Notes: generated by a model not told the origin, from the letters alone. A stretch of 64,000 nucleotides of DNA from Myxococcota bacterium (GCA_965223415.1 OZ245002.1:1248001-1312000); one strand, 5' to 3'. Numbered from the stretch's first letter, positions 1 to 64,000 are shown. Translations and numbers: made by a program.

Positions 1-137
1 AGCGGATTCAGTACCGAGAACTCCCCGGCAAAGAGCCGCGCCGCGTTCTCTCCCGGTCGAAGCGCGAGGAAGAGGTAGAGCGCGAGCCCGGAAAGCGACG
101 CTGTCACCCAAAGGTGCGCGAAGAGCCAGTGAATCAT
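1..137 (-). CDS. Partial hypothetical membrane protein, runs off the left window edge
   Basis: ATG at 137, 1 nt after the coupling-protein stop; reads MIHWLFAHLWVTASLSGLALYLFLALRPGENAARLF... with no stop before position 1. Confidence 0.55.
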   Translation of the reverse strand, partial: MIHWLFAHLWVTASLSGLALYLFLALRPGENAARLFAGEFSVLNP

Positions 138-138
138 G

Positions 139-2472
139 TCAGCTACTCCGTCGGAGGATTTCGTCGAGGATGTCCGGCTGCGTTGAGTGGCCTTCGCCGA
201 AGAGCCGCCGCCGGTCTTCGTCGGTCCAGCCCCGCCACGGGTAGAGCCGCATGTCGAGGCGTTCTTCAACAGGTACGTCGGGAGGCATCGGTACGTCGTG
301 CTCGTCGACCCAGTTGGCGTGGATGCGCGGAGCAAAGAGCAGCTCATCCCTGCGCACGAGGGCGACGAGGCCGTTGGTCGGGGAAGGCACGGGAATGCGA
401 AGCGGAAGCGACGGGTCAACTAGCGGCTCGGAGTGTCGGTTCGTGGTACCGCCATGGTTCCACGTCTCGGACCAATTCCATTGGTCCACGTAGTAGCCGC
501 CACCCGAGCTTCCACCTTCGTTCCACGAGAGGCCCTCCCGAACGTAGACCTGATTCCCGAACAGCCTGCTCACTTCCTGGGCGGTGTGTGCACAATCGAG
601 GCGGGTTACGAGATGCCAGCGGTGGAGGCCAAGGAACGCCTCCGCTTTGTCGCGAGAGCCGAAGGCCACAGCCAGCGCCGGGAAATCCTGAGCGGCGCTC
701 CAGACCGAGGTGTTGAGCTCTCGCCCTAGTGTCAGCAGGTCGTGGAGGGAGTCGAAGAACCCAGGGGGTGCCATCTGGAGCTCATCCACGAAAAAGAGAC
801 TCTTCGGGAAGTCGACGGTCGTTTCCGTGGTTGAAAGCCGCGCGTTCTTCGCGAACGTGAGCATCAATGAGGCGGCAATGTCCATGCTCCCCTTGGAGGC
901 GTCCATCGAGCGGCCGAGCACTACGGCGCGCTGCTTCGTCTCACGCCCTGCCCAGGCACGGAGCGAGAAACGGCGCCCAGCCTGGTAGTGCACCTCGGCT
1001 GCCTGGGCGTAGCTCTTCAAGCGGTCCAAATTGCTCGCGACCGTGGCACGCAAGTCGTTCCACCGATCTACTCGCGAGTTCTTGTTCTGCGTGAGCCAGT
1101 TGTCCACGAAGGCGCGACCGAACTCGGTAGCCACCAGCACCTTGTTGAAGCTCTGCTGTTCGGTGGCGCAGATGACATCCCGAAGCGAGAACTTGCCCCC
1201 CGAGAGCTCCATCACACCGAGGAGAACGGCCTTGGTTCCTTCGATTCCACCCCGCTCGAAGAAGTCCGCGTGGTGCTTCACGTCCTCTCCGGGAACCGTC
1301 TGACTGACGGCGATAGCGACAGCCTCAGCGTCCGCCTCCGAGAGAACATCGGAGGCGAGGTCCCACGAACTTGCTCGCGCGTCCAGGGGGAAGAGCGTGA
1401 CTATCTCATGGGCCGGAAGCAGAGAGTGGAGCCGAGCGTACGCACGCCTCTTAGGGTCGTAGAACATCGAGTACACACCCGGATGCGACGCGACACCCTT
1501 CGCGAGCGCCCACATCAACCTGGTCTTCCCACTGTCGGGCGCGCCGAGCAGGAGCCCGCCTCCCGCAATCAACGCACTCGGCGGCCAACGGAAACCCGCG
1601 ATGTTCACCCGCGGCTGCGGAGGCGCGTCACGAGGCTCCGAGGCCCAGTAGCCTGCGAGGTCCCGCCAGAGCGCGGGAATCGAAGTGAAGTAGGAACCCG
1701 CGATGTACCACGAGCATTCCTCGAGGTCGCACGGCATGCGGGCTTCCTGCCACTGGATGTGGGGGCACTCAGGAAGCCGTCCCTTGTCTCCCTCCGGAAA
1801 GAAGAGCGCGCGCCTTTCGAGAATCCACGAGTGGAACATCCAAACGGCGGAAACCACGAGCGGGAAGACGAGAAGCACCGGAGCGCCCGCTGCGCTCGAG
1901 AGCGCAGCGCCTGTAGCGGCGAGGGAAGCACCGCGAGGAAGGCGTCGGGGAAGACTGAACCAGACGACGATTCCACAGAGCGCCACAACGAGGGACTCGA
2001 AGATGAAGCTATGGACGCCGGTGGTCGCGTGCTCTTCGAACACCTCAAAGAGCAACGAAAGAGGGATGGAGAGAGCAAAGAGAGCCAGAAACGAAAAAGC
2101 CCCACGCACCACCCAGCGAGCGGAATCCTCCACCCAGTAGCGGTGATGGCGAGCGGTCCGGATTTCGTCCTGGAGCACATTGATTCGGCGCGTGAGGCGT
2201 GCGGGCTCGGCCGTCGGGTTCTCGAGCCAGGAGAGAAGCTCCGCTTCCGGCCGACGGTGCCACCGGAGAAGCTCCGAAGCGAGCGCTTCGATGATGGGCT
2301 TTGCTTCCGCCGCGTCGACGAAGAAGCCCGAGAGCTTCGCATCCTGGAGCGCCGCGTACGGCTCAAGGGGAATCCCGGTCTGCTCCGGGGAGTCCTTCAT
2401 GCGGACACCCACGCGCCCTTCCCAAGGGCGCTTGTAGATCCGCATTCCAGCGGCATCGAAGACCTCGCTCAT
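139..2472 (-). CDS. Type IV coupling protein-like ATPase (TrwB/TraD/VirD4 family) with N-terminal membrane segments
   Basis: Walker A GAPDSGKT, YDPK motif, WD motif, Walker B FFVDELQ, AAQD; several hydrophobic segments in the N-terminal third; ATGA overlap with the relaxase gene. Confidence 0.85.
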   Translation of the reverse strand: MSEVFDAAGMRIYKRPWEGRVGVRMKDSPEQTGIPLEPYAALQDAKLSGFFVDAAEAKPIIEALASELLRWHRRPEAELLSWLENPTAEPARLTRRINVLQDEIRTARHHRYWVEDSARWVVRGAFSFLALFALSIPLSLLFEVFEEHATTGVHSFIFESLVVALCGIVVWFSLPRRLPRGASLAATGAALSSAAGAPVLLVFPLVVSAVWMFHSWILERRALFFPEGDKGRLPECPHIQWQEARMPCDLEECSWYIAGSYFTSIPALWRDLAGYWASEPRDAPPQPRVNIAGFRWPPSALIAGGGLLLGAPDSGKTRLMWALAKGVASHPGVYSMFYDPKRRAYARLHSLLPAHEIVTLFPLDARASSWDLASDVLSEADAEAVAIAVSQTVPGEDVKHHADFFERGGIEGTKAVLLGVMELSGGKFSLRDVICATEQQSFNKVLVATEFGRAFVDNWLTQNKNSRVDRWNDLRATVASNLDRLKSYAQAAEVHYQAGRRFSLRAWAGRETKQRAVVLGRSMDASKGSMDIAASLMLTFAKNARLSTTETTVDFPKSLFFVDELQMAPPGFFDSLHDLLTLGRELNTSVWSAAQDFPALAVAFGSRDKAEAFLGLHRWHLVTRLDCAHTAQEVSRLFGNQVYVREGLSWNEGGSSGGGYYVDQWNWSETWNHGGTTNRHSEPLVDPSLPLRIPVPSPTNGLVALVRRDELLFAPRIHANWVDEHDVPMPPDVPVEERLDMRLYPWRGWTDEDRRRLFGEGHSTQPDILDEILRRSS

Positions 2473-4484
2473 CGGTTCTTCTCCAGGTCGAGCGCGTCTC
2501 GCTTCGGAAGGAGTGAGGGTCCCGGGGTCTTCTTCTCGCGCTCGGGTGTTCGCTCTAGCGACTCAAGGCGAACGGTTCTCTCGTCTCGGGCAAGGCCCGA
2601 AAACACGCTCTCGCGAAGCCTCGAGTCACCAAAGAGAAAAACCGATGCACCTCGCTCCGCCGCTTCTCGAAGGGTTGGAGCGAGGGTCTCCGGAAAGCAC
2701 CGCTCAGCTCCGGAGACGAGCACCGCTACGCCCTGAAGGGGCCGCCTTGCAGAGCGCGATAGGTCGAGCGGCGCTCGGTCACGCTGCCAAGCGTTGAATC
2801 GCGCCTTTCGTGCGGTCATGCCCGGAAGACCCAGAAGGGCACCGATGCGGTCCTGGATGGCGTCGGTCCGCGGAGTGACGAAGGGAGCACCCTTCGGATG
2901 GAGCCAACTGGGCCGGGCTCGGTTCCACTCGAGCGCGGCCTTGGCGGCCGTCACCACCGGGACCTTGAGCTCACGGCGTAGCCGGTCGCGCTCCTTTCGC
3001 GTGGCGGTGATGACCACCACCTTGTTGCCCGAACGCTCGAGCGTCTCCTTTGCGGCCCGAAGCACCTGGTCACGCTCCTTGGAGGCCGGAGCATCGAGCG
3101 CCGCGAATCCCTTCTCTTCACGAAAGAGGCCAAGGACGGCTCGAGAAACCGCGGGGTCTTTGACGCCGCGAAGACCCCGCTCGAGCGCGCGGCAGTGAAC
3201 AGGCTTTGCGTTCCGCTCGCGAAGCGCTTCGACGAATCGGGGAATCTCAAGCCGGGCCTTCTCGCGCTTCTTCCGGTCGAAGTAGAGCGTGGTTCCCTTG
3301 GGGGTCTCGGCGATGTATCGGCCCGAGGCGAGGAGCTGTCGGGTCCCGTAGAGAACCGCATCAGCGCCGAGCCGTGCAGGCGAACGCTTGGCCATCGTCT
3401 CGACGACGTCGCGCTCGGAAACGGGTGCCGAGCGCTTTGAAAGCTCGTCGACGGTTTCCGTCCTCGCGCGCTCGAGTCTCGAGGAGAGGGGCTCCACGTC
3501 ACGGCCCTTTTCCATCGCCTGCTCGCGGAGCTTCTCAATCGAGTGGCCGAGATCCCGTACCTGGTCCTGCCACTTCTCGATGGCGTCACCGAGGGTGAGG
3601 CCCTTGGTCACGTCTTTCGGGGGTCGGTCGACCGACTGGGCGATGAACCGCTTTTCTGCGTAGCTCGTCTGGCCGCGCACTTCCGCGATTCGGTTCACAT
3701 CCCGGCTTCGAGTCGAGAATTCATCCCGAATCTTGTCAAAGGCCGGGTTGCGCCAGCGGCCATCGTCAGAGCGAACAACCTCAAAGCCGAGCCGCTCCGC
3801 CAAGGCTGCGCACTCGGCAGAAAAGAGGGCTCGGGCGGCCGCGTGGTTTCGGTACATCTCGACAGCGTGAAGCGAGCCCGTGGAGCCATCTGGTCGAACA
3901 ACGCTACCCATCGCCAGGAAGTGGAGTCCGATGAGCGGGTCTCCGGCGCGGGAAAAGACGTCGAACGTGGCGGCGAAGGCGACCGAAGCGGGAACGACCC
4001 GCATCTCGCCGTCAATCTGTTGGCGGCTCTGGGCGAACTGCCCGAGGTACCCCGCGAACTTGCGACCGGCCGCCCAGACCCCTTCAACGAGCTCGGGAGC
4101 CTTCTCTGGAGCAACCACGAGAATGGCCGAAAGGTCCTTTTCGGTATCGGCGTGGAAGTCGTGCGCGCTCTGGCGCCATCCGCGACCGTCAGAGACCTTC
4201 CCAGCGTTTTGCGCTAGCGGCGTGGTCCCGTCTCGCGGGTCGAATCCGTCTAGCCAACGGCCGAGCTCCAGGTGGCGGACCCCCTGGCCATGGAGCCCGT
4301 AGACCTTCGAAGCCTCCCCGAACCAGCCCGTCGTCAGTGGTTCGGTCCGCTCGAGAAGGGGAACTTCTTCCTTCTCGACGTCGGGGCCGAGCTGGTAGTC
4401 GACCTGCGGGTTTCGCTCCGGTTCTTCACCGAGCCAGTAGCTGGGGTTCTGCCGGCCGGAGGCGGAGATCTTCTGGGGCGGCAC
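2469..4484 (-). CDS. MOBF/TrwC-like relaxase with truncated, degenerate helicase domain
   Basis: TrwC-like order of motifs: SYW..DYQ, GWFGEASKVYGLHG, DGFDPRDG, SRAGDP..H, RPDG, LGFEV, FSTRS, RPPK; C-terminal helicase-like remnants (GNKVVVIT, TAAK, LFGDSRL). Confidence 0.8.
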   Translation of the reverse strand: MPPQKISASGRQNPSYWLGEEPERNPQVDYQLGPDVEKEEVPLLERTEPLTTGWFGEASKVYGLHGQGVRHLELGRWLDGFDPRDGTTPLAQNAGKVSDGRGWRQSAHDFHADTEKDLSAILVVAPEKAPELVEGVWAAGRKFAGYLGQFAQSRQQIDGEMRVVPASVAFAATFDVFSRAGDPLIGLHFLAMGSVVRPDGSTGSLHAVEMYRNHAAARALFSAECAALAERLGFEVVRSDDGRWRNPAFDKIRDEFSTRSRDVNRIAEVRGQTSYAEKRFIAQSVDRPPKDVTKGLTLGDAIEKWQDQVRDLGHSIEKLREQAMEKGRDVEPLSSRLERARTETVDELSKRSAPVSERDVVETMAKRSPARLGADAVLYGTRQLLASGRYIAETPKGTTLYFDRKKREKARLEIPRFVEALRERNAKPVHCRALERGLRGVKDPAVSRAVLGLFREEKGFAALDAPASKERDQVLRAAKETLERSGNKVVVITATRKERDRLRRELKVPVVTAAKAALEWNRARPSWLHPKGAPFVTPRTDAIQDRIGALLGLPGMTARKARFNAWQRDRAPLDLSRSARRPLQGVAVLVSGAERCFPETLAPTLREAAERGASVFLFGDSRLRESVFSGLARDERTVRLESLERTPEREKKTPGPSLLPKRDALDLEKNR

Positions 4485-4864
4485 TACTTCCCCCGCCTCT
4501 TTCGACGAAGCGTCTCCATCACGAAGGGTTTCACCTTGGCCTTAGGCCAGGCAGGCGCAGGCTCAGTTGCAAGACGTTCCATCAAGGCCTCCGCGACGTC
4601 TGCCATCCCGGCCTGAAACCGTGCGAGGTCCCGGTCGCCCATCTCCACGACGCTGGAGAGACGTGCGAGCTCCTTCGCGACGGCTTCCAGAGCCTCGAGG
4701 ACGACCAGGGGAGCCTCAGGTCCGGAAGGACCACCTTCGAGGGCTTCAGCCAGAAGCCTCGTAGCAAGAGAAGCGCGAGTCGTACCGAGCCTCTCCGCCT
4801 CCGCGCGAAGAGCCTGGTCGAGCCCCTCCGGGACAGTGACCGAGAAGCGAACAGCGCCACTCAC
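4484..4864 (-). CDS. Ribbon-helix-helix (CopG/TrwA-like) relaxosome accessory protein
   Basis: GTG at 4864 with GGAG upstream; VRFSVTVPEGLDQALRAEAERLGTTRASLATRLLAEAL is an RHH pattern followed by a coiled coil; TAG/GTG overlap with the relaxase start. Confidence 0.7.
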   Translation of the reverse strand: MSGAVRFSVTVPEGLDQALRAEAERLGTTRASLATRLLAEALEGGPSGPEAPLVVLEALEAVAKELARLSSVVEMGDRDLARFQAGMADVAEALMERLATEPAPAWPKAKVKPFVMETLRRKRRGK

Positions 4865-5370
4865 CTCGAGCGCTCCAGAGCAGGTGCGCGGAAGCAGAGA
4901 CCAGGCGAACAAAGGACGCAAGAGGCCGACGAACCGGAGACCGAACAACAAACCGGATGCAGCTCGCGCTGCGAAAGGGAATCACTGCCGAAACGCCGCC
5001 TAGCGCCCGCCCGAAGGGGTCTATTGTTGAGGTGATTCAGGTGAGCATCCGGACATGAATCGCGAGGAATCACCTCATCGGGGTTTGAGTCCATGTGGCG
5101 ATGCTCGTCGTGGTGGTGCAGCACCAGGTCGTAGAGAAGCGCCACGGTGGCGAGCTCCGCGACGTTCGGCGCGCGGTGGGTTGGCGCTCGCGGGACCGGG
5201 TCGCCCGTAGACGTGGGCACAAGGACGCCTAGGCCAAGCACGGCGACCAAGGTGCGGAAGGTGAGCTTCGAGACGCGGGAGCCGACATCCACAGCTGTAG
5301 CCGCATCGTCTGCAGCACGAATGACCTCGCCTGCGCGACCGAACCGAAAGAGCTCTCGAAGGCGCTGCAC
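4861..5370 (-). CDS. Hypothetical protein with one hydrophobic segment, His-rich and Cys-rich tail
   Basis: 169-aa ORF overlapping its neighbours at both ends (TAGTG and GTGA). Confidence 0.45.
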   Translation of the reverse strand: MQRLRELFRFGRAGEVIRAADDAATAVDVGSRVSKLTFRTLVAVLGLGVLVPTSTGDPVPRAPTHRAPNVAELATVALLYDLVLHHHDEHRHMDSNPDEVIPRDSCPDAHLNHLNNRPLRAGARRRFGSDSLSQRELHPVCCSVSGSSASCVLCSPGLCFRAPALERSR

Positions 5371-5603
5371 TAGTGGTCCCCCCGCTCGCGGTGAAGCTCT
5401 TCAGCGATGAGGTCGGAGAGGATTCGTCCTGCATCTGAGAGATTCCGAGCGAGTTCGTTCCTTCCCTCTCGGGCAAGCTCAGCAGAAACGCGGTAGCTCG
5501 CGCTCCTTGCGGCACGGAGCCTCAGGAGGCGCACCCTCTCACGAGGCAGTGCTTCCGCGAGCGAGGTCTTCGGAGGCGAGTAGCGGCGATAGCGGTGGGT
5601 CAT
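5370..5603 (-). CDS. Small hypothetical protein
   Basis: 77-aa ORF, ATGA overlap upstream and TAGTG overlap downstream. Confidence 0.55.
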   Translation of the reverse strand: MTHRYRRYSPPKTSLAEALPRERVRLLRLRAARSASYRVSAELAREGRNELARNLSDAGRILSDLIAEELHRERGDH

Positions 5604-5824
5604 GACAGGGAATCCGGCCCGCCGGGGACCTCATGCTGGGGCTCGACGAGACCTCCACGAAAGCGCTTGGTGCGGCTGGGAACGAGAGACTGCGGGCTAG
5701 CGACCACCCGCTGGAGATTCATGAGCTCGTGCGGGGTCTCGTGGAGGTTCACTTCGAGGGTCGCGACGCGCGCTAGCAGCATCCCGGCGAGTTCCCCTTC
5801 CAGGTCGTCGTCTTGGGCGGTCAC
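5600..5824 (-). CDS. Small hypothetical protein
   Basis: GTG at 5824 forms a GTGA overlap with the upstream stop (alternative ATG at 5839); ATGA overlap downstream. Confidence 0.5.
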   Translation of the reverse strand: MTAQDDDLEGELAGMLLARVATLEVNLHETPHELMNLQRVVASPQSLVPSRTKRFRGGLVEPQHEVPGGPDSLS

Positions 5825-6165
5825 TCCGGTAGTTCCCATCTTTCGGGGTCGTCGGTTCCAGCGAGCAAACCGCGGCTCGCCGTCTCGAGACCCTCGGCCG
5901 TCTCGATTCGGAACTGCAGGTCACACACTCGATGAAGCAGCGCATTCGACTGGCGATACACCTCGTCGAGCTCGTGGCTCCAGTACTGCACTGCAGACGG
6001 AGCCAGAGGAGAGAGCTTCTCGAGGGTTTCGACGCTGCGGCGCAAGAGCAGACGGGTCGTGCGAAGTGTGTCTCGGGTGAGGTCAGACCTCACGCGGACG
6101 TCATTGAGCGGGTCCGGCAGTGGGAGCCGAAGGAGTTGGCGCTTGTCGGTGCGTGACTTGGGCAT
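5821..6165 (-). CDS. Hypothetical helical/coiled-coil protein
   Basis: 114-aa ORF with strong GAGGAG RBS 7 nt upstream of the ATG. Confidence 0.65.
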   Translation of the reverse strand: MPKSRTDKRQLLRLPLPDPLNDVRVRSDLTRDTLRTTRLLLRRSVETLEKLSPLAPSAVQYWSHELDEVYRQSNALLHRVCDLQFRIETAEGLETASRGLLAGTDDPERWELPE

Positions 6166-6192
6166 GGGTAGTCTCCTCGTGTCTGGGATGGG

Positions 6193-6441
6193 TCACTTCT
6201 TCGCGACGACGCTTACGAGCGCGCGGAGACGCCGTTCAAGGTCGTCGAATCGAGCATCAATGAGCGCGGCCAGCTCGCTGTTCGTGGGGTGATCGTCGAG
6301 CACGGCAGCAGCGCCGATCTCGAGCACCTGGCGAGCAGCAACAGCCACGGGCTTGTCTTCGTGGATGGCGACCTTCTCGATCACCTGAAGGGTTCGGGCG
6401 TCGACGCGGAGCGACAGCTGGACGCGACGGACGCGGCTCAT
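6193..6441 (-). CDS. Ribbon-helix-helix DNA-binding protein
   Basis: MSRVRRVQLSLRVDARTLQVIEKVAIHEDKPVAVAARQVLEIG is a beta-alpha-alpha RHH pattern; first gene of the mob operon. Confidence 0.65.
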   Translation of the reverse strand: MSRVRRVQLSLRVDARTLQVIEKVAIHEDKPVAVAARQVLEIGAAAVLDDHPTNSELAALIDARFDDLERRLRALVSVVAKK

Positions 6442-6679
6442 CGAGCACCCCGCGGGCGGTCGACGGCACAGCAGACGTCCGGAAGCACGGGGTCGAACTC
6501 GCCGGAATCGAGCGACCAAGGCGGACCGACGGGGCCGTGGATAGTTGAACCGGACGGTCTAGTACTCGGGGGCTTGGGCAAGTCGAACACCGACGCCGGC
6601 ATGGGTAGCCGGGCATCCTTGTGCTCGCCTCCGAAGTGCCCAAGCGCCGCGCTCGGTTTCCGGTCTGGCGGCCGAGCAG

Positions 6680-6703
6680 AAAAAATGCCTCAAGCGCGGA
6701 GGC
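6680..6703 (-). terminator. Putative intrinsic terminator after the 444-aa ORF
   Basis: Minus strand GCCTC-cgcgctt-GAGGC followed by ATTTTTT; the stem is only 5 bp. Confidence 0.35.
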
Positions 6704-6726
6704 TCGTCAAGCGGCGCCGCCGAAGC

Positions 6727-8061
6727 CTATGTGACGCCCGCTTGCCAGGCCCTGATGTGCTCGAGGATTCGGGCTGCAGTCTTGTCGAATGGAGGGTGAA
6801 ACACCCGAGGGTTGTGGCGGGACACGAGCCAGGTCACCCGGCTGGCACTGTAGGCGGGAGCGTAGTTCCAAGGTTCCTGAATCAACCACTGCTTGGGCAG
6901 CAGCTCAGGATCGGGGCTGGTCCAAACGTTGACGCCCAGCTCCTTTCGAAGTCGCTTTCGAGAGCCGACCGACCGAATCGAAATCACGACATCCAGACCG
7001 TCGGGGAGGTCCTTCTCGAGCAGCGAGAGAATTCCACCTGCGTAGTCGATGGGGCGGGCGTTCGAATAGCTGACTGCGTGCTGGTCGCGGACGACGTCAG
7101 GGTAGTTGTGGGGCGCGGGCCCGGTTCCTGTCAGGCGAGTGACCGGAAGCCCGCCGAGAGGAAGGTCGCGGACGACACCAGACGTCCTCAGAGCTTCGTT
7201 GAGTCCAGGCACGGGGTGTTTTGTGAAGTTTCGCAGCTTCCAGAAGCCAGTCAGCCAGGACGCACGCGCGAGGATCGAGCCGCGGTGCTCGTTGTTCCCA
7301 GAAAGAACGCCCGCGACCTGCAGCGAGTGGTCTTCCCTTTCAACCATGAATCGAACTCGCTGGACCGCTGTCGTTTCGGCTACATGCGTTCCGAAGAAGC
7401 AGCGGCTCCGCGAGTTGTACATCACCGTCATTTGATCCGCGGGATTCGCGCTGAGGCGGTGCGCGGGAGGGCCTACCGGCCAGGGTCGTTCGAGCGCGGG
7501 AACCGGCTGTTCGATATCGAGCCTAATTCTTGGCTGCTTGAACGCACTTGCGGACATGTCAACGTCGGCGTGGAACGTGGCGAACGGGTACTGGCCAACC
7601 AAGAGAACCCTAGGCCGCGTCACGTCAGCGACTTGTACGAGCACGCCAGAATATTCGAGGCAAGCGGGCGGCTTGAAAAAGGCATTGCGAGCTAGTCGCA
7701 GCCCGCGCCAAGCGAGGCGCGCTACGAGTCGAGGTAGTGAGCCGCTGGTCTCAACGCCAGTCCTACCTCGGGCGACGATCACGGGGATATTTAGGCGTGT
7801 TTCGCCATCCAAGAGCTGCAATAGAAGCGTGTCGCGGAGCCCGACAGAAATGAGCTTGTGGGTGTACGAAAGCGTCCGAGTCTCACCCGGGACGAGCGAC
7901 TCAAGGTACGGGGTAGGAATCCTGAGGGGCTCGGGAATGTGAAATCGCAGATCAGTCAAGGGGGAAACCAGGGCTAGGGGTGAACTAGTGTCGTGTCCCA
8001 GAGGTCCTGTGCGAATCCTACTTGCGTGAGGCCGCCCCTCGCCGTCAAGAGGCGGACTCAA
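6727..8061 (-). CDS. Hypothetical protein (444 aa) with faint resemblance to Rep_trans initiators
   Basis: Long ORF in a visibly lower-GC segment, where chance ORFs of this length are less likely; no confident family motif. Confidence 0.55.
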   Translation of the reverse strand: MSPPLDGEGRPHASRIRTGPLGHDTSSPLALVSPLTDLRFHIPEPLRIPTPYLESLVPGETRTLSYTHKLISVGLRDTLLLQLLDGETRLNIPVIVARGRTGVETSGSLPRLVARLAWRGLRLARNAFFKPPACLEYSGVLVQVADVTRPRVLLVGQYPFATFHADVDMSASAFKQPRIRLDIEQPVPALERPWPVGPPAHRLSANPADQMTVMYNSRSRCFFGTHVAETTAVQRVRFMVEREDHSLQVAGVLSGNNEHRGSILARASWLTGFWKLRNFTKHPVPGLNEALRTSGVVRDLPLGGLPVTRLTGTGPAPHNYPDVVRDQHAVSYSNARPIDYAGGILSLLEKDLPDGLDVVISIRSVGSRKRLRKELGVNVWTSPDPELLPKQWLIQEPWNYAPAYSASRVTWLVSRHNPRVFHPPFDKTAARILEHIRAWQAGVT

Positions 8062-8408
8062 TAGGAAGCGAACGGCTGGGACACGACACTAGAACCTCTC
8101 CCCTAGCGGCGAAGAACCTTCTGGACCAGTAGGGTAGTTGCATCCGGATTGCCCTCCAAGTGGAGGTCTCCGGCCCGCAACGTCCCCTACTGGCGGTGCA
8201 CCGCGTCCTAGGTTCTCGCAGCGCAGAGCGCGCGAAGGCCCCTGTTCGACGGAGACCAATCAACAGCAAGCTGCTGACCCCAAACCAGGCTCAAGGGTCC
8301 GTGTACTACGGGAAACCCCTAAATGCCCGCGACCGCAAACCCGTCTGGGCGCTTCGACTCAAGAACGAGGAGCACAGCAGGACGGATGACCCTTGTTGCA
8401 CGTTCCGC

Positions 8409-8585
8409 GCGGTGGAGTCAAGTCGACGTAAACTGGACCGCGGCCTGGTGCGCACGCATCGGGTCATCGCGCACCGGCTCTCGGCCGTGCGGCACGCGAT
8501 TGGCTTCCTCGTGCTGGCTGACGAAGGCATCGCCGACGGGGGCACGCATGACCAACTCCTGCAGCCGAGGGCGCATGCGCACCTA
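8409..8585 (+). pseudogene. Remnant of the C-terminus of an ABC exporter ATP-binding domain
   Basis: RTHRVIAHRLSAVRHAIGFLVLADEGIADGGTHDQLL matches the VIAHRLSTVR...GTHDELL switch-His region; no Walker A or signature upstream. Confidence 0.6.
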
Positions 8586-8789
8586 GTTACGGACGGGCGA
8601 GCATCTGACCGGGGGTCTAGGGCCCGGACGAACCGAACCTGGGCCTTGGTCTTGGACAGCGAGCCTCTCCCGAGAGGCGCCGCCCAGTGCCGTCCACAGA
8701 CCTGGTGCCGTCGAAACGACCCTCCTGCGCCGCGCTATGCCGCGCTCTGCCACCCGTTAGGAGCTATCCCCGCGCTTCTTCTTGCGTCG

Positions 8790-8842
8790 GCCCCAGGCTT
8801 CGAACCTGGGGGTCGGGGGTTCGAATCCCTCCCGGCGTGCCA
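8790..8842 (+). repeat. 3'-half tRNA-Arg(TCG) fragment, att-like site
   Basis: Anticodon arm CCAGG-CTTCGAA-CCTGG, variable loop GGGTC, T arm GGGGG-TTCGAAT-CCCTC, acceptor 3' strand CCGGCGT-G-CCA; no D arm or 5' acceptor strand upstream. Confidence 0.85.
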
Positions 8843-8848
8843 TAGATT

Positions 8849-10152
8849 CCGCGGTCCATTCCGGGCACATGGTTTACAGATCATTCCGGGGACATGGTTG
8901 ACACTTTCTGGGGCCCGAAGGGGTTCGGGGCGGGCTCGATCCGGCCCTCGTCCTGGTCGAAGAAGCCCAGATCGAAGTCCAGGAAGCTGACGAGCCAGAC
9001 CTGGTCGTCGACCTCGCGGAGGCCCACGGTCTGGCCCGCGAAGACGGTGCTGAGATTGATCTTGCGGCGTCCGAGGCAGATCCGACCGCACTGGGTGACC
9101 CGGACGGATCGGTCGTGGAACGGGTACTCGGGCTCCCCGGGCGGCTCGTAGGCGCGCGGCGAAGGTGTATAGACGTCGCCGGGGTACGCCCCGTCCAGGG
9201 CCTGGTGCGGTCGCTCGTGATTGTAAACGCCTGTGAACCGGTCGAAGCGCTCCTGCTGCTGCAGGAAGTTGAACGACGCGGGCTTGGTGGCTTCTTTCTT
9301 GAGCGTGAGATGCATGCGTTCGTGCCGTCCGTTCTGCTGGGGGCAGCCCGGCTTGATGCGCTGGATCTGGATGCCGAGCTTGAGCCACCAGATCGAGAGC
9401 TTCGAGAGACCGAAGAGTGCGTTGGGCGACGCGAAGGGAACCCCGTTGTCGGTGCGGATCGCCGTCGGCAGCCCGAAGTCCTTGAAGGTCCTCTCGAAGA
9501 CGGAGAAGGCGAAGTCCGACCGCGTCGACGAGAGACCCTCGCAGGCGAGTAGGTAGCGCGTTCGGTAGTCGGTGATCGTCAGCGGGTAGCAGTACTGCTT
9601 GCTGCCGAGCATGAACTCGCCCTTGAAGTCTGCGCACCACAGGCCGTTCGGAGCGTGGGCCGCCTTGAGCTCCGTGCCCTTGGCCTTGTGGCGTCTCCGC
9701 TTCCGCCGCTTGACCAGTCCGTTGCGATCCAGCACGGCATGCACCGTGCTCACCGCGGGCGGTTTGATCATCGGGAAGTCGCGGATCAGCTTGTCGCGGA
9801 TCTTCGGAGCCCCCCAGGAGGGGTACTCCTTCTTGATCCCCAGGATCGCGCGTTCGACCTGGTACGGCAGCTGGTTGGCGTGGCGATAGGGCCGGCGGGA
9901 GCGGTCGTTCAGGCCCTCGAGGCCGCAGGTCTTGTAGCGCTCGTAGATCTTGTACCCGGTGACCCGGGAGATCCCGAACTCGCGGCAGAGCGGCGCCATC
10001 TTCTCGCCATCGAGGAGCCGGGCCACGAATCGGAGTCGTTCGCCCACCTTGCAACACTCCTTCCACGGCACCTTTGCTCCCCTCGCAGAGCGCCAGAAGT
10101 GTTACCTATGTGCCCGGAATCAAGTGTCACCCCTCTCTCGGGAGGCTCGCGG
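8849..10152 (-). mobile_element. IS481-family insertion sequence
   Basis: Imperfect terminal inverted repeats built from ATTCCGGG(C/G)ACAT.G.T.ACA units (8858-8904 versus 10099-10140) flanking the transposase; exact ends uncertain. Confidence 0.85.
8881..10071 (-). CDS. IS481-family DDE transposase
   Basis: MPWKE N-terminus, HTH CREFGISRVTGYK, WCADFKG, TDNGVPF, QNGRHERMH, YNHERPHQAL. Confidence 0.95.
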   Translation of the reverse strand: MPWKECCKVGERLRFVARLLDGEKMAPLCREFGISRVTGYKIYERYKTCGLEGLNDRSRRPYRHANQLPYQVERAILGIKKEYPSWGAPKIRDKLIRDFPMIKPPAVSTVHAVLDRNGLVKRRKRRRHKAKGTELKAAHAPNGLWCADFKGEFMLGSKQYCYPLTITDYRTRYLLACEGLSSTRSDFAFSVFERTFKDFGLPTAIRTDNGVPFASPNALFGLSKLSIWWLKLGIQIQRIKPGCPQQNGRHERMHLTLKKEATKPASFNFLQQQERFDRFTGVYNHERPHQALDGAYPGDVYTPSPRAYEPPGEPEYPFHDRSVRVTQCGRICLGRRKINLSTVFAGQTVGLREVDDQVWLVSFLDFDLGFFDQDEGRIEPAPNPFGPQKVSTMSPE

Positions 10153-10333
10153 CACTCCGGCGACCCTGTCTTGGGAAGCACATCGGCGTTTGGCGGCCTG
10201 GAGTCCTACCGGGAAGATCCGCACCAGGCTATGGGTTCGTCGGTGGTAGTCGCGCTCACTCTCGACGTCATGCTCGAGGCCGAGCGCCGGATCGATGCCG
10301 CCGCCTGACGAGGACCAACGTCGGGGTCTACCT

Positions 10334-11185
10334 TCACCCCTTCGGTACCAGCAGCGGCTCCGCGTTGTCCAGGAACTCCTGACGCGGCGGGCCTCCCATC
10401 ATCCCGATGATCATCTCGGCGTCGGCTCCGACGGGGTTGTGGACTGGAGTCTCGGTGGTGGCGCACTCGTAGATCTTGTCCGCGACCTCCTGCGGGTCGG
10501 CGGTGTCGCCGCCCTGCTGGCTGACGGAGGCCAGGAAGTGCTCACGCAGTCTCTTCGCGTGGTCGACGAGCTCCGGGGGGCCGGCAGCCGCGTCGTTGGA
10601 ATGCGCGTTCGCGTTTAGGTCCGTGCTGACGTAGGCGCCCGGCGCGACGGTCTTCGCCCGAAGGCCGAACCCCTTCAACTCGAAGGCCAACGCTTCGGTC
10701 ATCCCTTCTACCGCGTACTTGGTCCCGCAGTAGCTGGTCTCTAGGGGTAGACCCATCAGCCCGGCCATCGAAGTGATGTTGATGATGCACCCGTCCTTTC
10801 GCTTCCGCATGTGCGGAAGGACGGCGCGGCATACGTTCATGACGCCGAAGACGTTGGTCTCGTACATCTCTCGGGTCAGCTTGTCGGTCGACTGCTCGAG
10901 CAGCGCGTACCCACTGTGCGCGGCGTTGTTGACGACGACGTCGATGGCACCGAAACGCTCGAGACCTTCCTCAACGGCCTGCCGGATGCTCGCCTGGTCG
11001 GTCACGTCGAGTCGGGTGACGAGCACGCCGTCGAGCTGCGTGAGCTCGGTCTCGCGCTCTGGCGTTCGCATCGTGGCGATCACGTTCCAGCCCTTGGCTT
11101 GGAACGTCCGAGCGGTGAGCGCTCCGATTCCGCTCGAGCAACCGGTAATCAGTACCGTTTTATTGTCCATCGTGTGTTCTCCCAT
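10334..11185 (-). CDS. SDR-family oxidoreductase
   Basis: TGCSSGIG, VVVNNA, YCGTK (YxxxK); start may be at 11170. Confidence 0.92.
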   Translation of the reverse strand: MGEHTMDNKTVLITGCSSGIGALTARTFQAKGWNVIATMRTPERETELTQLDGVLVTRLDVTDQASIRQAVEEGLERFGAIDVVVNNAAHSGYALLEQSTDKLTREMYETNVFGVMNVCRAVLPHMRKRKDGCIINITSMAGLMGLPLETSYCGTKYAVEGMTEALAFELKGFGLRAKTVAPGAYVSTDLNANAHSNDAAAGPPELVDHAKRLREHFLASVSQQGGDTADPQEVADKIYECATTETPVHNPVGADAEMIIGMMGGPPRQEFLDNAEPLLVPKG

Positions 11186-11241
11186 GGTGTTCGAAGTCGG
11201 GCCCGCATACGGCCCCCCAAGCGCGCTCCATGCCCGCCCCT

Positions 11242-11514
11242 TCAGTCGAGGTCGATCACCACCAGCGTTCCCGTCCAGGAGGGCGCGGTGGGGCGCAGTC
11301 TCTCGAAGACGGAGGTGCGCAGCTCCGGATCGTCCTCCACGGCCCGCATGTGGCCCTCGAGGGTCTCCCCGCGAACCAGAACTCGGCCGCGTCCGCCGTC
11401 ACCGCGCAGTTCCCGCCACCACGGGAAGTCTGCCGCGGCGTACACGGTTCCACCGTCTCGTAGGTAGTTCACCGGGATCTCCTTGCCCGACGGCAAGGTC
11501 AGGGGCATCACCTT
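11242..11514 (-). pseudogene. 3' part of an IS21-interrupted lipoprotein of the DDN/nitroreductase-like split-barrel family
   Basis: LTLPSGKEIPVNYLRDGGTVYAAADFPWWREL; joins in frame with 14176-14363 after removing the IS and one ACCTT copy. Confidence 0.8.
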
Positions 11515-11678
11515 TGTCATTTCTCACGGGCATGACTCACCTTTTCTCACGGGCATGACCCAGGCCTGACCGCGGTTTTCTCACGAGCATGACCCACCCC
11601 AGATGGGGGGGGCTCAGGAGGAGGCCGGTCCCGTGGCCGACCCAGGCCATTCTGCGGCGCCAGAGGAGGCGCAGGCAG

Positions 11679-13391
11679 ATGGCGTATCGCGAGGTCGGCA
11701 TGTGGGAGATTCTGGAGGTGCTCCGCCGGGCGCACCGAGGCGAGAGCCAGGTGGCGATGGCGCGGGCCACGGGGCACACGCGCAAGACGATCCGGCGCTA
11801 CGTGCAAGTCGCCGGGGAGCTGGGCTGGGTCGCCAGGGGGCCGAGGGAGCCGGATGAGGCCCTGGCCCAAGGGGTGGCGGCTCGGGTGCGGCCTGTGCCC
11901 ACGCAGCGCGACGCGGGAGAGAGCGAGGCGCAGCTGGCGCCGCATGCCGACCGGATCCGAGCGTGGCTCCAGCCCGAGGCGGGTGGCCGAGGACTGCGGC
12001 TGACGAAGGTCTACGACCTGCTCGGGCGCGAGGGCGTGCGCGTCCCCTACAGCTCGCTCCACCGCTTCGCGGTCCGCCACTGCGGGTTCCAAGACCGGCG
12101 CCGGGTGACGGTGCGCATGGCGGCGGTGGCCCCCGGCGAGCTCGCCGAGGTCGACTTCGGCCGCCTCGGCATGGTCTGGGATCCGGAGACCGGGCGCCGC
12201 CGCACCGTTCATGCCCTGATCGTCACCCTCGTCCATAGCCGCCACCAGTACGTCCACGTGACCTACGGCCAGAAGCTCCCCGATCTGCTCGAGGGGCTCG
12301 AGGACGCCTGGGCGTTCTTCGGCGGGGTCCCGGTGCGCGTGGTGCTGGACAATCTGAAGGCGGCCGTCACGAAGGCCGACCGCTACGAGCCGATCTTCCA
12401 GCGCACCTTCGCCGAGTACGCCCACTACCGCGGCTTCGTCATCGATGCCGCCGTGCCTCGGCATCCCAAGGGCAAGCCCCACGTCGAGCGCCAGGTGCAG
12501 TACGTGCGCGAGCGCTTCTTCCGTGGCGAGCAGTGGCTGGGACGCGACCACGTGCAGCGCGAGGCCGCGCGCTGGTGCCTGGAGGTCGCCGGCCAGCGCA
12601 CTCACGGGACGACGCGCAAGAGGCCCCTGGCCGTCTTCGAGAACACGGAGAAGCCGGCTCTGCAGCCCCTCGTGCGCCCGCGCTTCGATCCGCCCACCTG
12701 GGCCGAGGCGAAGGTCCACCCCGACCACCACGTCCAGTTCCAAAAGGCCTTCTACACCGTGCCCACCCGCCACGTGGGCAAGCGCGTCTGGGTTCGCGGC
12801 GACTCGAAGCTCATCCGCATGTACGTCGACGGCGAGTGCATCAAGACCCACGAGCGCGTGGACCCTGGCTGCCGCTCCACCGACTACCACGACTATCCGC
12901 CCGAGCGTGCCCCCTACGCCATGCGGGACCCGGAAGCGGCGATCCGCCAGGCGCGCGACCAGGGGCCTCACATTGGGCGCTTCGCCGAGAAGCTCCTGGC
13001 CGGCCCCTTCCCCTGGTCCAAGCTCCGCCAGGCCCAGAAGCTGCTTCGCCTCGGCCACAAGTACGGCCTGCCGCGCGTCGACGCCGGCTGCCGCAGGGCC
13101 CTCGCCTTCGACCTCATCAACACGAAGCGCCTCGAACGCATCGTGGCCGAAGGCATCCAGCCGCTCGGCGACCCCAGCACCCCCGGACAGCTCCTGCTCC
13201 TGCCGCCCCGTTTCCTGCGCCCGCAAGGGCACTTCACCCACCCCAACGACAACCCCGACAAGGAGACCACCCCCCATGACGACCGAGATCAACCCGTCCC
13301 TCAAGACCCTGCTCAAACGCCTGAAGCTCTCGGGCATGCTGGCCACGCTCCCCGATCGCGTGGCCTACACCCGGAAGACGAAGCTCCCTGA
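11679..13391 (+). CDS. istA: IS21 transposase IstA
   Basis: MAYREV start with GGAGG RBS; HTH RKTIRRY; EVDFG, LDNLK, KGKPHVERQV, RTHGTT. Confidence 0.93.
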   Translation: MAYREVGMWEILEVLRRAHRGESQVAMARATGHTRKTIRRYVQVAGELGWVARGPREPDEALAQGVAARVRPVPTQRDAGESEAQLAPHADRIRAWLQPEAGGRGLRLTKVYDLLGREGVRVPYSSLHRFAVRHCGFQDRRRVTVRMAAVAPGELAEVDFGRLGMVWDPETGRRRTVHALIVTLVHSRHQYVHVTYGQKLPDLLEGLEDAWAFFGGVPVRVVLDNLKAAVTKADRYEPIFQRTFAEYAHYRGFVIDAAVPRHPKGKPHVERQVQYVRERFFRGEQWLGRDHVQREAARWCLEVAGQRTHGTTRKRPLAVFENTEKPALQPLVRPRFDPPTWAEAKVHPDHHVQFQKAFYTVPTRHVGKRVWVRGDSKLIRMYVDGECIKTHERVDPGCRSTDYHDYPPERAPYAMRDPEAAIRQARDQGPHIGRFAEKLLAGPFPWSKLRQAQKLLRLGHKYGLPRVDAGCRRALAFDLINTKRLERIVAEGIQPLGDPSTPGQLLLLPPRFLRPQGHFTHPNDNPDKETTPHDDRDQPVPQDPAQTPEALGHAGHAPRSRGLHPEDEAP

Positions 13392-14082
13392 GCTCGACCT
13401 CCTGGAGCTCGTCCTTCAGGACGAAGTCGATCGCCGCGACCACAAGAACCTCGAGACGCGCCTTTCCCGCGCCGGCTTCGAGGAAGAGCAGACCCTCGAG
13501 GCCTTCGACTGGGATGCCCCCGTCACCTTCGATCGCGATCGCGTGAAGGACCTCTTCTCCCTCGGCTTCCTCGAGCGCCACGAGGACGTCATCCTGCTCG
13601 GCCCCGTGGGCGTGGGCAAGACCTTCCTGGCCTCCGCCCTGGGACACGCCGCCTGCCGGGCCGGGCACCACGTCCTCTTCCTCCGCGTCGACCGCATGTT
13701 CCACTGGCTCCACCAGTCGCGAGCCGACCTCTCGACCGAGAAGGTCTTCCGACGCCTCCTCGCCCCGGACCTCCTCGTCCTCGACGACTTCGGCCTCCGG
13801 CGCCTCTCCGCCGAGCAGTCGAGCGATCTCTACGAGGTCGTCCTCGAACGCCACCGCCGCGCTTCGACGATCGTCACCAGCAACCGCGCCATCGAGGAAT
13901 GGATCCCCCTCTTCGACGACCCCATCCTGGCCCAGAGCGCCCTCGACCGCCTCGCCCACAACGCCTACCAGCTCGTCATCGAGGGCGAGAGCTACCGCAA
14001 GCAACAGCGCCCCGGCGAAATGCCGACCCACACCCCCGCCAATCCCCAGCGCCGAAGCCGCCGCCGAACCCGCGTCCGCTGA
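13276..14082 (+). CDS. istB: IS21 helper AAA+ ATPase IstB
   Basis: AGGAG RBS; GPVGVGKT, LLVLDDFG, TSNR, LDRLAHNA, GESYR. Confidence 0.95.
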   Translation: MTTEINPSLKTLLKRLKLSGMLATLPDRVAYTRKTKLPELDLLELVLQDEVDRRDHKNLETRLSRAGFEEEQTLEAFDWDAPVTFDRDRVKDLFSLGFLERHEDVILLGPVGVGKTFLASALGHAACRAGHHVLFLRVDRMFHWLHQSRADLSTEKVFRRLLAPDLLVLDDFGLRRLSAEQSSDLYEVVLERHRRASTIVTSNRAIEEWIPLFDDPILAQSALDRLAHNAYQLVIEGESYRKQQRPGEMPTHTPANPQRRSRRRTRVR

Positions 14083-14175
14083 CGCCAAACAAGGAGCGTG
14101 CTACCTCATCCACCGGCCCGGGACCCATGGGTCAACCCCGTGAGAATACCTGGGTCATGCCCGCGGGAATCGACA

Positions 14176-14363
14176 ACCTTCCGGGCGCGCTCTCCGTCCG
14201 GGTCTTCGCGTAGCTCGCGGACCACGCCCGCGTTCCCGCACGCCGAGAGGAAGGAGGCGGCGCCGAGGAGAAGTCCCAGCGCGCTGGCGGCGAGCCACTT
14301 GTTGGTGCTTCTTGCCCGTTCCGTTCCGGCCGTCGGGTCGATGCCTGCCGAGTGACTCTTCAT
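14176..14363 (-). pseudogene. 5' part (signal peptide and lipobox) of the IS21-interrupted lipoprotein
   Basis: AGGAGG RBS, MKSHS...WLAASALGLLLGAASFLSAC; the restored junction reads GERARKVMPLT. Confidence 0.8.
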
Positions 14364-14437
14364 GGGCTTGTCCTCCTGTCCGTGAGTCCCATCCCCGCTC
14401 CGCTTCTCCGCAGCAGATGGACCCTCCGAGGGTAAAA

Positions 14438-14476
14438 TAGGTGACCGATGGTTTTCCATTAGATGACCGGTGGTCT
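14438..14476. promoter_or_regulatory. Two putative TetR operator sites in a divergent promoter region
   Basis: Tandem TAG(G/A)TGACCG(A/G)TGGT copies, each centred on GACC-N3-GGT(T/C); minus-strand TTGACA at 14479-14484. Confidence 0.55.
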
Positions 14477-14505
14477 CTTGTCAATCCCCCGTCTAACCTT
14501 CCTGC

Positions 14506-15210
14506 ATGACGAGTCCCAATGACGAAATCGAGGCCGTTCCGCACAGCCCGGACTGGCAGCGGGCCCGCCGCCCGGAACAGAAGAAGCAGCGGCGCGACGC
14601 CATCACGACTGCGGCCCGCTCGCTACTCGATGAGGCCGGCGTCGACGGAACGACGCTGTCGGAGATCGCCCGCCGAGCCGGGCTCTCCAAAGCCAACTGC
14701 TACCGATACTTCGAGACGCGGGAAGCAATCCTGTTGGAGCTCGCCATCGACGAGGCGCGCGTGTGGAGCGTGGCCCTTCGGGCAAGCCTCGCGCCGCTCT
14801 CGGGCTCGGGCGACGTAGTGGCCGTTGCGAACGCGCTCGCTCACACGACGGCGGATCATCCAAGGCTGTGCTCTCTGCTCAGCGCTCTGTCCTCGGTGCT
14901 CGAGCACAATGTCAGCGTGGGCGCCGTCGCCGACTTCAAGCGGACTTTCAACGGTCTGATCTTCGGAACGACGGACGCATTCCATTCCACCTTGCCGATG
15001 CTGGCCGTCGAACAGCTCGAGACGTTCCTGCGCCTGACGGGCCCGTTCATCGCGGGCATCTGGCCCAACGCAAACCCGCCTCCGGCCGTGGCGGAGGTCC
15101 TGGCGCGAGAGGAGTTCGCATCATGGAGCGTCCAGTTCGAGCCTACACTCGCAGCCCACACCCGCCTATTGCTGACCGGGCTCCTCGCCGAAGCGCGGAA
15201 CGTACGCTGA
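14506..15210 (+). CDS. TetR/AcrR-family transcriptional regulator
   Basis: QRARRPEQK N-terminus; HTH TLSEIARRAGLSKANCYRYFETREAI. Confidence 0.93.
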   Translation: MTSPNDEIEAVPHSPDWQRARRPEQKKQRRDAITTAARSLLDEAGVDGTTLSEIARRAGLSKANCYRYFETREAILLELAIDEARVWSVALRASLAPLSGSGDVVAVANALAHTTADHPRLCSLLSALSSVLEHNVSVGAVADFKRTFNGLIFGTTDAFHSTLPMLAVEQLETFLRLTGPFIAGIWPNANPPPAVAEVLAREEFASWSVQFEPTLAAHTRLLLTGLLAEARNVR

Positions 15211-15582
15211 TCCTCTCGCCGTTCCTGGCTGATCGCTGGTGACTGCGCGGTACGCGCGGAGTTGCCACGAGCTTCCGCTCGAACCTCGCGGAGAACGACC
15301 AAGGACAGCTCTCGAGGCGCACACATCCGCTCGGAGCTGTTGGCCCGGTCCTTCCGATGCAGCCGCATTGCGGCGGGTCGCCGCGCGACGCACGACGCAC
15401 GACGCACGAGCTGGTCACACGCATCGGCTGCCGCGTTGGATGCGAATATGTCCGAGCTTTCGGCAAAAGCGCAGCTCGAACCGCCGATACCTGACGAGTC
15501 GACCGCGGCACCGAGCGCGGCTGGTCGAGGCGACCCCCTTGGCAGTGCCACACGCATCGGGTGGACATGCAAGACTGTAGGC

Positions 15583-17298
15583 ATGCATGAAGGTCAGCTC
15601 TTCATCTTCCTGCTCCAAGTGCTCCTGCTGCTAGGGATCGCTCGGGGCGCCGGCGAGATCCTGACCCGCTGGTCCCAGCCTGCGCTCGTCGGCGAGATTT
15701 TGGTCGGCGTCCTCCTCGGACCGACGATCCTCGGACGGGCGGCGCCCGAGCTGCAGGCCGCCATCTTCCCCGTCGATCCCGTCCAGCACGCGATGCTCGA
15801 GGCGCTCTCGTGGTTCGGCGTGCTGTTCCTGCTGCTCGAGACAGGACTCGAGATCGACGTGAGCGCGGCTTGGCGACAGCGGGGTCCCGCCTTGCGCATC
15901 GGCATCATCGGCGTGCTGGTGCCACTGGCCGTCGGCTTCGTGCTCACGCTCGCACTCCCGGCGAGCTACTTCCCCGACCCAGACCACCCGTACCCGTTCG
16001 CGCTCTTCCTTGGCACGACGATGGCGATCAGCGCGATGGTCATCATCGCGCGCGTCCTCCACGACCTCGACCTGGTGAAGAGCGACCTCGGACTCGTGAC
16101 GCTGTGCGGCTACGCCGTCAACGACCTGCTCGCGTGGCTGATCTTCAGCATGGTGCTCGCCTATGCGACGAGCCAGACAACGGACCTCTGGGGAGTGGTC
16201 GGTCTGCTCGCGCTTACCGTCGCGTTCGTCGCACTGTGCCTCACGATCGGCTTGCGTCTCGTAGAAGGCGCGATCACATCGCTCGCCCGCCGCTACCCGA
16301 ACCAGCCGGGCTTCGTGTTGAGCGCGGTCTGCTGTTTCGGTCTCCTGATCGGGACGATCACGGAGTGGATGGGTGTCACGGCGCTGCTCGGGTTCTTCCT
16401 CGCCGGCATCATGGCCGGGCAGACGCGCGCGCTCTCCGAGCGGACCCGCCAGATCATCTCGCAGATGGTCCACTCGATCTTCGTGCCGCTCTACTTCGCG
16501 AGCATCGGGCTCGGCCTCGACTTCTTGATGAACTTCGATGCGCTCATCGTCGCCTTCGTCACCATCGTGTCGATCGTCGCGAAGTTCGCGGGCGCGTGGC
16601 TTGGCGCGATCGGCTCGAACCTGTCGAGCGAGGACCGCATCTCCGTAGGCATCGCGTTCACGCCGAGCGGGGTTACTGGCATCGTCGTGGCCGGCGTCGC
16701 GCTCGACGCCGGCATCCTGACCGCGACGGTCTTTGTCGCGATCGTTGTCTCGACGATCGTCTCGTGCCTGCTCGTCGCGCCGTGGCTCGAGTGGTCGATT
16801 CGCCGACGCAAGGCCGTGAGCATCCTCGACTTTCTCCATCGACGCGCGGTCGTCCCGGACCTCCGAGGTGCGACACGCTGGGACGCGATCGACGAGCTCT
16901 GCGCGTCGGTCTCCGAGTTGGCGGGGATGCCGCCGCGCGAGCAGATCGTCGAAGCCGTTCGTGCGCGCGAGGAGGCCGCGGGGACGGCAGTCGGCCATGG
17001 CATCGCGATCCCCCACGCACGGATGACGAGCCTGCGCAGCCCCACGTTGGCCCTCGGCCGCTCGGAGGGCGGGGTCGAATGGGACGCCCCCGATGGAGAA
17101 CCGGTGCGACTCGCGTTCCTGCTTCTCACGCCCGAGAGCGGGCACGGCCTGCAGCTGCAGATCCTCGCCGCGATCGCGGCCGCGATGGTCGACGAGCAGG
17201 CGCGCGCGAGCATCGCGACCGCGCCCGACGCCGCCGCGATCCTCCTCGCGTTTCGGGAGGCGCTTCGACGGCAGGACCTCGCGCAGGTCGCGACGTGA
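15583..17298 (+). CDS. CPA2 cation:proton antiporter fused to a PTS EIIA (type 2) domain
   Basis: QPALVGEILVGVLLGP, GLEID, VNDLLAW, about 12 hydrophobic helices; C-terminal REEAAGTAVGHGIAIPHAR and WDAPDGEPV. Confidence 0.9.
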   Translation: MHEGQLFIFLLQVLLLLGIARGAGEILTRWSQPALVGEILVGVLLGPTILGRAAPELQAAIFPVDPVQHAMLEALSWFGVLFLLLETGLEIDVSAAWRQRGPALRIGIIGVLVPLAVGFVLTLALPASYFPDPDHPYPFALFLGTTMAISAMVIIARVLHDLDLVKSDLGLVTLCGYAVNDLLAWLIFSMVLAYATSQTTDLWGVVGLLALTVAFVALCLTIGLRLVEGAITSLARRYPNQPGFVLSAVCCFGLLIGTITEWMGVTALLGFFLAGIMAGQTRALSERTRQIISQMVHSIFVPLYFASIGLGLDFLMNFDALIVAFVTIVSIVAKFAGAWLGAIGSNLSSEDRISVGIAFTPSGVTGIVVAGVALDAGILTATVFVAIVVSTIVSCLLVAPWLEWSIRRRKAVSILDFLHRRAVVPDLRGATRWDAIDELCASVSELAGMPPREQIVEAVRAREEAAGTAVGHGIAIPHARMTSLRSPTLALGRSEGGVEWDAPDGEPVRLAFLLLTPESGHGLQLQILAAIAAAMVDEQARASIATAPDAAAILLAFREALRRQDLAQVAT

Positions 17299-17313
17299 AG
17301 GCGATCGGCCGGA

Positions 17314-17333
17314 CCAGGCTTCGAACCTGGGGG
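17314..17333 (+). repeat. 20-bp direct repeat of the tRNA-Arg anticodon arm (second att-like site)
   Basis: CCAGGCTTCGAACCTGGGGG, identical to 8793-8812. Confidence 0.85.
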
Positions 17334-17364
17334 GCCTATATCGCGAGTACATAGATAGGAACCG

Positions 17365-17548
17365 ATGAGCGAAATCCCGGAACGGATTGACTCAGGCCGA
17401 TTTCGCTCGGGCCATCGAGATCAGCGTCCACACGCTGCGCAACTGGGAGCAGGGACGGCGGCGGCCCGAGGGGCCCGTGATTGCTCTGCTGCGAATCGCT
17501 GCGCGGCATCCCAGGATCATCCGCGAGAACCTGAAATCGGCAGCCTGA
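17365..17548 (+). pseudogene. HigA/YiaG-like XRE antitoxin remnant
   Basis: 17384-17548 reads GLTQADFARAIEISVHTLRNWEQGRRRPEGPVIALLRIAARHP; the ATG at 17365 is in a different frame. Confidence 0.75.
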
Positions 17549-17568
17549 CTCGCCCATGAGCTGCGGAT

Positions 17569-19815
17569 TCAGCTCACGGGCGTTCGGGCGTAGTCCACGA
17601 AGATGGGCGAGGACCAGGCGCGCGGCTCGGCCGGTGACAAGCAGTCGTCCTCGTAGGGCGCGGAGGCGCCGCAGGGCTCGACACTCACGCAGTTCCCGTC
17701 CGCGTCGTAGGTGCAGCGCAGCGGGTTCGAGCCGTGGATCAGCTGGTCCTCGGCCTCGATCGCACGCACGTAGTAGATCGTGTCGCGACGCGCTTCCGCG
17801 AACCCCGGGTCGGCGAACTCGACCACGCAGCCGTTGCCGTCGGCCGGACAGGGCAGCACGCGCCAGGGATCCTCGACGAGCGGGTCGACCGGCTCGTCGG
17901 CCCGGGTCTGGGGCCGGATGCGCACGACCTCGATGCGGGTGATCGGCCGCCGCACGTCGCCCGGGTGGTCGCACTCGCCCAGGCAGACGCGCCGGGTGCG
18001 CTCCTCGCCCAGCGCGGCGATGGCCGAAGCGGGACAGCCCGGCTTCTGCTCGAAGGACCCGGCCGCGCGTACGCGGAAACGCGGCGGGTCGGAACGGCGC
18101 ACCACCTGACCCATCGGCACCCGACGCTCGCCGTCGATCAAGTCGAACCACAACAGGATGCGGCGACCGCTGGTCGCGTAGACCTCCTTGCGCTGGAGCG
18201 CCTCCCAGATCGACTGGCGATCGCGACCTGTGGAGTGGGCGGCCACCAGGCCTCCGGTGGCCAGGTACGCCGAGGAGCGCTCCGTCTCGAAGAGCTGTAA
18301 CGGGCTCATGCCCGCCGCGTCGAAAGGCACCGCCTCGGCGACCGGTTCGCCCTCCGCGTGCTGGCCGAACAGACCTCCACCAGGCGCGTCGATCCCCTCG
18401 ACCCGGCCGCGGCCGTCGCTCATCTCCCCGCGACGCAGCTCCTTGTAGCCGGTGCCCGGTCGCGCGGTGTGGATGTCGCTCGAGCCGATGAATCCGAAGT
18501 CGAAGCGTTTGGGATCCTCGGGGTCAGTGAAATCGCGGACCGCCAGCATGTACTGGGCGCTCGACCGTGGTCGGAAGTTGAAGGCCGGCTGGAACATGTC
18601 CGGCGCCTGTCCGGCGTCGAGCCAGTCGGCGATCGGCTGGCCCGGAAGCGTCTTCCATCCGGCCTGGTGATGGTCGACGTACATCTGGCGCGCTTCTTCG
18701 GCCCGCCGCGCGCACTCCACGGCATCGATGCCCTGGGTCCTGCACGTCGCTTCGATCAACGCGCCAGCTCGCCAGCAGCTCGGCGTGTAGCCGTAGCTGG
18801 GCGCCGGGCAACTCTGGCTGCCGTCCGCCGCCACGTCGACCTCGCGCCACGGCGGCAGCTGCTCGGAGTTGCCGTGCCCGGAGTACAGCTCGAGCAGAGT
18901 CTGGCGCTTCGGGTCCTGGCCGGGCAGCTGCTTGCGCCAGTCCGAACCCGCGGGCGTATACATCCCCCAGGCCGTGCCGTGGGGGATCACGATCGACGGC
19001 ACGCCCCAGTCGTCGAGCTTGGCGAAGAGCGTCTCGGGATCGGGGGCCGCCTCCAGGCAGTCGGCGGGAAGCTCACGAACCGGCACACCCTGGGGACAGC
19101 GCTCGGCGGAGAAGAACTCGGAGAAGAACCGCGCGGTGTCGTGCCCGCGTTCGCCGAGCACCATCGCCAAACCGGCGCGCTGCAGCACGCCCGGAAGCTG
19201 CAGGCTCCGGGTCGCGGGCGAGACTGCTCCGATGGGGCGCGTCGGCACCTGGCCGTCGTCGGTGTGCAGCAGCACCACGTTCTTGTGCCCGTAGTGGTTC
19301 TCGGGCGTGTTGCCGATGTGGCTCCACTCCCAGCCCAGGTAGGTCACCAGATCCGGGTCGGAGGCATCTCCCGCCACCGCATTGCACTGGCGCACGGCGT
19401 CCACGGTCTCCGACCAGAGGCGCGCGTGGAGGTTCTCGGCGTGATCGTTGATCGACCAGAAGTCCAGGTTGGAGCAGAAGCGCGCGAAGTCACAGGCATC
19501 GGCCGGCGGCAGACTGCCCGGGCCGCCCCCTGCCGGCTGGTTCATCATGAGGGCGTCGAAGCTGAACGTGGTGTGAACGTGGAAGTCGCCGAACAGGATC
19601 TGCTTGGAGGCGTCGGCGCTCAGGGCCGAGATCGCCCGTTGCTGCGCGGCGCGGGCCGCAGCGCGAACCTGTGGCGAGCGCTCCCTGACGACCGGCTCGC
19701 CGGCCGTCTCCGGCTCGCCGAACCATCCCATGCCCACCGCGTACACGCCGGCGCCGAGCAGCGCCAGCACCACCACCAGTCCCGAAGCGATCCGTGCCCA
19801 CATCGTGGTACGCAT
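17569..19815 (-). CDS. DUF3604 (PHP-like metallohydrolase) protein, membrane-anchored or exported
   Basis: N-terminal hydrophobic helix; GDFHVHT, NDHAE, IPHG, GFIGSSDIH, EVYATSG, RAWSSPIF. Confidence 0.88.
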   Translation of the reverse strand: MRTTMWARIASGLVVVLALLGAGVYAVGMGWFGEPETAGEPVVRERSPQVRAAARAAQQRAISALSADASKQILFGDFHVHTTFSFDALMMNQPAGGGPGSLPPADACDFARFCSNLDFWSINDHAENLHARLWSETVDAVRQCNAVAGDASDPDLVTYLGWEWSHIGNTPENHYGHKNVVLLHTDDGQVPTRPIGAVSPATRSLQLPGVLQRAGLAMVLGERGHDTARFFSEFFSAERCPQGVPVRELPADCLEAAPDPETLFAKLDDWGVPSIVIPHGTAWGMYTPAGSDWRKQLPGQDPKRQTLLELYSGHGNSEQLPPWREVDVAADGSQSCPAPSYGYTPSCWRAGALIEATCRTQGIDAVECARRAEEARQMYVDHHQAGWKTLPGQPIADWLDAGQAPDMFQPAFNFRPRSSAQYMLAVRDFTDPEDPKRFDFGFIGSSDIHTARPGTGYKELRRGEMSDGRGRVEGIDAPGGGLFGQHAEGEPVAEAVPFDAAGMSPLQLFETERSSAYLATGGLVAAHSTGRDRQSIWEALQRKEVYATSGRRILLWFDLIDGERRVPMGQVVRRSDPPRFRVRAAGSFEQKPGCPASAIAALGEERTRRVCLGECDHPGDVRRPITRIEVVRIRPQTRADEPVDPLVEDPWRVLPCPADGNGCVVEFADPGFAEARRDTIYYVRAIEAEDQLIHGSNPLRCTYDADGNCVSVEPCGASAPYEDDCLSPAEPRAWSSPIFVDYARTPVS

Positions 19816-19851
19816 GGCGTCACGAACCGCGAGAGAGCGCGAGCGGAACGG

Positions 19852-21516
19852 TCACGGCGCCTCGGCGTCCTCCGCGCGGTGCGCTGGCTCGAAGACGAAG
19901 CCCTCGTAGTCCTTGCTCGCGACTTCGGCGATGCGGTGGTAGTAGAGCATGCCCCCGAGGTACGCGGAGAAATAGCGGGGCTTGCCGGGGATGTTGGCGC
20001 CCGTCCACCAGGAGTCGGTGCGGGGAAAGAGCGTGGCGTTCGCGATCCCGGTGACCTCGTTGCCCCAGGCCTCTTCGCTGTCGGTCGTGGGCTCGACGGC
20101 CCCGACCCCTTGCTGGTGCAGATGGCGCATGAAGTCGCCGATCCAGTCGATCTGGCGCTCCGCGCCGAGCGGCATGTTGTAGAAGACGCCGGGCGACCCG
20201 GGACCGTGGATCATGAACAGGTTGGGAAAGCCGGCAATCGTGAGACCGAGGTAGTTGTGGAAGCGGTCCTGCCATCTCTCCTCCAGGCTCATCTCCCCGC
20301 GTCCCTTGGGGTTGAGACGCAGCATCGAGCCGCTGATGGCATCGAAGCCGGTCGCCAGCACGAGCATGTCGATGGGGTGCTCGCCCGTCCTGGTCACCAC
20401 GCTGGTGGGCGTGAACCGCTCGATGGGGTCCTCGCGCAGGTCGACCAACGTCACGTTGTCGCGGTTGTAGGCCTCGAAGTAGCCGTCCTCCAGAATCGGC
20501 CGCTTGGTCATCACGAAGTGGTCGGGCATCAGCTTTTCGGCGATCTTGGGGTCGCGCACGATCCCGCGGATCTTGGCGCGCACGAAGTCGGCCAGCGTCT
20601 GGTTGGCTTCCTCGCTGGTCGCGATGTCGTTGTAGAGGTTCAGGAAGAACCCGAAGCCACCTCGCTGCCACAGCCTCTCGTACAGCGCCTCCCGCTGCTC
20701 GGGAGTGTCTTCGAGGGCGGAGCGCTCTGGGTTCGGATCGAAGGGGAAGCCCCCGGCGTTCGCGTGCATCTTCGCGCGGATGGCCGCGAAGTCCGCTCTC
20801 GCTTCCGCCATCTCCTCGGGTGTGAGAGGGCGGTTCCTTGCCGGGAAGGCGAACTGCGGCGTGCGCTGCAGGACGGTCACGTGCGCCGCCTCCTTGGCGA
20901 TCTCGGGGATCGACTGGATCCCCGAGGAGCCGGTACCGATCACGGCGACGCGCTTGCCTTCGAAGGAGACCGGCTCGTGCGGCCACGTTCCGGTGTGGTA
21001 GCACTCGCCCGCGAAGTCGTGGATCCTCGGGATGTCGGGCATGTTCGCCGTCGAGAGCGCGCCCACCGCACAGATCAGGAACGGGGCAGTTGCGCGCACC
21101 CCGGTGTTGGTCTCCACCGTCCAGCGCTGTGCCTCTTCGTCGTAGCGGGCGTCCTGCACCCAGGTCTCGAACCGGATGTCGCGGCGGAGGTCGAACCGAT
21201 CAGCAACGTGTTCGAGGTACGCCAGTACCGCGGACCACTCGGACTGGGTCTCTTCCCAGTCCCACTCCTTCATGAGCTCTTCCGAGAACGTGTAGCAGTA
21301 GAACGGGCTCCCCGGGCCATCGACCCGTGCTCCCGGGTAGCGGTTGTGCCACCAGGTGCCGCCGATGTCGCTGGCGCCGTCGTACACGCGGACCGAAAGG
21401 CCCATCTCGCGCAGGTGATGCAGGGCGTACATCCCGCTGACACCCGCTCCGATGACCACCACGTCGTAGTGCTCGATTCGCTCGCTCTTTCGCGGTGACT
21501 GGTTCGTGCTCGTCAT
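19852..21516 (-). CDS. Baeyer-Villiger monooxygenase (CHMO/steroid monooxygenase-like)
   Basis: GAGVSG, GGTWWHNRYPGAR, FAGECYHTGTWP fingerprint, GTGSSG, ATGFD. Confidence 0.93.
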   Translation of the reverse strand: MTSTNQSPRKSERIEHYDVVVIGAGVSGMYALHHLREMGLSVRVYDGASDIGGTWWHNRYPGARVDGPGSPFYCYTFSEELMKEWDWEETQSEWSAVLAYLEHVADRFDLRRDIRFETWVQDARYDEEAQRWTVETNTGVRATAPFLICAVGALSTANMPDIPRIHDFAGECYHTGTWPHEPVSFEGKRVAVIGTGSSGIQSIPEIAKEAAHVTVLQRTPQFAFPARNRPLTPEEMAEARADFAAIRAKMHANAGGFPFDPNPERSALEDTPEQREALYERLWQRGGFGFFLNLYNDIATSEEANQTLADFVRAKIRGIVRDPKIAEKLMPDHFVMTKRPILEDGYFEAYNRDNVTLVDLREDPIERFTPTSVVTRTGEHPIDMLVLATGFDAISGSMLRLNPKGRGEMSLEERWQDRFHNYLGLTIAGFPNLFMIHGPGSPGVFYNMPLGAERQIDWIGDFMRHLHQQGVGAVEPTTDSEEAWGNEVTGIANATLFPRTDSWWTGANIPGKPRYFSAYLGGMLYYHRIAEVASKDYEGFVFEPAHRAEDAEAP

Positions 21517-21699
21517 TCCTTGCTCCTGCTTGACAGCGACTATAGCCGCGACCGGGTCGTTTCAGTAGCGCGCCGATCGTCTAGGACCCGGAGACGTCGT
21601 CGGCGACGGGGGTGGCGATGGAGGCGCCACTGCGCTTGTACCGCGCCTTGCGCTCGGCGCTCCACGGGTCGATTTCGTCCTTGAGTACGCCCGCGGCGA

Positions 21700-21809
21700 G
21701 CAGCGAGGTTGATGGCCCGCGCCTCATGGGGGAGACCGCACTCTTCGAGCATGATGGTGGCATTCCACCCGTTGGGGGTGGGAGACGCAGAGACCTGGAT
21801 GGAGTCCAT
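21700..21809 (-). pseudogene. N-terminal remnant of a YfcG/YghU-like glutathione S-transferase
   Basis: SPTPNGWNATIMLEECGLPHEARAINL resembles the TPNG..IMLEE motif; similarity stops after about 35 aa. Confidence 0.6.
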
Positions 21810-21934
21810 GGCACAGGCCTCTCGGGAGGCGGCTACTCGTCGGCATGCTAGCGCGGGTCCCGTGCAGTCGTTCCGAGATCGACGGGACCTGTGATGGGCA
21901 TTGCGCGCCGCGACGAGGGACGCAGAATACGTCC

Positions 21935-22938
21935 ATGCCCGACCGACCGTTGCGCGTGATCGGCCTCCCGATGTCGCCCTACTCGCTCAAAGTGCGCGCG
22001 TACCTGCGCTACAAGACGATCCCGTTCGAGTGGATCGACCGCAACCGGCGCAACGAGAAGCTGTTCCAACGGCATGCGCGCGTGCAGCTGATCCCGCTCG
22101 TTCTCTTCCCGAACGGCGAGGCGATGCAGGACTCGACGCCTATCATCGAACAGCTCGAAGAGGAGTACCCGGAGCCTTCGATCCATCCGAAAGCCCCGGC
22201 GCCGCGCTTCCTCTCGGCCCTGCTCGAGGAGTACGGAGACGAGTGGTGCAACAAGCTGATGTTCCAGTACCGCTGGGCCCGAGAGAGGACGCACGTTCGG
22301 CGGCGAAGCGGATCTCGGACCAGATGCTCCGCGGTTCGCCTCTCCGCCCGCTCCAACCGCTGCTGGTGCCGTTCATCCACCGACGGATGGTCCCGCGCAT
22401 GGCCTTCGCCGGAGCCAACGAGACGAACGCGCCGCACCTTCAGGAGTCGTGGTTCCGAACGGTCGAGCTGCTCGACGCACACCTGGCGAACCGCGCGTAT
22501 CTGTTCGGCGCCCGGCCCTCCTTCGGCGACTTCGGGATCTGGGGAAACCTGAACCAGGCCTACTCCGACCCGACTTGCGGACGGCACATCCGCGAGACGG
22601 CGCCGGCGCTCGAGCGATGGATCCTGCGCATGGACGATCCCGCTGCGGAAGGAGCGTTCGAGGAGCTCCATGCGCTGCTTCCGACACTCGGACCGCTCCT
22701 GGAAGAACAGGTCGCCGGGCGCTTCCTCCCCTGGAGCGTGGCGAACGAGAAGGCCCTCGCGGCGGGCGAAGACCGGACGCGCCTCGTCTTCGACGGGCAG
22801 CCCTACGAACAGAAGACCTTCAAGTACCACGCGTGGTCGCTCGACCAGCTGCGCCGGAAGCTCGAGCCGATGCGCGACGATCCGGCGTTGCGGAAGGTCC
22901 TGACGAAGACCGGCTGCGCGGAGTGGCTCTTCACCTGA
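21935..22938 (+). pseudogene. Glutathione S-transferase-family gene with one frameshift near 22276
   Basis: SPYSLKVRAYLRYK, DSTPII, EEYGDEW..K.MFQYRW in one frame; YLFGARPSFGDFG and the C-terminus in another frame. Confidence 0.8.
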
Positions 22939-22950
22939 CCTTCGCCGGGC

Positions 22951-23160
22951 GCCGTCTGGCAGGACCCGGACTTCGCCGCCTCGCGCGACGCGGTGTACTA
23001 CGCGCGCGTGCTCGAGAACCCGAGCTGCCGCTGGAGCTCGATCCAGTGCATGGCGATTCCGGAGGCGGAGCGGCCCGATGGCTGCGCGCACCCGCGCATC
23101 GACAAGACGATCCAGGAGCGCGCCTGGACCTCGCCGGTCTGGTATTCGCCGGACGCGTGA
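22951..23160 (+). pseudogene. C-terminal remnant of a second DUF3604 gene
   Basis: AVWQDPDF...VYYARVLENPSCRWS...IQERAWTSPVWY*, no start codon or N-terminal part. Confidence 0.8.
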
Positions 23161-23499
23161 TCCAACCCCATCCGCGCACGGGCGGGGAAGCGGTCATGCC
23201 GACCCGGACCGCCCGCCGCGTCCGTGGTCAGCCGGATTCCGCCGTCCGGGACCGGCAGGCCGAGAGCTGCGTCCGAAGGAGCCCCGCCTCGCGATGGTGG
23301 ATGCCCGCCTGGTACCGGGAGTCGGCGAGCATAGCGAGCATGGGCCCCGGCTCCGCGACCACGTCGAGCAGCACGCCGGACACGAGACCGACGTGTCCAC
23401 CGACCTCTTTCGCGGCCCGGGCGACCCGCGACTCGGAGGTCCTTCGGCTCTTCCGGCCCGACGCCGCCGGGCGGTCGGGCGAGACCCATGCGACGGTGG

Positions 23500-23633
23500 T
23501 GAACGATCTCCGCGAAGAGCGCCTCGAACGCGACGTCCGGTCGGCCACGCAGCTCTCCCCGGGGCCACGCCTCCGTCGGCCACGGCGTTCCGGGCGGCTG
23601 GGTCGGGAGCGGGAGGAGCGAGCGGTCGGGCAT
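23500..23633 (-). pseudogene. Probable N-terminal fragment of the adjacent serine hydrolase, on the opposite strand
   Basis: MPDRSLLPLPTQPPGTPWPTEAWPRGEL, recalled as the N-terminus typical of this hydrolase subfamily. Confidence 0.5.
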
Positions 23634-23719
23634 GGATGGAGAGTAGTGCGCCGAGCCAGCCAGTCGGCTAAGCGGCCTCCTCGACCTCGTCCGCGCGGAG
23701 GAGCCGAGGGGCCGACCAG

Positions 23720-24248
23720 GGACCGGACACGACCCTGATCTCCTGGTCCGTGGCGAAGAGCATCCTGCACGCGCTCGTGGGGATCCTGGTCCGAGAAGGA
23801 CGGCTCGACGTGCATCGGCCCGCACCGGTTGGAGACCCCCGCTCCGCCATCACGACCGAGCACCTGCTGCACATGGTCGACGGCCTCGACTTCATCGAGG
23901 ACTACATCGAGAGCGATGCGTCCAACGTCATCGATATGCTGTTCGGCTCCGGCAAGGCCGACGTGGCCGCCTATGCGGAAGCGCTCTCACCGGCGCATCT
24001 GCCGGGCCGGGTCTGGAGCTACTCGAGCGAGACCTCGAACATCGTGTCGGCCATCGAACGGGTCCGGGGTCTTCCACTGCTCGGGCTATCAGGGGCAGTT
24101 CATCGCGATCGATCCGTCTCGCGACGTCGTCCTCGTCCGCCTCGGACGCTCGGAGCCGGAGCAGCGCGGTGCGGTCTACCGCAGCCTCGATCGGATGCTT
24201 CGGGCCTTCCCCGTCCAGGGCGGCACGATCGGAACGGACCCGACCTAG
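23720..24248 (+). pseudogene. Beta-lactamase-family serine hydrolase remnant with internal deletion
   Basis: TLISWSVAKS (SxxK), ITTEHLLHM, WSYSS, then a frame jump to GYQGQFIAIDPSRDVVLVRLG. Confidence 0.8.
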
Positions 24249-24292
24249 TCCGAACGGGGGCGGAGTCGCGAGCTTCGCGTCACACTCCTGCG

Positions 24293-24625
24293 ATGGCCTT
24301 CGGCAAGCAATCCGGCCCGCCCGCCACCCGGCAGCAGCTCGAAGAGCTCCTCGAGCTGCTCGAGCGAGCGGGCCACTCGGGCTTTCGCGACGCCCGCGGG
24401 CCGATGGGCTTCAGCCAGCGTCAGGCCGGCGGACGCTTCACGCGGGACGAGGCACAGGCCTTCATCGACCAGCTGATCGCCGAGGAGGACGCGAAGGTGG
24501 TCCCGCCGGCGCCAAAGCTCTCGATCGTGAGGCCGCCCGAGGTGGAGGCGACGCTGCGCGGGCTCTCGGACGCGGCTCTCGCCGACGAGCTGCGCCGGCG
24601 AGGCTGGACCGTCACCAAGGAGTAG
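24293..24625 (+). CDS. Hypothetical protein
   Basis: 110-aa ORF MAFGKQSGPPA...ELRRRGW with high-GC3 codon usage. Confidence 0.7.
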   Translation: MAFGKQSGPPATRQQLEELLELLERAGHSGFRDARGPMGFSQRQAGGRFTRDEAQAFIDQLIAEEDAKVVPPAPKLSIVRPPEVEATLRGLSDAALADELRRRGWTVTKE

Positions 24626-24865
24626 GGGCGCAGCGCGGCCGGCAAGCCTCCCTCGGCGAGGCCCGGGGGCCGGAGCACTGGATCGTGGCACTCGCCGGAC
24701 CCGTAACCTGCTCCTCCGGTGCGATTCGACCCCGCTCTAGGGCAGCGGGAGCCGCCGAGAGCGCCGGCGTCCGCCGCAGTCAAGCCTCTCCGGCAGGCAG
24801 CCGATAGGCAGCTTGCGGCGCGATCCCTGCGTCGGTCCGTTCCCCGCGAACACCCGGGAGGCCGA

Positions 24866-27715
24866 ATGATCGCGCGTGCCTTGCTGCTCTTCGTCTTCTC
24901 CCTCTCGGGCGCGAGCGCCCTGATCTTCGAGACGCTCTGGTTCCACGGCGCGGGGATCGCCCTCGGCAACAGCGTCTGGGCGTCGAGCCTCGTGCTCGCG
25001 GCCTTCATGGCGGGGCTCGCCCTGGGCAACGCCCTGGCACTCCGGGGCGTGCAGCGCTGGCAGCGTCCGATCCGTCTGTACGCGCTGCTCGAGATCGCGA
25101 TCGGGCTCATCGGGCTCGCACTCGTCTATGGGCTTCCGCTCCAGGCCCACGTCCTCGCCCCGTTCCTCGGCGGCATCGATTCCCCCCTGGCCCTGAACGT
25201 CGCGCGCTTCATCCTCGCTTTCGGTGCGCTCCTCGTTCCCTCGACGGCAATGGGACTGACCCTCCCCGTCCTGACGCGCGCCTTGAGCCGACGGGATTCG
25301 AATTTCGGCTCCGTGCTCGGCGCTCTGTACGGAGCCAACACGGCCGGCGCCGTCGTCGGGGCCGTGGGCGCGGAGGTGCTCCTGATCGGAGCGTTCGGAG
25401 TCCATGGGACAGCAGGGATCGCCGCCGGAATGAACCTCGTCGCCGCCGGACTCGCCTGGCGCCTGGATCGACGCGAAGATGCGACGGAGGCGCCCGACGC
25501 CCCTCCGGCCGACGCCTCCGTTCTCCAGCGGCCACGCATGCTCGTCGGTCTCGGTGCCGCAGCGCTCTCCGGCTTCCTGCTCCTCGCCCTCGAGGTGATC
25601 TGGTTTCGCTTCCTCTCCCTCTATGTCCTCTCGCGCTCCGAGTCCTTCGCGGTGATGATGGGCGTCGTCCTCGCGGGGATATCCGCCGGCGGGTGGTTGG
25701 CAGCGCACGCCCTGCGCCGGGGTCTCGACGCCGAACGCGCCGCGCCGCATGTCGCGCTGCTCGCCGGCGCCGCTTGCGTCGCCTGCTATGCGGCGGCGCC
25801 CCTCTACCTGGCGCCCTTCGCCGTGCGGCCCGCCCTCGGAATCGCGCCGGTCATCGCCGTCGCGCTGCCGCTGATGTTCCCGGTCTCGATGCTCTCGGGC
25901 CTGTTCTTCACCGTCGTCGGCGTCGTGGTGCGCCGCTCGCTGCACCAGGAGGGCCGCGCGGCGAGCGCGCTGACCCTGGCCAACACCCTCGGCGCCTCCG
26001 TGGGCCCGCTGGCTGCAGGCTTCGTGATGCTGCCGACCCTCGGAATCGAGCGTTCGATCTTCGTCATCGCCAGCCTCTACGCGGCGATCGGCCTCACCTG
26101 GGCGCTGTTCAGCGGGGCCCTGCGGCAGCCTCGTGCCCTTGTAGGGGTCGGCACGGCGGCCGTCGCACTGCTGGCCTTCCCCTGGGGCGCGATGCACGAC
26201 GACCATCTTCCCAACGCAGCGAAGCGCTGGCTCTCCGACACGCCTCATCGCATCTTCGAGGTGCGGGAAGGCGTGCAGGAGACCGCGATCTACGTGAGGG
26301 GATTCGTGCTCGGCGAGGCGTACTCGACGCGGCTCGTGACCAATGCGCTCTCGATGTCGGGAAACGACGCCCGTTCGCGGCGCTACATGAAGCTCTTCAG
26401 CTACTGGCCGCTCGTCTTTCACGAGGACCCCAAGCGCGCGTTGCTCATCAGCTACGGCCTCGGCTCGACGGCGAAGTCACTCACCGATCAAGCGAGCTTC
26501 GAGGCGATCGATATCGTCGACATCTCGAGAGACATCTTCGAGATGAGCGAGCTCGTTTTCCCACCGGTCGCCCACCCGCTCCGCGATTCGCGGGTTCGTC
26601 GCCATGTCGAAGACGGCCGCTACTTCCTGCAGACGACCCACGAACGCTACGACGTGATCACCGGCGAACCTCCGCCGCCCGCGGCCTCGGGTGTCGTGAA
26701 CCTCTACACGCGCGAGTACTTCGGGCTGGTTCGGGACCGTCTCGCCGACGGGGGCATCTTCACGTACTGGCTTCCGGTCCACTCGATCACCGAAGGGACG
26801 ACGCGCTCGATCCTCCGCGCCTTCTGCGACGTGTTCCCGGACTGCTCACTGTGGCACGGAAGCGGCGAGGACCTGATGATGGTCGGAACGAACGGCCTGC
26901 GCGTGCCACCGGACGTCGCCCGCTTCACCGCGTTGTGGCGAGACGAAGGCCAGCGTGCGGAGCTGGAAGCTCTGGGCTTCGAGCGCCCCGAGCAGTGGGG
27001 CGCGCTCTTCGTCGGCGACGCGAACTACCTGCGTGAGATCACCCGCGAGGCGCTGCCGGCCCTCGACGCGTGGCCGAAACGGGTCGCTGGGCCCCGCTCC
27101 GTTCGGAAACGGCTCGAGCCGCTCCACCACAGCTTCGCCGACGCGACCGCCTCCCGGCGCCGCTTCGAGACGAGCGGATGGATCGGGACCATCTGGCCTC
27201 GGGAGATGCGCGACGCGTCGCTCGCCTACTTCGGGCCCCAGCAGATCATGAACGACGTCTACTTCGCGACGCGCTCGGAGGAGCGCTCTGCGATCCGCGA
27301 CGCACACGACCTGCTGACCGGGACCTCGCTCCGGGCGCCGTTCCTGCTGCTGCTGCGCAGCGACGCCGACTTGCTGCGGCTGGCGCGGAAGGCCAGTGCA
27401 ACCGGCCCGATGGGGCCGGGACCTGCCTACCACCTGGCCGTGGATGCCCTCGCCGACCGCGACTATCGCGCGGCGCTTCCCCTCCTGGAACGCGCCGAGG
27501 CCTCGGGCGAGCTTCGGGGGACCGCGCTGGCGCTACGCATCTTCACCCTGGCGATGCTGGATGAACGGGAAGCCGCCGAGCAGCTCGCGAACGCTCGCTA
27601 CCAGGAGCTCGGGGTCGGCTCGAAGATCACGGACTACTGGGCGGGCCTCGACGAGCTCTTCGGCATCCGCCCCGCGGCGTTGCGTGACGACGCTCCGCTT
27701 GCGCGGAGGCCTTGA
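24866..27715 (+). CDS. Fused membrane (MFS-like)/spermidine synthase-like protein with TPR-like tail
   Basis: SGASALIFE, LAAFMAGLALG, LYGANTAGA, SGFLLLALEVIW; SAM-fold LLISYGLGST, VDISR, EDGR, DVITGEPP, NLYTREYF. Confidence 0.88.
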   Translation: MIARALLLFVFSLSGASALIFETLWFHGAGIALGNSVWASSLVLAAFMAGLALGNALALRGVQRWQRPIRLYALLEIAIGLIGLALVYGLPLQAHVLAPFLGGIDSPLALNVARFILAFGALLVPSTAMGLTLPVLTRALSRRDSNFGSVLGALYGANTAGAVVGAVGAEVLLIGAFGVHGTAGIAAGMNLVAAGLAWRLDRREDATEAPDAPPADASVLQRPRMLVGLGAAALSGFLLLALEVIWFRFLSLYVLSRSESFAVMMGVVLAGISAGGWLAAHALRRGLDAERAAPHVALLAGAACVACYAAAPLYLAPFAVRPALGIAPVIAVALPLMFPVSMLSGLFFTVVGVVVRRSLHQEGRAASALTLANTLGASVGPLAAGFVMLPTLGIERSIFVIASLYAAIGLTWALFSGALRQPRALVGVGTAAVALLAFPWGAMHDDHLPNAAKRWLSDTPHRIFEVREGVQETAIYVRGFVLGEAYSTRLVTNALSMSGNDARSRRYMKLFSYWPLVFHEDPKRALLISYGLGSTAKSLTDQASFEAIDIVDISRDIFEMSELVFPPVAHPLRDSRVRRHVEDGRYFLQTTHERYDVITGEPPPPAASGVVNLYTREYFGLVRDRLADGGIFTYWLPVHSITEGTTRSILRAFCDVFPDCSLWHGSGEDLMMVGTNGLRVPPDVARFTALWRDEGQRAELEALGFERPEQWGALFVGDANYLREITREALPALDAWPKRVAGPRSVRKRLEPLHHSFADATASRRRFETSGWIGTIWPREMRDASLAYFGPQQIMNDVYFATRSEERSAIRDAHDLLTGTSLRAPFLLLLRSDADLLRLARKASATGPMGPGPAYHLAVDALADRDYRAALPLLERAEASGELRGTALALRIFTLAMLDEREAAEQLANARYQELGVGSKITDYWAGLDELFGIRPAALRDDAPLARRP

Positions 27716-27945
27716 GGCCGTCGGTCACCGGGCCACGTCGGCCGGCGGCCCGGGCCTGCCTCGGGGTCCGGGCACCAGGCGGGATGCTTCGGCTCCACGG
27801 CCCGGGAGGCGGCGACGGCCCAGCGATCGGCCCGTACGAGGCCCTCGACTTCCGCGCCGAGCCGTACGACGATCCGGCTCCCCTGCGTTCGGCGGAGTCC
27901 CTCGATCCCCGCCGAGCCGGTGGCCCCCAGGCGAGGGAGTGACGG

Positions 27946-29076
27946 ATGAGGATCACGAGAGCAGCTCTGCGGCATGGCATCCTCACGGGCGGGGCGGCAT
28001 GGCTGATGCTCGCCCTGCTCCCCGGGTGCTCGAGCCCGCCCTGGACCGTCGCGGACGGCCCGGGCGCACTGCTGGGCGAGCTCACCCCCGAGCGCCTCGC
28101 CGCACGGGCGGGCGCGGCCAGGGATCCGGCCCTCCCGCTCGAGCGCATTGCCTTCGGGTCGTGCAGCCGTACCGATCTCCCCCAGCCGATGTGGGCGCCG
28201 ATCGCGGACGCGCGTCCGGACCTCTGGGTCTGGCTGGGCGACAACGTGTATGCGGACACCGACGACATGCACGTCATGCGCCGCAGGTACGAAGAGGCGC
28301 TCTCGAACCCCGGCTACGCCTCGCTCCTGCGATCCATGCCGGTGATGGGCACCTGGGACGACCACGATTTTGGCAAGAACAACGCAGGCGCCGGCTACTC
28401 GCAGCGGGAGGCAAGCCAGAAGGAAATGCTCGACTTCCTGGGCGAGCCTCGGGACAGCCCACGCCGCGCGAGGGCCGGCGTGTACACGAGCGCCAGCTAC
28501 GGGGAAGCACCCCACAAGACCAAGCTGATCCTCCTCGACGCGCGCTACCACCGGGAAGATCCGGGGCCGGGCTCGACGATCCTGGGCGAGGCGCAGTGGC
28601 GCTGGCTCGAGCGGGAGCTGACGCACAGCGACGCCCAGATCCACCTGATCGGCGGCGGCATCCAGTTCCTGGCGGTGGATCACCGCTTCGAGAAGTGGGC
28701 CGATTTCGCCGAGGAGCGAGCACGGCTCCTCGAGCTGATCGGCCGCTCCGGGGCGCCGGGCGTTTTGCTGCTGAGCGGCGACCGCCACATGTCCGAGATC
28801 ATGCGCGTCGAGGATCCCGCCCTCGCCTACCCCCTCTGGGAGGTGACCTCCTCCGGGCTGACCCATTCGTGGAGCCGGAACCCGGGCGAGCCCAATCGGC
28901 ACCGGGTCGGAGGGCTCGTGACCGTGCTGAGCTTCGGCCTGATCGCGATCGACTGGGAAACGCAGGCACTCCAGATCGAGCTTCGCGACGAGTCCGGCGC
29001 AGCCGTCGAGAGCCGGACGATCCCCTTGGCGGAGCTGCGAGCCGACGACAACGCAACGAGCGGAACCGGCCCCTAA
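27946..29076 (+). CDS. phoD: Alkaline phosphatase D-family protein, probable lipoprotein
   Basis: LPGC lipobox; FGSC, WLGDNVYAD, TWDDHD, LLDARY, LSGDRH, TSSGL. Confidence 0.88.
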   Translation: MRITRAALRHGILTGGAAWLMLALLPGCSSPPWTVADGPGALLGELTPERLAARAGAARDPALPLERIAFGSCSRTDLPQPMWAPIADARPDLWVWLGDNVYADTDDMHVMRRRYEEALSNPGYASLLRSMPVMGTWDDHDFGKNNAGAGYSQREASQKEMLDFLGEPRDSPRRARAGVYTSASYGEAPHKTKLILLDARYHREDPGPGSTILGEAQWRWLERELTHSDAQIHLIGGGIQFLAVDHRFEKWADFAEERARLLELIGRSGAPGVLLLSGDRHMSEIMRVEDPALAYPLWEVTSSGLTHSWSRNPGEPNRHRVGGLVTVLSFGLIAIDWETQALQIELRDESGAAVESRTIPLAELRADDNATSGTGP

Positions 29077-29084
29077 CGCAACGC

Positions 29085-30356
29085 CTAGCGAACCCCGGTG
29101 GGGGCGGGAGCGCCGGTCGCGATGATCCTTGCGGTGGAGAGGTAGAGGCTGCGAGAGACGAAGCTCGGGGTGCGGTCCGCGAGCTCCCGACAGAGCTCCG
29201 CCTTGAGGGCGCGGGCGGCGACGACGTCGGGGTCGTCGCCCGGGGCGAGGGCGAGGACGTCGACGACGTGGAGCGCCAGCTGGGTCTCGCCTTCGGCGGC
29301 CAGGGCACGGGCGCGATCCAGCACCGCCCCTCGATCCGCGATCGCGGAGAGCACCGCGGCACCGGCCGTATCGGGATGGGCCGGGTGGAGATGCGTCGGA
29401 TTGCGATCCCACCAGCCGGTCTCGGCCCGGTAGATGTCCCGCACGATGTACTCGGGGCATCCGTAGAGCGGCGTCATCCACGGCTGGTCGAACAGGTCGG
29501 CGGGGTACTCCACGTCGTGGATGATCTCCTCGATGCCGAGCCCGCGGTTCAGACGCTCCACGACCTCCCTGCGCAGGTAGCGGAGCGCCTCGGCGGTCCG
29601 ACGCAGGATGGCCTGGATCCGGGCGGGGTCCTCGAGCGGCGGCCCGAATTCCATGATCACGAGGCGCGGCTCGAGATCGGCCAGCCGCTCCAGGGTGTCG
29701 GCCCAGCGCACCGGATCCCGCAGGCTGCGAAGCGGCGTGCCGACGTTCGGGATGCTGGGCGTCACGGCCGCACCGCCGTAGAGGATGCGCTTCTCCGGGA
29801 GCCAGATCGCGACGGCGTCGTCGGTCTCCGACGGCGCCCACAGGACCTGCAGCCGGTTCTCGCCGGAGCCGAGCTCGAGCTCGTTCCGAAAGGTCTCGCC
29901 GGGCATGGGCAGCGGAAGCGGGCCCGGAACGCCGCCCCGCGGAACCCGGAACTGCAGCTCGACGAAGTAGCGCTGGAGCCCCTCGGTCTCGCGATAGCGC
30001 TGCCAGCGCCTCACCAGGTTCTCGTGGGCGATTCGCCGGGGCGGCGGGTCGCCGCGGAGGGCGGCGTCCTCGACCCAGACCGCGGCGGCGCTGTTGTAGC
30101 CCAGGTGCCCGTGGCTGTAGACGATGGCACACACCGGCGCATCGCTGATCTCGCGCAGCCGCGCGATCATCTCGCGGGCCTGAGCTTCGTGCTGCCCCGT
30201 GTCGACCTGGACGATGCCGTCGGGCGTCTCGACACTGAGCGCGTTGCCCATCCCTCCGACGACATGGATCCCCGATGAGAGGGTTCCGGTGAAGGACGGC
30301 GCCGCTACCGGGTTGCCCGCATCCGCGGCCGTTCGCGTTCGCTCGCGATCGTTCAC
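29085..30356 (-). CDS. Alkyl sulfatase-like MBL-fold protein with dimerisation domain and atypical metal ligands
   Basis: VDTG, YSHGHLGY, AHEN, APSETDD, PNVGTP, GWWDRNPTHLHP; GTGA overlap with the upstream SDR. Confidence 0.8.
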   Translation of the reverse strand: MNDRERTRTAADAGNPVAAPSFTGTLSSGIHVVGGMGNALSVETPDGIVQVDTGQHEAQAREMIARLREISDAPVCAIVYSHGHLGYNSAAAVWVEDAALRGDPPPRRIAHENLVRRWQRYRETEGLQRYFVELQFRVPRGGVPGPLPLPMPGETFRNELELGSGENRLQVLWAPSETDDAVAIWLPEKRILYGGAAVTPSIPNVGTPLRSLRDPVRWADTLERLADLEPRLVIMEFGPPLEDPARIQAILRRTAEALRYLRREVVERLNRGLGIEEIIHDVEYPADLFDQPWMTPLYGCPEYIVRDIYRAETGWWDRNPTHLHPAHPDTAGAAVLSAIADRGAVLDRARALAAEGETQLALHVVDVLALAPGDDPDVVAARALKAELCRELADRTPSFVSRSLYLSTARIIATGAPAPTGVR

Positions 30357-31023
30357 TTCGCGTTCCTCCGAAGGTCGGGCACCGGGTTCGCAGGATCCAT
30401 CAGTGCGTACTCGCGCTCGTTCCAGAACACCTTGCCCGTGGGCCCGTCGGGCGGCAGGGTCGCCAGCATCTGGGCTGTCGGGTAGACGGCCTCCGGCGAT
30501 TGGAGCCGGGGAATGTCCCGACCCCAGATCCCCGTATTCGTGGGGCCGGGGATGAGCCCGTTCACGAGGACGTCGCTCTCGGCGCACTCGCGCGCCGCCG
30601 AGCGGGTCGCCGCCCAGACGGCCGCCTTCGCGGCGCTGTAGGCCGAATCGCCGGCGCATGGCGCATCCCGTAGATCGTCCCGAAGAGGTGGACCGCGATC
30701 ATGCGCTCGAACTCACCCTCCCCGAGCTCGGCGACGTTCTTGCGCGAGCCGAAGCCCGCGTTGTTGAAGAGCGCATCGAGCCGGCCGGTCTCGCCATGGG
30801 CCCGCTCGATGAGCGCCTTCACCGCTTCGGGCGAGCTCACGTCGGTCTGCTTCGTGATGGCGCCCTCTTCCGCCAGAGCCGCGAGGCCCGGCTCGCGGAT
30901 GTCGCAGGCGACGACCCGCGCCCCGTCGCGCAGGAAGCCGAAGGCGATGGCCCTTCCGATCCCGCTCCCCGCGCCGGTGACGACGACCGTCCTCCCGGCG
31001 ATGTCTAGGGACCGATCGTTCAA
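30353..31023 (-). pseudogene. SDR oxidoreductase with internal deletion and frameshift near 30655
   Basis: TGAGSGIG, FNNAG, VHLFGTIYGMRHA, then a direct out-of-frame jump to YSAAK; the strand carrying the catalytic Ser is missing. Confidence 0.8.
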
Positions 31024-31226
31024 CGGGCACGAAAGGAACGGTGGAGCTGCTCTTCCGGCGGCGAGCTCCGGGCGACGTGCGCGGGTGTGAACTCCACCGG
31101 AATCGACATCGGGCAGCCTCTGGGTTCGGTTGGCGTCGCTCCGGGCTTTGTAGCAGAGACGCGGGCCGGGGACTCCTCGGGGCCGGCTTCTGCGGTACCG
31201 TGCTGGATCACCCGATCCGGAGCGCC

Positions 31227-31823
31227 ATGATGGCCCAGACGAAGGAACACGAAATCGTATCGATCTACCCCTTCACCGAGGAGGAGGTCGACCAGCTGAT
31301 GGACAACGCCGGCGAAGCGGTCCTGATGTGGGCCACCAAAGACGGCTGGCCGGTCGGCGTGACCCACGCCTTCTTCTGGAGGGACGGGAAGATCTGGCTG
31401 ACCTTCGCCGCGCACCGCCACCGCACGGCCGCCATCAAGCGCGACAACCGCGTGTCGGTGAACGTCAGCAGCCAGAGCTACCCGGCCGGCGCCGACCCGG
31501 GGCTCCCCTCCGGCGCGATCACCTTCAAGGGAACCGCCGAGTTCTTCGACGACGACGCCACCAAGGAGTGGTTCTATCCGGCTCTCTCGAAGAAGGTCAG
31601 CCCGACGAACGAGGCCTTCGAGCAGTTCTTCAACCAGCTCCTCGATACCCCGCTGCGCACGATCATCGCCGTGACGCCGGTCAAGAGGATCATGTACAAC
31701 GCCGGAACGGCGAATCGGCACATGCTCGGGACCGTCAGCGAAGACGAGCTGGGCGAGCGCCTCGAGAGCGACGCGGTGCGCATGAACGAGCTGCGCAAGA
31801 AGAAGGGCCTGGAGCCGGCCTAG
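31227..31823 (+). CDS. Pyridoxamine 5'-phosphate oxidase-like (PPOX/F420 split-barrel) protein
   Basis: WATKDGWPVG, DGKIWLT, AIKRDNRVSV, TFKGTAE. Confidence 0.8.
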   Translation: MMAQTKEHEIVSIYPFTEEEVDQLMDNAGEAVLMWATKDGWPVGVTHAFFWRDGKIWLTFAAHRHRTAAIKRDNRVSVNVSSQSYPAGADPGLPSGAITFKGTAEFFDDDATKEWFYPALSKKVSPTNEAFEQFFNQLLDTPLRTIIAVTPVKRIMYNAGTANRHMLGTVSEDELGERLESDAVRMNELRKKKGLEPA

Positions 31824-32989
31824 CTACGGCCGCCGAAGAGCTTCCGCAGCCGGATCCCCGCCTTCATGAACGGGTAGACATAGGGCAGCGCCTTCAGGAG
31901 CTTCTCGATCTCCCAGTCGATCAGAGCCGCGTCGAGCCGCGAGTAGAACCGGTGGAAGAGCCTCTGGGCGCGCTCCGAGCTCTGGTCGATCGCGTCCATC
32001 GACATGGAGAACATCAGGAGCACGACGACCAGGTTCGTCTTGTAGTCGCGGAGGAACTTCCGGTAGCCGTATCCGCGAACGCCGTGCTCGACGAGCCGCC
32101 CGTGGTAGAGCCGGAGCAGCTCCGCCTCCGTCTTGCGGCGGTCTTCGATCGAGATGCTCTGCACCAGCCAGCGGACGACGTCGTAGACCGGATCCCCGAC
32201 CCCGGCGAGCTGCCAGTCGATGATCGCGAAGCGCCCGCCTTCGGCCGTCGGCTCGATGACGTTGTCTGAGCGCAGATCGCCGTGGGTGAGCGTGAAGGGG
32301 AAGGGCGGAGCCGGATCGAGCTTGAAGAGCGGGCGCAGGAGCGGCATGAGCCGCTTCATCTCGGGGTAGGCGTTGAAGCGGCCGGTCGCCTCGGCCTCCC
32401 GCATGCTCGCGTCGAGCAGCGCGAGCCCGTCCTCCATGGGCACTTCCTTCATCACCCATCTCGCCCACGGGTAGCTCTGGAGGGCCTCGCTGTTCCACCA
32501 CCGGGCGTGCAGCCGCGCGAACTGCTCGATGACTTCGCGGGACGTCTCCCGACGCGTGCCGACGACCTGATCACTCGGTGCACCCGGCGCCAGGTCCTCC
32601 AGCAGCAGCACGAAGCGGTAGCTCTCCTCCTCGAAGGCGCTGAAGTAGCAGGCGGGCACGGGCACGCCGGCCTCGACGCCGATGTCGCGGTAGAAGCCCA
32701 CCTCCCGCCCGTAGGCGTTCTGGTCCCTCGCCATCTGCCGGGTCTCGGGCTGGGTCGCCGCGAACTTGGCGATCACGGTCCGGGGAGCCGCTGCGCAGCC
32801 GCCCGTGTGGTGCAGGGTGAGCCGGGCGACCTGGCCCATGAAGCCTTCCCCGACCCCGATGATCTCGTGGGAGAAGCTCTCGATCCGTGCGCCGTCGAGC
32901 ACGTCGGCCATGGCGTGCTCGAGCCAATCGGTCGTGAGCTCTTCCGCCCGGAAGGGCAGGCGCTCAGCCGCGTCGTCGTGCGGGGTCAA
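31820..32989 (-). CDS. APH/ecdysteroid kinase-like phosphotransferase
   Basis: GVGEGFMG, IAKF, REVGFY, LLEDL, THGDLRSDN, IDWQ. Confidence 0.88.
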   Translation of the reverse strand: MTPHDDAAERLPFRAEELTTDWLEHAMADVLDGARIESFSHEIIGVGEGFMGQVARLTLHHTGGCAAAPRTVIAKFAATQPETRQMARDQNAYGREVGFYRDIGVEAGVPVPACYFSAFEEESYRFVLLLEDLAPGAPSDQVVGTRRETSREVIEQFARLHARWWNSEALQSYPWARWVMKEVPMEDGLALLDASMREAEATGRFNAYPEMKRLMPLLRPLFKLDPAPPFPFTLTHGDLRSDNVIEPTAEGGRFAIIDWQLAGVGDPVYDVVRWLVQSISIEDRRKTEAELLRLYHGRLVEHGVRGYGYRKFLRDYKTNLVVVLLMFSMSMDAIDQSSERAQRLFHRFYSRLDAALIDWEIEKLLKALPYVYPFMKAGIRLRKLFGGRS

Positions 32990-33614
32990 TCTTCAGGTCC
33001 TCGGGCAGGTGGTCGTGGAAGTTCAGCGCCCTGAGCTCCGGGCTCGAGCATCCCTCCCGGAAGGCGAGCTCGGTGACGGCCGAGTTGTGCATGATGTACT
33101 GCGGGCCGAAGGCCGGACGAGTGCCCAGCAGGCGCGCGATCAGGTGCGCGATGGCCGCACCGTGGCTGACCAGGATGACGTTCTCGTCCGCGTGCCGGGC
33201 GCGGATCTCCTGCACGGCGCCGGCCATGCGCCGGCCGAGCTGGTTGGGCGACTCGCCGTTGTGGCCCAGGAAGTCGTCGTCGCGGATCGAGTGCTTGGCG
33301 TAGCCGAAGGCATCCAGCTCCCGGTAGGTCACCCCCTCCCAGTCGCCCAGGAAGCCCTCCACCAGCGCATCGTGCACATCGAAGGCGACATCCAGCGCCC
33401 GCGCGATGTGCAGACCGGTATCTCGGGCTCGGCTGAGCGGGCTGGCGAAGACCCGGTGGTAGCCCGGGGGCCAGCCCCGCAGCAGCCCGGCCGTGAGCTC
33501 CGCCTGGCGGATCCCTCGTTCGTTCAGCGGCGATTCCGACTGGCCGTGGGCGATCTGCGCCTGATTGCCCACGGTCTCACCGTGTCGGACGAGCAGGAGG
33601 TGGGTCGTCGACAT
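32964..33614 (-). CDS. Histidine phosphatase (phosphoglycerate mutase family)
   Basis: LVRHGET, SPLSRARDT, GDWEG, GES, VSHG. Confidence 0.92.
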   Translation of the reverse strand: MSTTHLLLVRHGETVGNQAQIAHGQSESPLNERGIRQAELTAGLLRGWPPGYHRVFASPLSRARDTGLHIARALDVAFDVHDALVEGFLGDWEGVTYRELDAFGYAKHSIRDDDFLGHNGESPNQLGRRMAGAVQEIRARHADENVILVSHGAAIAHLIARLLGTRPAFGPQYIMHNSAVTELAFREGCSSPELRALNFHDHLPEDLKIDPARRRG

Positions 33615-33727
33615 GCGGTGGCATGGTTCCACCGGGCCCGGAAGCTGTCGAGGTCTGCCCGCGAGACGGCGCCGGCGCGTTGCGATAGGGTGGGATCCCC
33701 TTCGTCGACGCGAGGACCCGGAGGCAG

Positions 33728-34378
33728 ATGGGCATGACCCGCACGCGATGGATCTGGCTCGTCCTGGCCGCGCTCTACGCGATCTTCTTCGGCTGGTACA
33801 CCTCCTTCGGAGGGCCACTGACCGACGCGGAGATCGCGCAATACCTGGAGCTGTTCGAGAGCCGGGAGCCGGTGCCGCCGCCGGAGGCCGTCGCCCGGTT
33901 GCGCCGCTTCATGGAGGAGGACACCGGCGACGACTTCGTGATGGTCAACGTCATCGACATGTACGACACGCCACTCCAGATCGAGGGCGTCGAGCCGGGC
34001 GAGACCAGCGATGAGGTGCTCGGAAGGTACATGGCGTACATGACCCCGGCGCTCTTCGCGCGGGCCTGTCACCCTGTCCTCTTCGGCCAGGCCGCGAACA
34101 CGGCCATGGACCTCATGAACGCCGAGGGGATGGAGGAATGGGACCAGGGTGCGGGCATGCGCTACCGCAGCCGGCGGGATCTGCTCGAGATCGCGACCAA
34201 CCCGGCCTTCGCCGGCTCCCACGAGTTCAAGATCGCGGCCATGCGCAAGACCATCGCCTTCCCCATCGACCCCTGGTTCCAGCTCGGGGATCCGCGCCTG
34301 GTGCTGGCTCTGCTCCTCGCGTGCATCGGCTCGCTGCTGGGGTGGCGCGAAGCCCTGCGGCGAGCCGCCGGAAGCTGA
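33728..34378 (+). CDS. Membrane-anchored hypothetical protein (DUF1330-like dimeric barrel)
   Basis: Hydrophobic helices at both ends; FVMVN, WD....RYRSRRD, H.FK.AA pattern. Confidence 0.7.
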   Translation: MGMTRTRWIWLVLAALYAIFFGWYTSFGGPLTDAEIAQYLELFESREPVPPPEAVARLRRFMEEDTGDDFVMVNVIDMYDTPLQIEGVEPGETSDEVLGRYMAYMTPALFARACHPVLFGQAANTAMDLMNAEGMEEWDQGAGMRYRSRRDLLEIATNPAFAGSHEFKIAAMRKTIAFPIDPWFQLGDPRLVLALLLACIGSLLGWREALRRAAGS

Positions 34379-34389
34379 GCCCAGCCGGG

Positions 34390-35147
34390 TCAGTCGTAGC
34401 GGCGCAGAGCCCTCCAGATCTCGTCGATCGGCGCCGTGGGCTCGCGCGCGATGTAGATCGCCTGTCCGTTGCGCGCGGGCAGGCACAAGCCGCAATCGAG
34501 CTCACCGACGCGCTCGAGCTGCGCCCAGTGGGGCCGCCAGAGCTCGACCGGACCGCCAACGATCACCATCACCGAGCCATCCTCGCTGCCCGGGCCCCAG
34601 TGCCAGTAGCTGTTGTGGGGGCTCGCGGGGATCGGCAGTCCGTGCCGACCCCAGGAGCTCGATCGCGCCGGTCTCGCTGTAGCTCAAGCCGATGATCCCG
34701 GCCTTGGGGCGTTCCTCCGCCGGCAGCGTCTCGTAGACGCCGGCAACCGAATCGACGATTCCCGGCCAGCCCACCATGTCCGCGAAGTGAGGGTCGATGC
34801 TCCCCGTCTCGCGGTTCTCCGCCCGGGGCGCTCCGATGCCGACCTCACGGCTGAACTCCACGAGATCCGGTAGTGAGAGGAGCGGGAGGGTGAGTGGGCG
34901 GTCGGCAGCCCGGCCTTGCCTCTCCGGTCCGACCACCGTTCGAGCCCCATCGCACCGGCTGCGACCAGCGGGGGCTGCGCCAGGGCCAGGTAGTTCGGCC
35001 GGCCCAGTCGAGACGGCTCGCGCAGGCGAGGTAGTACAGCTCGTCGCCGAAGTAGCCGTAGCCGCGGGCACTGGTTGCGAGATGGAGGCACAGCTTCGCG
35101 AGGGCCAGGAGCCAGATGGCCCCGCTGATGCCGAGCACGGGCTGCAC
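34390..35147 (-). pseudogene. Fragmented GT39/ArnT-like glycosyltransferase
   Basis: Three out-of-frame pieces: [26 protein letters not shown]...YSETGAIELLG; SPHNSYWHWGP...IWRALRRYD; most of the membrane core is missing. Confidence 0.75.
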
Positions 35148-35245
35148 GGTGTCGAGGGTAGCGCCGTCGTCGGAGCGACTCGGCGAAGCGCCGCGCTCGA
35201 AAGCCCGGTAATCTCCGGGACCCAGATTCGAGGAGATCCCCGGCC

Positions 35246-35749
35246 ATGGATCCGGACCACAAGAAGACCGCTCTGCGCATGATCCCCTACGGCCTCTACG
35301 TGCTCACCGCGGAGACAGAGGACGGGAGGGTGTCCGCCGCCACGGTGAACTGGGTGACCCAGGCCTCCTTCGAGCCGCCGCTCGTGGCCGTCGGCGTGAA
35401 GGCGGACTCAGCGGGGCACGAGATCATCAAGGAGTCGGGCACCTTCGCCCTGAGCGTGCTCGGCAAGGGCCACCAGGATCAGGCCTTCGCCTTCTTCAAG
35501 CCCGCCGAGCGCGAGGGCGACCAGATCGCCGGGCACACCTTCCGCCAGGGCGGGAACGGCGCGCCGATCCTGGACGCGGCGCCGGCCCACGTCGAATGCC
35601 GGCTGGTGGAGACCGTCGAGAAGGGCGACCACTCGATCTTCGTCGGCGAGGTCACGGGAGCCGGCGTCCGGGGCGAGATCACCGGGCGCCCCGACGAAGC
35701 CACCCTCATCCTGAAGGAGCTTGGCGAGAAGACCTTCTACGGCGGCTGA
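35246..35749 (+). CDS. Flavin reductase-family protein
   Basis: [36 protein letters not shown]. Confidence 0.92.
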
Positions 35750-35800
35750 TCGGAACCCGGTGTCGCTCGCCGTGATACGGTGGCCTGGGAAGGAGGACGG

Positions 35801-36202
35801 ATGAAGGTCTTCAAGCGGATCGCCATCGCGCTCGTGGTCTACGTCGGACTCGTCGCGGCCTTCGAGTCGCTGATCGGGGTCCTCCAGCCCGCCGGGGAGT
35901 CCACCCTCGTCCTCACCACGGTGGACGCGGACGGCACCACCCACGACCGGGTGCTGGCCCAGCTCGAGAGCGATGGCAAGCTCTACGTCGCGGCCAACCA
36001 CTGGCCCCGGGCCTGGTACCACCGCGCCCTCGAGAACCCGGAGGTCCAGGCGACGGTCGCCGGCGAGACGGGCGACTACCGGGCCGTGCCGGTGAGCGAC
36101 GCGGAGCACGATCAGGTCGACGGCAAGCGCAGCCTCGGGCTGGTGTTCCGGATCCTGACCGGCTTCCCGCCCCGCTACTTCCTGCGCCTCGATCCTCGTT
36201 AG
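35801..36202 (+). CDS. DDN/nitroreductase-like split-barrel protein with N-terminal membrane helix
   Basis: LVLTT, DGKLYVAA, RAWYHRALENPEV; hydrophobic N-terminus. Confidence 0.75.
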   Translation: MKVFKRIAIALVVYVGLVAAFESLIGVLQPAGESTLVLTTVDADGTTHDRVLAQLESDGKLYVAANHWPRAWYHRALENPEVQATVAGETGDYRAVPVSDAEHDQVDGKRSLGLVFRILTGFPPRYFLRLDPR

Positions 36203-36221
36203 AGGGCGAATCCGCGGGCGA

Positions 36222-37232
36222 TCAGCCCGCCTTCACGAACTTCGCGACCACCCGCGCGAGCTCGTCGCCCCGGCCCTCCTGCAGGAAATGGCCGCCTCCC
36301 CGGATCGTCACGTGCTCCTGGCCGCTGGCGCCGGGGATGCGCGCGCGCAGAATCGCGTCGGCGCCACGGGTGACCGGGTCGTTGTCGCTGAACGCACAGA
36401 GGAGAGGCTTCTCCCACTTCGAGAGCACCTCCCAGGCCGCGCGGTTGGCCGGGATCGAAGGATCGTCCGGGAGGGTCGGCACCTGACTCGGCATGGCCCG
36501 CGGCCCCATCTTGAAGCTCGGGTCCGGGAAGGGTGCGTCGTAGGCGGCGATCTCACCGGGCGAGAGCTGGCGGTCGCCGCCGGCGCCCGCCATGACCATG
36601 GCGATCGGGAGGTCCTCGGTCTCCCAGCACCACTTCTGCCAGTGGCCGAAGGTGAGCTCGGGCCGCTCCGGGTCAGGGTTCGAGATGGCCGCCATCATCT
36701 CGGGCATGGTGGGCGTCGGTGCGTCGCTACGGAAGGCGTGATAGGCGTCGATCCGCGCCTGGGGGATGTCCTGGGGAAGCGGCAGGCCCGTGTTGGCCAC
36801 GACGACCCGATCGAAGCGCTCCGGGTTCTCGGCGACCATCCGCAGGCCGATGAGCCCGCCCCAATCCTGGCCGACGAAGGTGAGGCCGCGCAGGTCGTTC
36901 CGGACCAGCCAGGCGGTGAGCCAATCGACCTGACGCTGGTAGCTGTAGTCCTCGCGAGCCGCCGGCTTGTCCGAGCGGCCGAAGCCGACCAGGTCCGGCG
37001 CCACGACCCGCAGGCCGGCGCCGACCAGCACCGGGATCATGTGGCGGTAGAGGTAGCTCCAGGACGGCTGCCCGTGCATGCACAAGACGGTCGGGGCGCC
37101 GGCGGGGCCCTCGTCCACGTGGTGGATCCGGAGGGAGCCGCCCTCACCGTCGGGGACGTCGGTGTAGCGGGGGGCAAAGGGGTAGCCGGGGAGATCGGCG
37201 AAGCGTTCGTCGGGAGTGCGGAGGATCTTCAC
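36222..37232 (-). CDS. Haloalkane dehalogenase
   Basis: LRTPDERF, HGQPSWSYLY, GFGRSDKP, QDWGG nucleophile elbow, GGGHFLQE. Confidence 0.92.
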   Translation of the reverse strand: MKILRTPDERFADLPGYPFAPRYTDVPDGEGGSLRIHHVDEGPAGAPTVLCMHGQPSWSYLYRHMIPVLVGAGLRVVAPDLVGFGRSDKPAAREDYSYQRQVDWLTAWLVRNDLRGLTFVGQDWGGLIGLRMVAENPERFDRVVVANTGLPLPQDIPQARIDAYHAFRSDAPTPTMPEMMAAISNPDPERPELTFGHWQKWCWETEDLPIAMVMAGAGGDRQLSPGEIAAYDAPFPDPSFKMGPRAMPSQVPTLPDDPSIPANRAAWEVLSKWEKPLLCAFSDNDPVTRGADAILRARIPGASGQEHVTIRGGGHFLQEGRGDELARVVAKFVKAG

Positions 37233-37266
37233 GCGCGGGATGTTACTTCGCGTCGGGGTCGCGCGC

Positions 37267-38712
37267 TCAGGTGGTTGCGTCCACCCGCTCGAGAAGCTCG
37301 GCGTACTTCAGCAGGTGGTCGACCCCGAGGAAGCGCTCCCGGACACGCTCCCTCGCGGCGGCTCCCATGGCCTCCATCCGCTCCGGCTCACACAGGAGCG
37401 TGCAGAGGGTATCGGCAAAGGCGTCGGAATCGGTCGGGTCCTTCACCAGCAGCCCGTTCACGCCGTCATCGATCTGGTCCTGGATCCCGCCGACGGCACT
37501 GGCCACCACCGGCTTGCCCTTCCACATCGCCTCGGTGACGGTGAGCCCGAAGCCCTCCTTCAGGCTCTTCTGGACGACCACGGCGGCATGGGATTGGAGC
37601 GCGTTGACGATCGCCGCGTTCTCCTGGATGTCGTGCACGGGAAGGCTCGCCAGGTGGACGCGGTTGCGGACGGCGTGGGGCAGGGAGCGCCAACCTTCCA
37701 CCACCCGATCGAACACCTGGGCGCCCTCCGGATCGTCGGCGACGGCGGAGACGTTCGGTCCCGCCAGCACGAGCTCGGGCTGCGCGGGGCACTTGCTGTC
37801 GTAGAGCCGCGCGAAGCCCTCCATCACACCGGCCATGTCCTTCAGCGGATCCCAACGGGAGACCTGCACCACGAGCGGCGTCTCCCCGGCGGGGGGGCGG
37901 CCGAGCCGCACGATGTCGGCGCGTCGCTCGACCCGGCCGGGCGTCCCGTCGTCGCGCACGAAGCCGTGATCGGCGTTCGCGGGCGCAGGCCCCTCCACCA
38001 GGCCCGTGTGGACCAGGATCGTCCGGATCGCCGTCTCCGCGAGCTCCTGGTTCTTGGCGGAGAAGGCGTCGATGCTCGGCGTGATGATGGTCGACTTGCC
38101 GTGATCGCAGATGGCGGGCACGTAGCTCTCGCGCGAGAACACGTAGTGCGGAATGGCGTCCAGGTAGGGCCGCAAGAACTCCCACCCCTGGTCCGCCTCC
38201 TCGCTCGGCCCGTCGAGGCCGATGTGGCAGCGCCAGACGACCCGCGCTCCGGCCTGGATCAGGCTGGCGGCGAGCCCGGCGGTCTGCGGATCGTGGAGGA
38301 TGACGATGTCCTTCGGCCGGACCACCGAGGCCAGCTCGAGGGCATTGTCCCGGAGGGTCGCCTCGTAGATATCGCGCGCGCTCTCGTCGAGGGGGCTGCC
38401 ATCGCCTGCCGAACCGTGGAGCGAGTGATGCAGCCGCTTCGTCACCCGGAAGAACGCCTCGTTTCCGGTGATCACCACCCAGCGGCTGTCGATGCCGACA
38501 CTCCGGGTGTAGCCGAGCAGGGATTGCAGCATCTCGGCGACGCCGCCCCCCACAGCGGTGGAGTTCACGTTCCAGACCACGCGCTTGGAGAGCCGCTCGC
38601 GCGCCCGCCCGGCGGCCTCGAGCGCGGCGCGGAAGTCCTTCTCCGGGATCACCTTCTGGAATCGCTCGAGCGGCTGGATCCCGACTCTCACCTCGTGGAT
38701 CTGCGTCGCCAC
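37267..38712 (-). CDS. GT4 glycosyltransferase, TreT-like trehalose synthase
   Basis: VNSTAVGGGVAEML, HDPQ, WRCHI, QVSRWDPLKD, DDPEG, EGFGLTVTEAMWK; start uncertain (38712 or 38730). Confidence 0.88.
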   Translation of the reverse strand: MATQIHEVRVGIQPLERFQKVIPEKDFRAALEAAGRARERLSKRVVWNVNSTAVGGGVAEMLQSLLGYTRSVGIDSRWVVITGNEAFFRVTKRLHHSLHGSAGDGSPLDESARDIYEATLRDNALELASVVRPKDIVILHDPQTAGLAASLIQAGARVVWRCHIGLDGPSEEADQGWEFLRPYLDAIPHYVFSRESYVPAICDHGKSTIITPSIDAFSAKNQELAETAIRTILVHTGLVEGPAPANADHGFVRDDGTPGRVERRADIVRLGRPPAGETPLVVQVSRWDPLKDMAGVMEGFARLYDSKCPAQPELVLAGPNVSAVADDPEGAQVFDRVVEGWRSLPHAVRNRVHLASLPVHDIQENAAIVNALQSHAAVVVQKSLKEGFGLTVTEAMWKGKPVVASAVGGIQDQIDDGVNGLLVKDPTDSDAFADTLCTLLCEPERMEAMGAAARERVRERFLGVDHLLKYAELLERVDATT

Positions 38713-38796
38713 GCCTGCCTCCATCCCCATCGCTGCAAGAGTACCGACCCAGGCGCGGACCTCGACAGGGGCGAAGGCCTGCTGTTCCCTTCCTGC

Positions 38797-39261
38797 ATGG
38801 GCCAGACATCCTTCGACCCCGCCCGCCACCGTTGGCGCGAGGTGACCGGCGGACCCGAGCTTTCCTACAAAGTGCGCCACGACTACACGATCCTCGGCTA
38901 CGACGTGGCGGCCGGAACCCTCGACATGGTGGTGCGATGGAGGGGCGACGGCGGCCACTGCCCCATCCATCGCCACACCGCGATCACTACCGTCCTCGTG
39001 CTCGAGGGCGAGCAGCACCTCCGGGACCTCCACCCGGACGGCTCCCGCGGCGAGCCCAAGGTGCGGAAGGCCGGAGACTACGCGCTCACGGTGGGGGACG
39101 ATTTGCCCCACCTGGAATGCGGCGGTCCGGAAGGCGGCCTGGTCTTCTTCGGCGGCCACTGCAACGACGGCGTCCTCTACGAGCTGCTGGACGAGGACAT
39201 GAAGGTCATCGCCGAGGTCACGATCGAGGGGCTCGTGGCGGATTGGCAGGCGAACAGCTGA
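38797..39261 (+). CDS. Cupin-like protein
   Basis: CPIHRH...VLEGEQH...PHLE; TGATG overlap with the BVMO start. Confidence 0.75.
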   Translation: MGQTSFDPARHRWREVTGGPELSYKVRHDYTILGYDVAAGTLDMVVRWRGDGGHCPIHRHTAITTVLVLEGEQHLRDLHPDGSRGEPKVRKAGDYALTVGDDLPHLECGGPEGGLVFFGGHCNDGVLYELLDEDMKVIAEVTIEGLVADWQANS

Positions 39262-41063
39262 TGGCGGTGGCGACGCAGGAGCTGGGCTTCGACCCGGACG
39301 CGTTGCGTGAGAAGTACCGCGAAGAGCGGGACAAGCGGCTCCGGCCCGAGGGCAACGACCAGTACCGGCACATCGACGGCGAGCTCGACCGCTTCCTCGA
39401 CGACCCCTTCGCGGAGCCGGGCCTCACCCGGGAGCCGCTGGACGTCGAGACCGAGGTGGCGATCGTCGGCGGCGGCTTCAGCGGCCTCCTCGCCGGCGCC
39501 CGCCTGCGCGAGGCCGGTGTTCGCGACCTGCGCATCCTCGAGATCGGCGCGGACTTCGGCGGCACCTGGTACTGGAACCGCTACCCGGGTGCCCAGTGCG
39601 ACATCGAGTCCTACATCTACCTGCCGCTCCTGGAGGAGCTGGGCGAGCTCCCGAAGGAGAAGTACGCCTACGGCCCGGACATCTGGGGCCACGCCCAGGC
39701 GATCGGGCGGCACTTCGATCTCTACGACGGAGCGCTCTTCCAGACCCGGGTGACGGCGATGCGCTGGGATGAGGAGACGGGACGTTGGATCCTCTCCACC
39801 CAGCGCGGCGACCGCATCAGGGCGCGCTTCGCGATCCAGGCGATCGGGCCGCTCAGCCGCCCGAAGCTTCCCGGCATCCCGGGCATCGAGCGCTTCCAGG
39901 GGCACTCCTTCCACACGAGCCGTTGGGACTACGGCTACACCGGCGGCGACACGAACGGGAACCTGCATCGCCTCCACGACAAGCGCGTCGGCGTGATCGG
40001 CACCGGAGCCACGGCGGTGCAGTGCATCCCGCACCTGGGCGAAGCCGCCGCCCACCTCTACGTCTTCCAGCGCACCCCATCCTCCATCGACGTGCGCGGC
40101 AATCGCCCCACCAGTCCGGAATGGGCCCGGAGCCTCGAGCCGGGCTGGCAGCAGCACCGCATCGACAACTTCAGCGTCCTCGTCTCCGGCGGCATGGCGG
40201 AGGAAGACCTGGTCGCTGACGGCTGGACCGACATCATCCGCAACCTGTCCGGCCTGGCCGAGCAGAGCGGCGGCCTGGGCGACACCCCGGAAGCGATCCT
40301 GGCCCAGGTGGAGCTGGCGGACTTCCAGAAGATGGAGCAGATCCGCGCCCGGGTGGACGCCCTCGTCCGGGACCCGGCCACCGCCGAGGCCCTGAAGCCC
40401 TGGTACCGACAGTTCTGCAAGCGCCCGTGCTTCCACGACGACTACCTGCCCACCTTCAACCGCCCCAACGTCACCCTCGTCGACACCCGGGGACAGGGCG
40501 TCGAGCGCATCACCGAGAACGCGGTGATCGCGGCCGGCGAGGCCTACGAGCTGGACTGCCTCGTCTTCGCCACGGGCTTCGAGGTGGGGACGGCCTACAC
40601 CCAGCGGGCGGGCTGCGAGATCGTGGGACGGGAGGGTCGGACCCTCACGACGAAGTGGGCCGACGGCGTCGCCACCTTCCACGGCCTCCTGACCCACGGC
40701 TTCCCGAACTGCTTCATCATGGGCGGCCTGCAGTCCGGCGTCACCCCAAACTTCACCGAGCTCTACAACGAGCAGAGCCGACACGTCGCCTACGTGGTCG
40801 AACAGACCCGCAAGCGCGGCGCCCGCACGGTGGACGCCTCGGCGGAGGCGGAGGCCACCTGGGTCCGCACGATCCACGAATCCGGGAGCTTCAGCGCGGA
40901 CTTCGCCGAGAGCTGCACGCCGGGCTACTACAACAACGAGGGCAAGCCCGGCGAGGGGCCGGGCTGGTTCGGCGGCAACTTCGGCGGGGGTGCCCAGGCG
41001 TTCTTCGCGCTGCTCCGGGAGTGGCGGGAGAAGGGAGAGCTCGAGGGGCTCGAGCTCAGGTGA
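39261..41063 (+). CDS. Baeyer-Villiger monooxygenase (long-N-terminus CDMO/PtlE-like type)
   Basis: KYREERDKRLR, GGGFSG, GGTWYWNRYPG, FQGHSFHTSRWD, GTGATA, CTPGYYNNEG. Confidence 0.93.
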   Translation: MAVATQELGFDPDALREKYREERDKRLRPEGNDQYRHIDGELDRFLDDPFAEPGLTREPLDVETEVAIVGGGFSGLLAGARLREAGVRDLRILEIGADFGGTWYWNRYPGAQCDIESYIYLPLLEELGELPKEKYAYGPDIWGHAQAIGRHFDLYDGALFQTRVTAMRWDEETGRWILSTQRGDRIRARFAIQAIGPLSRPKLPGIPGIERFQGHSFHTSRWDYGYTGGDTNGNLHRLHDKRVGVIGTGATAVQCIPHLGEAAAHLYVFQRTPSSIDVRGNRPTSPEWARSLEPGWQQHRIDNFSVLVSGGMAEEDLVADGWTDIIRNLSGLAEQSGGLGDTPEAILAQVELADFQKMEQIRARVDALVRDPATAEALKPWYRQFCKRPCFHDDYLPTFNRPNVTLVDTRGQGVERITENAVIAAGEAYELDCLVFATGFEVGTAYTQRAGCEIVGREGRTLTTKWADGVATFHGLLTHGFPNCFIMGGLQSGVTPNFTELYNEQSRHVAYVVEQTRKRGARTVDASAEAEATWVRTIHESGSFSADFAESCTPGYYNNEGKPGEGPGWFGGNFGGGAQAFFALLREWREKGELEGLELR

Positions 41064-41091
41064 GGTCCTTCCGACTGAGGGCCGCGGTGCT

Positions 41092-42348
41092 TCAGCCGAG
41101 CTCGCGATAGGACCGATCCGAATGCCCCTCACCGCAGCCCTCCGGGTCGCCTCCGTCCTCCTCGTTGGCGTCTTCCTCTTCGAGCGCTACGGCCGCGAGA
41201 CGGACATGATCGCTCCCCTCGTCTTCGCGGTCCTCCTGGCCGCGCTGTCCCTGGGTGTGGGTCGCTGGCCTCGTGCCGTGGCCGGAACGGCGTTGGCGAT
41301 TTCCGCGTCTTCGATTCTCGTGGGAATCGCCATGTGGTGGAACGGGGCCCTGCCCTGGTTCGCGCCCGTATTCGACATCGCCGTCTTCGGCACGGTCGGC
41401 TGGCTTGCGATGCGGGAGCTCGGAGCGGCGCCGTAGCCTGCCTGCACCGGGCCTGCGGGCGCGCCGCCCTGGCGGGCCCGCCGAAGGCGGGCCCGCTGAG
41501 AGCCCGGACTCACTCGCCGGATCCCCCGCGATGCGCGTGTGGTGCATCACGCGAGGCAGACCCGGATCGTAGGGCCGCGCCCGGTGCAGCACGCAGCGGT
41601 TGTCCCAGATCGCCAGGTCGCCGGGCGCCCAGCGGTGCGACCACACCCGCGGCGGGAGGCAGGCGGAGTCCAGGAGCTCGTCGAGGAGGGCCTCGGACTC
41701 CTCCGGCGCGAGGCCGCGAATGCCGTACGCGTGGCGCCCGATGAAGAGCGCCGGCCGTCCCGTTTCCGGGTGCACCTTCACGAGGGGACGAAGCGGCGCT
41801 TCATCCTGGTCCAGGCCGTAGCGATACACCCCGGGCTCGGCCCCGTAGCCCGCCCTGGCCTGGGAGTACTTGAGGGAGTGGCGGGCGGCGAGGTCGGCGA
41901 TGCGCTCGCGCATCGCCGGATCGAGCGCCTCGTAGGCCGCGCGCATGTCCGCCCACTCGGTCTCGCCGCCCTCCTCCGTCACCACCTCGGCGGCGAGCAG
42001 CGAGGCCTTGGCGGCTACCGGCATGTAGGAGCTGTCCGTGTGCCAGCCCTCGTTGCCGAGCAGGATCTGCTTCACCGGATCGTCGTCGTCCCGCAGGCTG
42101 CCGTCGGCCCGCTGGTTGCTGATGGCGACGCGACCGGTCGCGGCGACGAGCGGGTCCAGCGGGCCGAAGCGGAGGCCGAACGCCACCTGCCCGTCGTGGC
42201 TGGGATGCTGGCCGGGGAAGATCAGCAGCGCGTGCTCGAGGAAGGCCGCCTCGAGGATCCGGAAGTCGGCCTCGCCCAGGGCGTCCAGGCGCGCTCCGGT
42301 CACGAAGGCGCCGAGGGTGGCGCCGGTCGGCTTCACCTCGCAGGCCAT
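41092..42348 (-). CDS. TauD/TfdA-family Fe(II)/2-oxoglutarate dioxygenase; family-like sequence ends near 41500 but the ORF reads through to 41092
   Basis: LIFPGQ, WHTDSSY (HxD), GGETEWAD, HPETGRPAL, WDNRCVLHR. Confidence 0.88.
   Translation of the reverse strand: MACEVKPTGATLGAFVTGARLDALGEADFRILEAAFLEHALLIFPGQHPSHDGQVAFGLRFGPLDPLVAATGRVAISNQRADGSLRDDDDPVKQILLGNEGWHTDSSYMPVAAKASLLAAEVVTEEGGETEWADMRAAYEALDPAMRERIADLAARHSLKYSQARAGYGAEPGVYRYGLDQDEAPLRPLVKVHPETGRPALFIGRHAYGIRGLAPEESEALLDELLDSACLPPRVWSHRWAPGDLAIWDNRCVLHRARPYDPGLPRVMHHTRIAGDPASESGLSAGPPSAGPPGRRARRPGAGRLRRRSELPHRKPADRAEDGDVEYGREPGQGPVPPHGDSHENRRRGNRQRRSGHGTRPATHTQGQRGQEDREDEGSDHVRLAAVALEEEDANEEDGGDPEGCGEGHSDRSYRELG
41122..41436 (+). 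CDS. Small membrane protein
   Basis: 104 aa with about four hydrophobic segments. Confidence 0.65.
   Translation: MPLTAALRVASVLLVGVFLFERYGRETDMIAPLVFAVLLAALSLGVGRWPRAVAGTALAISASSILVGIAMWWNGALPWFAPVFDIAVFGTVGWLAMRELGAAP
41472..41496. terminator. Perfect 11-bp GC hairpin between convergent genes
   Basis: GCGGGCCCGCC-GAA-GGCGGGCCCGC; no T tract on either side. Confidence 0.4.
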
Positions 42349-42391
42349 GCCTCTCGTGGTAGCTCGGCGGCGGAGCTGGCACAATCGGGCC

Positions 42392-42832
42392 ATGCGCACT
42401 CCCCAGTTCCTCCTGGCCCTTTCCGTCACCGCCCTCTGTGCCTGCGGCGGACCGCTGCCCTTCCTCTCGGGCGGCGCCCTCGACGGGCCGGTAAAGCCGG
42501 CGCCCGAGGGCTTCGGCTTCGCCCGAGACGCCGGAACGGTGCAGCTCGAGACCCGGCCCGAGGACCCGTACTCGGTGAACATCGCCTGCGCGATCGTCGA
42601 CGACCGGCTCTACGTCTCCGCCGGCGACAACAAGGCGGCCTGGGTCGAGCACATGGAGGCGGACCCTCGCGTGCGTCTGCGCGTCCGCGGCGAGATCTAC
42701 GAGCTCCGGGCGAGCCGCGTGACCGACGAGGCCGAGATGCGCGCGTTCGCCGACGAATGGACGAAGAACGCCTGGGCCCGCGATCCGACTACCCTCGAGG
42801 TGGCCTGGGTCTATCGGCTCGAGGCTCGCTAG
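42392..42832 (+). CDS. Lipoprotein with DDN/split-barrel-like domain
   Basis: MRTPQFLLALSVTALCAC lipobox; VQLET, PYSVN, WVEHMEADPRVRLR. Confidence 0.75.
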   Translation: MRTPQFLLALSVTALCACGGPLPFLSGGALDGPVKPAPEGFGFARDAGTVQLETRPEDPYSVNIACAIVDDRLYVSAGDNKAAWVEHMEADPRVRLRVRGEIYELRASRVTDEAEMRAFADEWTKNAWARDPTTLEVAWVYRLEAR

Positions 42833-42863
42833 GGCGCGCCCCGATCGGGCCTGGAGCCGGCCG

Positions 42864-44072
42864 TTAGTCCTCGCCGAGGTACCCCGGCTCCTGCGAGACC
42901 GTGGTGTGGGTCTTGCTGCGCACCGCGCCGAGCTTCTTGCGGCCTCGATCCGCAGCCTCCGGATCGACCGGACGCTGGGCAAAGCCGGTGTAGAGCACCT
43001 TGCGCGTGCGGGTCACCGGCGGCTGGGCCATGTGAAGCGTGCAGCTCAGGTGGACGGTGACGTCGCCGGTAGCGGTCGGCAGATCGAGGGGAGCGAGATC
43101 GAGGCCGGGTTGGAGGCACGGGGAGGGCCACACGAGCGCCCGGTGGCTGCCGGGCACGACCCGCAGCTGGCCGGATTCAGAGTCGGCGCCGGTGACGGAG
43201 ATGCCGACGGTGAGGGAGCAGCACTCGTAGGAGTGGCGGCCCAAGCTGCAGTCCTTGTGCCACGGGACGTCCGAGATGCCCTTCACCACGCCGATCGGCT
43301 TGATGAGGGCTCCGACCCGTTGGCCAGGCGCGCGGCGGTGCTCGTGGTCGAGGCCGGGGATGCGGCCGATGCGCAGGAAGCGGTCCTCGTCGATCAGCTC
43401 CCGTGCGGCGGGCGAGTAGCGCTCGAAGCCCTCCATGCGCACCAGCTGCTCGCTGCCGTCCTTCGTGGTGGCGAACCACGCGCGCGGGTCTCCCTTCTCG
43501 AAGTGGGGCTCGGCCACGGCGTAGTCGGCGGCCACCGCGGCCATCTCCTCCGCGCTGAAGAGGCCGTGGATGTGAAGGTAGCCCGCTTCTTCCAGGTAGG
43601 CGCGCATCTCTTCGTCGGAATCGTCGGGCGTGAAGCTTCGCGGAACCGGGGCGTCGACCCTCACGTCGCCCCGGGCGTGGATGCGCCGGCCGTCGAGGGC
43701 CGCCCGCAGGACCAACCACCAGTTCAGGAAGTCTGGCAGGCCGCCCTCGGGCATGTCGAGGACGGCGTTGCTCATGAAGGCGATCGGCGTGGCCTGGTCG
43801 TTCACGATGTCGGCGAGCTGCTCGCCGCTGAGGCGCGCGCGGGCCGCACCGCTGGGGCCCGGAGAGACGTTCACCCGGTCTTCCCTCCAACCGAGCGTCC
43901 AGGGCTCTCCTTCGGTCTCGATGCACAGGTCCCGGAGCGCAAGCTCGCGGGCGCCCGGTGCGATCTTCGACTGGTGCGCGTCCAGGAGCGACGGGAGCGT
44001 GTCGCGGAAGAAGACGCCGGCGTCGACCCGGGCCTGCTCGGTGTCGACGCGGCTGCGGAAATCGACGGACAT
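42864..44072 (-). CDS. Phytanoyl-CoA dioxygenase (PhyH)-family protein with N-terminal extension
   Basis: EAGYLHI, WHKD (HxD), GQLRVVPGSH, GDVTVH..CTLH, R. Confidence 0.85.
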   Translation of the reverse strand: MSVDFRSRVDTEQARVDAGVFFRDTLPSLLDAHQSKIAPGARELALRDLCIETEGEPWTLGWREDRVNVSPGPSGAARARLSGEQLADIVNDQATPIAFMSNAVLDMPEGGLPDFLNWWLVLRAALDGRRIHARGDVRVDAPVPRSFTPDDSDEEMRAYLEEAGYLHIHGLFSAEEMAAVAADYAVAEPHFEKGDPRAWFATTKDGSEQLVRMEGFERYSPAARELIDEDRFLRIGRIPGLDHEHRRAPGQRVGALIKPIGVVKGISDVPWHKDCSLGRHSYECCSLTVGISVTGADSESGQLRVVPGSHRALVWPSPCLQPGLDLAPLDLPTATGDVTVHLSCTLHMAQPPVTRTRKVLYTGFAQRPVDPEAADRGRKKLGAVRSKTHTTVSQEPGYLGED

Positions 44073-44081
44073 GACAGGATC

Positions 44082-44936
44082 CTAGACCAGCGAGGCCAGG
44101 GCGCGCCCGGTGGCCTCCCGGTAGCCACCGCCGAACTTGATGGCGTGTACGACCAGAGGCGCGAGCTGGTGGAGCGGGACGCGCTCGGGCCAGCCCGGCG
44201 CCAGGGGCCAGGCTTCCTCGTAGGCGTGGAAGCACGCGTCCCCGAAGCCGCCGAAGAGCCGCATCATCGCCAGGTCGAACTCCCGGTGCCCGCCGTGGGC
44301 GGCGGGGTCGATGAGCCAGCTCGCGCCGCCGGCCCCGACCAGGCGGTTGCCCGCCCAGAGGTCGCCGTGAAGGCGCGCGGGCGGCTCCGGGGGACCACCG
44401 AGCTCGGGCAGCCGGCGAGCCACCTGCTCGAGGACGCGGACCGAGGCCGCCGGCAGCGCGCCGCCATCGGCGGCGAGGCGTGCGAGCGGCAACAGGCGGC
44501 TCTCGGCGTAGAAGGTGGCCCAGGTCTCGGCGGGCTCGTTCGGCAGCTTGCGGCTCCCGGTGGTGCGACGGTCCTCGCGCCCGAAGCAGGGCGCGCCGCT
44601 CTGGTGGAGGGCCGCAAGCGCACGACCGAAGTCGCCCTCGGTGCGGGCGGCGGGCCGCCCCGTCTCGATCCACTCGAGCAGCAACGCCGCCGGCTCGTCG
44701 CTCACCGCGAGGACCTCGGGAACCGGCACCGCGCCGGCCTCGCGAAGCCAGGCGAGCCCCGCGGCCTCGGTGGTGAAGAAGCCTCGGGGCGCGCGCAAGT
44801 GTGTCTTGGCAAAGACGACGGTGCCGTCGGCGAGTACCGCGCGGTAGGACTCGGCGACGTCGCCGCCGCCGAGGGGCGCCATCTCCTCCACGTCCTGGGA
44901 GAGCACCTCCACCAGGAAGGCGCGCAGCGGGTTCAT
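44082..44936 (-). CDS. Fructosamine kinase-family protein
   Basis: GGGD, FAK, EAAGL, LHGDLWAGN, IDPA, GHREFDLAM. Confidence 0.92.
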   Translation of the reverse strand: MNPLRAFLVEVLSQDVEEMAPLGGGDVAESYRAVLADGTVVFAKTHLRAPRGFFTTEAAGLAWLREAGAVPVPEVLAVSDEPAALLLEWIETGRPAARTEGDFGRALAALHQSGAPCFGREDRRTTGSRKLPNEPAETWATFYAESRLLPLARLAADGGALPAASVRVLEQVARRLPELGGPPEPPARLHGDLWAGNRLVGAGGASWLIDPAAHGGHREFDLAMMRLFGGFGDACFHAYEEAWPLAPGWPERVPLHQLAPLVVHAIKFGGGYREATGRALASLV

Positions 44937-44961
44937 GCGAGCCGGCGGGCGGACGAGTCCG

Positions 44962-45432
44962 TCACGGGCGCTCCCGCGTGAGACGGAAGACCTTGATGTT
45001 CCGGTCAGTGCGCTGCTCGTAGACGCGCATCATCGGGATCGCCTGGTAGACGGCGTCCCACACCTCCTCCTTCTCTTCGCCGCTGAGCACGCGCGCCCGG
45101 GCCAGGAAGCGCTCCCCGGGCATCTGCACCTCCACCGTCGGATGGGCCTCGAGGTTGTAGCTCCATGCCGGATGGCGTTCCTGGCCCATGGCGCTCGCGA
45201 CCACCAGCCAGTCGTCCTCGTGAGGAAGCGCGGCCAGGTGCACGAGACGCGGCTGGCCGCTGCGAGCGCCGATCGTGGTGATCGTGACCATCGGCATGCT
45301 GCCGCCGCCCATCGAGAAGAGGCGGCCGCCCGTCGCTCGGAAGAGCCACGGGTCGATGCGCGATGCCACCTTCCGGATCCACCAGGTCGTCATCGGGTTG
45401 GTGACCAGCCAGACGAAGAAGCGCTCGCCCAT
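44962..45432 (-). CDS. Deazaflavin (F420H2)-dependent nitroreductase family (DDN)
   Basis: TTIGARSGQPR, VVAS..G...HPAWSYNL.AHP, YEQRTDRNIKVF. Confidence 0.9.
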   Translation of the reverse strand: MGERFFVWLVTNPMTTWWIRKVASRIDPWLFRATGGRLFSMGGGSMPMVTITTIGARSGQPRLVHLAALPHEDDWLVVASAMGQERHPAWSYNLEAHPTVEVQMPGERFLARARVLSGEEKEEVWDAVYQAIPMMRVYEQRTDRNIKVFRLTRERP

Positions 45433-46529
45433 CAGTCGAAGACGATGACCTGCCGGGCCACCTCACTCTCGCGCATGCGGTCGAAGGCCTCGTTCACGTC
45501 ATCCAGGGGAATGCGCGCGGAGATCATCTCGTCCAGGTGCAGGCGGCCGTCCAGGTAGAAGTCGACGTAGCTGGGCATGTCGAAGCGGAAGCGGTTCGAG
45601 CCCATATAGGAGCCCGCGATCGTCTTCTCCTGCATCAGCAGGTCCGCCGGGGAGATCGGAACCGTCTCCGTCACCGGGACCAGCCCGACCACCACGGTGG
45701 TTCCGCCGCGGCCCGTCATGGCCACGGCCTGTCCGACGGTGGCGGCGAGGCCGATGCACTCGAAGGCGAAGTCGACGCCTCCTCCGGTCAGCTCCTGGAC
45801 GGCGGCGACGGGATCGTCGCTGCCGGCGTCGATGCAATCGGTGGCGCCGAGCTTCCGGGCGAGATCGAGCTTCCACGCCTGGGTGTCGATGGCGAGGATC
45901 CGGCCCGCGCCGACGATCCGAGCCCCCTGGAGGGCCGCGAGCCCGACACCGCCGAGGCCGATGATCGCCACCGTCGCGCCGGCGGGGATGCTCACGGTTC
46001 GGAGCGCGGCACCGATGCCCGTGGTGACACCGCAGCCGATCAGGCAGGCGCGATCGAGGGGCATGTCGTCGCGGATCTTCACCAGCGCCCGCTCCGGACA
46101 CAGCATCTGCTCGGCGAAGGACGACAGGTTGCCGAACTGCAGGATCGGCTGCCCGTCCGCGCCCACCAGACGGGGCTCCCGGGGCTTCGCCCCCGCCGGG
46201 CCCCCGGTGTACTGGGTGGGACAGAGGTAGGGCCGGCCCTCGGTGCAGAAGCGGCACTCGCCGCACCACACGGTGGTGCAGCCGATCACGTGGTCGCCGG
46301 GAGCGAAGCCGCTGACGCCCTGCCCCACCGCCTCCACGACGCCGGCGGGCTCGTGGCCCAGGATGGCGGGCGCCGGGAACGGCACGCCGCCTTCCAGGAT
46401 GGTGAGATCGCTGTGGCAGATGCCGGAGGCCGCGGTCCGCAGCAGCACCTCTCCCGGGCCCGGGTCGTCGATCCGGACGTCTTCGATCTCGAGGGGCGCA
46501 CCAGTCGCACGCATCACTGCGGCCTTCAT
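45432..46529 (-). CDS. Zn-dependent alcohol dehydrogenase
   Basis: CHSD, GHE, CGECRFC...C, GCGVTTG, GLGGVG. Confidence 0.95.
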   Translation of the reverse strand: MKAAVMRATGAPLEIEDVRIDDPGPGEVLLRTAASGICHSDLTILEGGVPFPAPAILGHEPAGVVEAVGQGVSGFAPGDHVIGCTTVWCGECRFCTEGRPYLCPTQYTGGPAGAKPREPRLVGADGQPILQFGNLSSFAEQMLCPERALVKIRDDMPLDRACLIGCGVTTGIGAALRTVSIPAGATVAIIGLGGVGLAALQGARIVGAGRILAIDTQAWKLDLARKLGATDCIDAGSDDPVAAVQELTGGGVDFAFECIGLAATVGQAVAMTGRGGTTVVVGLVPVTETVPISPADLLMQEKTIAGSYMGSNRFRFDMPSYVDFYLDGRLHLDEMISARIPLDDVNEAFDRMRESEVARQVIVFD

Positions 46530-46637
46530 GGCGGAGCTCCTTGCTGGTCCGTTTGATAATCCAGCGCCGACGGCATCGCCAATCGAGCTTGAACGACGTC
46601 ACTCGCCGCGCCATGCTGGCCCCCGAAGGAGCCAGCG

Positions 46638-47420
46638 ATGGGTCGATTGGACGGAAAGGTCGCCCTGATCAGCGGAGGCGCCCGTGGCATGGGCCGGGCC
46701 GAGGCGAAGCTCTTCGCCGCCGAGGGCGCGAAGGTCGCGGTCTGCGACGTCCAGGACGGCGAGGGCAAGGCCCTGGCCGAGGAGATCGGCGCGAGCGCGA
46801 TCTACCATCCTCTCGACGTGGCCCGCGAGGACGAATGGGGAGCGGCGGTGGTTGCCACCACCCGCGCCTTCGGCAAGCTCGACGTGCTCGTGAACAACGC
46901 GGGCATCGCCGAATACGCACCCATCGCCGAGATGAGCCTGGAGAGCTACCGGCGCGTCACCGAGGTGAACCAGACCGGGGTCTTCCTCGGCATGAAGGCG
47001 GTGATCGAAGCGATGACCGCGGCCGGCGGCGGCTCCATCCTGAACGTCTCCTCCATCGACGGCATGATCGGGATGGCCAACCTCGCCTCCTACGTGGCGA
47101 GCAAGTGGGCCGTACGCGGGATGACCAAGGTCGCCGCCCTCGAGCTGGCACCCATGGGCATCCGGGTGAACTCGATCCACCCGGGCTTCATCCTCACTTC
47201 GATGGGCGTGCCCGACGGCGCGCCCGAAGAGGAGGTCCACGGGGTGATCGGCGCCTACGCCAGTCGCATGGCGCCTCTCGGCCGCGCGGGCGTGCCCGAC
47301 GACATCGCGCGACTCGCCCTCTTCCTCGCCTCGGACGAGAGCGGCTATTCCACCGGCTCCGAATTCGTGGCGGACGGCGGCATGATCGCCGGCTACCCAC
47401 CGCCGGGATCCGAAAGCTAG
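46638..47420 (+). CDS. SDR oxidoreductase (3-alpha,20-beta-HSD-like)
   Basis: SGGARGMG, LVNNAG, YVASKWAVRGMTK. Confidence 0.93.
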   Translation: MGRLDGKVALISGGARGMGRAEAKLFAAEGAKVAVCDVQDGEGKALAEEIGASAIYHPLDVAREDEWGAAVVATTRAFGKLDVLVNNAGIAEYAPIAEMSLESYRRVTEVNQTGVFLGMKAVIEAMTAAGGGSILNVSSIDGMIGMANLASYVASKWAVRGMTKVAALELAPMGIRVNSIHPGFILTSMGVPDGAPEEEVHGVIGAYASRMAPLGRAGVPDDIARLALFLASDESGYSTGSEFVADGGMIAGYPPPGSES

Positions 47421-47435
47421 ACCAGGGAGTCACCC

Positions 47436-48608
47436 ATGACCGAACGTGTCTTCGACAAGTACAAGCCCATCGACACCGACACCCACGTCACCGAGCCCCC
47501 GGACGTCTGGACCTCCCGCGTCTCCAGGGAGCGGTGGGGCGACGCGGTGCCCCACGTGAGGCAGGTCGAAGGCCGGGACGTCTGGTTCATCCGGGACCAG
47601 GGCGTCGGCAGCCCGGGCTTCACCACCATGGCCGGCTTCAACGGCTCGGTGCCCGAAAGCCCAGAGGGCTACCACGACATACTGAAGAGCGCCTACGACC
47701 CGGTCGAGCGTCTCGGGCACATGGACGCGGAGGGCATCCACGCCCAGATCCTCTACCCGAATGTGGGCGGCTTCGGCTCCGGCGGCTTCCTGAAGCTGAA
47801 GGAGCCCGAGCTGATGCTCGAGTGCGTGCGCGCCTACAACGACTTCCTGGTCGAGTGGTGCAGCGCCGATCCGAGCCGGCTCGTCCCGGTTGCCGCAATG
47901 CCCTTCTGGGACGTGAACGAGTGCGTGAGGGAGGTCGAGCGCGCCATCGACATGGGCCACAAGGCGATCCTCGCCTGCTCCCAGCCGGATTTCTGGGGCC
48001 AGCCCACGATCGCGGACCGCTACTGGGACCCCCTCTGGGCGGCCACCCAGGCCGCCGGCGTTCCGATCAGCTTCCACATCGGCGCGGGAGACAACTCCAC
48101 GCTCTTCGACGATCCGGTGGGAATGGGCGTCCGTGCCAGCTTCGCCAAGCAATCGTCGATGATCTTCATGCAGAACGTCACCTGCATCGCCGATCTGATC
48201 TTCGGGGGCGTGTGCCATCGCTTCCCGGATCTCGACTTCGTCTCGGTCGAGAGCGGCGTGGGCTGGCTCCACCCCTATCTGGAGGCAGCGGACTGGCAGT
48301 TCATCAACAGCGAGACCCGCAAGGAACACCCTGAGTACGACCTGCTGCCGAGCGAGTACTTCAAGCGCCAGATCTACGGCTGCTTCTGGTTCGAGTGCGA
48401 CGGACTCCGCTCGGCCCTCGAGGTGCTGCCGGACAACGTCATGTGGGAGACGGACTTCCCGCACCCGACCTGCCAACATCCCGGCCTCGAGGGCGGCCGG
48501 GCCGAGCGCCCCGCCGACTACGCGGAGCGCGCCTTCGAAGGCGTGCGGAAGGAGACGATCCGGAAGGTGCTCCACGGCACGGCCGCGTCCCTGTACGGCA
48601 TCCAATGA
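47436..48608 (+). CDS. Amidohydrolase_2-family protein
   Basis: IDTDTHVTEP, AYND, FHIG, HRFPDL..VSVESG.GW, WETDFPH. Confidence 0.9.
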   Translation: MTERVFDKYKPIDTDTHVTEPPDVWTSRVSRERWGDAVPHVRQVEGRDVWFIRDQGVGSPGFTTMAGFNGSVPESPEGYHDILKSAYDPVERLGHMDAEGIHAQILYPNVGGFGSGGFLKLKEPELMLECVRAYNDFLVEWCSADPSRLVPVAAMPFWDVNECVREVERAIDMGHKAILACSQPDFWGQPTIADRYWDPLWAATQAAGVPISFHIGAGDNSTLFDDPVGMGVRASFAKQSSMIFMQNVTCIADLIFGGVCHRFPDLDFVSVESGVGWLHPYLEAADWQFINSETRKEHPEYDLLPSEYFKRQIYGCFWFECDGLRSALEVLPDNVMWETDFPHPTCQHPGLEGGRAERPADYAERAFEGVRKETIRKVLHGTAASLYGIQ

Positions 48609-49801
48609 GCACGATCCCCGACGTCAGCCATCCCGATAGCTTCGAGAAGGGCTTTCCTCACGCGCTCTTCCGGGAGCTCCGCCGCGAGTCGCCGGTGCAC
48701 TGGCACGACGGCGACTATGCGGGCGGACGGGGCTACTGGATCATCAGCCGCTACGAGACCATCAAGGCCATCAGCCGCCAGCCGCTGCTCTTCAGCTCGT
48801 TGGCGGGAACCGGCGTGGAGGACCGAGAGGAAAACTTCGTCTCGATGATCGGGATGGACCCCCCGGACCACCGCAGCTACCGCTCCCTCGTCTCGACCGG
48901 CTTCACCCCCCGGCAGATCGCGGCCCAGGAGCCCCACCACCGCGAGATCGTGAAATCCATCCTCAATGCGGTCGCGGACCGCGGCCAGTGCGACTTCGTG
49001 GTCGACGTGGCGGCGGAGCTTCCCCTGCGCGTGATCGCCGAGCTGCTCGGCGTTCCCCAGTCCGCCTGTCACGACATCTTCGAGTGGAGCAACCGGATGG
49101 TCGGCAGCCAGGACGAGGAGTATGTCGTCGACCTGGGGCAGGCGGCGGCTGCCGCCCAGGAGATGTTCGCCTTCGCCAACGGCCTGGCCGAGGAACGGCT
49201 GGCCCGCCCCCGGGACGACCTGATGAGCGCGATCCTCCACGGCGATGTGGAAGGCCATCGCCTCAGCACCTTCGAGTTCGACACCTTCTTCCTGCTGCTC
49301 GCGGTGGCCGGCAACGAGACCACGCGCAACCTCATCTCCCACGGGCTGCTCCTCCTGCTGGAGCACCCGGAGGCGCTCGAGCGCCTCCGCGAGGACCCGT
49401 CGCTGCTTCCGGGCGCCATCGAGGAGATGCTGCGGTTCCGGTCGCCGGTCATCTACATGCGCCGCACCGCCACGCGAGACACGGAGCTGGCGGGCCAGAC
49501 CATCCGCGAGGGCGACAAGCTCCTGATGTTCTACCCGAGCGCCAACCGCGACGAGGACGTGTTCGAGCAGGCGGACCTCTTCGACATCGAGCGCAGGAAC
49601 AACCACCACCTGGCCTTCGGCATCGGCGAGCACTTCTGCATGGGGACCCACCTCGCCCGCCTCGAGACCCGCGTGATGTTCGAGGGCATCCTCGAGCGCC
49701 TGCACGATCTGGAGCTGGCGGGCCCGGTCTCGTACCTGCGCTCCAACCTGATCGACGGCGTGAAGCACATCCCGCTGAAGTTCGCGGCCAGGAGCGCCTG
49801 A
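48605..49801 (+). CDS. Cytochrome P450 (CYP124/125/142-like)
   Basis: MDPPDH, AGNETT, EMLR, SANRDE, FGIGEHFCMG heme motif. Confidence 0.95.
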   Translation: MSTIPDVSHPDSFEKGFPHALFRELRRESPVHWHDGDYAGGRGYWIISRYETIKAISRQPLLFSSLAGTGVEDREENFVSMIGMDPPDHRSYRSLVSTGFTPRQIAAQEPHHREIVKSILNAVADRGQCDFVVDVAAELPLRVIAELLGVPQSACHDIFEWSNRMVGSQDEEYVVDLGQAAAAAQEMFAFANGLAEERLARPRDDLMSAILHGDVEGHRLSTFEFDTFFLLLAVAGNETTRNLISHGLLLLLEHPEALERLREDPSLLPGAIEEMLRFRSPVIYMRRTATRDTELAGQTIREGDKLLMFYPSANRDEDVFEQADLFDIERRNNHHLAFGIGEHFCMGTHLARLETRVMFEGILERLHDLELAGPVSYLRSNLIDGVKHIPLKFAARSA

Positions 49802-49910
49802 TCCCGACCCCGGGAGGGGTCGAGATCTCGAGGACGCGCGGCGGGGTGAGAGACCACCGACTCTGAATTGGGGCGCCGTGGTACGCTCGGTGGCGTCACG
49901 AGTGCCGCCC

Positions 49911-51512
49911 ATGCGACCCTGGCTCTACGGACCGTTCCCTGATCTCCTGCTCGGCTGCGGGGGCCTCTACCTGCTGCTCTTCGCGATCCTCGCGCTCGCG
50001 GGCCCGGAGATCCGCGCGGGCCAACCGACGATCCTCTTCCCCCTGATCGCGATGCTCGCCGGAACGCCCCACTACGGCGCCACCCTGCTGCGGGTCTACG
50101 AGCGGCGACACGACCGGCGCGGCTACGTGCTCTTCTCGCTCTGGGCGACCCTGGCCGTCGCGGCGACCTTCGTCGCCGGCCTGTGGGTTCCCGCGGCCGG
50201 CGTCTTCCTGGTGACGCTGTACCTCACCTGGAGCCCCTGGCACTACACCGGCCAGAACTACGGCATCGCCGTGATGCTGCTCCGACGGGCCGGCGTGGAG
50301 CTGACGGGAGACGACAAGCGCTGGGTCTACGCGTCCTTCGTTCTGTCCTACGCGCTGGTGTTCGTGATGCTGCACGGGGGAGATGATCTGCCGGCGGACT
50401 ACGCCTCGCGGGCCATCCGCTTCCAGCCCCTCGGCGTCCCGGACGCCGTTCTCGCAGTCGTCGTCCCTGCACTGCTGGCGGCCCAGCTCGGTGCGCTGCT
50501 GGGTGCTGCCGTGCGTCTGCTCCGCCGTGCCGAGCCGCGGGCTCTCGCCCCCGCCGGGATGCTCGCGCTCACCCAGCTGCTGTGGTTCTCCCTGCCCTTC
50601 GGCCTGCGCTTCCTCGACGTCCACCCAGCCCGGCTGGAGGCGATCGACTTCGACTTCCGTACGCACTACTTCATGTGGATCGCCGGCGGGCACTTCCTCC
50701 AGTACCTGTGGGTCACCAGTTACTACGCCCGACAGGCCAGCGATTGGAGTGGACTCGGCCTGTGGTACGCCAAGGTGCTCACGGCGGGAGCCGCCGTCTG
50801 GTCCCTGCCGACCGTCGCGCTGGGCCCCCTCGGTCTGGGCCCCCTCTCCATGGACCTGGGTCTCGCGATTCTGGTGGCTTCCGCCGTCAACGTGCACCAC
50901 TTCATCCTCGACGGCGCGATCTGGAAGCTCCGGGGGCGCATCGCCGAGGTGCTGATCCGCAACGGCACACAGTCCGTCGGCGAGGTGCGTCACTCGCGGT
51001 GGGGCGCGGCGGCCCTTCGCGCCGTCTGGCTGACCTGCGCCCTGGGCCTGATCCTGTACGGCTTCCAGGTCGCCGAGAAGGAGAGGCTGGTCCGCGCCCA
51101 GCGGAGGGGAGACCTCGACGCCATGGGCGCCGCGTGGGATCGGCTCCAATGGGTCGGACTGGACGAGGTGAGCGGACGCACGCGCCTGGGCTTCGCCCTG
51201 CTGCGCGAGGGCCGGGCCCGCGACGCGCGGGAGCAGTTCCGGCGAGGCCTCGAGCTGGGCCCGCGTCCGGCGACCTGGCGCGGCCTCGCCGAGAGCTATG
51301 CCCGCCGTGGTCGCTGGAAACCCGCGGCCTTCGTGGTCGAGCGCGGCCTCGAGCAGTTCCCCGACGACGTCGCGCTGCTGACCCTCGGCGCTCGGGCATG
51401 GCGCCTCGCCGGGGAGCCGGAGCGCGCCCGGGCTCCACTGGGCCGCGCGGCGGAGCTCGCCCCGGAGGATCCCGTCGTGCGCGAGGAGCTGGAGATGCTG
51501 GAGCGGCCCTGA
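49911..51512 (+). CDS. Polytopic membrane protein with His motifs and C-terminal TPRs
   Basis: PHYGAT, WHYTGQNYG, HFLQY, HHFILDG.IWK within membrane helices; TPR-like helical C-terminus. Confidence 0.8.
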   Translation: MRPWLYGPFPDLLLGCGGLYLLLFAILALAGPEIRAGQPTILFPLIAMLAGTPHYGATLLRVYERRHDRRGYVLFSLWATLAVAATFVAGLWVPAAGVFLVTLYLTWSPWHYTGQNYGIAVMLLRRAGVELTGDDKRWVYASFVLSYALVFVMLHGGDDLPADYASRAIRFQPLGVPDAVLAVVVPALLAAQLGALLGAAVRLLRRAEPRALAPAGMLALTQLLWFSLPFGLRFLDVHPARLEAIDFDFRTHYFMWIAGGHFLQYLWVTSYYARQASDWSGLGLWYAKVLTAGAAVWSLPTVALGPLGLGPLSMDLGLAILVASAVNVHHFILDGAIWKLRGRIAEVLIRNGTQSVGEVRHSRWGAAALRAVWLTCALGLILYGFQVAEKERLVRAQRRGDLDAMGAAWDRLQWVGLDEVSGRTRLGFALLREGRARDAREQFRRGLELGPRPATWRGLAESYARRGRWKPAAFVVERGLEQFPDDVALLTLGARAWRLAGEPERARAPLGRAAELAPEDPVVREELEMLERP

Positions 51513-51518
51513 GATCGG

Positions 51519-52940
51519 TCAGCCCGCGGCCAGGCCCGCCGCCTTCCGCAGCTCCGCGAAGGAGTGCTCCGTCGCCCGGACCATATCGTGGAGGTCGGGC
51601 AGCTGGTCCCAATCGGCAGAGAAGCCCCAGCTGAGCACGCCGTCGTAGCTGAAGAGCGCGATGCCGAGGCCCATGGCGCCCATCAGCGGCACGTGGGGGT
51701 GGATCTCCAGGAGCGCCGCCTCCATCAGGAAGAGGGGCACGCGGGGGCCGGGGACGTTGGTCACCACCAGGTTGAAAGGCGTGCCGAGGACGGCGAGGCG
51801 CGCGCCTAGCGAGAGCAGGCCCGAGCCGGTCCACTCGGTAGCCTGGGTCAGGATCTCGGCGCCCTGGGCACGCTTCGACTTCTTCATCTCGTCGGTGGCG
51901 CGGCAGACCGCCTCCAGGCGCGCGAGGGGATCGGGCTCGTCGATCGGCAGGTCGAGGTTCCAGGCGGACACCCGGTTGCCGAGATCCCCCCGCTCGTCGT
52001 CGCTGCGAACGCTCACCGGAGCCATCACGCGAAGGCACAGACCGTTCACCGGCAGGCCCCGATCGTGGCTGAGAAAACGGCGCACGGCGCCGGCGGTTAC
52101 GGCCAGCACCACGTCGTTGACGGTTCCCCCTACGGCCCGACGCACCTCCTTGACCTCCGAAAGCTGCGTGGGCGTCCAGTCGAGGCGCCGGTGGGGACCG
52201 ATGGGCTCGTTGAACGGCAGGGCCTGGGCGCCGCTCATGTCTCGGAGCATCTCGCCCAGGGCGCCCAGGCGCTCCTGGAGCTGGTGGCGGGCATCGTCCT
52301 CGTCCCGCAGCACCCGCCCGAGCTCCGAGGCGAGCCGCGCCGGCGCCGAGACCACGCGGGCCACTTCACCGGCCGCGAGGGCCACGGCGCCGGGCTGCGC
52401 CCGCGGCTGCCAGCGGCGGATCGGATCCGGCTTCTCCTGGGGCTCGCTCGTGAGCAGTGCCGAGATCAGCTCGGAGCCGGAGACGCCGTCCACCATGCAG
52501 TGGTGCACCTTCGAGTGCACGGCGATGCGATCGCCCTCGAGCCCCTCGATCACCCACAGCTCCCAGAGGGGCTTCTCCCGGTCCAGACGCTGGGAGAAGA
52601 TCCGGCCGACCATGCGCTTCAGCTGGCGCTCGTTGCCCGGGTGGGGGAGCCGGGAGTGGCGCACGTGGTAGCGGATGTTGAAGGTCGGATCGTCCACCCA
52701 CACCGGATGGCCCTCGATGGGGGTGCGGGCCAGCCGCTGCCGGTAGCGCGGGATGCGGTCGAGGCGGGAGAGCACGTACTCCTGGATGCGCTCGATGTCG
52801 AGGGCGCCGTCGTCCAGGCGCAGCGGCCGGGCATCGTGGATCTGTGTCGAGGCCACGTGCATGGCGCACTCGGGCTGGGCGTCCTCGTAGACGAGGAAGG
52901 AGTTGTCGAGCTGGGTGAGCCGATCGTAGGACTGGGCCAT
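51519..52940 (-). CDS. Wax ester synthase/DGAT-family O-acyltransferase
   Basis: MHV, WVDDP.F, LDREKPLWE, HHCMVDG, GNRVS, TNVPGP. Confidence 0.95.
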   Translation of the reverse strand: MAQSYDRLTQLDNSFLVYEDAQPECAMHVASTQIHDARPLRLDDGALDIERIQEYVLSRLDRIPRYRQRLARTPIEGHPVWVDDPTFNIRYHVRHSRLPHPGNERQLKRMVGRIFSQRLDREKPLWELWVIEGLEGDRIAVHSKVHHCMVDGVSGSELISALLTSEPQEKPDPIRRWQPRAQPGAVALAAGEVARVVSAPARLASELGRVLRDEDDARHQLQERLGALGEMLRDMSGAQALPFNEPIGPHRRLDWTPTQLSEVKEVRRAVGGTVNDVVLAVTAGAVRRFLSHDRGLPVNGLCLRVMAPVSVRSDDERGDLGNRVSAWNLDLPIDEPDPLARLEAVCRATDEMKKSKRAQGAEILTQATEWTGSGLLSLGARLAVLGTPFNLVVTNVPGPRVPLFLMEAALLEIHPHVPLMGAMGLGIALFSYDGVLSWGFSADWDQLPDLHDMVRATEHSFAELRKAAGLAAG

Positions 52941-52955
52941 GATTCTCCGCCTTCC

Positions 52956-54359
52956 TCAGAGCTTGCGCAGGATCTCGAACTCCCGCTCCACGTCGCCGAC
53001 GAACTCGTGGAGATCCGACAGGGCGTCCCAGTCCGCGTTGAAGCCCCAGTGCAGGACGCCGTCGTAGCTGAGCAGGGCCGTCCCCAGCGCCTGGTTCTCG
53101 AATAGCGGCACCAGCGGATACGACTCGAGCATCTTCGCACCGTTCAGGAAGACCGGGAACTGGGGCCCCGGGACGTTCGTGACCACCATGTTGTAGGAGC
53201 GTTGGGAAGCAGCGAGCCGGCTCATGCCCGTGAGCAGCGTGGTCGAGGTCCAGTCGCTGAGCTCCTCGAGCACCTGGGTGCCCTGGGCCTGGCCGGACTG
53301 CTTCAGCTCGCGGGTCTCCTCGATCACGCGCTGGACGCGGCGCTGGGGATCGTTCTCGTCCACGGGAAGCCGCGTCACCAGCATCGAGACGCGGTTGCCG
53401 AGAGTGCCGCGCTGGTCCTCGGTGCGCGTGCTGACCGGGACGAACACGCGGAAGTCGATGTCGTCCGTGTCGACACCGTGGTGCGTCAGGAAGCGGCGCA
53501 CGGCACCGCTCACGCAGGCGAGCACGACGTCGTTGATCGTGCCTCCGAACTTCGACTTCACCTCCTTCACCACGCCGAGATCAAAGCGGGTCCAGTCGAA
53601 GCGTCGGTAGGGACCGATCGGCACGTTGAGGGGCGTCTCGGAGGCCGGCGAGAAGGCCTTGCCGAGGCCCTCGACGAAGCCCGTCGCCGCGTGGGACGCG
53701 GATTCGAAGCTCTCCTCCGGGCGCCGCAGCGATTGCGCCAGGTCGGACATCACGCGGCCGGGCAGCCCGATCCGGCGCCGCAGCTCGCCGCCCAGGAGCT
53801 CGAGGGCGCCCGGCGCCGTGCGGGGACGCCAGGGAGCGTGGCTCTCGGTCGGGCGATAGTCGCGATCCGGCCCCATGAACGCCGCCAACAGCTCGACGCC
53901 GGAGATCCCGTCGATCAGGCAGTGGTGCACCTTCGAGATCACTGCGAAGCGGCCGTCCTCGAGCCCTTCGACGAACCACAGCTCCCACATCGGCTTCGAG
54001 CGGTCGAGCTTCTGGGACATGATCCGGCCGGCCAGGCGCTTCAGCCTGCGCTCGTCGCCGGGAATCGGAAGCGCCGTGTGCCGCAGGTGGTAGAGAAGGT
54101 TGAATCGATCGTCGTCGATCCACACCGGATGACCCGTGATGGGGACCTGGGAGAGCTTCTGCCGGAAACGCGGTGCGCGGCGAAGGCCGGCCTCGGCCAA
54201 CGCCAGGATCTGGTCGAAGTCGATCCCGCCGCCGGGCGTGGCCAGGGGCCCCGGATCGAAGATCGCGACGGTCCCCACGTGCATGTGCACGCCCTCGGAT
54301 TCAAGCTCGAGGAAGGTCGTGTCGAGGGCGGTCAGCCGGTCGTAGTGCGTGTAGGGCAC
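52956..54359 (-). CDS. Wax ester synthase/DGAT-family O-acyltransferase
   Basis: GTG start with GAGG RBS; MHVG, LDRSKPMWE, HHCLIDG, TNVPGP. Confidence 0.95.
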   Translation of the reverse strand: MPYTHYDRLTALDTTFLELESEGVHMHVGTVAIFDPGPLATPGGGIDFDQILALAEAGLRRAPRFRQKLSQVPITGHPVWIDDDRFNLLYHLRHTALPIPGDERRLKRLAGRIMSQKLDRSKPMWELWFVEGLEDGRFAVISKVHHCLIDGISGVELLAAFMGPDRDYRPTESHAPWRPRTAPGALELLGGELRRRIGLPGRVMSDLAQSLRRPEESFESASHAATGFVEGLGKAFSPASETPLNVPIGPYRRFDWTRFDLGVVKEVKSKFGGTINDVVLACVSGAVRRFLTHHGVDTDDIDFRVFVPVSTRTEDQRGTLGNRVSMLVTRLPVDENDPQRRVQRVIEETRELKQSGQAQGTQVLEELSDWTSTTLLTGMSRLAASQRSYNMVVTNVPGPQFPVFLNGAKMLESYPLVPLFENQALGTALLSYDGVLHWGFNADWDALSDLHEFVGDVEREFEILRKL

Positions 54360-54571
54360 GGACGCCTCCTCTTCCCCGGAGACATTGTGCAGGTTTCGCG
54401 CCCAGCCCGCCCCCGCTGGCTGGCGCCCTCGGAGCCGCCCGGGCGCCCCCACTGCACCCTTTCGCCTCGAAGCGGGGCGTCGCGCCTCGTCTCCTTCCGG
54501 GGCGCCCCCCGGCATCGCCCTCGGGAGCTGGCACGGAACCTGCGTCTTGGGGAGGCCGAGGAGGATCCGCC

Positions 54572-54979
54572 GTGAAGCCCTGCGCACCGTTGATCGTCGG
54601 CCTGGCCCTCGGTCTCGCCCTGTCCGGAGCCGCCGCTGCCGACGAGGGTGAGCGCACCGGCGAGCTCGAGTTCACGAAGTACTGCAGCTCCTGCCACGGA
54701 GCCAACGCCACCGGCGTCGGCCCGGTCGCGGAGGTGCTCGACCCGAAGCCCGCAGATCTCACCCGCATCGCTGCACGTCGCGAGGGCGTGTTCCCGGAGG
54801 TCGAGATCCAGCGGATCATCGACGGACGCGATCCGGTGCGCGCTCACGGTGCCAAGCAGATGCCCGTCTGGGGAGAGATCTTCCGCGGCGAGCTCGGCCC
54901 GGGCCCGGCAGGCGAGTCCGCCGCCCGCGGCAAGGCGTGGCTGATCATCCGTTACCTGAAGACGATCCAGGTGGAGTAG
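54572..54979 (+). CDS. Exported monoheme cytochrome c
   Basis: AGGAGG RBS, signal peptide, CSSCH, PADLT, distal-Met MPVWG. Confidence 0.9.
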   Translation: MKPCAPLIVGLALGLALSGAAAADEGERTGELEFTKYCSSCHGANATGVGPVAEVLDPKPADLTRIAARREGVFPEVEIQRIIDGRDPVRAHGAKQMPVWGEIFRGELGPGPAGESAARGKAWLIIRYLKTIQVE

Positions 54980-54989
54980 CCGCCGGGCT

Positions 54990-57134
54990 TCAGCCGGCCG
55001 CCGGCCGGACATTCACCGGAATCGCGCTCTGGAGTGCCAGGCCGGTGGAGGGGTCGTAGCGGGTATCGGCAGACGTCAGCAGCTGGACGTTCGAGCCCTT
55101 CTCGCGGGTCGGTCGCGGATCGGCGGGGTTCCCCCAACCGAAGGCGAAGGCGATCGTGCCGGGGCCGACGCCGTCGCTCGCCTCGACGATGCCCTCCACC
55201 CGGCCGTGCTCGTTCTCGACCCACACCGTGTCGCCGTCCTCGAGCCCACGCTCCCGCATGGCCACCGGATGCATGAGCACCGGGTTGTAGCTGCGCTTTC
55301 GCGCGAGGGAGGGCAGGTTCTGCCCCTGGCTGCAGTACACCTCGGGCATGCGGTAGGTGATCATGCGGAAGGCGAACTCTTCGCCCGGCGCGTAGCCGCC
55401 GCCCGCAAGGACCTCCTCGCCGCGGACCTCGCGCAGCTCGGCCAAGACCGCCGGGTGCCCCGCAGCCATCTTCCGGTCCGGGTGGCCGATCATGTTGGGG
55501 ATCACGCCGCCGGCCTGCATGTGCCGCTCCGCGAAGGCCAGGCCGCTCGGGTGCCCCCGCAGCTCGTCCAGCGGAACCCGCGCGTGGCGGTACATGGCGT
55601 CGAGGAGCTCGTCGGTCGTGGGCGTCGCCTCCGGCGTGAGGTGACCCACGCGCAGGGGCAGGCCCAGCCGCCCGGCGAGCTCCCAGAACACCTTCCACTC
55701 CTCGATCGTCCCCGCCGGCGCTTCCACCACCGGCGCCGTGTACTGGCCGAAGGGGAACGGGTAGCTGGCGTCCATGAGCTTCGAGACGTCGGGCCGCTCG
55801 AAGGGGTGCCGCACGGCGAACACGTAGTCGGCGGCCTCGGCGGTGGCCGAGCGGAAGAGATCCAGCACGACCAGGAGCTCCAGGTCCCGGAGGGCGCGCT
55901 GCGCCCGCTCCGTCTCCGCGAACACGAGGGCCGGATTGCCGCCGTTCACGATGAGCGCGCGGATCCGCCCCTCGCCCGGCGTGAGGATCTCGTCGGCAAG
56001 GGTGCTGGTCGGCATCTCGTGATAGGCGCCGAACAAGCCCGGCAGGCCGGAGATGCCTCGAATTCGCGACTTCGGAGGCGTGTCGATGGGAATCGGGCGG
56101 GAGTCCTCGGTGAACTGGTGGCCCAGGGCGCCCTCGCTGCGGGTCATGCCGCCGGGCCGGTCGTAGCGGCCGCAGATCCCGTTGAGGGTCATGACCAGCT
56201 GGGTCGCCAGGTTGTGATGGGGAGCCATGTGCATGCCCGTGCCGCTGATGGCGCCGCCGCTCTCGGCGCCCGCGAAGCGGACGGCCGCCTCTTCGATGAG
56301 CGCGGCGGGGACTCCAGTGCGCCGCTCCGCATACTCCAGGTCGAAGCCCTCGAGGGCCGCGTTCAGCTCGGCCACGCCGCTCACGAAGCGGTCCGCGTAG
56401 TCGCGATCGTGAAGGCCGCGATCCAGGATCACCTTCAGCATGGCCGCCAGCAGCGTCGCGTCCTCACCCGGCTTCACCTGGAGATGCAGGTCGGCGCTCC
56501 GGGCCGCGTCGGAGCGCCGCGGGTCGACGACGATCAGCACCGCGCCTCGTTGCCGGGCATCGCGGATCCGCCGCGCGGGCGCCGACTGGCCCATGTTGAG
56601 CTGGTGGGAGCGGGCGGGATTGGTGCCCACGAACAGCAGGCAATCCGCCCGCTCGACGTCGAGGAGGTTGCAGGGAACGGGCCCGCCGAAGAAGCGGTTG
56701 CCGGCCACCGCGAGGCTCGGCGAATCGATCGTGAAGGACGTGTACATCCGGCTCGAGCCCAGGGCCTGGAGCCAGCGCCGCACGAACCAGGGGCCACCCG
56801 CGGATGTCCGGTGGCCGCCGCAGCCTGTGTAGACCGCCACGGCGTCGGCTCCGTGGCGCGCGACCACGTCGCCGAGCCGCTCGGCCACCTCGTCGAGGGC
56901 CCGGCCTACCGGGAGGTCGGCCCAGCCCTCGCCGTCCCGGCGCTGGGGCGCGAGGAGGCGATCCGGATGGTGGACGCGCTCCACCTCAGCCCGGCCCTTC
57001 GCGCAGGTGTAGCCCCGGGTCACCTCGTTGTCGTGGTCTCCGCGCACGGCGACCACCCGTCCGTCGTCCACGTCGACCTCGAGGCCGCAGAACACGTGAC
57101 AGAAGCGACAGAAGGTCTTGTGGGTCTCGGGCAT
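54990..57134 (-). CDS. Molybdopterin (bis-MGD)-dependent oxidoreductase
   Basis: CRFCHVFCG...CAKG Fe-S motif, GTNP, DPRR, KPGED, GGNP, C-terminal dinucleotide-binding domain. Confidence 0.92.
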   Translation of the reverse strand: MPETHKTFCRFCHVFCGLEVDVDDGRVVAVRGDHDNEVTRGYTCAKGRAEVERVHHPDRLLAPQRRDGEGWADLPVGRALDEVAERLGDVVARHGADAVAVYTGCGGHRTSAGGPWFVRRWLQALGSSRMYTSFTIDSPSLAVAGNRFFGGPVPCNLLDVERADCLLFVGTNPARSHQLNMGQSAPARRIRDARQRGAVLIVVDPRRSDAARSADLHLQVKPGEDATLLAAMLKVILDRGLHDRDYADRFVSGVAELNAALEGFDLEYAERRTGVPAALIEEAAVRFAGAESGGAISGTGMHMAPHHNLATQLVMTLNGICGRYDRPGGMTRSEGALGHQFTEDSRPIPIDTPPKSRIRGISGLPGLFGAYHEMPTSTLADEILTPGEGRIRALIVNGGNPALVFAETERAQRALRDLELLVVLDLFRSATAEAADYVFAVRHPFERPDVSKLMDASYPFPFGQYTAPVVEAPAGTIEEWKVFWELAGRLGLPLRVGHLTPEATPTTDELLDAMYRHARVPLDELRGHPSGLAFAERHMQAGGVIPNMIGHPDRKMAAGHPAVLAELREVRGEEVLAGGGYAPGEEFAFRMITYRMPEVYCSQGQNLPSLARKRSYNPVLMHPVAMRERGLEDGDTVWVENEHGRVEGIVEASDGVGPGTIAFAFGWGNPADPRPTREKGSNVQLLTSADTRYDPSTGLALQSAIPVNVRPAAG

Positions 57135-57173
57135 GGATCGAGGATACCGTAGGAGCCACGAACAGGAGGACGC

Positions 57174-58010
57174 ATGAAGCGGCTGGAGGAACGGGTGGCG
57201 GTGATCACGGGTGGTGCGAGCGGCCTCGGCGAGGCGACGGCGCGCCGCTTCGCGTCCGAGGGCGCCCGGGTCGTGATCGCCGACGTGCAGCGGGAGCGCG
57301 GAGAGGCCGTCGCAGCCGAGCTCGGGGAGGCGGCGCGCTTCCATCCGACCGACGTCACCCGCGAGAGCGAGATCGCCGCCGCCATCGATCTCGCCGTTGG
57401 TCGCTGGGGACGGCTCGATTGCATGTTCGCCAACGCCGGCGTCGTCGGCGCCATCGGGCCGATCGACGAGACGCCGGCGGAGGAGTACGACGCCACCATG
57501 GCGATCCTCCTGCGCGGGACCTTCCTGTGCATGAAGCACGCGGCCCGGGCGATGAAGCCGCGCCGCGCCGGGACGATCCTCTGCACGTCGAGCATCGCCG
57601 GCCTCCAGGGTGGCCTCGGCCCCCACGTCTATGCCGCGGCGAAGGCCGGCCTGATCGGGCTCACCCGCAACGTGGCTGCGGAGCTCGGCCGCTTCGGCAT
57701 CCGCGTCAACTGCATCGCACCCGGCAACATCGCGACGCCGATGGTCGCCGACGTCGTGCTCGGCGACCCGGCCGGCGTCGACCAGGCCACCGAGAGCTTG
57801 GCCGAGCGGTCGCCGCTCAAGGACCGCCCGGGCCTGGCCGGCGACATCGCCGAGGCGGCCCTCTGGCTCGCCAGCGACGAGGCGGGCTACGTGAACGGCC
57901 ATACCCTCGTGGTGGACGGGGGTCTCACCACCGGCGTCTCGACGACGACGCCCCCGATCTTCCGCAAGCACGGCGAGTGGATCGGCGAGGCGGGTCGGAG
58001 GGGGGTCTAG
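57174..58010 (+). CDS. SDR oxidoreductase
   Basis: TGGASGLG, FANAG, YAAAK. Confidence 0.93.
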   Translation: MKRLEERVAVITGGASGLGEATARRFASEGARVVIADVQRERGEAVAAELGEAARFHPTDVTRESEIAAAIDLAVGRWGRLDCMFANAGVVGAIGPIDETPAEEYDATMAILLRGTFLCMKHAARAMKPRRAGTILCTSSIAGLQGGLGPHVYAAAKAGLIGLTRNVAAELGRFGIRVNCIAPGNIATPMVADVVLGDPAGVDQATESLAERSPLKDRPGLAGDIAEAALWLASDEAGYVNGHTLVVDGGLTTGVSTTTPPIFRKHGEWIGEAGRRGV

Positions 58011-58813
58011 TCGGTCTCGGACGGATCGGCCGGCAGATCGTTGAAGCCCGCCAGGTAGCGGCCGGCGTGGGCGCCGCCGTCGACCGGGAGATCGATGCCG
58101 GTGCAGTGACGGCTCGCATCGGAGGCGAGGAAGAGCACGGCGTCCGCGATCGCGTCGAGCGGCGCCTCCCCGGGAAGCGCGCGGTCTTCGGTGTAGGCCT
58201 TGGTCTGCTCCAGCAGCCCGACGAGCTGCTGGATCCAGGGGCCGTACATCTCGGGGTTGCCGCCGGCTGGGCACACGGTGTTCACCCGGATCCCGTCGCG
58301 CCCGAGCTCGAGTGCCGCGCTCTTCGCCAGGCCCCGCAAGCCCCACTTGCTGGCGGCGTAGACGGCCACGCCGTTCATCCCCAGCAGCCCGTCGACGGAG
58401 GCGACGTTGACGATCGAGCCCTTCCCCTGGCTCCGCATCGCTGGCGCCACGGCGCGGATGCCGAGGAAGGGGCCGATCAGGTTGACGTCGACGACGCTCC
58501 GCGCCTGCTCCGGCGACGTGCGCTCGATCGCTCCCATCTGCAGACGCCCGGCGTTGTTGACGAGGACGTCGATGCGGCCTTGACGGGAGAGTGCCCCCTC
58601 GACCACGCGGCCCCAGTCGTCCTCGCTCGTCACATCGAGCGGCTCGTAGGTCGCGCCATCGCCGAGCTGGGCGGCCATGGATCTTCCCTCTTCGTGACGC
58701 AGGTCTCCGAGCACGACCCGGGCGCCGGCGGCGGTGAGGCGCCGGGCGATCACTGCGCCGACGCCGCGGGCGGCGCCGGTCACGATGGCGACACGATCGT
58801 GCAGCGGGTCCAT
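58007..58813 (-). CDS. SDR oxidoreductase
   Basis: TGAARGVG, LVNNAG, YAASK. Confidence 0.93.
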   Translation of the reverse strand: MDPLHDRVAIVTGAARGVGAVIARRLTAAGARVVLGDLRHEEGRSMAAQLGDGATYEPLDVTSEDDWGRVVEGALSRQGRIDVLVNNAGRLQMGAIERTSPEQARSVVDVNLIGPFLGIRAVAPAMRSQGKGSIVNVASVDGLLGMNGVAVYAASKWGLRGLAKSAALELGRDGIRVNTVCPAGGNPEMYGPWIQQLVGLLEQTKAYTEDRALPGEAPLDAIADAVLFLASDASRHCTGIDLPVDGGAHAGRYLAGFNDLPADPSETD

Positions 58814-58815
58814 CG

Positions 58816-59727
58816 CTAGAGCTCGCTTCGCAGGAAGTCGAGCGTGCGCGGGACGGCGCCCTCTTCGCCGGGGAACACGCTGGCCGCGAAGTCGGTCACG
58901 CCGGCGTCGCGATAGGCCGCCAGCCCCGCCCGGAGGGTGGCCTCGTCGCCCACCAGGGCGAGCGCGCCGGGGCTGGCCGCGCCTTCCCGGTCGAGCATCG
59001 CCCGGTAGGAGGGCAGCCTTCCGTAGATCTTGAAGGTGGCGTCGCAGGCCGCCCGAGCGGCGGCCGGATCCCGGGCCAGGGAGATCGGGACGGCCGACTG
59101 GACGCGGGGCGCGGGACGGCCCGCCGCTTCCGCGGCCTTGCCGATGCCCGACACGATGTGGCTCGCGAGGGTGCGGAGGCCCGTCATCCAGGTCGACGTG
59201 CCGTCGGCCAGCTCACCCGCCACCTCCAGCATGCGGGGCCCGAGCGCGGCGACCAGCACGGAGACGCGGGAGGCGCCCGCGACTTGCAGCGCGGCGTGGA
59301 CCCGGTAGATCTCGCCGTCGAAGGCCACGGGCTTGCCTTCGAGGAGGGGCACCAACGCGGACAGGTACTCCCGCATCTGCTTCGCCGGACGGGCGTAGGA
59401 CAAGCCGAACATGTCCTCGATGACGGCCTTGTGGGAGAGGCCCACGCCGAGGGTGAAGCGACCGCCGCTGGCAGCCTGGGCAGTGAGCGCCTGCTGGGCC
59501 ATCGCCGCCGGGTGGCGGGGAGCCGCTGGGACGACGGAGGGAATCAGCTCGATCCGGCTCGTCTCCCGGCCAGCGACGGTGAGCATGCCGATCGCGTCGA
59601 GGCCGAAGATGCTGGGAACGACGTAGAAGGCGAAGCCGTCCGCTTCGACGCGCCGCGCCTCCAGGGCGATCTGGTCGAGGGTCGTCGTCGGCTCGCCGGC
59701 GCGGGCGCTCACGTATCCGATCTTCAT
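58816..59727 (-). CDS. LLM-class oxidoreductase, probably F420-dependent
   Basis: PRHP..MAQQALT, GRFTLGVGLSH, AALGPRML, ADGT. Confidence 0.88.
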   Translation of the reverse strand: MKIGYVSARAGEPTTTLDQIALEARRVEADGFAFYVVPSIFGLDAIGMLTVAGRETSRIELIPSVVPAAPRHPAAMAQQALTAQAASGGRFTLGVGLSHKAVIEDMFGLSYARPAKQMREYLSALVPLLEGKPVAFDGEIYRVHAALQVAGASRVSVLVAALGPRMLEVAGELADGTSTWMTGLRTLASHIVSGIGKAAEAAGRPAPRVQSAVPISLARDPAAARAACDATFKIYGRLPSYRAMLDREGAASPGALALVGDEATLRAGLAAYRDAGVTDFAASVFPGEEGAVPRTLDFLRSEL

Positions 59728-59742
59728 CCCGCGTCTCCTCTT

Positions 59743-60576
59743 CTACACCCGCGCCCTCGGCGCGGGAAGCCCCGGCACCGCCACGCGGGTGCGGAAGACG
59801 CAGCCGCCGAGGCTCGGGTCCAGGTGGTCGCCGGTCGCGACGTAGAGATCCCTGCGGTCCGCGCCTCCGAAGCAGACGCTCGCGACCGAGGGCGCGGGCA
59901 CTTCGAGAGTGCGCTCGAGGGCGCCGTCGGGCGTGTAGCGGGCCGCGCAGCCGGCGCCGAAGAGGGCGACCCAGACACAGCCCTCCTCGTCCACCGCCAG
60001 CCCGTCGGGAGCCCCGCCCTCCGCCTTCACGAAGACGCGCCGGTTCGAGACGCCCCCGTCGTCGGCCACGTCGTGGAGGATGACGTGGCCGCGAGCGCTG
60101 TCGCTGTGATAGAGACGCCGGCCATCGGGCGAGAAGCCGATGCCGTTGGTGAGCACCACGTCGTCGTAGAGCTCCTCCGCCTCACCGCCGGGGCCGATGC
60201 GGTAGAGCTCTCCCGGCGCGCGCTTCGCGCCCTCGGCAAACGGGTTGAAGCGCTGGGAGCCCACCAGGACGCGACCGGCGCCATCCGTGAAGAGGTCGTT
60301 GAAGCCCGGGACGCCGTCCTTGCGGAACACCGTCCGCGATTGGCCGTCGCGAACGTGGCAGATGTCCTTGCCGGAGATCACGATCCCGCCCTCGGCATGG
60401 AGCGCGATCCCGCCGACGCCACGACGCTTCGGCACGAGGGTATCGATCGTCCCGTCGGTCGACCGCCGGTAGACGCCGCCGCCGCGGGCGTCGCTGAAGT
60501 GGAGCCGGTCTTCGTCGTCGACCCGCGGGCCTTCGATCAGCCCGTAGCCGGTCAGCAGGGTTTCGAGCTCCGCCAC
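59743..60576 (-). CDS. SMP-30/gluconolactonase-family protein
   Basis: IEGP, FND, NGIGFSPD, PDGLAVD, FGGAD. Confidence 0.9.
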   Translation of the reverse strand: MAELETLLTGYGLIEGPRVDDEDRLHFSDARGGGVYRRSTDGTIDTLVPKRRGVGGIALHAEGGIVISGKDICHVRDGQSRTVFRKDGVPGFNDLFTDGAGRVLVGSQRFNPFAEGAKRAPGELYRIGPGGEAEELYDDVVLTNGIGFSPDGRRLYHSDSARGHVILHDVADDGGVSNRRVFVKAEGGAPDGLAVDEEGCVWVALFGAGCAARYTPDGALERTLEVPAPSVASVCFGGADRRDLYVATGDHLDPSLGGCVFRTRVAVPGLPAPRARV

Positions 60577-60578
60577 GG

Positions 60579-61439
60579 TCAGGGCGCCAGCGCTTCGAGC
60601 AGCTTCCAGTGGGGCCCGCGCCCCTCCGGGTTCAGGGGGCTCACCGCGATGTGGGACGCGCCGGCCTCGCGGTGGGCCGCCATGCGCTCGCGGATGCGGG
60701 CCTTGCTGCCCCAGGCGACGCAGCCGTCGATCAGCCGGTCGCTCCCGCCCTCCTCGAAGTCCGCCTCGTCGTAGCCCCACGCCATCCACTGCTTCCGATA
60801 CGCCGGAAGCGGGAGGTAGATGCCGAGGGCCTTACGGCCGATGGCGCGGGCGCGGGCGGCATCTTCGCAGAGACACGCGGGAACGACGACGTTCAAGCGC
60901 TTGTCGGCGCCCAAGGTGTCCCGGGCCTGGCGCGTGTGCTCCGGCGGCATCAGGTAGGTGTTCGCACCGTCGGCCCGGGAGGCGGCGAGCCGCAGCAGGC
61001 CGGGGCCGTGGGCCGCGAGCCAGATCGGGGACGGCGCCGGCGGCGCGGGCGCCGCCACCTTCGTGCCCTCGATCGTGTCCAGGTAGGCGCGCATCTTCCG
61101 CACCGGAGGGAGCCACTCGACACCGTGGGCCTCCGCCATCGGCGGGTGGGAGACCCCGAGCCCGAGCACGAAACGCCCGCCGGAAAGCTCGGCCAGGGTG
61201 TGTCGGGCCTGGGCGGTGACCAGGGCGTCCCGCGAGTAGACGTTGGCGATGCCCGTCGCCACCTTGAGCCGCGTCGTGCGCGCCAGTACGAAGGAGACCG
61301 TCGCGAAGGGCTCGCGGCCGAAGAACTCGGGCACCCACAGGGCCTCGTAGCCCAGGTCCTCGAGGCGCAGCGCGAAGCGCTCCAGCTCGTCGGCGGCGAG
61401 GCCGTCGGTGAAGAAGATGACGCTCGGGTTCAGCTCCAC
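60579..61439 (-). CDS. LLM-class oxidoreductase, probably F420-dependent
   Basis: LGYEALWVPE, ATGIANVY, GRFVLGLGVSH, AAHGP. Confidence 0.88.
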   Translation of the reverse strand: MELNPSVIFFTDGLAADELERFALRLEDLGYEALWVPEFFGREPFATVSFVLARTTRLKVATGIANVYSRDALVTAQARHTLAELSGGRFVLGLGVSHPPMAEAHGVEWLPPVRKMRAYLDTIEGTKVAAPAPPAPSPIWLAAHGPGLLRLAASRADGANTYLMPPEHTRQARDTLGADKRLNVVVPACLCEDAARARAIGRKALGIYLPLPAYRKQWMAWGYDEADFEEGGSDRLIDGCVAWGSKARIRERMAAHREAGASHIAVSPLNPEGRGPHWKLLEALAP

Positions 61440-61452
61440 GTGCGGTCTCCCG

Positions 61453-62289
61453 TCAGGCGACGCGTTCGAAGATCTTGGCGAAGGCCTCGGTGCACCGGAG
61501 CCATCCGTCCTGGTCCCGCTGCAACGGCTCGGCGACGATGTGCTGGATTCCCGCCGCCATGTACTGCTCGAGCTCGCGCTCGATCTGCTCCGCGCCGTCG
61601 CGCAGGGCGTCCCAGCTCGGACGCATCGAAAGGGTGAAGGAGGCCTCGGGCCGGTCCCGGCGAAGCCGGTTCGTGAGCTCGGCGGTCTTCTCGGGCGTCT
61701 GGAACGCGCCGTGCCAGCCGTCTCCCACCTCCACGGCGCGGCGCAGCGCACGCTCACTGTGCCCGCCCACCCAGATCGGAACCGACCGTTCGGGCTGGGG
61801 CTTCACGCGCATCGCGTTCATCGTGACGCCGGTGGTCGGCGCCATGGCGTCGATCGGGTCGTCGGTCCAGCAGCGGCGGAGGAGATCGATCGTTTCGTCG
61901 GTTCGGACGCCGCGCTCATCGAAAGGAACGCCGAGGGCCGCGAACTCCTCCGCCAGCCATCCGCCTGCGGCCCCCAGGATGACGCGACCGCCGCTCATCA
62001 GGTCGAGGGAGCCCAGCATCTTCGCGAGCAGTACCGGCGGCCGCATCGGCAGCACGAGGACGCTCGTCCCGAGCCCCACCCGTTCGGTTGCGGCCGCGGC
62101 CCAGGTCAGCGCGATCAGGGGTTCGAGGATGTAGGAGGACGGCGGATACGCCGCGTCCTTCGGCAGGGCCAGGTGATCGCTCACCCAGACGTCGGAGAAG
62201 CCGAGCTCCTCGGCCTGGCGCGCGACGGCGCGGATCGCCCGCGCCGAAGCGGCCGGGCCCGACTGGGGAAGATGGACGCCGAACTTCAA
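61453..62289 (-). CDS. LLM-class oxidoreductase, probably F420-dependent
   Basis: TTG start; GFSDVWVSDH, LGTSVLVLP, EEFAALG, PIWVGG, GDGW. Confidence 0.88.
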   Translation of the reverse strand: MKFGVHLPQSGPAASARAIRAVARQAEELGFSDVWVSDHLALPKDAAYPPSSYILEPLIALTWAAAATERVGLGTSVLVLPMRPPVLLAKMLGSLDLMSGGRVILGAAGGWLAEEFAALGVPFDERGVRTDETIDLLRRCWTDDPIDAMAPTTGVTMNAMRVKPQPERSVPIWVGGHSERALRRAVEVGDGWHGAFQTPEKTAELTNRLRRDRPEASFTLSMRPSWDALRDGAEQIERELEQYMAAGIQHIVAEPLQRDQDGWLRCTEAFAKIFERVA

Positions 62290-62467
62290 GGCCGGCCCCT
62301 GCGGCGCTCGGCCCACTCCTGGGCTCGGAGCTGGGCTCGGAGGTTCCGTCCCTGCAGCCTCACGCCGGTCCCTTTCGTCCTCGATCGCGCTAGGTTGTTT
62401 AACACGATCCGCCGCCGGGCACACCTCGATCGGTCTCCCACCGCGCGACCGGTGGCGTGAGGAAGCG

Positions 62468-63655
62468 ATGAGCAAGACGAAGCTGATCGAGATGGCGCGA
62501 CGCAACCTGGCCCACGTGAAGGCGGGCACGGTGGACCAGGAACCGGACGTCTTTCGGGTACCCGCCGGCAACTACTACGAGCCCGATCGCTGGCGCCTCG
62601 AGGTCGACCGGATCTTCAAGCGGCTGCCGCTCACCCTCGCCTTCTCGACGGAGCTGCGGAGCCCGGGCGACTACCGCTCGCTCCTGGTCGCCGACGTCCC
62701 GGTGCTCCTGACCCGAGGCTCCGACGGCTCCGTGCGCGCGTTCCTGAACGTGTGCAGCCATCGCGGGGCCGTCGTCGTGCCCGAAGGCAGCGGGAGCGCG
62801 CGGCGCTTCACCTGCCCCTACCACGCCTGGAGCTACGACAACGAGGGCGGGCTCGTCGGCATCTACAAGCAGAAGGACTTCGGCGAGGTGGACAAGAGCT
62901 GCATGGGGCTGACGCCCCTGCCGGTCGCCGAGCGGGCCGGGCTGATCTTCGCGGTGCTCACGCCGGGCGTCGACATCGACTTCGATACCTTCCTCTGCGG
63001 CTACGACGAGCTGCTGGCTCACCACCACTTCGACGAGTGTCACCTGGTCGGGCGCCAGTCGATCGAAGGGCCGAACTGGAAGGTCGCCTACGACGGCTAT
63101 CTCGACTTCTACCACCTCCCGATCCTGCACAAGGACTCCTTCGGGTCGAGCTTTCCGAGCGACGCCCTCTACGACGCGTTCGGGCCCCACCAGAGGGTGA
63201 GCATGCCGGACCCGCGCTACCTGGGGCTCGAGGAGAAGCCGGAGGAGGAGTGGGACCCGGCCGGCCTGATCGCCGGCGTCTGGACCATCTTCCCCCACAT
63301 CTCGATCGCAGATTTCGACGCCGGCGGGAAGCTCTACATGGTCTCGCAGCTCTTCCCCGGACCCACCGCCGACGAGTCGGTCACGGTGCAGAACTTCCTC
63401 ACCACGAGCGAGCCCGACGAGGAACGGCGGGAGCAGATTGCGGGGATGATGAAGTTCCTGGAGCACGTCGTGAAGGACGAGGATTACTTCACGGGCAACC
63501 GCATCCAGAAGGCGGTCAAGACCGGCGCTCGCGAGGAGTTCGTCTTCGGGCGCAACGAGGGAGGCGGCCAGCGCTTCCATCGCTGGGTCGAGGCCTTGCT
63601 CCACACCGAGGACGCCGGGCTCGGGAAACTCTTCACCGGGGGCGTCCCGGACTAG
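62468..63655 (+). CDS. Rieske non-heme iron oxygenase alpha subunit
   Basis: NVCSHRG...CPYHAW Rieske motif; NWK, DFYHLPILH mononuclear iron motif; ED. Confidence 0.93.
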   Translation: MSKTKLIEMARRNLAHVKAGTVDQEPDVFRVPAGNYYEPDRWRLEVDRIFKRLPLTLAFSTELRSPGDYRSLLVADVPVLLTRGSDGSVRAFLNVCSHRGAVVVPEGSGSARRFTCPYHAWSYDNEGGLVGIYKQKDFGEVDKSCMGLTPLPVAERAGLIFAVLTPGVDIDFDTFLCGYDELLAHHHFDECHLVGRQSIEGPNWKVAYDGYLDFYHLPILHKDSFGSSFPSDALYDAFGPHQRVSMPDPRYLGLEEKPEEEWDPAGLIAGVWTIFPHISIADFDAGGKLYMVSQLFPGPTADESVTVQNFLTTSEPDEERREQIAGMMKFLEHVVKDEDYFTGNRIQKAVKTGAREEFVFGRNEGGGQRFHRWVEALLHTEDAGLGKLFTGGVPD

Positions 63656-63678
63656 GCAGGAGTGCTTATCCTGAGCGG

Positions 63679-64000
63679 ATGGACGCCTCACCCGCGACGA
63701 TTCCCTTCGCCAAGCTGCTGCTGGCCTTCGCCCCGAGCCTCCTCCTCCTGGAGATCCTGCGGCGCTGGTCCGTGGGCGCCGGGGCAGCGCTCTACGCGAA
63801 CGTGCGCATGCTCGTCCAGCTCCTGGCGGTGGGGTACCTGCTGACAGCCGTCTTCGAGACCGACCAACCGGCGGTCGTCGTCCTCGTCGTGGGCGTGATG
63901 GTCGGCATCTCCGCCTGGATCGCCCTGCGTCCAGTCGAGGCGCCGGGCGTCCACGGCTACCTCCTCGCCCTGGTCGCGATCGCGACCAGCGGCCTCACCC
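63679..64000 (+). CDS. Partial ABC transporter permease (FetB/UPF0014-like), runs off the right edge
   Basis: MDASPATIPFAKLLLAF...RMLVQLLAVGYLL motif; no stop before position 64000. Confidence 0.75.
   Translation, partial: MDASPATIPFAKLLLAFAPSLLLLEILRRWSVGAGAALYANVRMLVQLLAVGYLLTAVFETDQPAVVVLVVGVMVGISAWIALRPVEAPGVHGYLLALVAIATSGLT

Follow-up and report, generated by a model that had tools for sequence, protein, structure and literature searches.

Our analysis revealed, in a 64,000-nucleotide window of a Myxococcota bacterium, a module of minus-strand genes for DNA processing comprising a relaxase-like gene (P0001), a type IV coupling protein (T4CP, P0002) and a small gene with a ribbon-helix-helix (RHH) segment (Table 1). 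The upstream ORF's stop and the GTG start of the relaxase gene have one base in common (TAGTG), and the relaxase stop overlaps the start of the T4CP gene (ATGA), as the earlier sequence-only reading had noticed, and by these overlaps the gene is translationally coupled to the RHH gene upstream and the T4CP gene downstream. P0002 has the features expected of a coupling protein, namely profile matches to TrwB_AAD_bind (61.9 bits, cut-off 20.5) and TraG-D_C (36.3 bits), three hydrophobic segments at its N-terminus, and a Walker A (GAPDSGKT, residue 310) and Walker B (FFVDE, residue 560). Both motifs had been described as retained and are indeed conserved in alignment with the homologues from the metagenomic loci L008 and L009. 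In both loci the T4CP homologue follows the relaxase as it does here, and three further genes are shared with this module. The RHH gene gave matches to RHH_5 (19.8 bits, E 6.7e-4, under the Pfam cut-off) and to a BrnA-type antitoxin model (20.6 bits); a 126-aa gene holds the equivalent position in L009, with a similarity that is not significant (E 0.61). For the 77-aa gene of the same operon, L009 2400-2645 aligned over 66 aa at 42% identity (E 2.6e-9). Seven downstream operon genes had no family match and could hide an unknown apparatus. A chance ORF of 582 aa runs on the opposite strand (988-2736).

Table 1. Features of the relaxase module and the adjoining island end, in window coordinates.
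Feature	Position	Strand	Basis or remark
Type IV coupling protein (T4CP, P0002), 777 aa	139..2472	-	TrwB_AAD_bind, TraG-D_C and motifs
P0001, relaxase-like gene, 671 aa	2469..4484	-	open frame and Pfam TrwC match
P0001 Walker-less half helicase (N-terminal and 1A part, SF1B), residues 440-650	2535..3167	-	hhalign
P0001 subfamily-specific conserved insert, residues 535-577 (..TDxxQD..AWQRDRAPLDLSR)	2754..2882	-	alignment
P0001 trans-esterase (TrwC-type) domain, residues 1-315	3540..4484	-	profile matches
P0001 motif III, residues 173-188, TFDVFSRAGDPLIGLH; metal triad D175, G186, H188	3921..3968	-	alignment
P0001 Gly186 codon GGA at first HUH His	3927..3929	-	His in 149/150 sequences, Gly only in P0001
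P0001 motif II, residues 107-119, AHDFHADTEKDLS; D109 retained, H111 and D113 new	4128..4166	-	alignment
P0001 Tyr30 codon TAC, second tyrosine	4395..4397	-	alignment
P0001 Tyr16 codon TAC, equivalent of TrwC Tyr18	4437..4439	-	alignment and profile
Small gene with RHH segment, residues 34-72 of ORF	4484..4951	-	likely start GTG at 4864
77-aa gene, same operon as P0001	5370..5603	-	counterpart adjoins related relaxase
attR, copy of tRNA-Arg(TCG) 3' 50 nt plus 11 nt	8793..8853	+	direct repeat

An island of 39.8 kb has integrated into tRNA-Arg and carries the module at its attR end. The att direct repeat of 61 nt has one mismatch to its partner at L003:9039-9099, which overlaps the intact tRNA (L003:9012-9088), and an ORF with a Phage_integrase domain adjoins the tRNA-Arg. 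The GC content is 0.58-0.66 in the island compared with ~0.70 in the flanks, and the cargo includes Gabija. The island contains an IS3-type element, and an IS481-type transposase is located immediately beyond attR. The combination of integrase, tRNA-flanking direct repeats and relaxase is that of integrative mobilizable or conjugative elements; a mating-pair apparatus of its own, which would mark a conjugative rather than a mobilizable element, was not found on the island, where none of the screened ORFs carried a VirB4-type domain. In the whole genome PF03135 gave 0 matches and AAA_10 nothing above cut-off, models which a divergent VirB4 could escape, and searches for a second T4CP or another relaxase found none; transfer from this host is therefore not evident. 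A search for an oriT of the island identified none. The earlier idea of a repurposed module and an undescribed system is not supported, the genes forming an ordinary DNA-processing set (RHH protein, relaxase, T4CP) at one end of a tRNA-Arg island.

By profile, P0001 is a genuine TrwC-type relaxase. Pfam TrwC (PF08751) matched residues 52-311 with 92.2 bits (E 5.7e-26, cut-off 25), which bears out the scaffold named in the sequence-only reading, and a profile of the subfamily matched the TrwC structure sequence 1omh with an E value of 8.6e-48. The TrwC fold is supported by these profiles, at an identity to TrwC of ~25% or less; the stricter equivalog model NCBIfam MobF scored 86.8, under its cut-off of 100. 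The frame is open as had been stated, with 0 internal stops across 671 codons, compared with 11.7-16.8 in-frame stops (minimum 2) in same-base shuffles, and the GC content by codon position (0.72/0.49/0.74) is coding-like across the entire ORF. The subfamily of P0001 is rare, consists of proteins of 570-680 aa found in metagenomes only, and provided 10 singleton relatives of at most 35% identity. Residue counts given here refer to a MAFFT alignment of 150 sequences, and subfamily counts to the 11 members, P0001 and its 10 relatives. A relaxase of this type was not found in 60 related genomes, and 400 other genomes of the phylum yielded a single further match, a canonical long form.

The description of P0001 as a full-length MOBF protein did not hold, since canonical relatives measure ~800-1150 aa and P0001 ends after the first half of the helicase. 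Compared with canonical MOBF helicase domains by hhalign, it covered template columns 47-216 of 500 (probability 99.0%, E 6.7e-18), and Pfam AAA_30 reached 23.6 bits, under the cut-off of 27, with a match in 9 of the 11 members. At the C-terminus, where MOBF is characterised by an SF1B helicase having both Walker motifs, P0001 thus carries the first half only and neither motif, and a search for Walker A found none in any of the 11 members. The canonical Walker A and B columns fall on the strings DAPASKER (residue 464) and VLVSGAE (residue 588), as had been proposed. The insert, four residues of which (D545, R568, P572, L573) are invariant in 11/11 members, does not occur in canonical helicases. 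TraI_hel_assoc_N (PF22232) matches two of the 11 members and the L008 homologue.

The other strings on which the earlier reading was built are likewise present and align with TrwC motifs: SYW (residue 15), DYQ (29), HDFHADTEKDLS (108) and FDVFSRAGDPLIGLH (174). That reading took the tyrosine motifs to be rewritten, which is correct for the letters but not for the catalytic tyrosine, since Y16 and Y30 are both retained. The column of Tyr16 holds Tyr in 133/150 sequences, that of Tyr30 in 137/150, and in the subfamily profile the Tyr aligns with TrwC Y18. Where MOBF proteins have a YY-X(5-6)-YY motif in the wording of PMC9868005, P0001 has one Tyr per site (Y16-W, Y30-Q), as seen in other subfamily members too, and a spacer of 12 residues instead of the usual 5-6. 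In pKM101 TraI the catalytic Tyr is the first of each pair, according to the same source. The Tyr-activating Asp of motif II is present as D109 (Asp in 143/150), and R179 and K116 of the catalytic site are retained as well. However, the activating Asp is found in only 6 of the 10 relatives and therefore varies within the subfamily, which makes the retention of catalytic residues weaker evidence than it appears. Motif II of P0001 is also the richest in H, D and E among the 150 sequences (6 of 13 residues, runner-up 4), and its residues 109/111/113 read D-H-D in P0001 only, compared with D-T-S in 111/150.

At the metal site, both phmmer against 1omh and the MAFFT alignment place D175, G186 and H188 at the positions of TrwC H150, H161 and H163, so the claim that one His is Asp and another Gly was right, and the three-histidine site (H..HxH) of MOBF is lacking. 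The last His (H188) is kept, but the strand reads G-L-H without any other His, and the His-hydrophobic-His (HUH) pair is therefore absent in P0001 while 10/10 relatives retain it. The first triad position holds E, D or Q in 14/150 sequences and Glu or Asp in 5/11 members (Glu in four of the ten relatives); Asp here is a recurrent natural variant, and Gly186 alone is unique to P0001. Judged on this alignment, helicase degeneracy, single tyrosines and an acidic first triad residue are traits of the short subfamily. The notion of motifs rewritten in this protein consequently stands for Gly186 (1/150) but not for the loss of the Walker motifs (11/11), the Glu or Asp (5/11) or the single Tyr, which are shared. 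Dual-histidine metal binding is termed universal in the HUH superfamily in PMC9973303, and a search of the literature for a precedent of a non-ligand Gly at the first HUH His found none. In the clade of P0001 the metal site is plastic, with this Glu at the first position and, in P0007, P0009 and P0016, an additional His that gives HxHxH.

It is exceedingly improbable that Gly186 or the gene itself is an artefact. Long chance ORFs do exist here, as the 582-aa frame demonstrates, but the profile matches of P0001 are strong, its GC content by codon position is coding-like, and codon 186 (GGA) differs from His (CAY) at all three positions. Run X1 furthermore contains a contig of 7101 nt that is identical over 1722-8822, although this run is possibly the source sample and hence not independent. 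An early-stage pseudogene, whose frame is still unhit and whose island is trapped in a host that lacks a mating apparatus, is unlikely as well. VirB4 and other conjugation genes were not found in the genome, the gene was not found in the 60 related genomes, with only the one canonical match beyond them, transposable elements occur in and next to the island, and the terminal branch of P0001 is the longest (2.63 in the relaxase tree, where it is among the two longest, and 3.65 without the sister; median ~0.9). On the other hand, three substitutions separate the Gly codon from His, and all 671 codons have stayed open although 209 of 6039 possible single substitutions (3.5%) would create a stop. 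Of the 48 positions conserved at >=85% in canonical relatives, P0001 keeps 31 and does as well as its 10 relatives (26-47). Measured on a common alignment, the end branch of its relaxase has a length of 1.03, less than the 1.39 of the sister P0007, a protein with the HUH pair intact. The att repeats differ at one of 61 positions, and the T4CP and the overlapping start and stop codons are intact. Simple decay had been tied to relatives that keep the histidines together with neutral divergence; the relatives do keep the pair, but no sign of neutral decay was seen. The open frame, the conserved positions and the His and Asp gained in the motif II strand thus argue against simple decay, and the three-base codon difference, the lack of stops, the coding-like GC content and the branch length indicate that Gly186 is an old change.

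The best explanation, to which we give about even chances, is that P0001 is the relaxase of an integrative, probably mobilizable, tRNA-Arg island and represents a short MOBF branch with a remodelled metal site. We infer a catalytically competent enzyme that, together with the small RHH protein, would assemble on a putative oriT. Tyr16, activated by Asp109, which would also hold His188, may then attack the nic site, with the metal held by His188 and Asp175 and, as substitute for the His lost at position 186, by water or by His111 or Asp113 of the remodelled strand. The half helicase would act as an ssDNA-binding and/or T4CP-docking domain, similar to the vestigial helicase of F TraI. As it would be unable to hydrolyse ATP, unwinding would have to be supplied by a host helicase. 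The coupled T4CP would pass the complex to the type IV secretion system of another element, since none was found encoded in the genome.

A bolder version is possible but doubtful: an active relaxase outside the HUH rule, in which the ligand moved from H186 to the strand of the activating Asp (T111 to His, S113 to Asp) and the centre consists of D175, H188 and H111 (or D113). If Asp109 is the partner of His188, in the way that D84 and H162 pair in pKM101 TraI, residue 111 would face 186 because the strands are antiparallel; that H111 adjoins G186 is presumed from the general topology of the fold. If true, this would be the first natural enzyme of the HUH superfamily demonstrated to have moved a ligand from one strand to another, and screens based on the HxH motif would overlook active relaxases. 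With comparable, clearly less than even probability, P0001 is catalytically dead or crippled, having lost the ability to nick with the breakage of its HUH metal site, and is retained for another task (adaptor, regulator or exclusion factor) in which it still folds, binds oriT or ssDNA and docks the T4CP. This would agree with a Gly where each of the 149 other sequences has His, with an open frame and T4CP coupling that show selection for some function, and with a C-terminal half helicase that is more conserved in the subfamily than the relaxase domain (P0001 averages a pairwise identity to the other members of 0.33 and 0.26, respectively). The ratio of relaxase to C-terminal rate is likewise 1.1 and 1.3 for P0001 and P0007 versus 0.36-0.93 in the other nine members, which is compatible with loosened or changed constraint on catalysis. 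However, an element that has a T4CP would be incapable of self-transfer if its relaxase did not function, and searches of island and genome gave no second relaxase; Y16, Y30, D109 and H188 are all retained despite a very long branch; and the new H111 and D113, on the strand of the activating Asp, would be unexpected under mere loss. Both options of the sequence-only reading, namely a relaxase whose metal site is made of Asp and His and an adaptor that does not nick, thus remain live candidates.

Integrative mobilizable elements carry a relaxase and a T4CP but no mating-pair apparatus. The island resembles them in its integrase, tRNA att repeats, relaxase and T4CP, defence cargo and the lack of a detected VirB4, with the difference that mobilisation and a helper element are here putative. 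TrwC of R388, the MOBF prototype (1omh, 2cdm), is encoded in the layout trwA-trwB-trwC, where TrwA is an RHH protein, and P0001 is also accompanied by an RHH-type gene and a T4CP. The two share the trans-esterase domain by profile and the conserved Tyr, Asp and last His, whereas TrwC has H150/H161/H163, paired tyrosines (YY..YY) and an SF1B helicase that is complete and active, and P0001 has D/G/H, single tyrosines with 12 residues between the two motifs, and no more than a half helicase devoid of Walker motifs. F TraI likewise contains a domain of helicase origin in which Walker A and B are lost and which binds ssDNA, as described in PMC5422253. It differs in possessing a complete four-subdomain vestigial helicase plus an active helicase, while P0001 has the N-terminal/1A half only, with its 43-aa subfamily-specific insert and no active helicase. 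TraI of pKM101/pCU1 (8a1b, 3l57) belongs to the same fold family by profile; its active site is given as H149/H160/H162 with D84 and Y18, the Asp being hydrogen-bonded to the last His (H162) and to Tyr18 (PMC9868005; PMC2943615), and P0001 retains the Asp, the Tyr and the last His but misses two of the three histidines. Circovirus Rep, from a different class of the HUH superfamily, is described in PMC9973303 as working with Glu as third ligand and a HUQ motif, and is thus a HUH enzyme with an acidic third ligand and one HUH His replaced; its Gln at the second His is, however, still a ligand, in contrast to the non-ligand Gly at the first His of P0001.

Our analysis places P0001, the relaxase-like protein of the window, in a short MOBF-like lineage with a vestigial half helicase. 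Its residues 52-311 matched the Pfam TrwC family (92.2 bits, E 5.7e-26), in line with the scaffold named in an earlier sequence-only reading. The stricter NCBIfam MobF model remained under its cut-off (86.8; cut-off 100), as did Pfam AAA_30 on residues 452-645 (23.6 bits; cut-off 27). When P0001 was searched exhaustively with HMMER against 1.84 billion cluster representatives, 925 matches at E<=1e-3 resulted, just four of which, P0001 itself among them, reached E<=1e-30; the closest relative showed 35% identity. Atlas matches to P0001 were MobF-type clusters only. The ten nearest full-length relatives (P0007-P0013 and P0015-P0017) are 570-680 aa long, compared with 800-1150 aa for canonical relaxase-helicases. 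The subfamily layout is a TrwC domain, a linker and a C-terminal domain with a conserved insert that terminates in AWQRxRAPLDLSR. Pfam TrwC was detected in all 11 members and AAA_30 in nine, and none of the 11 has a Walker A motif in the C-terminal domain. A profile of the 11 members matched nearly the whole trans-esterase domain of the TrwC crystal-structure sequence (E 8.6e-48). For the C-terminal domain we used a profile-profile template of the helicase domains of canonical relatives (60 of 79 Walker A-bearing sequences). The match was strong (probability 99.0%, E 6.7e-18) and confined to template columns 47-216 of 500, i.e. the N-terminal and first RecA-like part; the columns for Walker A and Walker B pair with non-motif residues, and nothing in the subfamily corresponds to the helicase's second half. 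With a match to half a helicase only and relatives that are equally short, P0001 is therefore not a full-length MOBF enzyme with motifs rewritten in place, as had been proposed from the sequence.

This lineage is rare. Each of the ten relatives forms a cluster of one, drawn from metagenome assemblies; the lineage was found neither by two scans with patterns across one genome per species nor by a scan of viral contigs. PLSDB plasmids gave 39 weak matches, all below 60% identity (24-29% among the 25 matches listed), none of which covered 80% of the P0001 query. The own genome contains a single copy; 60 related genomes gave zero matches, and 400 further genomes of the phylum gave one, a canonical long form whose frame spans 1049 aa. 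Word-indexed searches returned P0001 itself and weak canonical matches only, and sequencing runs containing the gene yielded identical pieces and zero variant copies; no RNA run was listed among them. A metagenome scan returned two loci with related relaxases (L008 and L009), and the relaxase adjoins a type IV coupling protein (T4CP) gene in all three loci examined.

The P0001 frame is open over all 671 residues, as first described. Shuffling its bases produced 11.7 in-frame stops with codon positions kept and 16.8 without, and at least 2 in every one of 2000 shuffles. GC per codon position is 0.72/0.49/0.74 and coding-like in each 100-codon window. The motif strings quoted in the sequence-only reading were all recovered at their places in P0001, and the overlap with both neighbours was confirmed: the GTG start codon and the stop codon of the preceding ORF share one base (TAGTG), and the relaxase stop overlaps the ATG of the T4CP gene (ATGA). 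The T4CP (P0002) has three hydrophobic segments at its N-terminus and indeed retains intact Walker A (GAPDSGKT) and Walker B (FFVDE) motifs. Both genes belong to a minus-strand operon that begins at about window position 6519, proceeds through a small ribbon-helix-helix (RHH) gene, the relaxase and the T4CP, and continues downstream with genes for one two-TM protein, one protein that is probably a lipoprotein and five small soluble ones. These seven had no match among Pfam or NCBIfam families. An Atlas search with the 241-aa operon protein returned nothing usable, and the similarity of the RHH gene to a 126-aa gene of L009 was not significant (E 0.61).

Features of the relaxase operon, the related metagenomic loci, the catalytic site and the island
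Feature	Position	Strand	Details
Relaxase-like P0001, 671 aa	2469..4484	minus	
T4CP, TrwB-type, 777 aa	139..2472	minus	TrwB_AAD_bind 61.9 bits, TraG-D_C 36.3 bits
Seven genes after T4CP, operon continuation	genome 1,243,913-1,248,140 (window -4087..140)	minus	
241-aa operon gene			homologue in metagenomic loci, E 3.4e-21; recurs beside related relaxases in L009/L008
123-aa operon gene			homologue in metagenomic loci, E 1.2e-10; recurs beside related relaxases in L009/L008
77-aa operon gene	5370-5603		homologue in metagenomic loci, E 2.6e-9
L009 relaxase	4613-6325		
L009 T4CP	6265-8721		follows relaxase
L008 relaxase	3-1145		
L008 T4CP	1994-3772		follows relaxase
Nucleophile position	P0001 Y16		TrwC Y18; Tyr in 133/150
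Second tyrosine	P0001 Y30		TrwC second Tyr; Tyr in 137/150
Activating Asp	P0001 D109		TrwC activating Asp; Asp in 143/150
First metal-ligand position	P0001 D175		TrwC H150; of 150: His 135, Glu 8, Asp 3, Gln 3
First HUH position	P0001 G186		TrwC H161; of 150: His 149, Gly 1 (P0001 only)
Last HUH position	P0001 H188		TrwC H163; His in 150/150
Intact tRNA-Arg(TCG)	genome 1,217,012-1,217,088		site of island insertion
Left repeat region incl. tRNA	L003:9012-9099 (genome 1,217,012-1,217,099)		
attR repeat	window 8793-8853		last 50 nt of tRNA + 11 nt, one mismatch in 61
Tyrosine integrase	beside tRNA		island
ParA; DUF2726 protein; second integrase; IS3-type transposase			island
Gabija defence pair, complete	L005:3710-5668 and 5669-7426 (genome 1,225,710-1,229,426)		PADLOC GajA 708.6 bits, GajB 705.6 bits

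Catalytic columns were read from an alignment of the N-terminal 400 residues of the best 150 representatives, P0001 counted, and from a full-length alignment; TrwC residue numbers follow the chain numbering of the phmmer alignment. By these alignments the nucleophile tyrosines, the activating Asp and the last histidine are retained in P0001. The tyrosine of the subfamily profile that matches Y16 aligns with TrwC Y18. TrwC carries an HUH motif and a third histidine (PMC4176350). For pKM101 TraI, PMC9868005 gives H149, H160 and H162 as metal ligands, D84 as bonding H162 and Y18, and Y18 as the first Tyr of a YY-X(5-6)-YY motif. We rejected the idea that SYW and DYQ leave P0001 with no nucleophile; what matters is the first Tyr in either pair, and P0001 retains it in both.

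The substitutions of P0001 fared differently among its homologues. An acidic first metal ligand does recur, with Glu at this position in P0007, P0013, P0016 and P0017, and is a recurring natural variant. A precedent for it is circovirus Rep, where Mn2+ is bound through Glu44, His52 and Gln54 (PMC9973303). Gly186 does not recur (1/150), and the Gly in place of the first HUH histidine is the sole truly singular change in P0001. No G-x-H relaxase was found in a limited open-access literature search, which does not prove its absence. Other shifts of ligands along the HUH strand occur within the clade: an extra histidine makes HxHxH in P0007, P0009 and P0016. Several short members have HxHxH and/or Glu for the first histidine of the triad. 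The activating Asp is present in 6 of the 10 subfamily relatives and absent from the alignment in 4. The active site is unusually plastic across the whole short clade.

The motif-II strand of P0001, AHDFHADTEKDLS, might indicate compensation for the lost histidine. His, Asp and Glu make up six of its 13 residues, more than in any other of the 150 sequences (next 4). Positions 109, 111 and 113 read D-H-D in P0001 alone and D-T-S in 111 of 150; these positions alternate along the strand and are therefore expected to face the same way. In the HUH fold the motif-II strand and the HUH strand are antiparallel neighbours, and if this holds here residue 111 would lie opposite residue 186. It is suggestive that H111 would then have arisen opposite the very site where a histidine was lost and replaced by the smallest residue. 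In solved relatives the Asp of the motif-II strand bonds the last HUH histidine (PMC9868005). Whether P0001 would still nick DNA with such a remodelled metal site appears to us evenly balanced. The other option of the sequence-only reading, a non-nicking protein that binds DNA or docks to the T4CP, has to be set beside the missing HUH histidine and the adjacent T4CP on one side and the retained tyrosines, Asp and last histidine on the other, and we regard it as possible and rather improbable.

A further explanation is that P0001 is a relic. The Gly186 codon (GGA) is three substitutions away from either His codon, and 209 of 6039 single substitutions in the gene (3.5%) would create a stop, none of which is present. 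Of 48 positions with 85% or higher conservation in 139 canonical sequences, P0001 retains 31, and its ten subfamily relatives retain 26-47. Compared with the other members it averages 0.26 identity over the relaxase domain (range of others 0.26-0.31) and 0.33 over the C-terminal domain (0.24-0.34). P0001 and P0007 are sisters in both domain trees (one alignment; SH-aLRT 89 and 91), and in the relaxase tree P0001 has the shorter branch (1.03, against 1.39 for P0007, which retains HUH). The codon, the open frame, the conserved positions, the identities and the sister branch speak against simple decay. Other observations point in the opposite direction, namely the long end branch, the faster relaxase domain and the inconstant activating Asp. 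In a tree including canonical sequences the end branch of P0001 is 2.63, one of the two longest (median about 0.9), and it reaches 3.65 with P0007 left out; the ratio of relaxase to C-terminal domain rates is 1.1 and 1.3 for the P0001/P0007 pair and 0.36-0.93 for the other nine members. Decay had been described in advance as relatives with the canonical histidines together with neutral divergence of this copy: the former was found for the HUH histidine, which 149 of 149 others keep, and the latter was not, given the open frame and the conserved positions. We consider a relic improbable; P0001 has uniquely lost an HUH histidine, under seemingly continued selection.

A 39.8 kb island inserted in tRNA-Arg(TCG), its two ends marked by a direct repeat of 61 nt with one mismatch, carries the relaxase gene 4.3 kb inside its right end. 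GC is 0.58-0.66 (about 0.62) between the repeat copies vs about 0.70 outside, and GC3 is about 0.7 vs 0.85-0.9. The 5.83-Mb genome gave no VirB4 (PF03135, 0 matches; AAA_10, none over cut-off), no second T4CP and no MobA-type relaxase, and a visible mating apparatus for the relaxase-T4CP pair is thus absent from it. An integrase, att repeats, a relaxase-T4CP module and the lack of a VirB4 match suggest an integrative mobilizable island equipped with a DNA-processing module of its own; equally, the element could carry an apparatus too novel for recognition. As for an oriT, the inverted repeats that lie upstream of the RHH gene, an interleaved pair at 5028-5106 among them, were unconvincing, this region folded no better than shuffles (z 0.38), and 9-10-mers common to the window, L008 and L009 look like chance. 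A scan for promoters and terminators was at background level.

The island and its borders hold several further genes. In the 722-aa integrase ORF (L003:8112-10280, minus strand; catalytic domain at residues 178-359) no stop codon precedes attL, and the frame runs through the tRNA antisense into host DNA, so that the integrated and excised forms would have different C-terminal tails. After the Gabija pair comes a ResIII/DEAD helicase of 1087 aa, which matches PbeA and Cas3 weakly. Also on the island are a 376-aa protein with a C-terminal TIR domain (L004:103-1233, minus strand; PADLOC PDC-S66, ThsB-like matches) and a ParE toxin gene preceded by a small partner (L004:1393-1991, plus strand). 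Just inside attR, an ORF at window 8160-8990 (plus strand) resembles in residues 86-137 the C-terminal end of MsbA/HlyB-type ABC transporters (E 7e-6) and is probably a gene remnant. Directly outside attR lies an IS481-family transposase (window 8881-10071, minus strand; rve, HTH_32, LZ_Tnp_IS481), and 1.5 kb beyond it a 600-aa protein with a Mu-transposase C-terminal domain (11589-13391, plus strand); GC3 of both genes is host-like. The remainder of the window encodes ordinary metabolism; two adjoining wax-ester synthase/DGAT genes (51519-54587, minus strand; WS_DGAT_cat 212 and 225 bits) lie among ordinary oxidoreductase genes.

The observation that opened this analysis is real; its framing changes. 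Rather than the undescribed system first suspected, we see a moderately interesting variant and not a new kind, a rare short MOBF-like lineage of which one member has lost an HUH histidine. To our knowledge the HUH pair is treated as indispensable in relaxases, and relaxase detection and typing rely on the tyrosine and three-histidine motifs. If P0001 nicks, the metal site obeys a less strict rule than has been assumed, and the remodelled strand illustrates how such a site can be rebuilt; if it does not, it is a natural example of a relaxase scaffold maintained to bind DNA or to dock to the T4CP. The lineage itself is a rare, so far metagenome-only MOBF branch with a Walker-less half helicase and a conserved new insert. 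The half helicase and the adjacent T4CP suggest a relaxase design with outsourced unwinding. A limited open-access literature search returned no paper on a half vestigial helicase. The closest described parallel is the vestigial helicase domain of F TraI, an ssDNA-binding domain devoid of Walker A and B (PMC5422253). As described there, however, the F TraI domain is a complete unit of four subdomains followed by an active helicase, whereas the subfamily has half a unit.
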